Below are positions 1 to 64,000 of a stretch of 64,000 nt of DNA, in pieces. Position 1 is the first letter of the stretch, and every line of letters begins with the position of its first letter. Origin of the DNA: Bigelowiella natans CCMP2755. Lineage: Eukaryota > Protista > Cercozoa. Position numbers and translations under genes: made by a program. The notes beneath the pieces are model-generated. The model made no database searches and had not been told where the DNA came from. It saw only the letters and a program-made list of their open reading frames with translations. The stretch lies in the NCBI GenBank assembly GCA_000320545.1, contig ADNK01002544.1:62001-126000 (forward strand), read 5' to 3'.

Positions 1-1
1 T

Positions 2-2239
2 GTTGCCAAATGGAAACATATCTACAAACCACACCCGTCAGACAAGAAAAATCGAACCTTTCACGCTGAAACTGAGGCCTGGAGAAATACCTTCAGGAAA
101 AATGAAGACAAAAAGATCCACAGTGTTAATTCACACAACAGAGATTTTTCCATGCATGAACTAAGAAACGTGATCAACAAAGCATCACCGTACAAGTCTC
201 CTGGCGATGATGGTGTTCACCTAAACATGTTGAAAAAAAGCAAGAAACTCCATCAACTGTGGTTAGCTACATTCAACACGTCATGTAGATGGGGTACCCG
301 AGATGGCTCACGCAAGGCGGCCATTTTTTGTCTCATCCCTAAGGCCAACAAAGAACTTGACACCCCTCTCAACGGGAGAACGATTTCTCTCCTACAAATA
401 GCTTCAAAAATGGAAGACAAACTAATAGAACAACGGCTCCGCGAAGCTATACCCCCCAAAAACATCAGCACACATCAGCATGCATTCATGAAAAATCGAT
501 CCTGCGAAACTGCACTCACAAAGATGACGCAGTCAATCGAGGATGGAGTGTGTGACAAAAAGCTTGCAGCCATCCTGTTGTTTACAGATGCCTCTAAAGC
601 TCATCCAAAAGCCTGGCATTCCGGCATGATGCGCAAGTTACATGACAAACACGGAACACGAGGCTCGCTATTGCTGTGGATCGACGACTGGCTCAGAGAT
701 CGTACCGCCAGATTCAGATTTGGCAATGCTCTCTCTGAGCACATGAACCTTGGGAGCGGCGTCCCCGAAGGATCATCTCTCAGCTGTTTCCTGTTCACAA
801 CCCATTGCGACATTTACGAACATGTTGCCAACACAGATTTCCAAATGTGCTGTGACGACGTTGCCCCCCACAAATTGTTTTCGCCAAACCGATGGGGGAA
901 AATGCAAGATGATGTCCAGGCCGACCTAAACCAAATGACGGACTGGTGCATGAAATGGCGGATGCGATTCAATGGGGACAAGAGCGGGTGCCTTGCAATT
1001 GACAAAAGAAACAAAGCCCACCGACACCAAACCTCCTGGAACATCTCTCTCAATCTCCAAGGAAAAATGAAAAGAGTCGACAGCGGCAGATGTCTCGGAC
1101 TGATCTTCGACAACAAATTGACCTTTGAAAAACATGCTCTTGCTTCTCACCTGAGATTGCAAAAGAAGCGAAGGTTTTTGTCAAGGTTGTGTTGTTCCAG
1201 ACACCTTGCACCGCTAAACGTCAGACTGAAATTTTGCAAATCATGGTTCCTTGCATCCAGCAGATGCGCTGCTCCAATGTGGAGATCACGAAGAAACACA
1301 CGAATGAAACAGATGGATTCCATGGAATCCCAAACCCTGAAACGCACATTGGGATCACCTGGATCCATCTCCAACGACGTCCCCCACGTCCTCACTGGCA
1401 CGTTGCCACCCCGATGTCAAACTGAAGTGCAGTGTGCTGAATCATGGTTGCGCACCAACGCATGGATCGACACAGGCAGCGGTCCTCAAATCCATGAGGG
1501 AACAAATGATTGGAGCAGTTGTGGCTTCATCATTGAAAATCGAAAAATGTTGGATGGCACATCGTGGATTGATGTGGCCACACACACGTGGAACAAAGCA
1601 TCCTTGTTTCGACGGCTCAAATCGATCACTGACGACTTGTTAGGTGACGAATTGCCCACCGTTTTGGCGACAACAGAGGCGCTGAAAAAAGAACTGAAAA
1701 AACATCACAAGGTGATGAAATCTTGTGCTTTCAACGAATTCGAAGAGGAATGGTCCAATGATTCATTGCGCGCTGTGCATCTCAAGAATCTTGGTTTCCT
1801 CCCGTCATCTTCGATCACCGGCATCAAACTGAAACTTCCAAGTGTTGCTACATCGTGGATGCGCGCCATCTGTGGTGTCGGCAATCTTGGCAAATTCATG
1901 CTGTCACGTGGACAATGCACAGAGGAAGATGCCACGTGCGATGCATGTGGCATCCTGAAGGACATGGATCATCTCCTGCAATGTCCAATGCATGGTCGAG
2001 AACAAATCAGATTGCGCAATCAAATGCGCGCGATCATGAATCGCAACGACGACACGAACCGGTTGACAAAGGCTGAAATTGAATCCAGAACTGCTGCGCG
2101 CAGTGCGCGGCAACATCGGTCGCATGAGGACGCTTTCAAATGCATGAAACACATTGTGGCAGAAACCAACAGATGCAACATCAGCGCTGTAGCCGCTGCA
2201 TTGCACAGCTACATCAGGATGACCATTGAAAAAATTTGA
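2..2239 (+). mobile_element. Non-LTR retrotransposon (LINE) reverse-transcriptase ORF, cut by the window edge and hypermutated (probably inactive)
   Basis: Frame is open from position 2. RT motifs KSPGDDG, LIPK, RTISLL, QHAF..NRSC, DASKAHPKAWHSG, GVPEGSSLS, QMCCDD (YADD position), RCLGLIFD (YLG position); C-terminal C-x2-C-x7-H-x3-C knuckle (CDACGILKDMDHLLQCP). Conserved Tyr are replaced by Cys/His. Confidence 0.92.
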
Positions 2240-2741
2240 TTCTTCATCACATCCGTCTCATGTGCATGATCGATGTCTAGATGAGCACATCACAATGCAC
2301 ATCTAGACATATGAAGGTTCAGATGCATATTCAAGGCTCATTTATGGATCAAATTTGCATTTGCGACCGCCAACAGCTACGCTGTTGCAATGAAAACACA
2401 TCGCGGTAAAAATTGCCGTAGTCATTGGCCGCATTACTCATGTGGCCATTCTTCACACACCTAGACACACACACACACACACTCTTGCATCTAGCAAAGA
2501 TGATGTACTCATGAGTAATCCAACATTGTTGTGCAGATGATGCAGGCACAGTCCAACAATGAATAAGTATATACTACTACTACAACATTGCATTTGCATG
2601 CATGCATGGGGCCTATTATCCGAGTCCAGGTGGCAAGGACGAATTGTCGTTATCTATCGAGTCATATCAACAACAATCACATCATTAGATTTGATTTGCA
2701 AATGTGTGTTTATATGATGGCCACGCCATAAACATAGTCAT

Positions 2742-5511
2742 TCACATGAACTTACCTCCGTTATCATCATTATTCGTTGAGGTCTCATCCTCATCGATGT
2801 CGGTAGTAGTAGTCGGTGTAGCGCCAACAAGACTCTTTGGCATGGGCTTGAGAGTAGGCTCAATCATCATATTAGGGAGAGGAGGCGCGAGGTTAGGTTG
2901 GTGCTGCTGATGTTGCTGTTGTTCTAATGGTTTCGCTGCTGCTGCTGCTGCTTTAATCGTCTCCAACAGGTCCATTTGATCCATGGAGGGGAACTAATGG
3001 GTAATGAGGCAGTTTTAGGAAAGTGACAGTGATAAAAGTTTTGGCGTCATTGTTGTTATCATCATCATCATCATCATTATCACCTCATCCTTCAATTCGT
3101 CAGGAACTGCACGCAATGGTTGTTCGATTGAGGGGGTTGCTCCAGAACCTGTATATATTTTGATGATATATATTGGCATTTGCCCTTATAATCATTTGTT
3201 CATCAATGCGATGTGATGTGATCCTATTGTCATCTTCCCTTAATTATTTGTCCATCAATGTGATGTAAATGTGATCCTACCGAATCATTAAAAATACCTG
3301 CTGCTGCTGCTGCTGCATTATTCTGTGAGTAGTAATTCGCAGATGTTTTGGCGAGAAGGACGGAGATATCCAGCCCAGCTTGTGAAGGTGCTGGTAATGC
3401 TAGCCTACTATTGCTACTCGTAGCCTATTATTAAAGAAAAAGAAGAAGAAGAAGAAGAAGAAGAAGAAGAAGAAGAACGTATCAAAATGGTATTGTTGTG
3501 GTTGTAAGTAGAAGTATTAGTCTACCATGGAGGGGAAGTCATCTCCCAAATCAGGAAGCTGCTCATCGTTTTGTGGCATGGTTTCGGCTTGTTCGTACGT
3601 CTCCGTGGAATAGGCTGGGGGAAAAAGCATTTGTACGTTAGCAAATACAATACAATACAATGCAATACGGCTTACGATGAGTCTTTTGTTTGTTTATCAA
3701 AGGTTGTGCGTCTACTACTACCCCCCCCAACATAGCACTACATTGCTGTTATAGTAAATAGGGAGCAGCTATAACAATGAAGTACCCTACTACTGCTTAC
3801 TAGGCATATGTACTTTCTATTACTACTACTACTACTACTGCCTACGACCGGTACTCAACTGCAACAATAACAACAACAACAACAACAACTACTACTACTA
3901 GTAGTAGTAGTAAGTAGTAGAGTTTTAGTAGTAATAGTAGTAGTAGTAGTATACCAGGCCTCCGAACAGGTGGGATAAAGCCTCCAGGGTCCTCATCCTC
4001 TCCCTCCTCTTCCAAATTCGATAACTTAAGTCCTCCTTCTTCTGGGCGCCTTGGGAAGTAGTTGTACACATACATATAGCCCTCCTTCATCATCGACTCT
4101 TCTCTATCAGTATATGATTTGTTGACTTTGTCTCCAACCGTCCTTTCCAAGTGTGAAGTCACCGTTCGTGCCGCATATTGCAGGTCAAACTCTGACATAA
4201 TTTCTCTCAATTCTCGTTTTCGGTCCTTCATTTCTCCAAGGTACTCGATACTTCCCACATCTTCCTTCGCCTGGGGAGAGAATTGATGGGTGAGCCCGTC
4301 TTTGGATTTGGGCAGCTTGAGAGGATTCTTAATCTTGTTTTTCTCAGCCTCGATTCGTTTGGCCACTTGGTACGGATCTTCTTCCTCAACCGCATTTGGA
4401 GGTCTATGGGACATGCTCCGGGATCGATCTTCATCACGTGTCCTTAGATTTTCCAGTTGCAAATACTCCATTCTGAGCATGTTTTTGGCTATTGCCTGCT
4501 CCCTTTCTTGGAATGTCATCGGCTTTTCCTTCCTCATCTCGTATTCTGTATTCCACGCCATTACCTGGTCATACCCGTCCTCAAGCAGTATGTTATCTGG
4601 GTTGACCAGCATTTTCTCGAGATTTGCTAGTTCTACCCGCATGCTTTTCTCTTTATCAGGCTGTGTAAATATCTGCTTTGCAGCACCGATAAAGATGGAT
4701 TTAAGATGAGAGAATGGTTCCTTGTGGTTGGAGAGGAGTGCCCCCATGATCAGCTCCCCTGCACGGAAGGTAGAAGGCTCTAGACCTTGAAATGCTCCCA
4801 ACTCATCCTCTAAAGGAATATGCAAGAATTGCGACCCTCTTTGAACGGTGAATTTCATTCTATTGTGAGAATCAAAATCAATCACTATCTCTCCATCATC
4901 AAGATCTTCCTGATTTCTTATAGCTTCATCAATGCTCTCCATAAACCGTTCGAATCGGTACAGCTCAGAGGCTCCTTCTTTCTTGGTGCTGCTGCTGCTA
5001 CTACTACTACTACTACTACTACACTGTGCCTTCATCGCTTCAAAGACTCCTCGCCATCTCTTCACACCATGTGATGCGCCGAAACGAATGACAAGTCTCT
5101 TGGAGAAACGTCCTGCAAGCAATGCTTGTCCATATGCCTCATCTTGCCGTGAAAATGCAGTGGTGATTCTTGGGGGGAGGGGGTTGAGTCTATCAGGCCA
5201 TCCTTGGAAATACCATTCGACTGCCCGCTTGGCTATGTTTAATACCCGACTACTTGACGACGATGACGATGAAGAAGAAGATATTGGTTGTTCTCCTGGT
5301 ACTAAATATGCTTCATCGTCCAAGGGAATCATAGCAGCTCCGTGATCTCCAAACCATTCTCTAGCACCTTTGTTTGCCAACACACACACACACACACACG
5401 CACACGCACACAAATGATCTAAAAGGGGGGATATGCTGCTGCTGCTGCTGCTGCTTTTGTTGTTGCACGACTAGTAGTTGATGATGTGTGCTGATGCTGA
5501 ATCAATCAGTG

Positions 5512-5549
<38 letters not shown>

Positions 5550-5716
5550 TATACACAACACGCCTCACGTAAACAGGTAGTACCTTTTGCATCCACATAC
5601 AGGGCTACATGGTCATAGGCCTTCTGCGTCTTGTTGTTCTTAACACCTCCCTGCCTCTTAATGGAAGCTATTGTGATAATGATGATGATGGTGAGGATTA
5701 TCTGTTGTGTTGGTGA

Positions 5717-5751
<35 letters not shown>

Positions 5752-5816
5752 ATGACGATGATGATGGTAATCAAACTTCGTCGTATAAAGAAACCAAAAA
5801 TAAGATAGAAACATAC

Positions 5817-5856
<40 letters not shown>

Positions 5857-6798
5857 AATACTGCATGTATGCATGTCATTGTGTGCATGTAGGTAGCAAC
5901 AACTGACTGCGTAGCATCATTAGAAAACAAAATCATTCGTTTGCTAGTGTGCATTTATGTATACTATGCTTTTGGCTGTCGTTTTATTCGTTGTATTGCT
6001 GCTCGATACCCTCCTCACCCTCCTCCTCCTCCTCCTCCTCCTCCTCATCATCATCGTAATCATCATCTTCATCACAATTTGTTGTTCTACGTGTTGCTAT
6101 TACATCTACCTGCTGATGGCAAGTTGACTGCAGTCATTGCTAAGAGAGTACCGGGCGTTTCGTCTTCGAGGAGAGGTTTCCCCCCCCTCCACGTAAACTT
6201 GGAAGCTACCGTCAAGTTCGTGGTGTAGTCCCACATGTACCCCGTGAAAGGCTCCTGAAGATAGAAGAAGATGGTGATGGTGATGTTGGGAGATGATGGG
6301 GCACATTAAGAACGTCATCAATGAATCAACACTGCTGTCTTCTCCGTACTCCTTCTTCGGTAGGAATAACAAACAAACACTAGAACAAACAAATCACATG
6401 TGGTTTCTTCTAATTAGACGTCGCCGCCGTTGTCTAAATGCAAGGTGATGACTATCATCACTATGTATTATCATCGGCTACGATGATGGCCCCAGGCCCC
6501 CTCCTCCCTCCCCATTCAGTAAATAATACGCTCTTATTCATTCCTTCCTAAAATGAATATTAGCTACTACAACTACTACTGCTACTACCTGACAACTGAA
6601 GTTTGTTGCAAGCATCTTCCTGAGCTCTTGCACTTGTTGAGCTGTGTCGAGTCCTCTTGGGAATCGTTCGAATGCCATTCCTAGCTTCCATCCCTGCGTG
6701 TAACTGACTTGCTTTAGGTCCCATGGATCATAGTAGTCGGAGATTGCCCCTTTGCGTATCATGTCCCGGTGAAGAACGTAGCCTGTTGTAAGTTAAGT

Positions 6799-6835
<37 letters not shown>

Positions 6836-7517
6836 ATATATCTATATAAGAAGAAGAAGAAGAACCTGTTTCCTTATTGCGGCCTCGATATCTGAACTTT
6901 TGAGGTGGTTTTTGCCTATCTTCAATCACCAGCTTTGAAGCCCCCTTTTGCTTCTTAGCTGCATTTGCTTCGGCCTTCTTTTTCTGAGTAGTAAGATGGT
7001 GGTGGTGAGAGGCAACGATGGTAGTTATTGCAAAGTGATGATCCATGCGAGCTCTGCACTCTAATGTCGGCATCTATTCCCAGCAGCAAGCAGCATGTTC
7101 GCCATCAGCATTATCGACATATACAGCAGCATACGTACTCGTAACAACATCACTAGGTTACTACTATCAGTATTGATGAAACATCATCTATAGGTCAATA
7201 GTCGCCATCATCATCAAGAACACTACTACTACTACTACTACTACTATCAGTATTGATAATACCAGAGCTTCCGCCTTCTTCATATCATCCTCGGCTTTTT
7301 GCTGTTTCCATTGTTCCACGTCCTCAGGGGACATGGAAGGATGATATCCTTCTAAAATACGATAAGTATCTTCCTTGCTGATGCTAGTTCCATCCTCGTC
7401 ATCTTCTTCCTCTTCCTCCTCCTCCTCTTCGGCCTTCTTCTTTAAATCATCGTATCTGAGCCAAGGATCCACCTTGTGTGCAGGGCCTATATCTCTCCCA
7501 CGATTCTTGTAATTTGC
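2742..7517 (-). CDS. Multi-exon gene with a chalcone-isomerase-like (CHI/FAP fold) domain and acidic/coiled-coil extensions; ends uncertain
   Basis: GT-AG bounded exons at about 7262-7517, 6865-6985, 6588-6783, 6108-6256, 5583-5653, 3955-5366 and smaller downstream exons. Spliced peptide EPFTG...DHVALYVDAKGAR...ALLAGRFSKRLVIRF...ELYRFE...GEIVIDF resembles CHI-fold proteins. Confidence 0.5.
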
Positions 7518-7648
7518 TGCACAGAATAACCAACAAATATAGGGAATGAATACACAAAATACGAACAACAAAGAGTTTCTAGTTCCTGTTTCTTGACCGT
7601 TTCCCCCTCCCCCTTCCTCTCTCAATGCAAAAATACATATGTGATATT

Positions 7649-7691
<43 letters not shown>

Positions 7692-9321
7692 ATATTTAGA
7701 GACGAAGGGGGAGGGGGGAGCAGGAGATTACATGCAGTACTGATTTGAGTGACATTAATAATACCGTAAACTTGTAGCAGCGGCAACCGGTTGCTGATCC
7801 TAAGACGAGGAGGAGGAGGAGGCACTACTGCTTTGCGGTTTCTTATTCTTCTTCTTCCAGCATCAACTCCTCCTAACCGATAGAAGGAGGAAGAGAAAAA
7901 TAATGATGATTACAATGGCGACGACGATGGTGACGATGATGGAAATAATAGGAATTCTCTCTCTTAGGCGTTGGAAGATGAAATGTTGTTCCGATTGATG
8001 GCTTCAATAATTTAATGACTTGAGAGCGGATCAAATTTAGACATCGAAAAACAATGTCAAATCGGGATAAAGAGGTCGGTGATTGATCATTACAAACCTT
8101 GATTTAAAGGAATTTTAGCTGCTGAAGTAACTCCTCTACTACATCGGGAAGATAGCCGTGGTGATATTGATAGTTGTAACGTTGAGCTGATAGCAGAATC
8201 GAAGTATAATGCAATGGCCGGAAAGTAGACAAAAGCAAAGTATTAGAGTCCATTTTCATTTCTCTCTTCTTTTCTGTTGTATGAGTTATATAACATCTGC
8301 AAGCAACCTTCTTGACCCCCTCCCTTCGAGGAGGAGGAAACTCGCAAGACCCAGAACACACAACCCCATCTGAATTGTAACATTACAAGGAAACAATCAA
8401 CATATCCGCATATTTGTTTCATCATATAAATAATGCAATGAATTTAATTCATTAAACTCTGAGAGAAAACACAAAAAGTAATTTCCAACGGCATCATAGG
8501 TACGATGTGGAAGTAGAAATAAAAAATAACAAGATGATAATAATACGGCAAAAAAACCTAAACAATGATACCATTTTATTTCCTATCGCAATGTTTAGAC
8601 TATAATAACTATACCATGCTTCGCCACATCATTGTCATTGAACTTATGCTGCCTAACAGGCAGAAGAAGGGCAACTACAATTCCTCCGCCGCTAAGTGAA
8701 CGACCCGTTTAAGTTTTACTTGGCCAACTTGTCTGGACATGATGATGACACATTAAAAAAACACAACAGCACGATTTTGAATAAGAAATGAGTACTTGAC
8801 TAGGAACATATATTCATAACTGGTCTTATATTCTCTATGTGTAAAATTTGGTATGCTTCTCCGTGAAGTGGGGTACTAGCTATACTGCGCCAACTTCCTC
8901 TTCCATCACCATAGAATCATTATACAAAAACACATCAGTATTTTCTTTACATTGATCTTAGGTATTCCTCACGATTATTAAAAGTATCTTAAATTTTGAG
9001 GTGTGTGCAAAAGAGTTCAGCCCCATCCCTCTCTCCAGGCACCCCCCATACCCAGAGGTTCTTCAACGTATTCTGAAAGAATTATTTTGCATAAATATCC
9101 AAATCGCCTTACATTCTCTGAGTGCGTCATCGTCAGTAAAATCTTTCGTCCTGGTGCTGCGATATATTACGTACACATGTCGAAGAAAAGATCTGAGAGT
9201 CTAGACGTAGAAATTCGCTTAATGTATTCGTTAATAGCGACAAGTCTAACTTCATGTCGCTAATAGACCAAGAACGGGAATTTCCACAAAAAAATTGGCT
9301 AGATGCAGAAAAAAAATGTTG

Positions 9322-9394
9322 AACACCTGCCGGGAGTCGAACCCGGAATCTCCTGCTCCGTAGGCAGGCGCCTTATCCATTGGGCCACAGGCGC
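9322..9394 (-). tRNA. tRNA-Arg(ACG)
   Basis: Reverse complement GCGCCTGTGGCCCAATGGATAAGGCGCCTGCCTACGGAGCAGGAGATTCCGGGTTCGACTCCCGGCAGGTGTT folds as a cloverleaf with anticodon ACG and GGTTCGA T-loop; a downstream T-run (Pol III terminator) lies at ~9309-9316. Confidence 0.95.
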
Positions 9395-9610
9395 ATTTGA
9401 GATGCTGCACATTTCAGCAACGTAAGTTAACTTATATAAGATTTTAGTATTGTTTTCAACCAAAATCATGCAATGATTTCTTATTCAACTGTATCCTGAT
9501 AAAAAATGAGGTAATTTTAGACGCTGCGTCATGAATTAAGAACTCAAATCCGCACCAAACGGCAATAAACAGGCAGCCCCAAGTCGGCTCGCCTCAACTT
9601 CTGTATCACC

Positions 9611-10513
9611 ATGTCGTTCAAGTCATCCATCGTTCTTGCCGCCCTTGGACTTTTCCTCGCCAATGCCTGCATTGCTCCTGATTGGTAGGGAATTTTGAGA
9701 AAAAGAGGTTTTCGCATGTGGGTGCAGCTGACTGGCCGTGTTTGATGAATCTTGTGTGTGCGTGCGTGATGTATGTTTTGCATTCGACAGCAACAACAAG
9801 GACTTTGGAAGCTGTGGCAATGCTTGCTGTAAACTCAGTTTTGAGGTTGCCGCAGCTGATGACAAGATTGCAAGCGTTTTTAATGAGACTTTGGCAGGTG
9901 GAGGACCAGGTAGAACAATAATTCATCATGTCTTTCCACCGGGAGGTTGTACATTGCTTTTATTGGTCAGATTCTCGGTTCTTCGAAAGTACTCTTGCAG
10001 AGGGTGTTCGAAATGTTGCTGATCTCCGCCCTTATGGAGTTGGCGTAAGTTTTATCGGACAAACCATTCACACGACCGCAAAGGTAGCTTTTGTGGCAAT
10101 TATCGTACGCAACGCAGTAATGTTTTGATAGTGGAAACACATTCCTCTCTGTACGCGCTATTCGCGGAAACAGCAGTTTGCTTAATAAATGTAATCGATG
10201 GTATGCCTCTCGTTTAAATCAGAGGATATACAATGACACGATCAACTTCACGATATTCAAGAAGAACGAAAGTGCAGCTACGGTAAATGTATTCAGTATC
10301 AGTCAGATCGGAGGAGCATATGGCGATGACGGACAGGTTCTTCTAAGCCCATATTTTACATGTATGAATTTATTTTCACACTTTGTATTGTTTTTCCAGA
10401 ACTTCAAAAATATTGCTGTTCTGATGAAAGATGTTTATGCGAAGCTGAATCTTGAATTTTCATACACTCACGCTGATTCTTCATGCCCAGAGCCTGCAAC
10501 GGTAACCATGTGA
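9611..10513 (+). CDS. Secreted, Cys-containing protein of unknown function (multi-exon)
   Basis: Signal-peptide-like MSFKSSIVLAALGLFLANAC; GT-AG exons encoding NNKDFGSCGNACCKLSF, GQTIHTTAK, YNDTINF..FSISQIGGAYGDDGQ|NFKNI...*. Confidence 0.65.
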
Positions 10514-10619
10514 TTAATCATTTTGGGCACATTCACTTGCCAAGATGATGCACAGTAAGAGGGTCCAGCTTTGGTTGGAACGAAATTGCTGCGGCTACCG
10601 TCGTAATTTATTTCAAGTC

Positions 10620-11600
10620 ATTTATTTTAGCGTAGCGTGAAAACGAATGGCAACATCTAACAACATTACAGTTTGTTTGCATGTGACTTTCATTTCGAAT
10701 CATGATATATATATATAATGACATCATCTGGCAATGGACAACAATGTGGCAGCATGCCTCGCATGTAAGATACAACGTGAGCGATATCTAGATATTACTG
10801 TGTTAGTTTACTAGTTGACAGCATGCACGTGTGATGGTGTGCTACGTGCTGCTGTGTAGCGGTTGAAACACGATCTAGCGATAAACATTATAACATACAG
10901 GATCGATCGATCATGTCGCACCCATCATTTTTGCTGTCTTGCTTGTGTTGCTGGTAGAGACCTGACTTGCTAGCTTGGCTCGTTCACTGTGACTAGCTAG
11001 CTCTAGAGCTAGATGAGATGTATGTCAATATATGCTTTACTGTGCTTACTATGTAAGCTAGCAAGTCAGTCTATGCTAGAGCTCCTTTGAACACTGCGCA
11101 GCATATCCCAGCTATAGTGTCGCTTCCATCCGCAGCTACACCTCTAGATGTACGCAGCAGCAAACAAGAGCACCAATACAATCTTTATTGCCTGCCCACT
11201 CGTTTTGTGCCAGCAGTGTCTATGATAGCATATGAGCGCAGGTGGCGTAAGCGATGCCAAATAAATAATGATCCATGCCATCGTATGCAATAATGCATGC
11301 TAGCATGAGCACGATGATTATAGATGACGCGCATCTCTCATCACTCTATGCTGCGAAATCATATAGGAGCAAACAATGCGCATGCATGTCGGTACATCTA
11401 GAGGATCTATAGATCGATGTAAACGTGTGTATTGTCATGTAGATAGTTGCGAGTCGTCGGAGAATAACATGTACATCGCTAGATCGTCTAGTGGTGGATG
11501 TGCCCCATGCAACATTCATGAATCGCCAAATGTTGTTGACGCTGGATAACCTCTTCTTTATTCGATTACTAATCCGCATGAATATAGAATACTGCATGGG
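10620..11600. repeat. Intergenic, partly TpA-depleted, CTAG/CATG/TGCA-rich island (degenerate repeat DNA)
   Basis: Composition differs from the flanking genes; clusters such as GACTAGCTAGCTCTAGAGCTAG and many CATG/TGCA. Confidence 0.5.
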
Positions 11601-11755
11601 TGGGTAACGTGATTTGTACTCACACAATAACATAATACGTTAATCTACAAATACAAAAAATCAAGAACGTTTTTATAAGTTAAACTACTAATACGAAAAG
11701 AGGACAGCAGTTTCATCTCTGATAGCGAATAATGATTTGATGATGGCTGCTGCGA

Positions 11756-12524
11756 TTAAACTAGGGTTGAAATATATCGTGCAATTGGCATGGTGTGATA
11801 GACTGCTAGTGGAATCAGGATATTGTCAAAATCTGAAGGCGAAAACGCTTCGACTATCGTTCCGACGCTTGCCACAATAACCCATTTTACAAAGTTGTAG
11901 TACGGGTACCCCAAAAAACTACGAAATACCTGCCATTATAACGATGTGATTTTAGGTGAAATCCAAACAATGAGGCAAATGAATAGCACACAATAGTTAC
12001 CTGCATTCCTATGAGCGAGAACACAAAACATGCCAATGACCCCTCTATAGTTTTCACCCTTCCCAGAGCTTTGTACCGATGTTTTCCGTACCTAAAGAAG
12101 AAATCGACAACAACGTGAGGACTGCCAATACTGCATGAAGGAGGAGTAGGCTACTACTGCTCATCATACTTCTTCCCTATCACAGGAGCAAAACCATCTC
12201 CAAAGCCAAGGACAGCCATCATCATTGCCCCTTCTTCACGCCCAAAAAGAGCCAGACCCGTCTATACCAAAGTAACATCAATATTAAATCAATAGTGCAG
12301 CTGGTGAAGAATCAATATTTGGTAGGGTGATGGTCATGGTTTTTAGATGATGATGGCATTTATCATTACTACTACTATTACTACAATAAGACATGCCGTC
12401 CAACTGACCAAAGTCATTGCCATAGTGAACATAAGCGGCCCCAGAAGAAGTTCTGAAGGATCTCCAGTACGACTCATTGTACGCACATCAGGGTCATTTC
12501 GGTCCTTATTGTATATACGTATAA

Positions 12525-12561
<37 letters not shown>

Positions 12562-13387
12562 GGTATCGCTACTGTTCGAAAACTAGTGTCAATAGGTACA
12601 ACACCTTTATTACTACTGCTAATTAATTCAATGCTCTACCTTTATGATAAGGCCCTTCACGAACAATACAACCGAATATGCCTAAATTTTGAATGGAAGA
12701 AGCAGGATATCATTATGTAAAGAATGTGTTGTTGATAAGAATGATATGGATCATTGTTATTGAGTATGATGCAAGTGTATTCAAACGTGATGAGATGATG
12801 CGAATACGTGTAGTACAAACACACACCAGTGGCACTGCCGCATTCAGCCTCCAGCTCCAATGCGAGGAGTCGAAGTAGGGCCAAACCTTGATGAGTACGT
12901 ATGTTTAAGATCGTCGTAGTAAACAATATGAACATGTGATTTTCACATGCACTGAACTTTGCAGAAGGGCAAGGTTGAATATCATACAATGGGTGTTGAG
13001 CCAGCAGGACGAGGATACAACAGCATAACCAAACGTGTTCTTCACCAAAACTCATAAATAACATCAACGTTGCAGCACATGTGAACTGATCATAAGAACC
13101 TACCACAAGCCAACAACTGGCTGACACATGCACTATTTTCCGCGAGAGTTCCGATGAGATGAGACGGCGTTTCCTCAGGTAATTCGACCCTCCAACGGCC
13201 GTAAGGGCGATGACACCTTAGAAAAAGTAGGTGCAAGAAGAGTACGCTTAAAACAACGAACTTTTCGAGGGGCAACTACCATTCTTTCGAGTGATTCATC
13301 ATCATCATCATCAATTTTGCTAAACCAACCAGTAAATGAGCACGCAATCAAATTGCGGTAAAGGCCAGTAAACGATTCCCATCCCAT
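11756..13387 (-). CDS. Phytol/farnesol kinase-like (VTE5/FOLK, cytidylyltransferase-family) membrane kinase, multi-exon
   Basis: Spliced motifs SELSRKIVHVS, FWPYF, TMSRTGDPSELLLGPLMF, LGFGDGFAPVIG, KTIEGSLACF, TIVEAFSPSDFDNILIP; stop at 11756-11758. Confidence 0.85.
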
Positions 13388-13519
13388 GGAGATGATCTAT
13401 CACGGGTTGAGAGGAGGAGGAGGAGGAGGAGGAGGAGGAGGAGGAGACAGCTTCGAGATGCAAGCTCGGGCAAAGGAAGATGACGAGAAGTGCAACAAAA
13501 TCACCTGCAATTTCCATTG

Positions 13520-15130
13520 AAAATGATCAAAAATCCATGTCGCACAATGTGAATGCACACGGCTTGTTGCGACAACGATGTGTTCTCGAAGTGTTCACGT
13601 TGATCTCTGCTGGGGGCCCCCTCAGATGATCCAATCGTAGATCGTCATGTGGACATGGCCTTCAGGAAGTTTTTGCTCAGAGTGGAGGTCTTGCGCCGTC
13701 AGAATTTTGCTGCTAATGTCATTGCTTCTCAATGACCAAGTCATGCCATTTTGGCAAACCAGCTAGTTGATTTGCTAGTCACAGTCCTCACTGAAACCAG
13801 TTCGAGGCACTGCATTTTGCACGCTGCAAGTGTCTTGCAACACTTTGGAAATGTAGTTTTTCATCATTGTTTCATTGTTTGATCTCTCTTGTTTGAGGTG
13901 CAAGCCTTGCCCAACCTTGCATGTCCACCACGTTCCTGTGGCCGACCCATGTGATCATGTGCGCTTGATGGGCACCCTTTGTCCACCCGCTTGGGTCCAT
14001 CCAGTTCGTTGGCTAGTTGGCAGTGTTTGCATGCAGCACAACTTGCTAGCCACAGTCGCCTGTGACACCTTCAGCCATCACTGGACCAGTCCCCTGTTCA
14101 ATCCCAATGGCGACGCACCTCATCACACGTGCGACTGCACTGCCACGACGCGTTCAATCTCAAGGTTACCTAGCTAGACTGTGGCATGTTGAGAACCCGT
14201 GCTAGCGTGCGCACTGCTGGACTGCCTGGACTGTCTGGCTCTGTGGCTGTGCCCACAGCGCTGCGATGGGCTGCCAGCAACAACGCTGGAATCGATCGCA
14301 CAAGAATCACAGGCTAGAAATCGTGCACCATTGGCTGCGACCGTCTAGCCGTGCGTGCTGGACATGGCCGGGTGGCTAGCTCCAGAGCCATTGTCAATGA
14401 CAGCCTTTCTAGCTTTGCACGCGTGCGTGGCTAGCTAGCGTCCAGAGGTCCAGAGCGAGGTGGCCACACGTGCTGCCATCACATGGCCATGACACGTCAC
14501 ATCATTGCCATGCACAGACCTAGAGATCTATGTAGATCGATCCACCGCAGCTTGTTAGTCACACGCTGGACAAACGTGTTGCTTGACACTGCATGCTAGC
14601 ATGCAGATGGACTGCTGTGCATGCTGGCGCAGCGTGCGCGGCACCAGCAGATCGAGAGCACAGCATTGCATGAAACTGCAGACAATGCACCCTGCACAAA
14701 ATAAACACATGACCATTCTCTATGTCTCGCATTGGCGTATCTGCATGGATTCTCAACACACTTGCATGCATGTCTAGACACATGGCGTTAGTTTGGCGAT
14801 GCTCCATCACTACCCGACTTGCATTGCGTACGTGCATGCACACATCACGATGTTGCACGTGCATTGGTCCACAGCTAAAATGTAATTGCGTTAGCTATCA
14901 TCATCCTTTAACGTCTATCCACCGCTTGGCTGTGCTTTCGGTGGAGAGTTTGAAAAAATATCATGTCACATGCAGCATGACTGTTCCTCGTCTCATTTAT
15001 ATTAACGCGTTCTCGTTGGCAAGAATCCCAACGTGCGGTAGATGCAAATGACTATGTCATCGATCTCAATGGTTTTTCCAAAGGACTTGTGTTGCTCACA
15101 ATTACAGTTGGCACTTGATGTTGCAATCAA
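13520..15130. repeat. Hypermutated (TpA-depleted, CTAG-retaining) repeat island
   Basis: In 13890-14525, 12 of the 13 TpA I counted are in CTAG; contains ~115 bp (13772-13884) homologous to 20721-20838. Confidence 0.75.
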
Positions 15131-15608
15131 TCATTTTTTCGTCGACATTAGTATCTGGAACCTGGATTTGCGTAAGAAGAGAGGCGAAGACACAAAATTA
15201 GCCAATGTGTAAAAGCAAAACCAAATTACCATTTGTGATTCAATATCTGCTCTCCAATCGATCTGTGGAAGTCTCTCAACCACTCATGCAAGTGATTACG
15301 TACGCTATATTTTCCCCTATTCTTACACTATATCCTAATTGTTGGCTATATTTGTTTGTTTACCACTGGTAGTTCTGGATCAACCTGATCATAGTAGAAG
15401 AAGTAGTAGTGTTAGTAATAGCATATACGAGTCATTATCACTAGCATTGATAACAGCATTCAATACGACGATATAGAGAGGGATTGTGGAAATAAAATCT
15501 GTTGTCTGCCGTAGTCATTTTAGTAGATTTACCAAAGTGTGAATCAAGTAATCAAAGACGCCTCGGTAGAAGTTAGAGACCTAGTCAGCAAAATAGTAAT
15601 ACTAAATG

Positions 15609-15646
<38 letters not shown>

Positions 15647-15765
15647 CGTATACATATATGAAAACACGTAAGTATAAACTGAGTATATATATTAAATACG
15701 TCCTAATCACAGACAACAGCTGGCATCGTCAACGATGCAAACCAGGAGAGAAACGTAGTCGTCAA

Positions 15766-15799
<34 letters not shown>

Positions 15800-15866
15800 A
15801 TATATAATATCATCCTTGTTTTAATATTTATGTAAATATATTGTCAATATTATATATACATAATAA

Positions 15867-15901
<35 letters not shown>

Positions 15902-16531
15902 ATATATATATTCAATATTGCTTATCACCAAAGGAAGTGAAGGATACAGCACAGAGACATGAATATCCACCCCTATGTATTTTTGTGAGTAGTGTGTTGG
16001 TGTTGTTTATCTAGCTCAATATCAATTGGTCGCTGTAGAAATGACATCTATCGTCCTATTAACGATCTATCTATTTCATCATCATCATCATCATTGCCCC
16101 TCCCGTGTCTTATTCTTGTTGATGTATTATTGTCACAAGACATCTCTTCTTCTTCTTCTTCTTCTTCTTCTTCTTCTTCCCTTCCCTCTGTCTTTGTATT
16201 CATGCAGACAACCAATCAGTCGGAGTTTGTTGTCCTCGTCGTGTGTAGTAAGTTGATCAATGAGCGAAAATCAATCTACTTACCCCTCTTAGTGTAGCAG
16301 TATCCTTTGTACTACTCTCACTACTTTTGCTTCTTTTACTACTACTACTGCTACAACTGCTACTACTACTACTACTACTACTACTACTATATGTTCTTCT
16401 GCAGACGGCTTATTTACCTCTCCCTCTCCCCACTATCCTATCTCCCCCTCTTTATGTTAAATAAATAGCAAGTACCTTCTTTTGTGTCTACTGTGTAGTA
16501 TTCACCGCTACCTAATGTGTACGTAAATATA

Positions 16532-16567
<36 letters not shown>

Positions 16568-16709
16568 CCTTACAATCCCTATGTATGCTAACCAATCAAA
16601 ATTAGGTATTTTCATCAAGGCTCAATGCATGAATCATCCCCACCTCCCTCCCCTCAGGAAGAGGTAGATAACAGGCATTTAAACCTTCATTTATGCTGCT
16701 AAGTCGGAA

Positions 16710-16741
<32 letters not shown>

Positions 16742-18672
16742 TTGCTACTAGTATTAGTCTTGCTGTCGCATAGTTCTTCATGTAATTCAAATCTCTAGTG
16801 CCTACTACTCAAGTGCTATTAGACATATTGCTGTTGTTGTTGTTGATGATGATGTTTTCCAATATAATATATAAATATCACCACGAAACGTCCATGCTCC
16901 TGCTTTTCCTACAGCACAATGTACAGTACACATTATTCACCCAAAATAATCGTGACAGCATCATCCTCGTTATGTGGCGAGATAATATACTGGTATTGAT
17001 ATATAATATACTTTTGCATGCCATAGTCATCACGGCGTATTATGAAGGAGGCTAGTAGTAGTAGCAGCAGTAGTAGCAGTAGTAGTGGTGTTGGTAGTGC
17101 CTTATAGTAGTAACTACCAATAGCAAAAAGCAATAGCTGGAGAGCAGGTTTCTTTGGCAAGATCTTGACAAATTCCTGATATGTACCGAAAACATGTGAG
17201 CATTATGATAAATTTGATTGGTAATACAATATGTTGTCGTTTTTTTCTTGTATCGAGGCTGTTGTTTTTGGAACCCTTCCGTTTCATAGCACAAACCTGG
17301 AAAAAACCTGGAATTCGCACCTAGGTTGATGGTGTGATGGGTGCATAGTCAGCAAAACAGCATGCTATCGAGGCGATGACAAGAATAACGACGATGGCTA
17401 CGAGCACTACACATCAAATCTCTATTTGCAACCAAAAGGCAAAGCAGTATCATTTCTAATGCCTTTGGCTCTCTTTGTGCTCAATCTTATTCTTTCTGGT
17501 GTAAGTGCAATTGGATTTATTGTTATTTGCTATTATTAATTAATACCCTGAGCAGATACTGTGCAGTTCCACTACCGGCGTTAAATAATATGTCTTTTTA
17601 AAACAACAACGGCGACGATAACGACGGTGAGAGCAAATGATGAGGATGACATAATTATCACAAATTGGTTGGTTATTGATTGGTTGATTACCACTGCTAC
17701 AACTATTACTATTGCCTACCAGCAAGCTCCTCGTCGCCTATCAAAGGTTTCAATCCTCGTACTAAGTTGTGGAAGTTCATTTCCTAATCATTGTTTCAAG
17801 AATAGCAGTATAGCGTTAGGTAGCAATCAACATAGCAAGAAGTAGTAGTAGTAGAAGAAGAAGAAGAAGAAGAAGAAGAAGCACAAAACTATAATACTAC
17901 TACCACTACTACTACTACCGCTCATGCGACATAAAACACGTATAATATGTATTTGTTGGTGTCATTGTTGTTATCATCAACTATTATCAATATCATCCAC
18001 CAATCACTATAGTAATTTGGATTTTTGAGTGAGCTGTTTTGACATTTTCTCGCCCTTCATTGCAACCTTACAAGCAATACACAGCACAATATTACCTGTA
18101 CCATCGAATCAGGAAGTTTTTTGGCCAAATAGCCAAATCCAGCTTCCTTCAACAACTGCGAGGCCTAAAGGTATTCACGCACCGTATCATCAAAATCTCT
18201 TTTCCCCCTCTGCTCTTTCTGCTGCTGCTACACTATGGCCGTTATTGAAACACCTTTTCTTCCCCATATTTGTCTTTAAGAGCGCCTGAGATATATTGCA
18301 GAAGGAGTGAGCAAATCACCGTCATTTGTTGATGATCTTTGTGCTCAAGATGGGTTTCATTGATAGCAGCAGATGATGGATTAGTGACTCACCAAGTACT
18401 ACCACTACTACTACCACTTCTGTACGCTATTAAACAAGAATCATGTTAGTTCCAAGAACATAGCAAGTCCGTAACTCACACAATAATGTACAAAGATACA
18501 CCGACCTACGGTCTGAATCAAGGTGTTAGGCCCCACACGAGCCAAGCCCACCTCTATTCGTGTTATAATAGCTAATAATTACAATTGGTACTTGCAATAT
18601 TGCAAAACGCATTTGAGCCATGAATTGAGAACTCCTCTGACCAACTACCACTACCACCACCTCTAGAGAATA

Positions 18673-18712
<40 letters not shown>

Positions 18713-20172
18713 CACACATACACGAACACGAACATGCATAACATATAGCTATCAAACGCTTAGTTGACGATGATGATGTAGCAAAAAATAGTTATAACAG
18801 GTTCATCATTGTAACCGCATTGTATTCAACCAACACGCAGTGCCGCCATTATCACCATCGCTATCATCACTATCATCATAAAGCACCATACCCTTTTCGT
18901 CCCCACTTTCAGAGGCACCCATAGCCATGGAAGATCCTTGGGTTAATTCAAACATTTCAGTCAATCATTCTCACATACATCGTCATATATTCAGCAAATC
19001 CTCATTGCTTCGCCTCTACTACTACTGCTAGTAGTATTAATACGAATTCTCGTTGATTTTTACCCAATGCAGTAGCTGCTGCCAAGGGGATAGTTGTTGC
19101 CTGTAGCACGTATATAGTTCCATACATTGTGTTTAACAAATATCAATCGATGGTTGACAACGTTGGCGAGCGAAATAATTATGAGGAAGTGATAGCAATA
19201 CAGCCTATTTGAAGATTGTTGATAACAACTTAATGCTGGTGATAATGTAGATAACAAGTCAATCTTGATGACAATGCTTTCACACTTTTATGCCTTTTTA
19301 CAACGGACTGGAATTTGTCCAAATTGGATATTTGTTTGAATATCTTAATTGACAAACTCGTCATGAGCACTATTTTGGGTGAAAGGGGGAAAAGGAAGAA
19401 GTGGTGGTGGGGGAGAGGGGGTTGGGCACAAAACAAAAGGGTTGTTTTGGTGTCCCTTTAACCTTGAGAATTGCAGCAGTATTAACAATTTCGGATTGGG
19501 TAATCAAATCTGCTGCCTGTGCCCGCACAAGAAAATATGACATGAAAATTAATCTAAGAATGATAAATGGGCTCATTATATATGAACTGCAGCGTGCTAA
19601 CAGGTGAAAATGATCGCTACTACTATGGCGATGGAGTTGTCTTCAATCACGAACTAATCGATAACGAAACTCACCGACAGTCTCCGACAAAATATGCAAA
19701 TCATTGATTATGGTGGTGAAGGATGGTATTCCATAGAAGTTCAACCTGTGGGGTTTTGAGCCGTTGTTGTAATCTTTGAGTGGGGGCACGTTGGCTATTG
19801 TAGTAATACCCTCCTCCTCGAATCGGCTGCCTTGGGTAATAGGAGGAGGCCTGGAGGGAGAAATATGTCCATAATCATCAATTTGCTCTTGCACACGGAG
19901 AAACAGACGACAAACCCTATTTCCAGTGATAGATGCACGAGTCGACATTCCTGCGCCTTTTGGTGAGGGGGGGGGGATGAATAAATTGTTTTAACCTTGC
20001 AACAGCGTGTGTTTTGATGATGACAGCAGCGAGTCAAGCATTGGAGATTAGTATCGCTGCATAATTTTCTGCGATGATTTCTACCTTGCCGTGAGACTGC
20101 AGCGTATACGTGCAATTGCGCGATTGAGAAGAGAACAGCGAGCAAGGCACGGAAAGTAGTAGGGGCTGCCAT
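15100..20172 (-). CDS. Multi-exon gene of unknown function with an N-terminal signal-peptide-like segment and hydrophobic segments; includes ultra-short introns; 3' end uncertain
   Basis: MAAPTTFRALLAVLFSIAQLHVYAA start; GT-AG exons joined in frame across introns of 25, 20, 26 and 18 nt (19101-19125, 18572-18591, 18228-18253, 18165-18182). Confidence 0.45.
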
Positions 20173-20419
20173 TGTTACGAGCGTAGGGTTGTTGTTGTTG
20201 CGACTGACTACGGCTTCTTTTGTTTGATTTGGTGCGATGTTGTTGTCGTCCTTGTTGTCTGCAGAAAAAGCTTAAAAGAAGGGAAAAGGGACTGCATTTG
20301 TTCAAATATCATGAGTTTTTTGCAGGTCGTAGTAGGAAAATCCGATGTGTGATGGATACCTCACGAAAGCGACTGAAATTTGTTCATAAATTGGTAATTC
20401 TGGGTTGTCGCACACGTCG

Positions 20420-22180
20420 AAATCCACCATTTGATGGCCTCCTCAACGCTTCAGTGCGTGAGGCGTGAAAGTGCTCATTTCTTTCGTCAGCGCTTGTGCT
20501 GCTCCATGCTAGTTCACCTGCTAGCCTGTTTGAGGCACATTCAACCATGCTAGCAGTGCCAATGACACATGATGTTAGAAAGTTGAAGTGAACACGAATT
20601 TTGGATCTTGGATCCTTCCTTTCTCTGGTTCTTGAACCTTGTTGGGTCACTCGTCATGCAGCTGTCAGTTGTGATGTATTCAATGTTTAGTTCGTGCCAA
20701 TTTGCACGAATCCCGCTAGCTTGCTAGTCAGTCTAGCAGTCCTCACTGAAGCCAGTTCGAGGTGCTGCATTTCGCACATTGCAAGTGTCTTGTCACACTT
20801 TGGAGATGCAGTTTTTCATCGTTGTTCATTGTTCGATCATTGTTGGAACGTCGAACGAACACGAACCTTGAATCTTGAACCTTGATGGTTCACTTTTCTT
20901 GGTGACTTGGCAATTTGGGGAGGACACGGATGAGTCAACGTGTCCAATGATCCTGTCAACCGCTCCAACGAACAAAGTCGCTTTTTCCTTTCCTAGTTTC
21001 TTTCGTTTTCTTCTTGTTGCTTCTTGTGCTCTCCTTTCCAGCTTTCGTTTTTGCCTTCTTTCTTTCTGCTGGGGCCTTTCAGATCCTCTCTCGGAATCAC
21101 CTTGCTCACTAGCTCACTGCATTGTTGTTTCTTGTGTGTGATCTGCAACACATCACACACTTCTTTCTGTCCTTGTTTTTTGGTCCAGTGGTGTTCGACG
21201 TTGCGGCTTCTGGACGTGTTGATGTGGTGGACAATTGCGCACACGCTACGCTAGCACGCATGCACGAGAGCACGGCACACACCAGCACGGCCCACGCCAG
21301 CACGGCACGCATGTGGCACACTGGCACACGCCACTGGCCATGCGAGCATGCAAGCTCTGGCTGCAGCCTCTCTGAGGAAATTTCTCTGCTCCAGCACGTC
21401 AACCTGCTCCACGATTTGAAATGGTACTCGCGTGATGATGGCAAACAGTCCAGAATCAATGAGCACTGACAAGTGGCGAAACAACAGACACATTGACGAA
21501 ATTGCGATGAAATGTGTCCAGATGTGTGTGCAGCCTGTCCAGCTGTGCACATGTGACAAGCCGCAGAAAGAGCTGGAGAGAAATTTGATGTCATTCAGGT
21601 CTGGATGAAGGTGCATGTTTTCTTCTTGCTAGCTTGGTGTGTCGTTGCATCATTGCCTCAGTTGTCATGCACTAGTGCAGTCTTTGCATGAACTGTCACA
21701 AGTTGCACGACACTAGGACAGTCTGTGGCGTGGAGTGAGTCAAAAGCGAAATCTTCAGCGATGTGAGGTGCACAGCAGCTGGTTTCACATCAACTTGACT
21801 AGTTATGTACTAGTAACATGCATCACATTACTGTGTCTATTGTGACTTGCTGATGCACAAATCTAGAAATGCGCAGCACCCGCAACATGCCACATGAACT
21901 CCATTTAAGCGGTCGGCACGCTTCGTGCGTACGTAATGACACGGTGTGACTAACAGATCACCGTCAGCTGCAGTTGCTACATATCGCACACACATGTCTA
22001 GAATTAGATGGACCATGTGTACACATGTCAGCACCGCCGATGTTTACCACAAGTTTTATTGAGAACATTTATGCACAGCGCATTGCATTCGTGCATTATT
22101 GCACATGCAGGCTACGGGACAAATGTCTAGTTGCAGATGTCCACACAAGTGTGGATTTGAGTCACAACCTTGGTCGATAG
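20420..22180. repeat. Hypermutated (TpA-depleted, CTAG-retaining) repeat island
   Basis: Most surviving TpA are in CTAG; Tyr-poor ORFs in several frames; shares a segment with 13772-13884; short AGCACGG repeats at ~21269-21310. Confidence 0.75.
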
Positions 22181-22183
22181 ATT

Positions 22184-24389
22184 TTAGCGACACCTTGCTG
22201 TATAAGTGACGCTCCCAGCTCTCGTATCCCTTAGCTTACTCTTGCTTTTGTTACTCTCTGTCTTTGAACCTTCACTTTCTTGGTACGTTGTAGAAGCACT
22301 ATTTTCTGTCTGTTGCTCAAACAACCCTGCTGGCATCGTGAACCAAGCTTTGAATTCTTCAAAGGACACGTTTCCATCTTCGTTCTTATCAGCATGTTGA
22401 AAACAGTTTATTGCTGGGGATATTAGCATTTAAGTTAGCTGCACGTATCCATTTTATGAAACAAACCATTCATTTTAGATAAGATACAAACTCATCGTGC
22501 TACATAATCTATCAAAACACATTACCTGTTGATTCTCCTATCTCTTCAGCACTGTATCGCTTGCCTTCGATTGTGATAAATTGATCATGAAAATTTTTGT
22601 CAAGAACGAAAAGAACCTGGTGAATACAAAATTGCAAAGGTGATATAAAATATTGCATTGATTACGTGAATGCTGATCTCGTATGCCAATATAATTTTAA
22701 TCAACCAATCTTGATAGCAGACATTACGTTCAGTATAATTGAAAGATGCCACAACACGAAGTTACAATTGAACGACGCCCTAAACTTCGCCTTTCACTAT
22801 CAGCTTATTACGTTAAACATGGACGAAAAATAGCCCGTCATTTCTTTCAGTGTAATTTTCCCATCACCATTTAGATCGAACAAGGAGAACAGAAATTTCA
22901 TCTCGCCGGATGAGCTATTTAGAGCCGGAATATGAAATAATAGAATTAAGTTGAAAATAGTGTTCTTTCTTTGAGGGGTGATGACATAAAACATAAATGA
23001 GAGAGATAAACCGAGGAACATGAGATATGCATTGATTGAAACAATGAATCACTGTATGATTTAGTAATATCTTTACAAAACAGCAGCTATCTATCTATTA
23101 CTCAGTAGTAGTATTGGAAGTGTTGTTGCTCCTAGTAACCCCCACTAGAAGACCAACCCCTGCAATAAACTCAACTTTATCGACCATTCCGTCTTGGTTG
23201 CTGTAAGTTAAGAAGTGTTGTAATAATACTGTCAGTATATGGATAAAGTAAGTCAGGACTTGGCAGCATAATTTAACGGTGTGAAGAAGATGAATCACAT
23301 AGCAGAGTTTAAAAAGCCCCTTCTTAATCCCCCCTGCTCCTCTATCCGTTACCGATCAAACGCATCAAAAAGCGTATCAGATAGTTTGGCCATCAAAATA
23401 GAGGAAGATGTGGTACAACTTTTGCTCTCTGTCATTTTGCTGTGAAAACAAAATTGACTTCTGATGCATTGTCAACGCTACAAATCAGTATGTGTGTGCG
23501 TGTGCGTGTGCGTGTGCGTGTGCGTGTGTGTGCGTGTGCGTGTGTGTGCGTGTGCGTGTGTGTGCGTGTGCGTGTGTGTGCGTGATTTTATTCATTTATC
23601 CTACCAGAATGCAGAAATAAAATTTTTCTTTGAGATCTTCCCATTCTCACCAGAGTGTTCATCAAATATGATGAGTATGTTTTCCCTTTTCATATCATTA
23701 CGGACGTTACAATAGAAATTCCTGAATGCACGCTTTTACGAAGTATAATTCAACTTATCTTTGTGAATAAATTCATTCATTCTTACTTACCGAGTCATAT
23801 TTTGTAGTTTAAGATGTTCTCGTAAAAAGGAAAGCATTTTCCCTCCATCAGATTCGTCGGCCTGTATGAATTCATACGATTGCCATGTCAGTCACATATG
23901 ATCTCCGCTCTTTCACCCTACGTGCTTTACCTTGGCAACATCAAAGTAAGGTATACTCTGAATTAGCTCAAAATCATCGAATTGTTCGTCTTCTTCATCA
24001 ATGGCACCAGATCGACACCTATTGCTTTCATTCATTTCAGAATTGATGATGTGAGATTTGGGCATCTTTCTTCTTTTTCGTGGTACATCAAAGAGAGAGG
24101 CCGTTTGATGCAATTCTTCTCATTATTTTCCTGTCTCAAGTTCGAGTGCACGTATTTGTCGCTTCAATGAAATGCAAGGGCTTCGAGAATTAAAGCCCAT
24201 CCTTGAACTTGTCGCAAATTCAAAAATGATGGACAGTGCTGGTGATGATATCTCAGAGATGTATCGCTTCATCTCGAGATCATCTCGAGAAGATCTCCGA
24301 GAATAATGATGATAGAATCTACAAGCACTGACACAGCTGTCCTCGAGGAGTGGGGTATGCAAGACAAACTGAATTCTTGATCGATTCAA
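22184..24389 (-). CDS. EF-hand calcium-binding protein (NCS/calcineurin-B-like C-terminus), multi-exon; start uncertain
   Basis: Exons encode [30 protein letters not shown] and [19 protein letters not shown]-hand loops. Confidence 0.75.
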
Positions 24390-24529
24390 TGGACAATCCT
24401 GGGGAAGAACTAGAGCTCACAATATAAACGGTACAAACTCAGTCAAACGACTCACAAGAATGGCGGCTAGGAACCACACTAAAAGCGTGCTTCATACAGT
24501 AGTAACCAACACTGGACACGAATCTGGAG

Positions 24530-25549
24530 ATGGAGTGGACCTGGGCTGTTGCTCTACAAGTATTTGCCTTGTTTATATTATCTGGATTGGCCGAGATTGG
24601 AGGCGGGTGAGTGGTGTCCTAACGTGTACTTTAAATCAAAGTTTAATAATCAACTAGTCTCATTCTTGGTAACACACAGCGCTTGCGCCTCTACACAATT
24701 TAACATTTGTATTCACTATACATTGTTCCCTATGGTTACTATATTATAAAATATAGATGGCTGGTGTGGGAGACTGTTCGGAGTGGCAAACCTTGGTGGT
24801 CAGTATAGATTGATTATCAGTACTAAATACCCTCACTTTAGCGAAGAAATATCAGAAGACAACACAAAACGCAAATATTGGATCGATTATACAGGTGGGC
24901 TGTAATCGGGAGTGTCGTCCTCGTAATTTATGGGTAATAGCTGTGCATGACTACTTTGTATGTGAGGGGGGTAAAGTAAAATGATTTGGGGTTTTCGGTA
25001 GATGAATTCAATGATTAAGACACACACATCTGTGCATATGGCATATTCAAATCATCAACAATTTGCTATTGACAAGATATGAGTCAGTATATTGGTACTC
25101 GACGATCACCACGCATTCCTTATTGTTCATATTCAATATTACGACTACAGCTTCATCATTATCAATTGTTAAATCACTTTTTGCATCGAGCGAGTTAGCG
25201 TCTGTGCGTTCATGGCTAACGAAGGATTTTGCATATATCACAGATTTATACCAACTTTGCAGCCATTAGATGACTTTGGAAGACTCTATGCTGTTTACGG
25301 CGGTGTATTCATAGTTTTGTCCTTTTCATGGGTGGCCATTTTTGAGAACTTTAGACCGGACTTGGGAGATTACATCGGCAGGTTTTCGTGCATCATGTGA
25401 CTACAATAGCATGCTGCCATCGTGATGATACATTCGATTTCGGTGAGGCAATTGTGTGAGGTACAATATACTGACTATTTGATATCAGCGCAATTGCCCT
25501 TGGAGGAGTTCTGGTTATATTGTTTTGGCCAAGAAATGGCAACACTTAG
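24530..25549 (+). CDS. YnfA/UPF0060-family (SMR-like) small membrane protein, with spliceosomal introns
   Basis: Spliced MEWTWAVALQVFALFILSGLAEIGG|GWLVWETVRSGKPW|WAVIGSVVLVIYG|FIPTLQPLDDFGRLYAVYGGVFIVLSFSW...RPDLGDYIG|..ALGGVLVILFWPR matches the YnfA signature (AEIGG.W, FGR.YA.YGGVFI). Confidence 0.85.
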
Positions 25550-25692
25550 TGACTTTCAACAAAAATACCTTTGGCATCATGGTTTCCGATTGGCTTCACA
25601 TTTTGGTTTCGCGGCAAAGTTGTGCAGATGTGTAGATATACACAGTGTCTTTAGGTAAAGTGGATAGCATATATAGCCGCGGTTCAGAACAC

Positions 25693-25719
<27 letters not shown>

Positions 25720-25726
<7 letters not shown>

Positions 25727-26260
25727 TGTCTAGGCTACAATTATCTGCGTCATCTAGCCATCGACAACGACTAGACAAGCTCGCTATGTCCACATTAATT
25801 CACAAACTAGTATTTTAAATGGCTCTCTGGCTTTGTTAGGGCCATGCACTGCCTGCATCATCGATGTCTCATTGATGATCGACGCAAGTTACGCGATCGC
25901 GCGATGAACGCCAATACTAGGAAGAAATAATTGCTGCACGACGGCGGCGGTAGCACGGCATGGAAATCTGTGCGTGTGCTGCAGCTAGTGCAGCCGTCTG
26001 TTACTCGTCATTGCATACTAGTCTAGCATACTCCGGCACATCACTACTAAGACTACTAGCACGTGCGCCATGCATGCTAGCTAGCGCTAGCTAGCATGCT
26101 ACGCATGCGTGTCAATCTAGCTAGATCTAAATAGATGCTTAGATGCGCGTAGCGTGGATGTCATACCATTTCATAATAATAACACTGTCTTGGCAAGATA
26201 ATTGAGTAAGACCGCTGTGTAAAAACAGCAAGCACGATGCTAGCGAAGCACGCAGAGCAT
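25720..26260. repeat. Intergenic, partly TpA-depleted, CTAG-rich island
   Basis: Dense CTAG/CATG/TGCA, e.g. CATGCTAGCTAGCGCTAGCTAGCATG at ~26073-26098. Confidence 0.5.
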
Positions 26261-27129
26261 GCCATTTACTATAGTCATTCAATGTAGGTCAATGCCAGAT
26301 GTATGATACTGTTGTAATTCACCATGCCCTGGATGCGTGAAGGGCCGTCGTCCTTAGCACTCACCTCCATGCGTAGAGGTGAGCGAATAACGTGGTTAGG
26401 ATAAATGTTGAAACTACCTGTTTTGTGTGTCGGTTTGGGTACATAAACCCTCCAATTCAAACGTATCCATATACGTCCCGTGATTCTTCTTTGCATGGCA
26501 TGTACGATGACCAGAATCTATGTAAATTAGCTGTTTATACTGCTGCACGGAGGAAAACTGAATGCATCTGGCATAGATGGCGCTATTTTTTCTTGGTTCC
26601 CATATTCTGTTGCAAACCAAATCAATATTTAGGAAACATCACTTTAAGTAAACCACTTATTTGAAAATCCGAATTACCTTTGGGGGGTGAAAGATGAAAA
26701 CAGCAATAACTGCGACAATTGCTACAAGGAGCAAGCAACAGATACCCTGAAGAAAAGGTCAGAATACAACGATAAGCGGTTGCGACTTGGATGATGACAG
26801 AAAAGAAGATACTGATGCTCATGATATCACATGTGAAGACAAAGATATTCGGCTTACAACAAATTATCGATTTGTCTCTGTATCATATATGAAATCACTA
26901 TCCGAGGAAACGACTGTCAAATGCCACATAACCAGATTATTGGTTGTATGACATATAAAAATATGGTTTTAAAAAATGCTACTAAATTAAGAAATATCTT
27001 AATTAATGCACTCTATTCATATATCGTAAGATTCTAGGGAAGAAATAACACAAAACATAGTCAAATGTGCTGCTCTACGCATTCTCCTTATCTTCCTACA
27101 CTAAATTAGAATAGTCTATTGAAACTATA

Positions 27130-27600
27130 AGGAACATACCCCAATTATTCTTGACCTCCAGACAGCGCAACAATGCCTTCTTCGAATCTAGTGAATATTT
27201 ATCATTATGATCAGCGTCGTCGTGACCGTCATCATCATTATAGTCATCTTCACATTCGTCATGCTGCAATCTAGGTGTAAGAAAGCAGCTCGTCTTCACG
27301 TATTAAATTAACAATGTAGCCCAAACAGAGCTGCATATCCTTCAAAAATGCTAACCTGCACTGTCGTCTTCCTGAACCTTTAGTCGTCAAGTTTTTATTA
27401 CGGAGAAGAGGAAGAAGTAGGGAAAAGGCAGTGAGAAACAAGAGTAGCATCTCACAAGGATGGCAGCATGAAATCGAAAGCAAAGTACCTCATACTATCC
27501 TCTGTCAACTCTTCCGTTTTTTCACAAACTTCTTGAAGATCTTCCCCTCTGCGTAATTGTCGCCATATAAATGGTCATGATCATTGTCATAAAAGATGTT

Positions 27601-27632
<32 letters not shown>

Positions 27633-28907
27633 TTGGAGAATCTGATCTATGGGCGCGAGCGATCTACGCATCTGCATGGCCGTTTACCACCACAATATTC
27701 AATTTTAAGCAATAACAACTCAAAACTCGTCACTATGAAGATAGCTACCACTACCTTTCAAGCGCAGCCTCTATGTTTCTGTGCATCACTTCCTTCACTT
27801 CTGCCACCTGTTTTCTAGTCTCCAGCAATTTATCCAAACCATGCCTTTGCACCAATTTATGGCACACAGCATACACGCGATTCTGTGGCACGATAATAAA
27901 TAAAAACGTATTTAGAAGCAAATAATAGTGTATATCATCACTAGAACCCACGATTAAATGACTAAATATCTAAGCTTAAAAATAACAAGAAAACACCCAT
28001 CATCACTATCATATTAACCCCTTTAGAAAGTGCGCGTAGCATGAACTGATTACTCACAAAACAAACAATCCACATTTGATTACTTGGATCTTCTCGTTCT
28101 GGGCTAAGAAACCTTTGGACATAGTTTTATTGCAAAGTAGCTGGGTTACAATCTCGAAAGAAAGAAGGTACTATTTACTACAATGACATACCGAGGTCCA
28201 TTAAAGTAAGTTCTGAAAACGGCACCGCTACCTATTTGACACATAATTTTAATTGAACAAATGTAATAGCAGCCACGCATTGACTATGATGATAGTTATG
28301 ACACTCATATTACTACAAGTACCTCCCCAACTACTGCTAAGACTTCGTTGGATTGTGTACTGCTACAACAACAACAACAACTACTACTACTACTACTACT
28401 ATTACTACAGCTGCTGCTACTATTACTACCACCACCACCACTACTGCTGCTACTACTACTACTAGCACTACTACTACGACGAGATTGAAAGCCTGTATAT
28501 GTCATTACCAGGATCGCCGTTTTAAGTTCTCTCACGAAATTCTGTGATAGCGAAAAGTCGGTTCTGCAAGGAAACAAAACAAAACAATAATAGGGTCAGG
28601 TTTCCTGATATCTTTTATACAAACTAGGATTCGGTTATATACTATGTGGTATGAGAGTACAACCTTGCTGCACAACATATGCACACTTCTAAAGATCTTG
28701 GCCTCACTTCTGTCTCCTCTGATTGACACATTTATCACAAAATCCAAGCGAGAGAAAGATTATTCAATGTTTATCAAGGTTGTCATAATGATGATAATCA
28801 TAAGCTTGAATCTACGTGCTACCAATGTTATCCGGTGCTGTTTCTGTAGGGTATTCTTCATCATCTCCTGGTAGTAGTGATAAAATATCAGAAGAAAGCT
28901 CATGTAT

Positions 28908-28958
<51 letters not shown>

Positions 28959-29382
28959 CGTACATATTTGACCTTTTGTTGGCTCTCCTCCTTTGCCTCG
29001 TGCAGCTCTAAGAATAGTTCGATACAATGATGATGGCTATGATGATGGTAGGACGATGATGGATATAGGCAGATCAGAATTGGAGTTCGTTGGAAAGATC
29101 TGTTTCTAGAGAAAGACGATTATTCCAACGCCTTCTTGCTCTCTGCCATTTTTGGGAAAAAGAGATGCATATAGTAGTTTTCTCTTTAGGCACAGTGTCA
29201 GGGCTGACTTGCCAGTTTTTCTAACCTTTCTGCCTCGCAATCTATGCCTTCTTTAACAACTATAACACGGCAAGAACCCTGACAATATTACTAGAATGAG
29301 AACTTATAAAGTATAGCCTAGATACACAAGAGCTCGTGACATTTGTACGTATATTCTCGTTCAAATCTAACACACGCGCGCG

Positions 29383-29449
<67 letters not shown>

Positions 29450-30326
29450 AGATAGCCAAATGGGAAGGACATATAATGTATTTTCAAACGAATAATTTTA
29501 TTTTCAATACCTTTCTCTCGAAGCTCTTCCACTCACCGACAGCAATATCAGAAAGGTGCTGAAAAACGGCACATCAAGATTATAATATCGATTTACGTGA
29601 ATCGAGGGAATGAATCGGTAATCTAATTATAAATTCACTTGAATTCACTATACTCATCAATATTCAATAACGGGGCCTAGTTCTTAATGTACGTGATAGC
29701 CATTTTTTTTACCTTATTCATCACGTCAGCTACGGTATCTTTGTAAACGCTCAACGATTTGTCATACGTATCAACCTGGAAAATTATACAGGTTTATCTA
29801 TCTGTTACTATCATCAGCAATGTCATCACTAATGAGACAATTATCAACATAATCATCACTGTATGTTCTTCCTCTCTAGCCTCTTCATCTTTACCACGTT
29901 CATGCTAAACTATACTACTTTTCTACTATAGCAACCACAGTACTAACGATACCGACAAAAAGAAACAATAACAAACACAGTACATTATAATAGTCTTTGC
30001 TCTAATGCATGAGTACTACAATTACTGACGATATATTTTGAGACCACTTGTCGCAATGGCGATACAATCCCTGACGACAACAAAATTTATGGGAGCACCG
30101 AAGGCCCATTCATTTGCAAATAAGTATTACGTTGAAATTTTGGAAACAAATGTTTACATCGTATAGTTGTATCATTGATTCAGGAAAGAACGTATTTGCG
30201 TTCTTACAGTAACCACCTTGAATGATGATGTCGCCCCTCACCTCGACATGGAAATATCGGAGCAGGCTCTCCTTTGGGCTTACCTTGAATCACACAAGTT
30301 ATAAGCTCTACCTTGGATTTAAGTCG

Positions 30327-30365
<39 letters not shown>

Positions 30366-32590
30366 ATATATCACTTTCGCTAATAAGGCTTCTAAGAGTA
30401 ATGTAAATATGTCAGTAAGAACAAACAGATTACGATGTGTCACCTTATCTAGATTGTGGAAACTTTTGTTGTTGACTGTAATTACCCCTCCGCCTCTCAT
30501 GTTTCCCGATATCACCACCTTTGAAATTTGATTACAATCATGCATTCTTGCATTAGGCTTTATCGCACGCTAGAATAGTACATGCGTCTATTGCATATAA
30601 AATCTGCATATAAAGAAACCCCTGATCTATACTAAAAAGGGCCTGCATCCCCACCCTCTTCCCCCCCCCCCCCGTCTTTCAGTTGCCTCCTCCCGTTCCA
30701 CCCTATACAACAAATATGCACGTCTACGCATACAGGGGCTGAAGAACCGCCATTAATGCTCCGAGGATCACCAAGAAGTGCCTGAGAATTAAGGAGAAAT
30801 CGTAAGGGACTTTTCCCTCTGGTGTGGTATCAAATTGAGTTGATGTCGAGAATAAGCTGGAACAATGAAATGCGTTGCTAAATGATAAGCTTTTTCCCAT
30901 GCCCATGAGAGGTAGTATTGACCTTCTTGAATTCCGCGTCGTCACTACGTACCACAACCATTTTGATGTCGTATGAAATACAATTAGATTAGTACAGAAT
31001 TAATGCAAGTTTCTGAATTAAGGTCGTTTTGCGTGACAAGCATTCCCATGCGCCAAGTTAAGTCTTCGTGTGTGGAGAAGATGTAAATGATTATTACCTC
31101 ATGCCGCTCCTATTCTCCTCGGTTAGAGGTATTATTCGGTTTCGGTTCTCTGTATTCCACAAACATTATTGCTAAATAGAGATATTCTTCGGTTTCGGCT
31201 TTCTGTATTTTCATAAACATTATTGATGTATTTCTTTTGCCCCTGAACGACCTTCCCTTTCCTTCCCACCACAGTGAATTGCTTAACAAAATGAAGGACA
31301 ATGTCAAGGAAGCTATAGTTTGGATGCCGCTTTAGCATGCATCAACATACCTCCTTCTCCTTCGTGACGTTCGAGGGTGAGTGCCTGATTTCACCTCTCT
31401 CTGCCTTCCTAGAAACTTGCGCAGCGAATCCCGACCTTATGATTGCTTCAATTCTGTTCTTATCCGTTCTATTTCTGTTTGTTAAATGGCAGCGGGGTTG
31501 TTCGCCGTGTCTCCTTCCTTCTTCGTTGAGGTGGTGTAGGAAGAATCTTTGTTATCTTGGTGACTGTTAATCCACGAGATGATGATTTATAAGTCAAGGA
31601 AGTAGGAATTTATTCCTAGTAGTTTACCCGACATATATATGCCAAAGGTGTGTGTTGTAGGAGGAAGAATGAGGAGCAACCGATAGAGAAGAAATGACAA
31701 GCTACGACGATGTAGCTCCGATAATTCTAAGTCTTCTTTCAGCTCTACATGAAATACTGTGCATCATGGAATTTATTACCTAAGTTTAGTTCTCAAGCAA
31801 ATTCCATGTGGATCAGTATGTGCGACAATGATTTGAACGAAAATAAATACAAAAACCTCCTGGCAGGAAGTATACCTGGTGACAAGCTCGGAAGACTAGA
31901 AACCATTTCCCGCGTTACGACCCCTCTCTGCCCTCTGCTAGCTTCGGAGCTAGCCTCTAGAAACATGTCAAAGAGGGATGCACATGGCGAGGGATCTTCA
32001 CGCTTAAGAGTTTGGACCAACCTACTGCAAATACGATACCTCCTTGCCTAACTAAGATCTCTTATCACGAAGGTTGCATCGCCCGACCCGAAAAAGAAGA
32101 CTGACCTCAAGAATAATCTGGGAAAGCTGTTTGGTGATATCGAGGTCAACAGCTTCTTATACTGCAGCGTTCCTTTTCTGATGCTCCATCTGAAACGTCA
32201 CCTTTTTATCGAATCAGAAAAAGGCAGAGATGATCCTGAATCTGGTAGCTTCATATGTTGATGAGCCCCCTCTCCTATCAACTCCCCAAAATAGCGTCAT
32301 TTCTTTATCAATAAATGAATATATATTTCAGAAAATCCCACAGAAAGTTTCGCTATTTACCAAGCTTCACATGGTCGTTGTTGTCAGTAAATAGATTGTC
32401 GCTTGCATTATTCTGATTGTCTTGTTATTTGTAGTAGTACAATAATCATGGCCACAAGTTGATGATAGATGATAGATGCATGACGGCGTCCACGTTGACC
32501 CCAACATTATCTGCATGCAACAGGAATCTTCTAAATCTAAACCTGATGCTGTCGTTGTTTCTAAGCACGGGGCTGAAATCAATAAGGTAG
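27130..32590 (-). CDS. Large multi-exon gene with a C-terminal R-SNARE (synaptobrevin-like) coiled coil; possibly tomosyn/amisyn-like; boundaries uncertain
   Basis: Exons at ~27753-27885 and ~27489-27550 give DKLLETRKQVAEVKEVMHRNIEAALE|RGEDLQEVCEKTEELTEDSM, the R-SNARE pattern. Upstream GT-AG exons are seen but their product is not recognised. Confidence 0.5.
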
Positions 32591-33455
32591 TAGTGTAGTA
32601 CTGCTGTTCAGCTCAGAGTGATAGTAGATAGAAAAGAGTAAATCCAGAGCTCTAATAGCACGATATAACCGCTTCTTGGTTGCCTAATCAATACATCGCG
32701 ATGTAAATTTTAGGAGAGTTGCACCAAATCTGTTAATATTTAAGTGATGTCATTGTAACCATTATCGACATGATCTCATCATTGTCATTACTGTCGTCAT
32801 CATCATCTTCGTATTGGGCATCATTATCTTTATCACCTTAACGTTGTAGTCGATTAAAGATTTTACGGATACGATGAAAGTGGAGATATCAGATCTATTA
32901 GATTTTCTCATGACTCTTCGGTCAGTTTCATCAACGTGAAGAATTTTTTATGTTGAGTTTAAATTCGTTTGCATTCAATATTTTCCCTAAATTATTTAAA
33001 GGATGTGGGTGCAGCTAAAAGTGCCAGAAATGTCGGACGGAAACAATTTCGGTAAATACGAAAGTATGTGATAAGGAGAAGGAGAACGACGTAAACATTC
33101 TTCTTCGACTGAATTTTAAACTTTTAAAGTTTAATAGTTGGACAACTATGCAATTCCCTGAAAGATGACGCCGTAGGCTTCTTTGGATTATTTATTCCTA
33201 TGCGCATTTGTTCATTTAGGGGTGGGAGTGCAAGAGGAAATAATCCAATTGTTGCTTGCAGGAAGGACCCCTAGTAAGTAAAGTTGTCAAACTGAAAGCA
33301 ATTTTCTTGGGGTGGCATTGGGAAATACATCTGAATCAATGCTCTCAATTATCAGTTCTCTCGGTGTTGGAGAGTTCGGTTTCTTACTTTGTTAAGAGAG
33401 GCAAATTATTGACAAAGGTGTACGAGTTCAGAAAATGGAATTATTTTCCATTTCA

Positions 33456-33486
<31 letters not shown>

Positions 33487-34319
33487 GAAAGTATAGCAGT
33501 TTTCGTCGTTTTTACAATAGTTTCGCTTGTATTTTATATTTCTGACCGATTGCGATTTACTATCAAGGTTATCAAGTATCCGAATGTACAAGACTATAGA
33601 AAAGGGTTTCTCATACTTGTACACCAACATTAAATTTATTTCCCAACATCTCATTCAATCTAATAGTCAACATCATCGTGACTACATCGTCAATCTATAC
33701 ACAAATGCTTTTCGAAGCATTTGTTTCATTAGTTCATAAAAGCATTTTATTTGATATACATACAGAGTAGAAGAGTTGGACGAAGCTCATTGGCACTGTC
33801 TTTTGAATGCCAGCTTGGACCTCAGGTAGGAATTATTCTGAAAAACGTTTCATATAACCTGGAAATATATCAATACCTTGCTGTGACTTTAATAACGAGT
33901 CAAAATTGAGCAGTAAGACCAAAAGCAAAAGACTCATGTTTTTTTTGTAAACAGTTTTCCATAAATGAGGAAGAATATGAACTACCTGTACCTTTTAGAT
34001 TTACCATTCATTCGATATATTTTTCAATTGATAAGGATTTTTATTATCATTATCGTAGAAACTATTGTGTGACTCTAAAAGACACAATGACCAAAAACAT
34101 CAAAAAAATAAAACAGCCAAGGTAAAAATACGTCAGATGGTATGCATAGAAGATAATATCCAATCTCTTATTTTTCATCGTGTGGATTCTTATTCATATT
34201 CGGGTTATGTGATGAGAGCAATTTTGTGGACGCGAAACTGTTTGCATACCATAATTTAATGTGTTGGCATTAAATTAGGAGTAAAAATTTAGGTCAAAGT
34301 TTGTATTAGAAGATAAAGC

Positions 34320-34990
34320 CACAGCATCGGCACATGGTAATTACAGATTTCACTTACGATAGTGATGATGAAGGGCGCTGCAGCCACGTTTTGCATCGTT
34401 TACTCGATGTGCTATCAAACAAAGAGATGCACAGCAACATCAAGTCAATGCATCATTACGTAAATTATCAAATCAATGAATGATATCCAAGTCACTGACT
34501 CGTGCAGCATTCGCATCTTGGAGTACTTGTACAGATCTGCGTGATAGATTATTTTGCTCTGTCGGTTTTGTTGTTGCGCTTGCAAATTGATGGAATTGCA
34601 CACGCTATAGCTAGCTAGCACGGCGCTGCACGCAAATTTTGATTAGCGCATTACCGTTCAAAATCAAGTGCATTTTCTGTAGCTCTACTAGCCAACTAAC
34701 TAGCTAGCACCATTCAACGACAGCTATGTTCACATGCATGCAAAACCTGTTTGAATTACACGATGCTTTGCTATACTCATCTTTGAGTGGAGACCCTTGG
34801 CTAGTTGGGTGTGAGTCTAAGTGCACACCATGCCAGCACATCTAGACATGCCGCATGCATGCCTCTGCTAGCTCTGCCGTGCATGGAGGTGGTACAATTT
34901 TGAAGCGCAGCACAACTACAAGTTGCAATTACGATGCCGACACCGCACGCAAAACGCTGCTGCTACATGAAAATGACAATGCAAAAACAA
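34320..34990. repeat. Intergenic, partly TpA-depleted, CTAG/TGCA-rich island
   Basis: Local rise in CTAG, TGCA and CATG against AT-rich flanks. Confidence 0.45.
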
Positions 34991-35551
34991 TTTAATTTAT
35001 AAATTCGATAAGAAATAATGCAGCTATGACAATGAAACGTCTCGGATGAAATGATTGCAATTTGAACTCAGCGCTTCTCCTTTCCTGGCAAATATATACA
35101 AGTAAACGGCGCGTAGGTCTGGTAGGACATCACCAAAAATCGTGTAATCATTGCATCCAATATCAACTCCCCCCCCTCCTCCTGCTCCTCCTCCGTAAGA
35201 ACAATTCTCGAGCATGAATACGATATTCAATCCTGGAGGAGGAGACATACAAGTTATTTGTGTGAAGGGCAGTAAGTATTTATACTTGGCACGTTTTTGT
35301 ATTTCGGGAGGACTAGGAAAAATGATATAAGGCCAATTACCACTACTATCACTACTACTACTACTACTACCATACTGCTATAGTGTACTGCTACTACTTA
35401 ACAGCATATTAAATGCACGAAAATATCGTCACATTCATCAAAAACTGATAGGATCTTCCTCTACTACCACTGTCGGTCTGTTTTAAGCTTGAGAGATGGC
35501 GAGAGATGGTCATATAACTCTTGCACAATTGTGTTTAGGTACCTAGGGTGT

Positions 35552-35592
<41 letters not shown>

Positions 35593-38500
35593 AAGTTGTT
35601 TGTTGTGGAGCATGTGATGTGACGACGTTACAACTGTTTCTGGTATTATAGCTTGTATGCTTACTACTACTACTTTTTATGGGTGAGGTCTCTTAAGCTA
35701 CGTCGCAATAACTCTGCAATCGTGTGCCCCCTCTAATACAACATCATTCGTCATTATATGATTAGTGAAATAGTGCCTCGATGACGACTGAAAAGAACCG
35801 CAACCTTCCAATATGATATGCACACCTTTTTATCAAATATGCCCTGCTAGTTGTTTTCTTTCAATAATCACATCTTCCTACGATAGTATCACCTTCACAA
35901 TCATGATGTTTTCGTGTCCTGCCTTCCTCAATATGCTGTCGGAACGTCCTGTTGTTTATGTGATTCATTCGTGAATACCAATATCGTAGTACTAGGCAGA
36001 TGCGGTTTCAGTAGAGATCGGTAGTAATAACGGTTGTAGATATAATCGCTTCTTTCTTATTCGTTTCGGGTGGTGGAAGGTTAGGCATGACAGACAATCC
36101 ACACTCCATAACGTTTGTTCATCTATTACTTCAACTGCACGTATGGTCCCAAAACGAAACATGGGAGAGTTATAACTATCTTGTTTTTAATATCATTTGT
36201 GGAATATCGTGTGAGCATCATCTCCCACAAATCATGTCGCCTCGGCTACTTCCACGTCAACTCATCGCTATCACCAATATTTGATAGGCTATCACCAATA
36301 TTTGATAGAAAGTCCCAAGATAACATCCAGGTAGAGTTCCCATCAGGATGATGCATACTGCTGTCTGTGAGCATTCCAATATTCATAATGAATGATGTGA
36401 TATATGATTTAGCAAAGAAGACTGGGTACATAAGTTTGTAGTATAGGTGTTATGGGTCGCAATAGTGCTCGTATCCTGTGATGCTTATTTGTAGTTTGTG
36501 ATTGTTTGTAGCGGCAGCGGTAGCATGGAATAATGACCTTTCGAAAAAGACACAAACTCTCCTTGTCCCGCAAATAGAAAACTGGAGAACAAATGCAATA
36601 GCGGTAGTAACACAATCAGCACAATGGATATTAATCCCTGTAGGCGAGCTTGGACATCACGTAAGAACCAACAGCATGAATATCTATATTAAGCCGTGTA
36701 ACGTCAAGATGCTCACAAAAAACAATTTTCTTGCATCTTGGTGCAAAGTAGCACCAACGACGAACGACTATCACTACACAACAACTAGCAGAGTCAAGGT
36801 GCACAATAATAATACTTAATCGGATTCTTGAAAGTTGACCAGATGATACCTCGCCAAGCTGCCTTGAATTCAGCCTGGAAGAACACACACACACACACAC
36901 ACGCAAACGCACGCACGCACATTAACATTACAAAGATATCACTCTTAGATATACATTACATATATTATATTATTTGTATAAAATATTCTGGAAATAACGT
37001 ATAAATTGTATACGTTTAGATTGTTCGTATCTATCACTATATAAAATACAAATATGCAAATGCCAAGCTATTTTTAGAAGACAGCCACCCTTTCCTCTCG
37101 CTCAAAGTCTTCCTTCATTTTGTGCTCTTTTCGAACGCGCAATATCGAGTTCTTTGAAGCTGTCATTGTTGCCGACGGTGACGATGAAGTAGATGCCGAC
37201 CTAAGATTGATGTTAAGCAGTCAAATACTCATTTTCTCAGAATGCTGTACATATACGCATATTTGCTCAAAGTTTATTCAGTTATCAAGGAGCCTACATT
37301 TCGTTCTCAATACCCGCTCGATGAAATTGAGCTTTCCCGGCTGATGCTGATGAATCCGTAAAATCAATGAATGGCACATGTACTGATTGTGCGAGTCTAC
37401 TAGAACATTTCCTCGAAGCATAACGCATAACAAATCATCTGTAGAGCAAAGCACTATCCATCCTTTGCATGTCGATTGGAAAACGGTAGTCTAAATAATT
37501 TGATACAAATTCCAACATTACTACCTCGCGGTGGATATAACCGCGTCATCCACGATTCTTTTATTTTCGTGGTCGAATCTAATCATTGCGCAATCGTTAG
37601 TTATTTTGTGGAATAAACATCGTTTTTTCAGGGCGTTGCTCCCGTAATCTTATCAACCTTACACTCTTTGATATCGGGCGGCAATACATACTGTGTGTGG
37701 CACCGTTCTTTTGTTCCTACTTCCCCAAAACACACAATCGCAAGCAACTTCAACCAATTAGAGTACTTCCGCGAAGATAACTTGGATAACGATGATGGAA
37801 TTTTGTCACGCTCGGCCCAAATAAATATAACTTTGGCGACCATCGAAGAAGTTTATGATGATATGATTTTGCGTTGTTAACCTTAAAATGCCCCCACCAC
37901 TAGGTGGAGAGCTTTGTGCAAGCACTTCTTCAATGCTTTGCACAGAATCTATCTCGATTTGAACCTACGAATCCCGGATATCCGGGATATTACATGAACT
38001 AACCAAATTCTATTGCAATTACATATGACGACTATCACATTTTGCTCAGATATGAAAAATACACAAACCCTTACCCGCTTTTTATCCTCAGATTCTAATT
38101 ATGATGTTACACAACTTTTATTTCGACTAAACAAGGAAGAAAAATCCATGAGGATTTTTTTTTTGCATGAATTCAATCGTGATTTGTGAATTTTGATGAG
38201 AAAAACTGTCTCAATTTAGGCTGTATCGTTCTGCCACTGTGGCGCCCACACGGTCGGAGCGCTAAAATAGAGTCGTAGATGCAATATCGCTGGAAAGAGT
38301 GCGAATTCGAGTGAAATCATTCCGAGAACCGAGAACCAACAGAAGTTTCATTTTCTCTTTTTTCCACTGGAAAGAAGCAGTAATTTAGCCTAAAACTACC
38401 TCAACAGCTTCTTTCTCGTGAAAAATTAGAGAAAAGGTACGATGGCATTAAAACCCAAAATGCAGAGGAAAACCATGAAAATTGTGCCGAAACCACTTGC

Positions 38501-38821
38501 CATTTGGCACTTACTTTAGTATTACTGCCTGTAGTAGTACATGGGACGACGATTGAATGCCGCTTCTAATTCCCTGCGCTCGTATCTACCGTCAATTAAT
38601 CAGAGACGATTTTTCTAGTTTTTTCTATTTTTGATGGAGAACGATAATAAATCCATGGCTATTTAATCATGCGACTGGGAACATTGAGTCATGATCGCCT
38701 ACGAATGAATGGACAATCACAGAAGGAAATAAAGTACATTTCTACATTGCGTCATAAATTAATTTGTGTATCGTACATAAAACCGCAGTAGGAAACTGTT
38801 GCTCCATCGCTGATCAGAGCC

Positions 38822-39179
38822 ATGGCTGGGGAAGCCATCGCCGGCCAATCAGCAAATGGGGTGAGGGGCTATCAAATAAAACCGTGAAGAGGCGTTTATC
38901 ATCATTTTTCGAATCGATTCATAGGGCAGACACGATTTATCTATGTATTTTGTTGTTCACAGGGCTCTGTTGAGTCAAAGCACCCATCCTCTCGTAAGAT
39001 TCCGATGAAGACTATTGGAGATTGGGGAAGCTTTGTCCTTTTAGTGAATAACATGATGTCACATGGGCTTGTAGTTATGCCGCTAGCATACCAGGTAGTC
39101 GATTAAAATTTCTTCTTAGCTTGTAACATTTGAAATTGATAGCGATGATGATCTGTACGTGCAACGTACTGAGCAAGCG

Positions 39180-39218
<39 letters not shown>

Positions 39219-39367
39219 CACAACACATCCATAGATATAATACAACATGATGAGTTTCGAAATCAGTTAAGAATGCCGGATTTAGTTTCATTTCTCTGTT
39301 GTGTAGCATACAGGATGGTTGGGAATGATAATCATGATCGGTACTTACGAAGCATTTGTAGTACATC

Positions 39368-39401
<34 letters not shown>

Positions 39402-40279
39402 TATTGTTGTTGTGGTAGTTGTAGCAATACAAATTCAAATCTTCACTTCTGCATTTTCGCTTATAATGCTCGAATTTCCGCCTGCTTATGCCACAGCATC
39501 CTCAACGGTAGTCGACAGATGATACGTGCATGCATTGAGAAGGCAAGATGTAATAATGGACACCATTACATTGCGCAGGTTTATGCTCGTACATGTCGTC
39601 TTTCGGCATCTCATTTCTAGCGGAAGCAATGGTAGCTCCGATCATATCTTTGGTGAACATTTTGGTTGTTTGACATTGCAGGCATCATGTTATAATCGGC
39701 AGCACATATCCTGCTTAATACGAATAACGAATGTGGATACTATTTGAATATGTGCGTGGAGTATACACGCATATACGCACGCGCACATAAATCCGTAGAC
39801 AACTCCCGTGTTTACACATAAGAGGACACCTTGGTGTATCTATTAGTTACTCCGATGATATGATTTTTGTAGTCGATCATTCCTGGAAATGAGAGGTTTC
39901 AAGGGAGGGTTACCTTCATGAGAATATGCGAGACTTATCTCTCGAAAAGGTGTTATTCGAACGTTGCTATTATTGGTTGTACACGTCTTGAAGAATGTTC
40001 TCATTTGTTTCGACCTGTTTCTTGGCCAATCAACCGACTAGCGCTATTGTAGAAGCTACACACACTTAGAGTAGCAAGTATTACCACGTCGTCAGCACGT
40101 TGATACCATAGAGATTTTGGCCGAAACCCATACGTGAGGGGTGTATTGCTTATTCCCTCCAACGCCATCATGATGATAACGTTATATAACCCAACTATCA
40201 CCTCTTGGATAACCTCAAACGCATGTGTTGTAGAAGTAGTACTAGTAAAAGTCGTCAAATATATACACGTGTTTTAAAC

Positions 40280-40310
<31 letters not shown>

Positions 40311-40384
40311 CAAATAACATGTTAATGCCATTGCTGTTCGAAAGTCACTAAATCTTCCTCCTCTTCCTCCTTCCCCTCCCGGTG

Positions 40385-40415
<31 letters not shown>

Positions 40416-40669
40416 GCGACTACTACTATTATTACTATAACCATTACAATAGATCCGCTGCCATAGCTCTAGCATTGTTTCTTACCTGGATTGTCGTGTC
40501 AAACACCAGTGCTATCGTGCTCACAGCACAGGTATTAGTATTCGTGTATTATTGTCAAGCATTCTTCTTGTTTGAGCGCACTTAATGATGGGAATGATGA
40601 TGAAGAGGAGGAGGGTGCTGAAGAGGAGGAGGAAGAGAGTCAATCAATATGCTTTAGATATAATTCGAT

Positions 40670-40710
<41 letters not shown>

Positions 40711-40866
40711 TAATATATATATTATTAAACTAGACGGCCGATCAAGCCATGCTATCATCTGGAGCTGCCTGTGCCCTTGAGTATTATCCCCAATTTAGGT
40801 TGTTACTTCCCCTTCACAACACACGCGCACACAAACTAATACACACACACACAGACACATGCACAT

Positions 40867-40903
<37 letters not shown>

Positions 40904-41274
40904 TACGTGCTGAAAACAACGACAGCCACAACACCTGACACATTGTACTTGTAACCATTAATAGTTGCCCAGATTTTGCCATTACTTCACGTGCTTTACC
41001 TCAATCCAGCATTAGCACTTCATGTTCATTATCTGATAACCTTGCTTGACCCCCCTTCCTCTCCTTCTTCTTCTTCCTCCTCTCTTTAGATTCAAATGCA
41101 TAACGCAAGGGGCTAAGGAAGATTCGGTTTTTGGCAATTCTTGGGTGTGAAATCATCATCATCATCATCACCACCATCATCATCATCATCAATATCCTCA
41201 TTGCATGAGGGTAACAAATGCAAATAAGCGGCATATTTTAACATGCTCTCTCACACACGCACACGCACACGCTT

Positions 41275-41318
<44 letters not shown>

Positions 41319-41321
41319 CCA

Positions 41322-41371
<50 letters not shown>

Positions 41372-41666
41372 GCAGCACCTATATATCCCCTGCCCCCATT
41401 TTGCACCTTCTTCTGCATCGTTGATAGCACTCTCGGTTTGATGCTCTCTTGTCTCTCCTCTCTTTCTCTCGATCGCACCATACGCATGGTTACTCCTAAC
41501 TCAAATCCCAACACTAGCAAGCGTTGCTGAAATGAATGCGCATGTTATATCACCAGGTACTCTCCCTCGGCTTCGTCCTCACTTCGTGTATTACCATTCC
41601 CTTCTCTCTCGTGGATATCAGAGAGAATATGATGGCTCAGGTTTGTACATATGTGTGTTTTGTGTG

Positions 41667-41706
<40 letters not shown>

Positions 41707-42144
41707 ACAGAGCCCATAGTAAAAACTGATTGGTTTTGCTTTGTACCAGTCGGTGACGTTCATTGGGATATTCGTCATTATGGTGACGTGGACCAGCTTC
41801 TTCCTATCAAAGGACCTTGAAGACTCAAGGTGCTACCAGTAGTAGCTGCATGTATGCTACATTGCTATGCTCTACATTGCTGCGGTGCTGACGATAATGG
41901 CGATGGTGATGATAATTGCGCTTGGCGGATACGATGATGACCGACAATGTGGGAGGTCATTTCCACGCTGGTGGTATGGTGATGATGATTTGACGATGAT
42001 TTGATGGTGGTTTGACGGTGGTGTGATGGCTGGATAGAGTCCCTGTGATTGGCCAGTCTGGAAGAGGAGTTGGGTATCTACATATATTTATGTACATTTG
42101 CATATATGATATATTAGCCGTCGAGTGGTCTGTGTAACGTCTAC

Positions 42145-42182
<38 letters not shown>

Positions 42183-42445
42183 GACTTACTGCTATCAAGC
42201 AGCAAGTTGCCTTGTTCGAAACAATGCGTATTATAACAATCCCCCACGAGCATCGATGATGATGCTGCCCGTGGGCTAATCGTCGTATAGAATACAAATG
42301 CACCGATTCTCCTGACAATCCTTTTCTTTTTCCTAATATATTTATTCTTGCTGCTGCTGCTTGCTGCAGGTTTGTACTGTTCAACTTCGCATATGTGGTA
42401 TATGCTCCGGCCTGGATTAACGAAAAACGGTTACTGTGTGTATAG

Positions 42446-42477
<32 letters not shown>

Positions 42478-42697
42478 TTGGTGATGTTGGTGATACAATA
42501 CGATGGTGGTGGTGGTGATGATGATGATGATGATGATGAGGATGATGGTTATGAGGATGATGGTTATGAGGGTGCACTCTTATACTGCACAGCTGTTAAA
42601 TAGTGCCGATATGTGAGAGGACAGCGTTAGCATATACCCTCTAAGCTCTATTGTAGATCGCTGCTGCTATGTCATTCATATACAAATTATATATATT

Positions 42698-42736
<39 letters not shown>

Positions 42737-43212
42737 AATATACATATATATGTACATATCCGTTCGAATGGCCGCAAACACATAATACGCATACGTGATA
42801 ACATACATTACACGTGTGATAGCATAACATCATCATGATTGCGCTATGCTGCTTACAGGTCCACGGTTGATATCGAGTCCATACTTGTCTGGTCAACGCT
42901 ACTCGGGGTGCGATTTCCTATGCTGAAAACGCCAAATTCAAACGACTCGGATTTGATCGTCATTGTTGTTGTTGTCGTCGTTTTCATTGTTTTATTTTCT
43001 TCTTTCTGCCCTTTTTGTTCTTCTTCCCTTTCTCTCTTGCCTCTGGCTAAGGCGATGGTCTTCATGGTCCCTTGTCTTCTCGGAGCTGTTGCTCTTGACT
43101 TTTCAAATGGTACTGGAGGAGGGGGGAGGGGGGGGGGGGGGGCACGGTTAGTTTACACGGAGAGTTAGCGCTTTTCGTTGTGGTGTTTTCCATTAGCAGT
43201 GCCTAACGTATA

Positions 43213-43251
<39 letters not shown>

Positions 43252-45377
43252 GTTACATATGTGCACAGTACAGATATTTCTTCTCTCTCTTTCCCTCACA
43301 GGTCAAGACTTGCTTGCACTTCTCACACTAAAGAGTACACCGGTAAGTAGCCGCCGGCTAAGCTGCTGTTGTTGCCCTCATTTCTCTCTCTCTCTCTCTC
43401 CCTCTTTCTCTCTCTTTATTGACACTTCTGGCGTCGTATGCCACGATATAGTGAAGCAATATATTCTAATCATCATCGTCATCACCATCATCGTCGTCGT
43501 CAGCGTCGTCATTGTAATCACCATCATCATACTCACCATAATCATTGGCGTTCTCCATCTCTCAGGTCTGGGTTCAAATATGCACGTACACGTACCCGCT
43601 ATTCGAGACACTGTCTTCGATTCCAATTTTCAGCATCATCATGCGCTACAACCTCGTAGAGAACAAAATGTACTATTTGCAATCATAGCAGTAGCGCCAC
43701 TAAAAAATTTCATTGTAGTCTCTCTCTTGCTCCCTTTCTCTCTCTTCTCTCTCTCTCTCTCTCTCTCTCTCATCCCCCCCTTCCTTTCGAGCGTGACGAT
43801 CTACATCAACCATCATTTGATGCAATACCATGATTTTACTACAATAGAGTGATAAATGCAATAATCAGACAACGAGTGAGCAAGATGTTTCTTTTCTTTT
43901 AACCCTGCATTGTTGTTCCATTGTTGTTGTGGTTGCATCGATCTGCATGGACATTCCATGTGACGTCGCCTTTAGATGCTCTTTCAAATGGGCGATTTTC
44001 TGGTCTGTTTGCCTCCCATGGTGAGTACGCGCTATTGCTATGATTACCTATACTATTCGTAGCAGTGTTGTTGTCATTTATTACTTAATTGAAATAATTA
44101 TTCATATCATTAGTATTGGTGTTACCACTTTAGCAGTAGTAGTAATCGTAGCGGTAGTCGTAAAAGTAGGCTAATACATACACACACATATATGTATTCG
44201 AGCTAATGCACACACACACACACACACACACATATGTAATTGAGAGTGTTGGCCGTGACCATTTCACACCATGGCGAAGACAGACGAAGATGAGCAGGAG
44301 GACCGCTCACATGCATGCTGCAACCGATGCCGTTTTACCCCCAGATCTGAGAAGCACATATCACGATTTAAACATGTAACACATGTGCTTTAATGATATT
44401 AGGGTTATTGCCCTTCCCTTCTATGCTGGCGACATGGTAATTGGTATGAGTAGAGCATGATGCTAGAAGAGAAGAGAGCCATATCCATAGGCAGGCAGGG
44501 AACAACATCCATAATTGGAATGCGTGGTTGACTTCACAGCAATACTCAAGTCGATGTGTAGTCTGCATTTCTATGTTTGAGTGGTATGCTCGTGTCTTTT
44601 CACTGTCGGGCCTCTTCCTCGTCCTCCTTTCATCGCCCCTTGTTTCTTTAGCATCGTCAGTTAGCATGCATTGGGGTTGCCATAGCACGCACTGTTGATT
44701 CGTGCAACCATCCATCGTGCGAGTAGGTCAATGCTATCGTGTCATGGACGGGTATTCTGATTGCAGGTGATAGCATCACTGACAGTAGCAACAACAACAA
44801 ACGGCAGCTACGACTGCTGCTACTGCTAGTGAGAGGCGTTGGATGATAAGACCAGAGAAAACATCTAGGATTTGTGTTTTTGCTTAATATAGTGGCAATA
44901 AACGGATTTATTATGCTATATCTTATCTACCACACAGGGCCTACGAATCTAATCATTCCTGCTTTGATATATCTCGCTGTCAGTAGAAAAAGGAAGGAGG
45001 TCACACCACCGTCATCACCATCATCATCAACATTCCACGTGCACTCTCTTCTTTCTCCTAGCAAACGACAAATACCCACAACGGCTCCATCGCTCGCACA
45101 CTCTTACGCACTCTACCAAAAAGGACAGCATACATCTTCAATAATCCTCATTTCTGATCGTATTTCTTGCTATAACAGTTGTTGTCGTCGTCAAGAAAGG
45201 CAGGGCGATCTCCCGCATCCAGTGCCCCTGCGCCACTTCTTCTCGACCGCAAGCGGCAGCACTATGAGGATGATGGTGACAACAATGATTTTGGAGACGA
45301 CGAGAAGAGACTCTTGGAAGACCCGCAGTAAGAATCTTCCTACCAACAAGCAACATGACAGACGATACCGAAGATGA
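38822..45377 (+). CDS. Amino-acid transporter (Aa_trans/AAAP family), multi-exon with long microsatellite-rich introns; 3' end uncertain
   Basis: Exons encode KTIGDWGSFVLLVNNMMSHGLVVMPLAYQ, SFGISFLAEAM|IPGNERFQGR, SNTSAIVLTAQ, IPFSLVDIRENM, VLFNFAYVVYAPAWINEK, SSIPIFSIIMRYNLVEN, WAIFWSVCLPW, PTNLIIPALIY. Confidence 0.8.
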
Positions 45378-45693
45378 ACATTAATACACGCAGGGCTTAC
45401 AAAACTCTATGCGTGTGTCTTTGTTTTTTTTTTTTACACACAGAAACTCCGAAGATGATGACGAGTATGATAGCTTCGCCCCGACAGGTGGGGAAGGCAG
45501 TATTTTGACTTCTATTATGTCGCATATTATAAGAAGAATAGCACAATATTGTTCCTATTACGAATAAACCGTAAGCAAACATACAACACACTTATAATAC
45601 GGGTTGCTATCACAGGGACAGTACATATAAATAATGTCACATTATGATTTCTATAGAGAAATAGATACATTTATAATATAATATAGAATACAA

Positions 45694-45726
<33 letters not shown>

Positions 45727-46736
45727 TGATATTAGTATCTTAATATATTGATTGTTGATAAATTATTTGTCACACGAAAAACACACTCTCACACACATTT
45801 GACCAATGCACAGCTCGTTCATCCTCCTCTTCGGAGTCATACGTGGCTTTACCAGTCGAGTGGGAAGTGACGAGGAAGCTGATGGCACATGGAATAATAG
45901 GTAGTAGCAACAAACACATTTGCACTACTAAGTCTTCACATCAACAACTGATAGCTGCGTCGTAGTCTAATCTATGTCTAAATAGGCAATTAATTCGCCT
46001 GTGAAAACGCAATTGCATGTGCACTCGGTGGTGTTGGGTTTTCCATGTGTTGTTGTCATCCTCTTCTTTCCCATCATCATCATCGTCATCATCATTGCAT
46101 GTTTGTGCTATTTGCAGCTGTGACTGCATCCGTGATGGTTTACGCTGCAACGTAAGTGCAAACAAACAATGAACACATTTTCCTTCAAAACCTTCATCAA
46201 CCACAATGTTGGAATGGCATCGCTAATGCAATTGCGCACATGTTTCGATACCGATTGTGCAGTGAAGAGAGAACGAACAAAATCCATCAAAGTTCAATTT
46301 GCACGATGTTGTTCACGTTTCTGAAAAATGGAATTTTGTGTCTTGAGAAGGAGAATTTGCTTGATTTTTCAGAGTGGAAGGGATTTACGGGGTGAAGAAG
46401 GAGTTTTGATTTGCACCCGTGAGCAGCGCATCGAAAAAAATCACCTTGAACACCGTTCACATTTGCCACCGCCAATTGGTGTTCATTTGCACATTCAACA
46501 TGCACCATGCACAGAAAATGGCACACGAGAAACTAGGAAAGCACACGAAAGCTCGTCCGTGCTGGCTAGCTGGCGTGCAGCATGCAACTGACGTGCAGAC
46601 TGCAGACTTCCACGCGCATGCAACACCAGTCGGACAAACCCATCTGTTTGGCCCGCAGTGCGAACGGCAAATGCCAGGTGGCAGCCAAGCAATGCGTCCA
46701 ACGTGCGTGCAACGTTTTGGGACCAAGTTTGAACGC

Positions 46737-47121
46737 TTTTGCACTGATTTTGCTTGTCTGCTCCAGTGCTCTTCAATGACCAGATGATTGCATCAACGAC
46801 AAACCACCACCTGCAATTGTGGTGTCCACGTTCAAGGAGGCTGTCGAAATGGAAAAGCACTTTGTCACTGAGTCTCCACCGTGTGAATCACTTGGCATGA
46901 ACTCAAACCTGGTGAAAGAATGCATCGAATTCTCAGCTGACAGCAGGTCATTGCAGAAATTGGGATGCGATGAAGTGCACAACACCAGCAACCCACTTGA
47001 CTTTGTGGAAAAAGCAAGCCTTGAAGGTGAGACCAACTTCTTCGAGCATCGACCCACTCAACATCAGTTGGCCACAGCAGCTGATGAGGGTGCAGACCTT
47101 GAACGTGGTGAGGATTTCCAA
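46737..47121 (+). pseudogene. Ribonucleotide reductase small subunit (R2) C-terminal part, intronless, hypermutated
   Basis: CTDFACLL...KEAVEMEKHFVTESPPCESLGMNSNLVKECIEFSAD..LQKLGCDEVHNTSNPLDFVEKASLEGETNFFEHRPTQHQ...EDF matches the class Ia R2 C-terminus; the expected stop after EDF reads CAA. Confidence 0.9.
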
Positions 47122-47306
47122 CACAGCCGAAAGGTCTTCCATTCGCACGTGTTCTTCTCGGCTCGGCTGGACCACCTTCAGGAGAAGTTTGGGAAAAATC
47201 GTGTCCGTTGCTGGGGATGTGATGTCCCCGATGTGCGGTCACGACTTTTGTTTTGGGAAAAACACCAATGTCATCACAACTGTCACTTTCCACACGTTTG
47301 CCCAAA

Positions 47307-47379
47307 AAAATTGGCACGTTTGAAAACACAAAATTGGCACACTTGAAAGTGCAAAATTGGCACACTTGGGAGTGCAAAA
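47307..47379. repeat. Three tandem 23-bp repeats
   Basis: AAAATTGGCACGTTTGAAAACAC / AAAATTGGCACACTTGAAAGTGC / AAAATTGGCACACTTGGGAGTGC. Confidence 0.85.
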
Positions 47380-48130
47380 GACACGTGTGGCAAAAACGCC
47401 CAAACGAAGTGACAAATCGATCGATTTTTTGGAGGTTCTCGTTTTTTTTTGGTGAAAACGTGGCACGGAGAAAACGGAGAAAAAGCAGAAAACGCTCATC
47501 CAGAATTCCAGAACCTTCCACTGCGCACCGACAAACGACATCCTGCCCTCCAGCTGCCACAAACATTGACACTTTCCACGCGAAGACCTGAAAGCAAACG
47601 GTGTGAAACACAACGGTGTCGTGTTCCCGTTCCAATCTCCACGTTTTTTCCTTTCAGGTGAGTGAAAAGTCCACTGCTGAAGAAAAAAACAGCAAATCTC
47701 CCACTCCTGAACAAGCAAACGACAAGAAAGTGAGCAAAAAAGGACACGATTGGTCTCGTTGTGTTGGCAAGGGCAGGGTCCAGTTTGGACATTGGGAAGA
47801 CTTGCCAAAGATTGACGGCTCGGTGAACGATTTTTTGCTGTGGACCAAACGTCACGCAAACGTGACCGGAAGGACGTCGAGTTCATCCACGATGCTTGAT
47901 TGCCTTGCGAAGAACTTCACAAGAAGACCAACACCAGCACTGGAGGTGTCAAGAAGAAGAAGTTCTGCAAAGTGCTCGCCTGCTTTTCGATGGATGGTTT
48001 TCGTGGCATCACAAAAAGTGTCGAACACAAACACCACGTGTGCGACTGTTTCCTCCAAGTCATCACGCTCGGACGTGAGTGCAGGGTGAAGTTTCTCCTT
48101 GGGCGTGCGGACTGTTTGGAACGTCTGAAC

Positions 48131-48255
48131 GATGACAACAGCTCCGATTCCGATGTCGACGGCTCCCATTGCTTCGGGGGTTCTTTTGCACTCTTCCAGA
48201 GTGACAACAGCTCTGATTCCGATGTCGACGGCTTTTGTGGCTTCGGGGGTTCCTT
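48131..48255. repeat. Tandem duplication with 69-bp period in a degenerate ORF (DNSSDSDVDG x2)
   Basis: GACAACAGCTC[C/T]GATTCCGATGTCGACGGC...GCTTCGGGGGTTC at 48134 and 48203. Confidence 0.8.
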
Positions 48256-51200
48256 GGCTTCGGGGATTTTTTTGAGGACGAGGATGAGGTTGAGACACTC
48301 GACCCAAGTGTGAACGGAACACCACTCAAGGCGAAAAGGAAGAGAGTGGAAGACAAGGACGAGGACAAACACGAGGACGAGAACGAGTCTGAGGATGACA
48401 ACCTGGTCAGCCCTCACGTTGGAGTTTGGAGGAGACGGCCCTGGTGCCATCTCCGTTGCGCGAGAGAAAAGACACGTGATTGATGAGGAGTGAGTTCACA
48501 GAGGTGCCCACCCTCCAACAGGCCCAGCCAGCTGGCCAGTTCCTGTCACTCCAGGAAGGGCACTGCCCTCCTGGTGCCCACTCGTTCTCTCGCGTGTTGC
48601 AAGACTTTGACCCCTGAGTCCAGTGAGTGGAGCAAACAGTGGAACAGGTCGTGATTTCGTGCACGAAACGTGCAGAAGTGCACGAAGACACAGGCCAAGG
48701 TGGCTCGCCCACCTGCAGCCTGTGCACCGTGAAACTTGAAGAGGTCAAGGATCCACGTGAAGTCCACAGGTGAGGGGTCCGTTCACCTGTGCGGCTCCCA
48801 TCGGCCGCACAGGCACCTTGAAGTGAGGACAACACTTCCAGTGGGTGCTCGTGGACTGTGACTGAAAACGACAAGTCCTTTGCGGGTTCTTCCTTCTCCC
48901 CCCCCTTGCCTTTTGATTTTTGAACCAAAGCAAGGAAAGGGAGTCCCGTGAAAGTGACCAATCCCCCTCCCCCCACCCTCCCCACTGAGGATCACCTGCA
49001 AGCTCGTGGGGGGCGACGTTGTTCAGCTCGCTCAGTGTGTTTTGCACGAGCGCTGTCGTGAGTTCGCACTTTCGTTCACCGTTGCGCTGCAACAAAGAGG
49101 TGCCCTCTTTCGGAGGAACAAAACAACCCAGCACCAACGTTTTGTTCTCGAAGGAGCGACCTCCGAAGCTCGCACCTCTTGCCACTTTGGGACAAAACTC
49201 CAAACTTGCAGCTGTTTTTCCCAACGATGGCAACTGTTGAAACAGCTGCACTTGCTGGCTTGCACTCACGACCCCCTCCCACAAGGGTGCTCCCTTGTCG
49301 TCCGTGTTCGAACTTTCAAACTTGACAAGAGGAAAAAAGGGAAGCGTGGCGGGCTTTGAAGGGGTTCGTGCGCAGCTGGTGTGAGCTGCAGGACTTCAAT
49401 CCTGGTGAGCTGTGTCGTGCACAGAGCAGTTTTTCGTTGCGATGACAACGCACGCATGCGCGTGCGTGCGCGTTGTGTCGTGGTTTTTGCCTGCTCTGTC
49501 CACACGAGCAACACTGAAACAGTTCTTCTCAGTGACTGAGCTGGTGAGGTCACGTGTTTTTGCCTCTCACCACGAGAGCGCACCACTGAAGGCGTTGCAC
49601 ATCGTGCTGCACACGCGTGCCACACTTCGCAACTTGTTGACAACAAGTTGAGAGGAAGGGCAGCGTGTCAGAACGCTGAGAGTCCATGGCCCGAAGTGTG
49701 CAGCTGCGACGTGCAGCCAGCGGGCGTTCGCCGAAGTGCGACAAGCGGCTGCGTGTGCAAGCAGCGGCAAGCAGGAGCACAGGGCAAGCACGCCAGTGCG
49801 ACGTGGCAGCACAACGTCGTGCAAGGCACTGTGCTGCGACACGTGGCCACTGGTTCACTTGCTCTGGCAGCACGCGTGCAAACCGTGCTGCACGCGCGTG
49901 CAGCTGCGTCCTCCTTGAACACAGAACTGAGACCGCCCACCAGCCGCCCTGCACCTGCTGTTTGCTCCAGTGCTTGCCAGCTGGCCGCCCACGCATCGCC
50001 ACCTGCGCTGATCGTCCAACAAGAGCGCCAAGGAACCTGGTGCTGACGACCAAGGAGGTCCAGAGGCGTGAAGGTTCACAGCGGTTGACACCAGCGTGTG
50101 GTTGTGACCGATGCGCGTGCGTGCACGCTCCACCTCACAGGAGAACGCCAAGGAGCCTGTTTCCCGCGTGCAGGCAGTCGACGCGCAATTGCACCAAACG
50201 AAGGTCGTGAGTGCGTTGGCTGCTCCGCGTGAGGGCGGATTTGGGAACTTGCATGAACTTTGGCAAAGTCCTCCAATTCACTTTTTCACCTTTTTTTTCA
50301 CCCAAACTTTCCCCCGCACTTTGGGTTTTCGCACACTGACCCTTCCACGTCTCAACCAGGACCAGAGGCAACGTGGAGGGCGGGGAGCACACGGAGGATG
50401 TTGAGGGCATGAAAGTGGACGTGGCCATGGACCGCTGCCAACACCGAAAACAGACTCGAAAGTCTTTGGTGGACGAGGTCAGGAACTTCGAGAGTGTCGC
50501 ACAGCGGAAGGTCGCAAAACAACTCTTTCTCCATTGAAGGAAAAGTCAGGACGAGCTTCAAGCAAAGAAGTGGGAAATCACGTGGCAATCCACGGCCTCT
50601 GGTGGCCACTTTGGAGCCTTCCGGCCCAGCCCCCAGGCCCACCAGGGCGGCCAGTGGGACTGAGCCCGATGCCAGTTGAAGGCCCAGGACCCCCCCTTCC
50701 CCCCCCGAGCTCTCACCCCTGGAGAGGCATTGTGCGACCCAAAGGACCAAGCTGGCAAGCCCCCTCGCACTTTTTCGGCCAAACCTTTGGCTTGGCGACA
50801 CAAAACTTGTCGTCGCCCATCCAAGGCGGGTGAGGAGTGAACTCGGACCCCTTTTCGTGCAATTGCAGGGAAAAACGACACCTCCTTGACAAAGTTGGCC
50901 CCCCCTGCAGCCAGGGTGCTCGAGTTGTGCAACGGCTTTTCCTTTTGGTCTCCTTCGACACGCGAGGAGCACCCCCCAAAAAAAGTTGAGAGAGACGATG
51001 CTCCACTCTGTCGAGTTTTCAGCCTCCCACGGATCGTCCCTCCACGGCTCCCCTGAGCTGCACGTTGAGACCCGGAGTCGGCCCCGTGTCCTCACGTGGC
51101 ACCTCCAAGTTCGTGCTTGACGACCTCCAACTCTCCCCAACCGTTGCAGCGTCGTGGTTGTCGACGTTGGAGAGTTTGGACCGCCCAGGATCGTGTCGAG

Positions 51201-51899
51201 CGAGCCAGGTTTCCCCTTCCGTCGACAGGATGATCGGCTCCCTGGCTGTCGCGGAAGGAAGACTCCTCTCTCACCAGGCGGGAAAGCCACGATTTTTGTC
51301 TTTTTTGGCAGGAAAGTTGGTTTCGAAAAACTCTTGGGGGCCTTCCTGAGAACCCCCTGCACCCCCGGTGGGTGTTCTTGGTGTTCCCAAGTTGCTGGGG
51401 GTCAGTTCTGAGCGTTGGAACCGCTCAACTTTGGTGGGAGGCCTTTTCTTGCACTTCGCTGTTTGACAAAAACCGGCACCTTGGCTGATCACTTGTTCCT
51501 TGCGTGGGTGCAACTTGGAACTTCCTGGTGTCTCCACCGTGCCAGCGTGCTCGTTGCACTTCTCCACGTCGGTCGGCTGGTCGGGTGGGCCACGGTGCTG
51601 TTTTCGTTCTCAGTTTGCGCTTCCTTTGCGCACGTTGCACTCGGTTCTGGGTGCTCTGGTGCTGGTCTGCACCGTTTTGCTCGTGAAGCGGCAGCAGTCG
51701 GAAACGTCCGAGAGGTCTTGTTGTGCCTCCCACTCACTTGGTTGTTCGTCGTGTGTTCGCCTGCACTGCGTCGCTTTTTGAGTGAGCCTGCCGTGCACAG
51801 CGCCTTGGCAGCGTTGCTCCTCGTTGCAAAAGTTGTGTTCAACGTGCTGAGTCCTGGTTTGCTGTTCCTTCCCTTGTCAGCGCGACGTTTGCAGGGACA

Positions 51900-52810
51900 G
51901 TGTCACAAGGAACGCACGTGCCAGCACCCGAGTCACTTCTCACGAGAAACTGCCTGGACTCCACCGGTTTGCCTCGCAACGAGCAAGCCGCCAACGACAA
52001 GCCTCGTTCAAACTGGGTTCGTCACCAACAACGGGCGCGCGCGTGTGAGAGGCACGCGTTCACTCACTGTCGAGGTGAACCAGTCACCACCGAGTTGCAA
52101 CTCGGACTTGCACTGCGGATGCCAGCTGGTGCATCGTGTCTCGACATTGCCACAACGTTCAAGGTGCACGAATCCGCAGTGCACAAAACTCCTTGGAGGG
52201 TGGTCGTTGCGTTGTGCAACGAGCACTCCATCGAGTTCCCTCTTGGAGAACTCGATGCCCTTCGACACACAAAAACTGAACTCCGCAGCCGTTCTGAGCT
52301 GGAGTGCTTGGAAGGCTGTGTCGGGTGCACGGACGGTTTGCTGACGAAGGTGAGGAAGCAAGGGCAGTCTGAAACGTGTGCAAGCAAGCGCTTTCGAAGC
52401 CGCAAAGGCTTCGACGCTTTGAACTGCCAAGCCGTTTGCGACGCCCACGGAAGGTTCACTTTGTTCGAGACTTGTGGTGCTGGATCGCAATCCGATGCAC
52501 AAGTGTTCAAATCCGTGGAGTTGAAGAGAGCTCTGTTGGACTCGAAGCTGCTTCCTGGTGGGTTTTGGGTCACTGGCGACGCTGCACGCCCGGCCTCTGA
52601 GTTTTTGGTCGGTCCGCATTCCGATGCGGATGCCAAAGACCCAAAGGCTGACAACTTCAACTGGGCACAGAGCCAATTGCGAATCCGCATCGAAGTGGCG
52701 TTCGGCGGCAAGTTGGTCGGGCGCTTCGGCGTCCTTTAGAAGCCCACTCGAGTGGATCACGCGAGAGCTTCGCTCGTCGCAATGGCTTGTGCGAAATCGC
52801 ACAACGCTGG
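51900..52810 (+). pseudogene. PIF/Harbinger-type DDE transposase (DDE_Tnp_4), hypermutated
   Basis: LALRMPAGASCLDI, GCVGCTDG, RKGFDALNCQAVCDA, GSQSDAQVF, GDAAR (GDAAY), NFNWAQSQLRIRIEVAFG, RFGVL*, CAKSHN. Confidence 0.9.
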
Positions 52811-53194
52811 AACGTCACAATCACGTGCGACTTGGAGCACCAACAGCACCACTGCGATCACAAAAAAAACACGCACGTGAGAACTCCTTGGGACTTGGTC
52901 GGCGAAATCATCGACGATGACCACGTCAGTCGCGGTCGATTTGTCCCAAGGAGGAGAGCAGGGCCACGCTTGCACCTGTGTCAAACAAACACGGTGGCCC
53001 GATGGAGCTTTTGAAGGACGTTTGGTTCCACGCTGCAAGCCATCGTCACTGCCACCTGAGGGAAAGGTTGAAACAGGGGGTCTGCGACTTGGGCGTGGTC
53101 CGACCCTCAAGCAGCGTTGAGCATCGATCCAAAACCAATGGCACCACCACTGCTGCTGCTGACGAGGGATGATCGACTCAGCTGGTCAGGCACA

Positions 53195-53375
53195 ACCGAG
53201 CTGCCAGCGTGGCGGGCTGCAGCAGCAGCCTCGAACACCGTTTCGATGACGTTGCGACGACAGCTGCTGCTGCAGCGAGCGGCGGCAGCAGCCTCAAGTG
53301 CAGTTTGAACGATGTCGTTTCGCTGTGTCAGTGACAGCTTCCAGTGAGCGGCAGCAGCAGCCTCGAACATCGTTC
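53195..53375. repeat. Three degenerate tandem units containing GCAGCAGCAGCCTC
   Basis: The minus-strand translation repeats EAAAAA three times at ~65-70 bp spacing. Confidence 0.6.
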
Positions 53376-53630
53376 AACGGAAGTGATCGGAAATCCTCGG
53401 GCTGCGTCGTTTTCACCTTGCCGCTGAGGACAGCCGATCCAACTCTCAACGTCAGGTTTCTGACTCCTGGTGCACTTGTCCCGAGACAGCTGCACCAACT
53501 TCTTGACACCCAGGCTCGAACAGCCCTGTGGTTCGGGTTGGCCTCCAACACGTCCAGACGTCAGCGAACCGCTGCAACACCGAACTCGTCAGCACCTTGC
53601 CTCTCCTGTGAAAAGTGCAACTTTGAACAC

Positions 53631-53701
53631 TGCGCCCACCGGGAATTGAACCCGGGACACTTGCTTGGAAGGCAAGTGTGTTGCCACTGCACCACGAGCG
53701 C
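53631..53701 (-). tRNA. tRNA-Gly(TCC), hypermutated, probably a pseudogene
   Basis: GCGCTCGTGGTGCAGTGGCAACACACTTGCCTTCCAAGCAAGTGTCCCGGGTTCAATTCCCGGTGGGCGCA: cloverleaf with anticodon TCC; D-arm reads GTGCAGTGGCAACAC where GTGTAGTGGTAACAC is expected. Confidence 0.8.
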
Positions 53702-53872
53702 TTGTTTTGTGTTGCACGTGTGCACGTGGACGCGTGTGCACACACAAGTTTCGAACACTGCTCACGAGAAAAACACAAGGGAAAAGGTTGCACTGTGTCC
53801 ACGAGGTCGACCTTCGGTCCACTTGACGGCACTTGGCTGCCGATGGCTTGCAAGCTTCGTTGTGCTTCAAAA

Positions 53873-54051
53873 CTGGAGGAGGCCGTGATGGGTCTCGAGG
53901 CCTTGTGGACAGGAGTCTGCGTGTGAGACTCACTCTCGTCCAGCGAGCGAAGAGTGGCACTTGTGTCCAGTGGCACGTTCGATGACGTCACCTGTTCTTG
54001 GTGCAGGTGCCTGGACTTTCTTCACGACGCGGTTGTGCCGGTTGAAGTTGC
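53873..54051 (-). pseudogene. Inverted, hypermutated RT fragment of the Gypsy family at 54770-60485
   Basis: Reverse complement aligns with 57492-57665 (SLDESESHTQTPVHKASRPITASSS vs SLDKNESYMQTPIHKTSRPITAFSS). Confidence 0.85.
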
Positions 54052-54357
54052 AGGTCAAGTGAACAAGTCAAGTTTGGTGTTGACCTGCGTTGGGTGTGGA
54101 AAAGTGAGGAAAAGGAAGAGAGCACAAAGAACTGTGAAGGAGAGGGACAGGAAGTCCTTCGAGTGCAGCTGCCCTTCTTGCTTGAGGCTGCTTCACAGCG
54201 ACAACCGAGTCGAAGTCACCCACGTGGGTTCCTTTGTCGTCGTTCTTGTCGTTGTCATCGTTGTCATTGCACGTTCCCGTCGTCGTCGACACCAATTCCC
54301 TTTGCACCAGCAGTGAGCAGCAGCAGCGTCCGTTGAGACACAGCAGCGTGCAGAGGT

Positions 54358-54769
54358 GAGGAAGTGGCACTTCGTCGTGTTCCCTTGCGGCCCAAGCACG
54401 CCAGGCGACGCACTTGCTGGTCAGAACCACGAGGCGTGCACACACAATGGCGTGGCTTCAGCGTCGTGGGTGTTTGCATTCGCACGTGCAGGTGGTGATG
54501 CGGTGTGCACCAACGTGGTCGTCGCTCAGACTTTCCTCCTGGAAAGCACACTCGTCAGGTTTGCACACTTTGGCTTCACTGTGCGGCTCCAAAAACGTGC
54601 CTTCCTGGCTGCAAGGACAAAACGGTGTGGGTGCTGCCTGCACAAGGCCGAATTGCCCCGAACCCTGAGAAGGTCGCTGCACTGCAACAGGCTCCTGTGC
54701 CCAAAAACGCAAAAAAAGTGAAGTCACTCCCACAAACAGCAGCGTGGACGCTGCGCAGGTCCGCTCCCA
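54358..54769 (+). pseudogene. Hypermutated Gypsy RT fragment (left part of the interrupted old copy)
   Basis: Aligns with 57673-58083: RKWHFVVFPCGPSTPGDALAGQNH...FARAGGDAVCTN vs RKWHFVVFPYGLSISGDAFSSQNY...FVYVDDDIICTN. Confidence 0.93.
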
Positions 54770-55095
54770 TGTAGCGCGTACCACTACGCGGGCACAAGTC
54801 ACGTGCGACAACAAAGGGGTTGTCGCGGATATAGAATATAGATAACGTAGATATTAATACAGCATAGGCACGTGGGTTCCGGCGGGACTCATGGCAGCAC
54901 ACCGGAAGTGTGCTGCCCCACGTGCGGCGGCATTCGCGAAAGCTTCGCGAATGATTACGCAGTGCACGATTTAATAAAAATATAATCTTTAATAAAAATA
55001 AACACAACTCTTCAAAAGGAAGCAAACGTGCCTTTCCCCCCCCCTGCCTACTTGTGCACGTAGCGCCTCGGCCTGTGAACACCTTACGCGCAACA
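54770..55095 (+). repeat. 5' LTR
   Basis: TGTAGCGCGTA...TACGCGCAACA (10/11 terminal inverted match), two AATAAA motifs; same sequence as 60160-60485. Confidence 0.97.
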
Positions 55096-55100
55096 ACCTT

Positions 55101-55118
55101 TGGCTTCCACACACGGGA
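55101..55118 (+). promoter_or_regulatory. Putative primer-binding site
   Basis: TGGCTTCCACACACGGGA starts 5 nt after the 5' LTR; TGG is complementary to tRNA CCA. The primer tRNA is not identified. Confidence 0.55.
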
Positions 55119-55134
55119 AACGATTTGACTAACA

Positions 55135-58100
55135 ATGTCACAGCAGCTAGAAGAACAGCAGGACTTTGGCTCGCAGGCCGTGCAAGGGCACGAGCAGAAA
55201 CAGGAAAGGAAGGGCGATACGGACGCTAAGGAAGGAGGAGGAACACCTCCACAGGCACCGCCGGGACCAGCACCCGGGATTAAGAAAGCAGATGCAGCAG
55301 CAGAGGCACTGGAGAACTTCTACGAGGCGGACGACGAGGACGTGGCCGCCGAAAGCAAGAAGGTCGTAATGGCATTACGAGCCTTGCGACCCAGGGCGAG
55401 CAACTACGCCAAACTGAAAGTATCGATAGAATACAAGTATCAGACACATGATGTTTGGGCAGCTATCATGCAGGACATCATGGATTACGAAGCAGACTTA
55501 CCTCCAGAGTGGGCAGCTTTGTTTAGGAACGACGGGGGTCTGGGCGCCTCGCGGGGGACGACCCAGAGCACCGTCAAGCAGCAGCAGCCGGTACAGCGGA
55601 ACACCCAGTTCATGTCTGTTAAAACAGCACCGGTTATGATAACGAAATACAACGGGAAAAGAGGTGAGGCAAGGAGGTGGTGGAAGAACGCTAGGAGTAT
55701 ACTCTGCGACTTTACCCCTAACCCCACCGAAAACGACAAGCTCAAATGGCTAGCTATAATAAAGCAAGCCATGGACCTTTACGAGACAGGCAGGACCCGG
55801 ATCAGGCAGCTAGAGAAAATACACACTACAGTTAGTGGGCTACGAGACGTTGAGGCGATAATGAAGGCTTTTGTAAATGAACAGGATGCTAACTCCCTAC
55901 CCCAGGCTATTAGAAAATACAGAGCAATGATGCAGCATGAGAGAGAACCTGTTAGAGACTTTGCCACGCGCTTCCAGGATATGATCGACGAACTACATGA
56001 TTTTAATTACAACACAGGTGATGATCAGGCAAGGTTTGAAGAGTTCAAGTTAAAGATAAAGGAATCCACTTACGTTACGGAGAAAGGCTACACCACGATG
56101 GAGGCAGCAGTGCAGGCTATATCCCTACGCGAGCAGGAGCAGGACCGCAAGTTTACCAGCCCTAAGGTACCTGGCATAGGAAACATTAACGCTATTAAGC
56201 CGCAGCGAGACTGGTACAAGGACAGGGAAGGTAACCGACGTTGCGGATACTGCTCACGTAAAGGGAAACACACCGCTAAAGACTGCAGAGACAGGAAAGA
56301 AGGACGACCCAGGATGACGATCAGGCAGCTCAACGAACACTACGAGAAGTTAAAGAGAAAGAAAGGCAGAGGACAAGGATATAACAACAGCAAATGGCAA
56401 GGCAGCAACAACGGGAAGAACAATAAATATAAGAACAAAAAGCAGAACAGTATCAATGCTATACAGCAGCAGATAAACGGAATATTAGATCACCTTAAGC
56501 AGGCGCCGACGAAGACAGCAATACCAGCAACGCAGGACCAAGACAAGCCCATGACCCTAGACGACATAAAGAACTTAGGAGTATGCAACATTAATGACGA
56601 AGACGCTAACAGGACTATCAAAGTTGCTATGACCAAGGTTAAAGTTAAAGACAGCTACGGAGACTACAAGAAACTACCTGCCCTTTGGGATAGTGGCAGC
56701 ATGCCGAAGTCCTTCATAAGCCTAAGCACAGTAAGAAGGTTAGGACTATTGGATCAAGTGACTAAGAAAGAACGTAAATATGCTCAAGCAGACGGAAGCT
56801 CTTCCATGAAGACCGTCGGTGAGCTAATGCTAAAGCTACAGATACCTGGCAGCGACGCGGAGACCCAAATCAAGACCCGAGTAGCCATGACTTTATCCAT
56901 GGAACTACTCCTCGGACAGGATGCCCTAGAAAAATTAGGGGGGATCATATCATTCTACAATCACAAGATATACTTTGCTAAGTTGCCAAAGAAGTCAGGC
57001 AGGACCATCAGCCAGAACATGATACGGCTTGACGAGTGGACCTCTGAGTCAAGCGTTAATGCGTTAGAGTTTATGGACCTAGCGGACAACAAGCTACCTA
57101 CACCTACCGAGCTACGGAAGAAGAACCCCGGCAAGACCATCCGACAGATAACGGAGCTACTGGACAAGACCCCCCCAGCTGATGATTGGGATATCGACAA
57201 AGGCAAAAAGTACATTAATAAAATATTAAACGAGAAGTACTCTGACATCACCAAGCCGACGACGAAGCCCTCCAGCAAGCTTACCCCAGTAAAGATCGAG
57301 CTAAAGAAGGGATACGAAGAGTGCATCATCAATGACCCAGAACATAGGCGACCGGAAGCGGACTGGGAAAAGATAGAGTGGCAGATCAATGAATGGGCAA
57401 AGGAAGGGAAGATAGAGCCAAGCAACTCACCATGGAACGTGAGACATGTGCTAGCTAAGAAACCTACTTACCCTTTCTTCCGCCTGGCGCACAACTTCAT
57501 CCGCCACAACCGAGTAATAAAGAGGATCCAGACACCTACACCAAGGATAGATGACGTTATTGAACACGTCATAGGATACAAATACTACTCTTCCCTAGAT
57601 AAAAATGAATCATACATGCAGACACCCATCCACAAAACCTCCCGCCCCATTACCGCGTTCTCCAGCAGGCACAGGAAGTGGCACTTCGTCGTATTCCCTT
57701 ACGGCCTAAGCATATCAGGGGATGCGTTCAGTAGTCAGAACTACAGGGCATACACACATGATGGGATGGCGTCTGTGTTGTGGGTGTTTGTGTTTGTGTA
57801 TGTGGATGATGACATAATATGTACCAACACAGTCGTCGCTCAGATCTTCCTCCTGGAAAATATATTTATTAGGTTTGCACACTTCGGTTTTACTATTAGA
57901 CTGCAGAAGTGTACATTCCTAGCTACAAGAATCAAGTGGTGTGGATATTACCTGGAGCAAGGCCGCATCACCCCAAACCCCGAGAAAGTAGCAGCACTAC
58001 AGCAAGCCCCTAAACCTAAGAATGCAAAGGAGTTAAAGTCATTCTTGCAGACTGCAGCTTGGATACTACGTAGGTTCTCCCCTACCTACGCTAGGACTGC

Positions 58101-60108
58101 AGCTGCTTTTACTACTGCTTACCGGAAGGAGAACTCTGTAGGCCTCAGCTTCGCTAAGGTGTGGGCCAAGGCTGGCCTTGATGCCCACTTCGATAACCTA
58201 ATAAAGTTATGCAGCAACACCCTATTGAATGCTAAGCTAGACACTACTAGACCAGCTACCCTATGGACAGACTGGTCTAAGCTAGGTATGGCTGCTGTAC
58301 TTACCCAAGACCAGCAGATCATACGGGTGTGGGGCAGGGCCTGCACAGCAGCTGAGGCCAAGTACAGCCCTACAAAAGGAGAGTATAAAGCCATGAGTGA
58401 GGCGCAGAGGAAACTAAGATACTACCTGCTGTCGGTGCCCAGCTTCACCTTAATGACTGACCACAAGCCCCTCCTAGGCATCGACCGCAAGCTCGAAGCG
58501 CCTAACGATGAGTATGCAGCTATGAGGGCGGACACGGAAGAGTTTAGGGACAAGAGGACAGTGGTCTACGCACCAGGAGACAAGCAGCTTGCTGACTATT
58601 TCAGCAGGCTGTTCGAAAAGAAAGTCCCTACCCAGGTCACCCCTATGGTTAACGCGATTACCTTCGAGGACGGCGACTTCCTGCCTGAGCCAGAGGAGCT
58701 CCAGCACCTTCAAGAACACCTGGATAAATACAAACACAAGCATGAGGTACTTAGTGATAGGATATATGTATACACTAATAATGTTAGGCGTACCTACGTG
58801 CCACGGCGGACCAGGGGAGCCCTTCTCTTTACCGCCCATGGACCTGCACACGTAGGAGAAAACCATATCACTGCTCTACTCTACCATTACTACTGGCCCT
58901 ACAAGCTAAAAGAGATAAGGACATACCTGCGTGGCTGCAGGTGCTCCAGCTTGAAGGCGGCAGGCGTCGCCACCAAGGAGTCCAGCAAGAGCCGTGCATC
59001 TAAGAAAATCAAAGCAAGGAACTTCTTAGATATCGTGCAAATTGATGTTTATAAGTACGATGGCTATCACTACCTTACCTTCGTTGATGTGGCCACTGGA
59101 AAGTGCTGGGTTAAAAAGATTATCAAGGTCAACGTTGCTAAGAAGAACAAAGGCTTATATAAGCAGAGGCTTACTAACTGCTACCGTACCTGGGAGTCTG
59201 AGCTCCAGGCTATCCCTGATGAAGTTAGCATAAACAAGATACCAAAGAAGTTACATGTGGATAATGAGACCTCTCTTCTACAGCTACCACACCCTAATAT
59301 TGATGCCTCACCTGTATACTATGCCCAGTCCAACTCCAAGGTAGAGCGACTCCACCGCACCTTGGCCAACCTAAGCAGGATAAATAGCACCACACCAGAC
59401 AAGATACAAGGGTTAGTAAACGACACCTTCACGTCTGGGGGAGGTATCAAGGATAAGGAGAGGGAAGAAGGCGACGACAACGACGACGATACCGAGAGCG
59501 AAGACGAGAAGGTCCCGTACGATGGCCGAGTTCTAAAGGAAGGACAGTATGTTAGGGCCAAGGTAAATCTGAGATCGAGAAATAAACAAGACCCCTTCTG
59601 GGGTGGCGTTGCAAAGGTTACCGAGAGGAAGGGGAGGAAGCAGTACTACATCTATGATGGGAACAGGGTCACCTTGCGCCACATCAGTCACCTAAAGAAT
59701 TATGATATCGGTGAGAAGCTCCTAGAGGATGTTAAAGTAAACCCTACTGTGTGGGAGCGAGCAATGCCTTGTTTAGGACCCCGACCTAAGTTCGATGTGG
59801 AATATGGAAACAATAAGGTCAGGGTGAACGACGATTGGCGCATGAAGATTGTCTATCTAGGCTACCCTGGATTACGAAATATGGAGAGGGTAGCTACGAA
59901 AATAAAGGACGGAAAATATCAGCTACTCTACCTAGCTGTTCCCGACTTACCCTTTGAGCACTGGTATAAGGTCCTGGGGGACCTTGATGCAGAGGGCTGG
60001 TATGGACACGAACCTAAGGACGAAGGTGAGTTCTGGGTAAGCGACAAAGGAGATAAGGTTAGAGAGGAATCTATTACCTGGTGGTTGGTGAAGTTCCGAA
60101 AGCGATGA
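55135..60108 (+). CDS. Gag-Pol polyprotein, 1657 aa: Gag with CCHC knuckle, aspartic protease, RT, RNase H, integrase, SH3-like tail, C-terminal adenine-MTase-like domain
   Basis: CGYCSRKGKHTAKDC; ALWDSGS; LLLGQD; SNSPWN; FPYG; YVDD; LWTDWS; TDHKPL; LADYFSR; H..H..YYWP; IDV..VDNE..SNSKVERLHRTL. The PR-RT-RH-IN order indicates Gypsy. Confidence 0.96.
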   Translation: MSQQLEEQQDFGSQAVQGHEQKQERKGDTDAKEGGGTPPQAPPGPAPGIKKADAAAEALENFYEADDEDVAAESKKVVMALRALRPRASNYAKLKVSIEYKYQTHDVWAAIMQDIMDYEADLPPEWAALFRNDGGLGASRGTTQSTVKQQQPVQRNTQFMSVKTAPVMITKYNGKRGEARRWWKNARSILCDFTPNPTENDKLKWLAIIKQAMDLYETGRTRIRQLEKIHTTVSGLRDVEAIMKAFVNEQDANSLPQAIRKYRAMMQHEREPVRDFATRFQDMIDELHDFNYNTGDDQARFEEFKLKIKESTYVTEKGYTTMEAAVQAISLREQEQDRKFTSPKVPGIGNINAIKPQRDWYKDREGNRRCGYCSRKGKHTAKDCRDRKEGRPRMTIRQLNEHYEKLKRKKGRGQGYNNSKWQGSNNGKNNKYKNKKQNSINAIQQQINGILDHLKQAPTKTAIPATQDQDKPMTLDDIKNLGVCNINDEDANRTIKVAMTKVKVKDSYGDYKKLPALWDSGSMPKSFISLSTVRRLGLLDQVTKKERKYAQADGSSSMKTVGELMLKLQIPGSDAETQIKTRVAMTLSMELLLGQDALEKLGGIISFYNHKIYFAKLPKKSGRTISQNMIRLDEWTSESSVNALEFMDLADNKLPTPTELRKKNPGKTIRQITELLDKTPPADDWDIDKGKKYINKILNEKYSDITKPTTKPSSKLTPVKIELKKGYEECIINDPEHRRPEADWEKIEWQINEWAKEGKIEPSNSPWNVRHVLAKKPTYPFFRLAHNFIRHNRVIKRIQTPTPRIDDVIEHVIGYKYYSSLDKNESYMQTPIHKTSRPITAFSSRHRKWHFVVFPYGLSISGDAFSSQNYRAYTHDGMASVLWVFVFVYVDDDIICTNTVVAQIFLLENIFIRFAHFGFTIRLQKCTFLATRIKWCGYYLEQGRITPNPEKVAALQQAPKPKNAKELKSFLQTAAWILRRFSPTYARTAAAFTTAYRKENSVGLSFAKVWAKAGLDAHFDNLIKLCSNTLLNAKLDTTRPATLWTDWSKLGMAAVLTQDQQIIRVWGRACTAAEAKYSPTKGEYKAMSEAQRKLRYYLLSVPSFTLMTDHKPLLGIDRKLEAPNDEYAAMRADTEEFRDKRTVVYAPGDKQLADYFSRLFEKKVPTQVTPMVNAITFEDGDFLPEPEELQHLQEHLDKYKHKHEVLSDRIYVYTNNVRRTYVPRRTRGALLFTAHGPAHVGENHITALLYHYYWPYKLKEIRTYLRGCRCSSLKAAGVATKESSKSRASKKIKARNFLDIVQIDVYKYDGYHYLTFVDVATGKCWVKKIIKVNVAKKNKGLYKQRLTNCYRTWESELQAIPDEVSINKIPKKLHVDNETSLLQLPHPNIDASPVYYAQSNSKVERLHRTLANLSRINSTTPDKIQGLVNDTFTSGGGIKDKEREEGDDNDDDTESEDEKVPYDGRVLKEGQYVRAKVNLRSRNKQDPFWGGVAKVTERKGRKQYYIYDGNRVTLRHISHLKNYDIGEKLLEDVKVNPTVWERAMPCLGPRPKFDVEYGNNKVRVNDDWRMKIVYLGYPGLRNMERVATKIKDGKYQLLYLAVPDLPFEHWYKVLGDLDAEGWYGHEPKDEGEFWVSDKGDKVREESITWWLVKFRKR

Positions 60109-60151
60109 AGGTCTAAGGGAATAAGGAAGGAAGGAAGGAGCAACGTGACTT

Positions 60152-60159
60152 GGGGGAGG
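60152..60159 (+). promoter_or_regulatory. Polypurine tract
   Basis: GGGGGAGG abuts the 3' LTR; a further purine-rich run lies at ~60115-60140. Confidence 0.85.
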
Positions 60160-60485
60160 TGTAGCGCGTACCACTACGCGGGCACAAGTCACGTGCGACA
60201 ACAAAGGGGTTGTCGCGGATATAGAATATAGATAACGTAGATATTAATACAGCATAGGCACGTGGGTTCCGGCGGGACTCATGGCAGCACACCGGAAGTG
60301 TGCTGCCCCACGTGCGGCGGCATTCGCGAAAGCTTCGCGAATGATTACGCAGTGCACGATTTAATAAAAATATAATCTTTAATAAAAATAAACACAACTC
60401 TTCAAAAGGAAGCAAACGTGCCTTTCCCCCCCCCTGCCTACTTGTGCACGTAGCGCCTCGGCCTGTGAACACCTTACGCGCAACA
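60160..60485 (+). repeat. 3' LTR
   Basis: Identical by eye to 54770-55095. Confidence 0.97.
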
Positions 60486-60650
60486 CCCACGTGCACAAGG
60501 ACTGCACCTGCCTTTCCAGCTTTGCTGCAGCTTGCCGAAAGGGAACTCCCTGAGCCTCAGCTTCGCCTGGGTGTGGGCTGAGGTTGACCTTGACACCCAC
60601 TTCAAGAACCCAACAAAGTTGTGCAAAGACACTCCGTTGAACGCAAAGCC
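60486..60650 (+). pseudogene. Hypermutated Gypsy RT-connection fragment (right part of the interrupted old copy)
   Basis: CCCACGTGCACAAGGACTGCA...GCCTCAGCTTCGCC..GGTGTGGGC...CCTTGACACCCACTTC...AAAGTTGTGCA aligns with 58081-58236 and resumes where 54358-54769 stops. Confidence 0.9.
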
Positions 60651-63600
60651 TGTTGGAGTGCTTTGCACTCAATGCGCGAAGTGCATGCTTGTGGCAGCAG
60701 TGGCAACGCCGGCGGGCGTTTGCAGGCTGCGACAAGCAGTGCAGAATGGGCTTCCAATGCAGGCAGGTTCTGTGCCTGCGACAAGGCAGGACAGTGCTCA
60801 TGTGCTGCATCAGCCATGTGCCAGCAAAGGAAGTGGGCGCGTCTTCCTTCCTTCTGCAGCACGATGTCATGCACGTAGTTCAGGTGATTTCGCCTGATGA
60901 CAGTTGACTTGGCACATGCATGTGAAAAGGTCCGAACTCATCAGAGAATCGAGGCAGCCGCTTGTGCAGCTGACCTCCCACCCTTCCTTCCTTCCTCCAT
61001 CTGACTGTGCCACTAGCCTGCATTCTGCACCGCGCCGCCCATTCACTTCTAACAGGTTGTGAGCCTACGCGGCTTCCGCCGCCCAGTTACGCCCAAAAAA
61101 AATTTGGCTCAAACAGTTCAGTCTAGTAGAACTGGTTTGAAGGTGCCACGATACGAACTTGGTCGGTGATGGTCGGATTGCTAGGTGCTGGTGCACCGAA
61201 AATCCAACCAGTCTGGAAAGAATGAATCTGTGTTGGAACAAAACGAAATGTGATTACCCATAACTCAAAAACAAAAATTTGCAACCAAGCAAAACAACTT
61301 AACAGAGGGGCAAAACTTAAAAAAAGTCAAATCGACCAACTGCAACAAGGAACAAATAGCAAACAAAAAAAGCGAAATTAAAATGTTCCCCATCAAACAC
61401 CAAAATGGAATCATAACCACAAAGTTGTTATGATCAAATTGGAACTCGAAAATGAAATTATAACCACTTGTGACCAAAAAGTTGTTGTTATGATCAAATT
61501 ACCCCTTGTTCCCTGGCAAGATTCCCATCCCAGGCATGTGCTATGAAACGAAATAGCGGGACACTGTTCTTCCCTGAAACAAATACCACAACGATCTAAT
61601 AAAAAAAAACAATGGTCTCATCTAGATCTTTACAGATCAAGGAAAGATTTACGAACCTTGAGAACACGACCGTAGCATCAGAATATTGTGCACATCGGAG
61701 AATGGTGGATCACGACAAGTAGCTGAACCACCATGCTCTCCCATGCTGTAACAATTACAGGGAATGAATGAGTGACACACACGACAAAATGATAGTCCAG
61801 CATGCAGAAATACGATTCAAGGATGTGCACTCATAAGTGAATCTAAGAAACGCATACCATATGACAGTGAAACGATTTGTGAATCTCTCGTACTTACTTG
61901 CACCATGCCAAATTCAAATGCATAAATTTTTCATAATGATGTAAACAAATCGAAAATGAAATTAATTCCAAGGAAAAGCATGCCAACCTGCGTTCGCTGC
62001 GGCCTGTAATGCCCGGAACGTGAGTGGTAAATCGCGGCTACCTGATGAACAAAGCAATTATTAACAGCCTCATGCCGACACTGTGATGAGCGCGATTTGC
62101 ATCACGGGGTTACAATTAAGAATCATGCACCGATTCACGACGCATACGTGCATTTTTTTTCCAGACAGTACCGCAATCATGATTGTGATATGCGGGCATG
62201 TGACCGCAAACACATGATACGAAAATAGACAACAAAATCACGGAGGTGCTGACAACACCTCCGATGTCGAAATCTCCATGCATGACAATGCATCCAATGT
62301 ACCTGCAGGGTTGCAGCGTCTTTACCGCTCGCAAGTCCTAGGTAACCTACATGAGGATGTTGAACGACGGTGAACTTACGACTTGACCTAAGGAATGGGG
62401 GTTCGACGCAAGCGCCTTCTTGCGAAAGAAGAATGTTGCATCGAATAAAATCAAAGCAATTACCTTGGAGATATCCCCGTTATTCGATGTCGATATTCAT
62501 AGTCCTCCTGTCAATTCCGACCTGTTAGAGGTCAATTAGTAAGAGTCAACATTAATACCGAAATCGATAATTGTGGTCTGTACCGGCTGGTGTCGGAAAC
62601 GAACCACGTAAGCTCTGAAGAACAATCGCTTACGCAGATGAAAAGGATCCTGAAAATAAAAAAAAAAACAATTGTTCAGCGCTATTGAGCAAACGAATAC
62701 CGCAGGTAATGCTATCGAATAATCGAAGGACGATACTCGTAGCAACATTACCGACTAACGAATATTGCGACTCGAGATTAAATGATGTTGATACAATCAA
62801 CATCATGCGATTGTGACAAAACAGAATTTCGGTATAGTCATATGTGACAAAATGTCATAGCTATCCTCCACGACCAGTCTGTGAGCACGGTCAACTATGT
62901 GGGACGACAATGCAAAAAGATAACAGTCAGGAAATGGGTAGGGAACAGAATGGAGACGTCCATTCTACCTCCACTTCATTAACTGACTGTGTTTCTAAAT
63001 TATAGATCCCGTGTGACTCCTAAGTAATTACCATGAACATGAAAATTGCAAATGAAGCGTTTAGTTGAAAGCACACACACGAACATATGACTCTCAAGCT
63101 CAATTATGAGAAGAGCATGTACCTCCGTCAGTGATGCTCCGAAGAACGGCCTCAACGAAATCTTAATGTCTTGTCTGCACGTTATAAAGATTTGCTAAGA
63201 GGCACAACGTAATAGTTGTGAATTACATTCACACAATTACCGCATAAGAGACGTATCGCTCTTACTCCATCCAGTCCTTCATAAATTAGCGGAATAATTT
63301 CACTCAAAACTTACAGATATTCATGCTCATATACAACCTTGTCAATGAGAAATAATTGGAAAGAAAATATTCAAAATGGAGATTAGACAACACACAAAGA
63401 TGTGTAACACGAAGAGTTGAAGATATATCACAATCACAAATTCGACTTAGGAGAAGATGTAGAATCTATCACGAGGAATGATACTCTACTATCTATAAAC
63501 TCGACAACAGGTTAGTCTACTTCGAAAATTGAAAACCACAGTATATATACTCGAAAACATAAAGGATGAAGCTAACTTTCACGTTTGGTCATCATACTAT

Positions 63601-64000
63601 CTATCACATGAGTATACTCCCTACCTTCCCATCTCTCATATTGTCATCGTCTGTGTATGGTGTTGCACGAATATAACCTCACCTAATGATAATAACAACC
63701 AACAGCCACGCTCAATGCATCGTGATTTCTATTTCCTACAATGAATGAGACCCTACCCCACCCCCCAGCCTTTCCTTACAGTCATTTAGTGTTAAACAAA
63801 TGACTGAAGACACAACATATACATCTACAAGCCGAGGTACATTATGTACCTGCAGCTCTCTCTTCACGAATGTACACATGCATGGTTATATGCGTATGCA
63901 TATACCCATTGGCACAGCTTGATACTTACCCTCCCTCCCATCCCCTCTGCTCTTGGTGAGATGTTCCTTCGCAGTCCTCCCCTAATATCGTTAGATATCG

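Follow-up and report, generated by a model that had tools for sequence, protein, structure and literature searches.

An intact Ty3/Gypsy-type retrotransposon inserted into TpA-erased mobile-element debris in Bigelowiella natans

How does a retrotransposon with a full complement of TpA dinucleotides come to lie in the middle of DNA from which this dinucleotide has been almost completely erased? The question is raised by a window of 64,000 nt from B. natans CCMP2755 (contig ADNK01002544.1, positions 62,001–126,000; coordinates below are those of the window). TpA-to-TpG/CpA hypermutation of integrated viral DNA was shown experimentally in this species, and the same changes were measured de novo in the chromosomal DNA of mutation-accumulation (MA) lines; the process acts in situ on DNA, and is episodic and locus-specific (Mettrop et al., 2026, bioRxiv 10.64898/2026.01.13.699255). 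The locus combines this known mutator with an ordinary nested insertion, and is a useful natural control.

The young element and the tract around it

The intact element (54770–60485, + strand; 5,716 bp) is delimited by two LTRs of 326 bp (54770–55095 and 60160–60485, both +), which start with TG, end with CA and are 100% identical, and by 4-bp target site duplications (TSD) of sequence CCCA adjoining the 5′ LTR (54766–54769) and the 3′ LTR (60486–60489); direct LTR repeats with these ends and a short TSD are as used to define Ty3/Gypsy elements. A gag-pol frame of 1,657 aa without internal stops (55135–60108, +) contains a CCHC knuckle, an aspartyl protease (aa 513–599; weak match, E 9e-4), an RT domain (aa 798–939), an RNase H domain (aa 1018–1118) and an integrase zinc domain (around aa 1222–1270; weak match, E 8e-4), and the order protease, RT, RNase H, integrase is that of Ty3/Gypsy (Metaviridae). 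The purine run GGGGGAGG (60152–60159), which abuts the 3′ LTR, is a putative polypurine tract recognized by inspection only. The top solved-structure matches of the pol region were the yeast Ty3 RT/RNase H (4ol8, E 1.6e-24) and the Ty3 Gag-Pol (7q5b, E 7.4e-24), with retroviral RTs far behind (about 1e-11 or weaker); judged by these structure-match scores, the RT is nearer to Ty3-type than to retroviral enzymes. No fold was recognized in the C-terminal 280 aa and there was no Pfam match to a chromodomain at the integrase C-terminus, for which Atlas features did not exceed 0.80 and the single-sequence AlphaFold model had a pLDDT of 40.

The surrounding TpA-erased tract comprises a main left part (46568–54769; 8.2 kb, GC 0.49–0.59, TG and CA enriched, ApT rho 0.24–0.58), with a single TpA at 52737, and a right part (60486–60875), after which the first TpA is found at 60876 and density is normal from about 61000. 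Leaving the young element aside, the interval 46568–60875 holds one TpA in 8,588 bp, vs. about 414 expected from base composition. The abrupt switch at both LTR ends described in the initial annotation is evident: TpA is absent from the 2,032 bp on the left and the 390 bp on the right of the element, vs. 397 inside it, the first at LTR base 3 and all the way to both LTR edges. With the Rho formula as interpreted here, the 1-kb window round the insertion has values of 0.02 and 1.68, beyond both cut-offs of the preprint. The tract is a mosaic of several dead elements, among them the remnant of a DDE_Tnp_4 (PIF/Harbinger-type) transposase (52377–52706, +; Pfam PF13359, E 1.6e-10), a copy of an old dispersed repeat (48883–50000), the family of which has other copies at different stages of erasure, and an RT relic that accounts for about 0.8 of the 8.6 kb.

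The insertion splits this relic into a left part (54293–54769, +; aa 829–983 of the young pol, 50–79% aa identity by tblastn, no TpA, ApT rho 0.18) and a right part (60490–60650, +), which, with the insertion taken out, continues the left one up to aa 1034. That the element interrupts one continuous RT segment had already been proposed, and removal of one TSD copy does restore a single alignment of 563 bases with 72.1% identity and only small indels at the join; DNA matches reach 71% for 54359–54640 against 57673–57954 and 75% for 60537–60649 against 58125–58237. The starting point then assigned to the relic, 54358, was nevertheless too late, as the protein-level match begins at 54293 and a second, inverted piece lies at 53872–54058 (−; pol aa 784–844, tblastn). 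The overlap of both pieces at aa 829–844 indicates that the RT debris was rearranged or derives from two copies.

The best match of the relic in the genome is the young family, at 71–72%; compared with the young copy, raw identity amounts to 72.1%, and rises to 78% if only non-TpA sites are counted and to 82% for G/C sites alone. By the 80-80-80 rule, which asks for 80% or more nucleotide identity over the shared internal domain, the two fall in different families. The relic is a fragment rather than a whole copy, some 0.8 kb of RT debris that was rearranged and derives from a relative, and its previous designation as a copy of the same family is not supported. The accompanying caution that part of the differences is ordinary divergence between relatives was well founded, since the relic is about 18% diverged at G/C sites.

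Direction and context of the changes

None of the 45 TpA that the young copy has in the alignment is kept in the relic (21 are TG, 12 CA, 6 CG and 6 other), so that 39 show mutator-type outcomes, and no TpA was gained. The absence of gains together with the loss of all 45 sites sets the direction of change as TA to TG/CA/CG, in agreement with the initial annotation and with the changes arising de novo in the preprint, bearing in mind that this direction rests on a comparison of two sequences, with a relative for which part of the differences is ordinary divergence. The sequence pairs quoted in that annotation, including YVDDDII vs. RAGGDAV, are present in the alignment, the YVDD catalytic motif of the young element being the state destroyed in the relic. 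Changes affected both strands, with 49 A>G and 45 T>C that are interleaved along the relic (46 runs vs. 47.9 expected). Additionally, the TSD CCCA aligns to CCTA in the young RT and both of its copies carry the derived sequence, indicating that this TpA-to-CpA change is older than the insertion.

After TpA, ApT is a second-tier target. From the 34 ApT of the young copy aligned to the relic, 2 were kept and 32 were lost (among them 13 to GT, 13 to AC and 4 to GC), and A>G changes at a non-TpA adenine occurred in 19/47 cases before T vs. 29/161 in other contexts (Fisher p 0.0027). Simulated erasure of TpA only left a rho for ApT of 0.81–1.09, vs. observed values of 0.39 for the tract and 0.18 for the relic. 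Within the unrelated, dispersed repeat family represented at 48883–50000, the copies at loci L023 and L024 show TpA near 0 with ApT near 1, and those at L022, L027 and the tract itself are depleted in both; losses occurred at different sites in different copies. The ApT that survive in the tract, L022, L026 and L027 are enriched for GATC and GATG: a 5′ G shields the adenine from this change, in a pattern that is repeated at other loci. The initial annotation had missed the ApT tier. Both tiers may be the work of a single enzyme. The hits of the preprint are at TpA only, and the ApT tier, which has no experimental counterpart, could alternatively stem from another process that is slow, or be a feature that DNA acquires at great age.

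An undamaged family and its insertion sites

An LTR search of the genome retrieved 685 first-look candidates, and the 40 that were scored had 100% identical LTRs; the young family comprises roughly 300 near-identical copies. Thirteen other full-length copies are 99.77–99.95% identical to the young element, and perfect 4-bp TSDs flank all 13 copies examined (that of the locus and 12 others). We found 13,523 RNA reads (run X21) with a loose poly(A) tail behind position 55017, the approximate poly(A) addition site in the 5′ LTR (60407 in the 3′ LTR); as they could come from any copy and from either of its LTRs, these reads document expression of the family only. The mutator has left the family untouched, as was claimed for the new insertion: the 14 full-length copies have 31 variable columns, every one a singleton, and only 1/22 singleton substitutions is a TpA transition, among 5,558 TpA targets. 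Partial copies are likewise without TpA damage. Around 300 near-identical copies with normal TpA and no damage indicate that neither repetition nor retroelement identity as such triggers the mutator.

Among the readings offered earlier for this immunity was a slow mutator, next to an episodic one and to evasion by the element. Using the preprint figures (211 hits, 3,132 generations and 6,169 TpA), we calculate that targeted regions lose about 1.1e-5 per TpA per generation, and 11/15 lines were active within about 200 generations; the choice of targets fits these data better than slowness. A burst so recent that the family, although a legitimate target, has yet to meet an episode would agree with the identical LTRs, the star-like phylogeny, the exclusively singleton variants and the episodic behavior of the mutator in MA lines, even if reverse transcription or the assembly may have introduced the singletons as errors, which leaves the age of the family poorly bounded. 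However, one hit in 5,558 TpA at the above rate amounts to fewer than about 80 generation-equivalents of exposure, and such a short exposure sits badly with some 300 fixed copies, with sub-lineages sharing common variants (L001 and L002) and with the presence of the family in a 2011 run. We consider this explanation unlikely, albeit one to be taken seriously.

Insertions are in excess in erased islands. Two-sided insertion sites could be read for 14 copies and compared with the 5% quantile of the preprint, under our reading of its Rho formula: 10/14 pass both cut-offs (binomial 8e-11 vs. 5%) and 12/14 the TpA cut-off, in line with the earlier proposal that silenced DNA is the preferred target. 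TpA per 100 bp rises from 1.35 beside the element to about 5.5 beyond 700 bp in a symmetric averaged trough, TG+CA is enriched in the flanks, and the short islands at the insertion sites are old dispersed repeats. The associated idea that the family seeks self-like DNA found no support, as debris of its own lineage was detected at 0/12 other independent insertions. The cue for landing is most likely chromatin or regional rather than a DNA motif, none of which appeared among the 13 TSD copies compared, and integrase tethering may be the means of targeting.

The lack of a motif is also compatible with survivorship, that is, with random insertion followed by purging of the copies in genes or regulatory DNA from a haploid, gene-dense genome, where selection is fast and a graveyard would be the safest landing. 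Survivorship must nonetheless account for 10–12 of 14 sites falling in a class that includes at most 5% of 1-kb windows, an excess of at least 14-fold, when the islands provide much less neutral space than introns and intergenic DNA do and a very young family has had little time for purging; on balance we hold it to be rather improbable.

A symmetric trough centered on the element might also have been made after insertion, were the host to mark the element and mutation to spread outward from it, with the element being protected or repaired from sister copies. This sequence of events is very improbable: the 397 TpA are intact up to both LTR edges, the derived CA is present in the TSD on both sides, TSD pairs are identical in 13/13 cases despite being rich in TG and CA, element-free copies of the island repeats are also TpA-poor elsewhere, and the unrelated debris of the tract extends 8 kb away from the element. 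Scarcely credible is the proposition that the relic was born mutated, through ADAR-like RNA editing before reverse transcription and with no DNA-level process at the locus; a preference for A-to-G with 5′ U or T does resemble ADAR, but strands were hit equally and in interleaved fashion, the signature is unbroken over 8.6 kb that include the inverted RT piece, the DNA-transposon remnant and other repeats, and the MA experiment places the changes in chromosomal DNA. Finally, unreal junctions created by pasting in the consensus of a high-copy repeat have a negligible probability in our estimation: this 300-copy repeat often breaks contigs, and odd inversions and duplications occur at its loci L007, L016 and L018, but the locus has a perfect 4-bp TSD and an old RT alignment that resumes exactly past the insertion, its copy has three private substitutions, and in two runs, one of them of 2011, flank contigs enter the LTR for 26–27 nt with 0 mismatches, a length below the 31-nt bridging criterion of the tool and with no listed record for the right junction.

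A probably locus-selective mutator and a possible landing pad

Taken together, it is probable that an active family has integrated into an already hypermutated graveyard, under a mutator that is locus-selective and has an ApT tier, and with a tendency to land in islands. The sequences themselves show the anatomy of the locus, the direction and spectrum of the changes, the ApT tier, the intact state of the young copies and their excess in islands. On this account, a young, transcribed Ty3/Gypsy-type element, flanked since by a 4-bp TSD, entered a graveyard of old mobile elements made up of the remains of a DDE transposase, RT relics left by an older relative and further repeats, after in situ DNA hypermutation by the host had been completed there. 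The mutator would convert A to G on either strand when A is preceded by T and, upon exhaustion of TpA, the same or a linked activity would move to ApT, producing GpT or ApC, least readily with a G before the A. It would pick particular loci, the young family being not, or not yet, among them, and this family would land preferentially in erased islands.

The tract shares with the hypermutation described in B. natans the conversion, affecting either strand, of TpA into TpG or CpA and the TpA-poor, CpA+TpG-rich end state, and RT and DDE Pfam families are enriched among TpA-poor CDS (10.64898/2026.01.13.699255). The preprint reports TpA hits only, whereas the locus adds a clear ApT tier; the young Ty3/Gypsy family, the immunity that it enjoys and its preferred landing sites are not described there, and a multi-copy element such as this was probably not part of what counted as “callable” in the MA analysis. 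In Neurospora and other fungi, repeat-induced point mutation (RIP) is likewise a dinucleotide-specific transition hypermutation of mobile DNA in place, with a context hierarchy and spill into neighbors. However, RIP changes C to T at CpA, making TpA, and is triggered by duplication, whereas here A changes to G at TpA, destroying it, and some 300 identical copies are untouched; fungal RIP is rejected because of the opposite direction of change and the unmutated identical repeats. With the ADAR and APOBEC enzymes that act on animal retroelements and viruses the mutator has in common a deaminase-like nearest-neighbor preference, 5′ T being favored and 5′ G disfavored as for ADAR, to which the A-to-G preference with 5′ U or T was likened in the discussion of the preprint (10.64898/2026.01.13.699255); unlike them, it works in situ on the DNA of the chromosomes, hits both strands and extends to DNA transposon debris. 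As to insertion, Ty5 and chromoviruses target heterochromatin and Ngaro elements the endogenous virophages of Cafeteria (PMC8547959), and the young family similarly shows a strong excess in a small inactivated compartment without a target motif, although no chromodomain or reader domain was recognized in its integrase and the compartment is here defined by a mutational scar.

A further-reaching proposal, which we put forward tentatively and with more doubt than conviction, is that the substrate hierarchy (ATA-type TpA, then CTAG, then ApT, with protection by 5′ G) works as an exposure clock, that repetition is no trigger for the mutator, and that burnt-out islands serve as a harmless landing pad for an active family that goes unrecognized, in a stable truce between defense and retrotransposon.

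Beyond the mutator already known, this analysis adds the ApT tier, the undamaged young family and its overrepresentation in islands. For a genome-defense process with one experimental description so far, the locus naturally offers the states before and after side by side, and with them the outcome spectrum at saturation and the continuation on ApT once TpA is lost. The context rules, with 5′ T best and 5′ G worst, would have to be reproduced by a candidate DNA adenine deaminase and thereby constrain the enzyme. The preference for erased islands is directly testable in the existing mutation-accumulation lines. Likewise, that repetition or retrotransposon activity is insufficient to draw the mutator argues against a homology trigger of the RIP type and in favor of targeting by locus or chromatin.

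A complete retrotransposon nested in TpA-erased DNA

A complete LTR retrotransposon (the young element) occupies the 5,716 bp at 54770-60485, with two identical LTRs of 326 bp each (TG...CA), a CCCA target-site duplication (TSD) at both edges, a purine run adjoining the 3′ LTR and a single open frame at 55135-60108 (1,657 codons). Pfam matches to the deduced Pol follow the order protease, RT, RNase H and integrase, those for RT and RNase H being clear and those for the protease and the integrase zinc domain weak. Two yeast Ty3 entries, RT/RNase H and Gag-Pol, were the closest solved structures (E ~1e-24) and scored far better than retroviral RTs (1e-11); by these similarities the element is a divergent Ty3/Gypsy-type retrotransposon. 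A search of the integrase C-terminus for a chromatin reader with Pfam, NCBIfam, Atlas and a single-sequence AlphaFold model (pLDDT 40) yielded nothing usable. In the RNA run X21, 13,523 loose poly(A) ends fall at 55017, within the LTR, and therefore the young family, composed of the near-identical genomic copies of this element, is transcribed; this is a property of the family, and the X21 reads are not assignable to the copy at 54770-60485. X21 depth is very high across the LTR (54828-55027, 60228-60627) and far lower and uneven over the element body, peaking around 56028-56427 and again around 59828-60227. Beyond the poly(A) site, in the 3′ direction, first mates map to the opposite strand.

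The tract that surrounds the element (46568-60875, element excluded) contains a single TpA (position 52737) in 8,588 bp, against ~414 expected from base composition, and is enriched in TG (rho 1.46) and CA (rho 1.38), with a GC content of 0.49-0.59 vs ~0.40 nearby. The transition at the element is abrupt: 2,032 bp to its left and 390 bp to its right are free of TpA, while there are 397 TpA within the element, the first at its third base. On its left side the tract has a graded edge (46100-46567), where 460 bp hold 8 TpA, of which the final two are in CTAG; a (TA)n microsatellite (45697-45724) lies ~400 bp from this edge. The right edge is sharp (60876-61000).

The tract is a mosaic rather than one old element. 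The pieces that could be assigned are an RT relic on the forward strand (54293-54769 plus 60490-60650, pol aa 829-1034), split by the young element; a second, inverted RT piece (53872-54058, aa 784-844) that overlaps the relic in pol coordinates; the remnant of a DDE_Tnp_4 transposase near 52377-52706; and one member of another dispersed repeat family (48883-50000). A large share of the remaining tract could not be assigned to any element.

The mutator is already known. In mutation-accumulation lines of B. natans, two integrated viral regions mutate ~1000x faster than the remaining genome, hypermutation was seen in 11 of 15 lines, and nearly all changes are A>G or T>C, all of these at TpA; in addition, TpA-poor windows rich in CpA and TpG are clustered and enriched for RT and DDE domains, and an ADAT2-like deaminase is put forward as a candidate (Mettrop et al., 2026, preprint, 10.64898/2026.01.13.699255). 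The tract is the saturated end state of this TpA process, and the nested insertion is an ordinary event for the young family.

The nested arrangement described in the initial annotation is borne out by the TSD, by the alignment of the old RT resuming past the insertion and by three substitutions private to the copy at 54770-60485, which together argue against misassembly by pasting of a consensus. Flank contigs from sequencing runs X1 and X13 (2011) enter the LTR for 26-27 nt without mismatch, the limit to which de Bruijn contigs extend into repeats, but below the 31-nt bridging criterion. No empty-site joint skipping the element was listed in the three DNA runs, although contigs cannot show absence.

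Direction and context of the substitutions

The relic halves, joined after dropping one TSD copy, aligned to positions 57673-58236 of the young element as one segment of 563 aligned bases with 72.1% identity. All 45 TpA of the young sequence are changed in the relic (21 to TG, 12 to CA, 6 to CG and 6 to others); the relic has no TpA, and hence no reverse case of a TpA gained, and the catalytic YVDD motif of the young copy is the state that the relic has lost. The direction proposed at the outset, TA>TG/CA/CG, is therefore correct, with 39 of the 45 TpA changed to TG, CA or CG. The 49 A>G and 45 T>C changes are interleaved (46 runs observed vs 47.9 expected): same-strand runs are not in excess among these 94 events between relic and young copy, giving no sign of strand processivity, and this pattern points to numerous hits that struck the two strands independently, not to a few processive events. 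The CCCA target aligns with a CCTA in the young RT, and CA is present in each TSD copy, so the TpA in the target was converted before insertion.

The relic had been taken for a copy of the element's own family, and the young family is indeed its best match genome-wide. However, identity at G/C sites, where the mutator cannot create differences, is 217/264 (82%), which makes the relic an older relative rather than a same-family copy, one that would fall outside the young family by the 80% rule.

Erasure also extends to ApT. Only two of 34 young ApT are kept in the relic, 13 having become GT, 13 AC and four GC, and A>G at an A without a 5′ T is more frequent if T follows (19/47) than otherwise (29/161; Fisher p 0.0027). 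In silico erasure of TpA only left rho_AT at 0.81-1.09, compared with 0.39 in the tract and 0.18 in the relic. Since ApT is normal in other, short islands (TpA-poor, TG+CA-rich stretches) and in the island at 851-2200, this second tier marks the most heavily worked DNA. The result is repeated by an unrelated repeat family: at the genomic loci L023 and L024 its copies show TpA of ~0.1-0.2 and ApT of ~1, and in L022, L027 and the window tract they show TpA of 0 and ApT of 0.18-0.45, with losses to AC or GT at sites that differ between copies.

Surviving ApT favour GATC and GATG in the window tract, L022, L026 and L027; when contexts that overlap a TpA are set aside, GATC is in ~1.8-fold and GATG in 1.4-fold excess, and CATT/AATG fall to ~0.5, so that a 5′ G protects the A. 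CTAG accounts for 41% of surviving TpA in partly erased islands vs 4.4% in background DNA, yet the two CTAG within the aligned stretch of RT were converted; CTAG is thus slow, not exempt. Our ApT tier is read from sequence comparison, whereas the mutation-accumulation experiment reports hits at TpA only, in target regions that are still rich in TpA (Mettrop et al., 2026), and this abundance of remaining TpA would hide a slower ApT tier.

At the window start, 152-2239 (+) carries an open 695-aa RT frame (RVT_1) of a LINE-like family that overlaps an island at ~800-2200; the 3′ 1.4 kb of this copy has only 6 TpA, with normal ApT. The family comprises at least 40 copies of 87-98% identity with a ladder of 5′ truncations, and no further copies were found within the 28 genomic loci that were fetched. 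The scarcity of TpA could be inherited throughout the family, amounting to an escape via target loss, or could reflect separate erasure of each copy; if TG/CA outcomes were random, these alone would produce ~2.4% divergence, close to that seen in the family.

An abundant young family without TpA damage

A first look retrieved 685 LTR candidates, and all 40 that were scored had 100% LTR identity. Contig depth in X13 was ~1,300 inside the element vs 4.5 in the flank (ratio ~290), and both lines suggest some 300 young copies, a rough figure because depth is not a copy number. The corresponding ratio was ~290 in X13 (2011) and ~520 in X9 (2025); unless this difference is a k-mer artefact, the family could have expanded in culture, with the same caveat on depth.

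Another 13 full-length copies share 99.77-99.95% identity with that at 54770-60485. Counting variants column by column in the alignment of the 14 copies, all 31 variable columns were singletons and just one of 22 substitutions was a TpA transition, among 5,558 TpA targets, confirming that the new insertion is unmutated; partial copies added one further TpA transition among ~20 substitutions. No partly mutated young copies were found in the fetched loci, and mismatch clusters in L013 and L016 were breakpoint misalignments. The copy in L002 has 17 substitutions, the majority being G>A or C>T, and shares two G>A differences with L001 (element positions 3261 and 3263); this pair resembles a sub-lineage of slightly greater age whose spectrum is ordinary and AT-biased, without the TpA signature.

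From the 211 hits in 3,132 generations over 6,169 TpA of Mettrop et al. (2026), we computed a TpA loss in targeted regions of ~1.1e-5 per generation. With one TpA transition in 5,558 targets at this rate, we infer that the sampled copies have had less than ~80 generation-equivalents of targeted-region exposure. A shortage of targets does not explain the escape, as the element is not TpA-poor (rho 1.13). We favour the explanation that the young family is not recognised by the mutator; protection from it, or an age merely too short to have been mutated, may also account for the pattern. A RIP-like trigger by repeats is argued against by ~300 identical, transcribed copies not drawing the mutator.

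Insertion into erased islands

Across 13 independent insertions, TpA density rises from 1.35 per 100 bp adjoining the element to ~5.5 past 700 bp, and TG+CA is 1.4-2.1 in the same flanks vs 1.0-1.25 further out. Taking 500 bp per side at 14 two-sided sites (L013 included), with the 5% quantiles of Mettrop et al. (2026) and the distal flanks as the baseline for island frequency, both 5% cut-offs were passed by 10 of the 14 sites and that for TpA by 12 (binomial 8e-11 vs 5%). The bias toward TpA-depleted DNA that the initial annotation had raised is therefore present. The TSD pairs were perfect in 13/13 cases, and no target motif was found in the 13 reconstructed empty sites.

The same annotation envisaged self-like DNA as a target. 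A tblastn search with the young pol found no own-lineage debris in the 1.5-kb flanks of the 12 other sites, so self-homing is unsupported. The short islands at insertion sites are old dispersed repeats themselves. That at L014:1600-2090, into which another young copy has inserted, is a dispersed repeat that on contig C943 directly adjoins a copy of the 48883-50000 repeat, and both probably belong to a single old element family. One young copy is inserted within another. In five of 20 fetched loci (L007, L016, L018, L019 and L001), young copies are nested in, adjoining or rearranged with others, the forms including deletions, an LTR truncated within gag, and an internal inversion accompanied by a 281-bp duplication; either true clustering or assembly difficulties with a 300-copy repeat could account for them.

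The initial observation was real and well read. The value of this locus lies in its saturated spectrum, in the ApT tier with its context rule, and in quantitative evidence for an active, high-copy retrotransposon landing in erased islands without itself being attacked.
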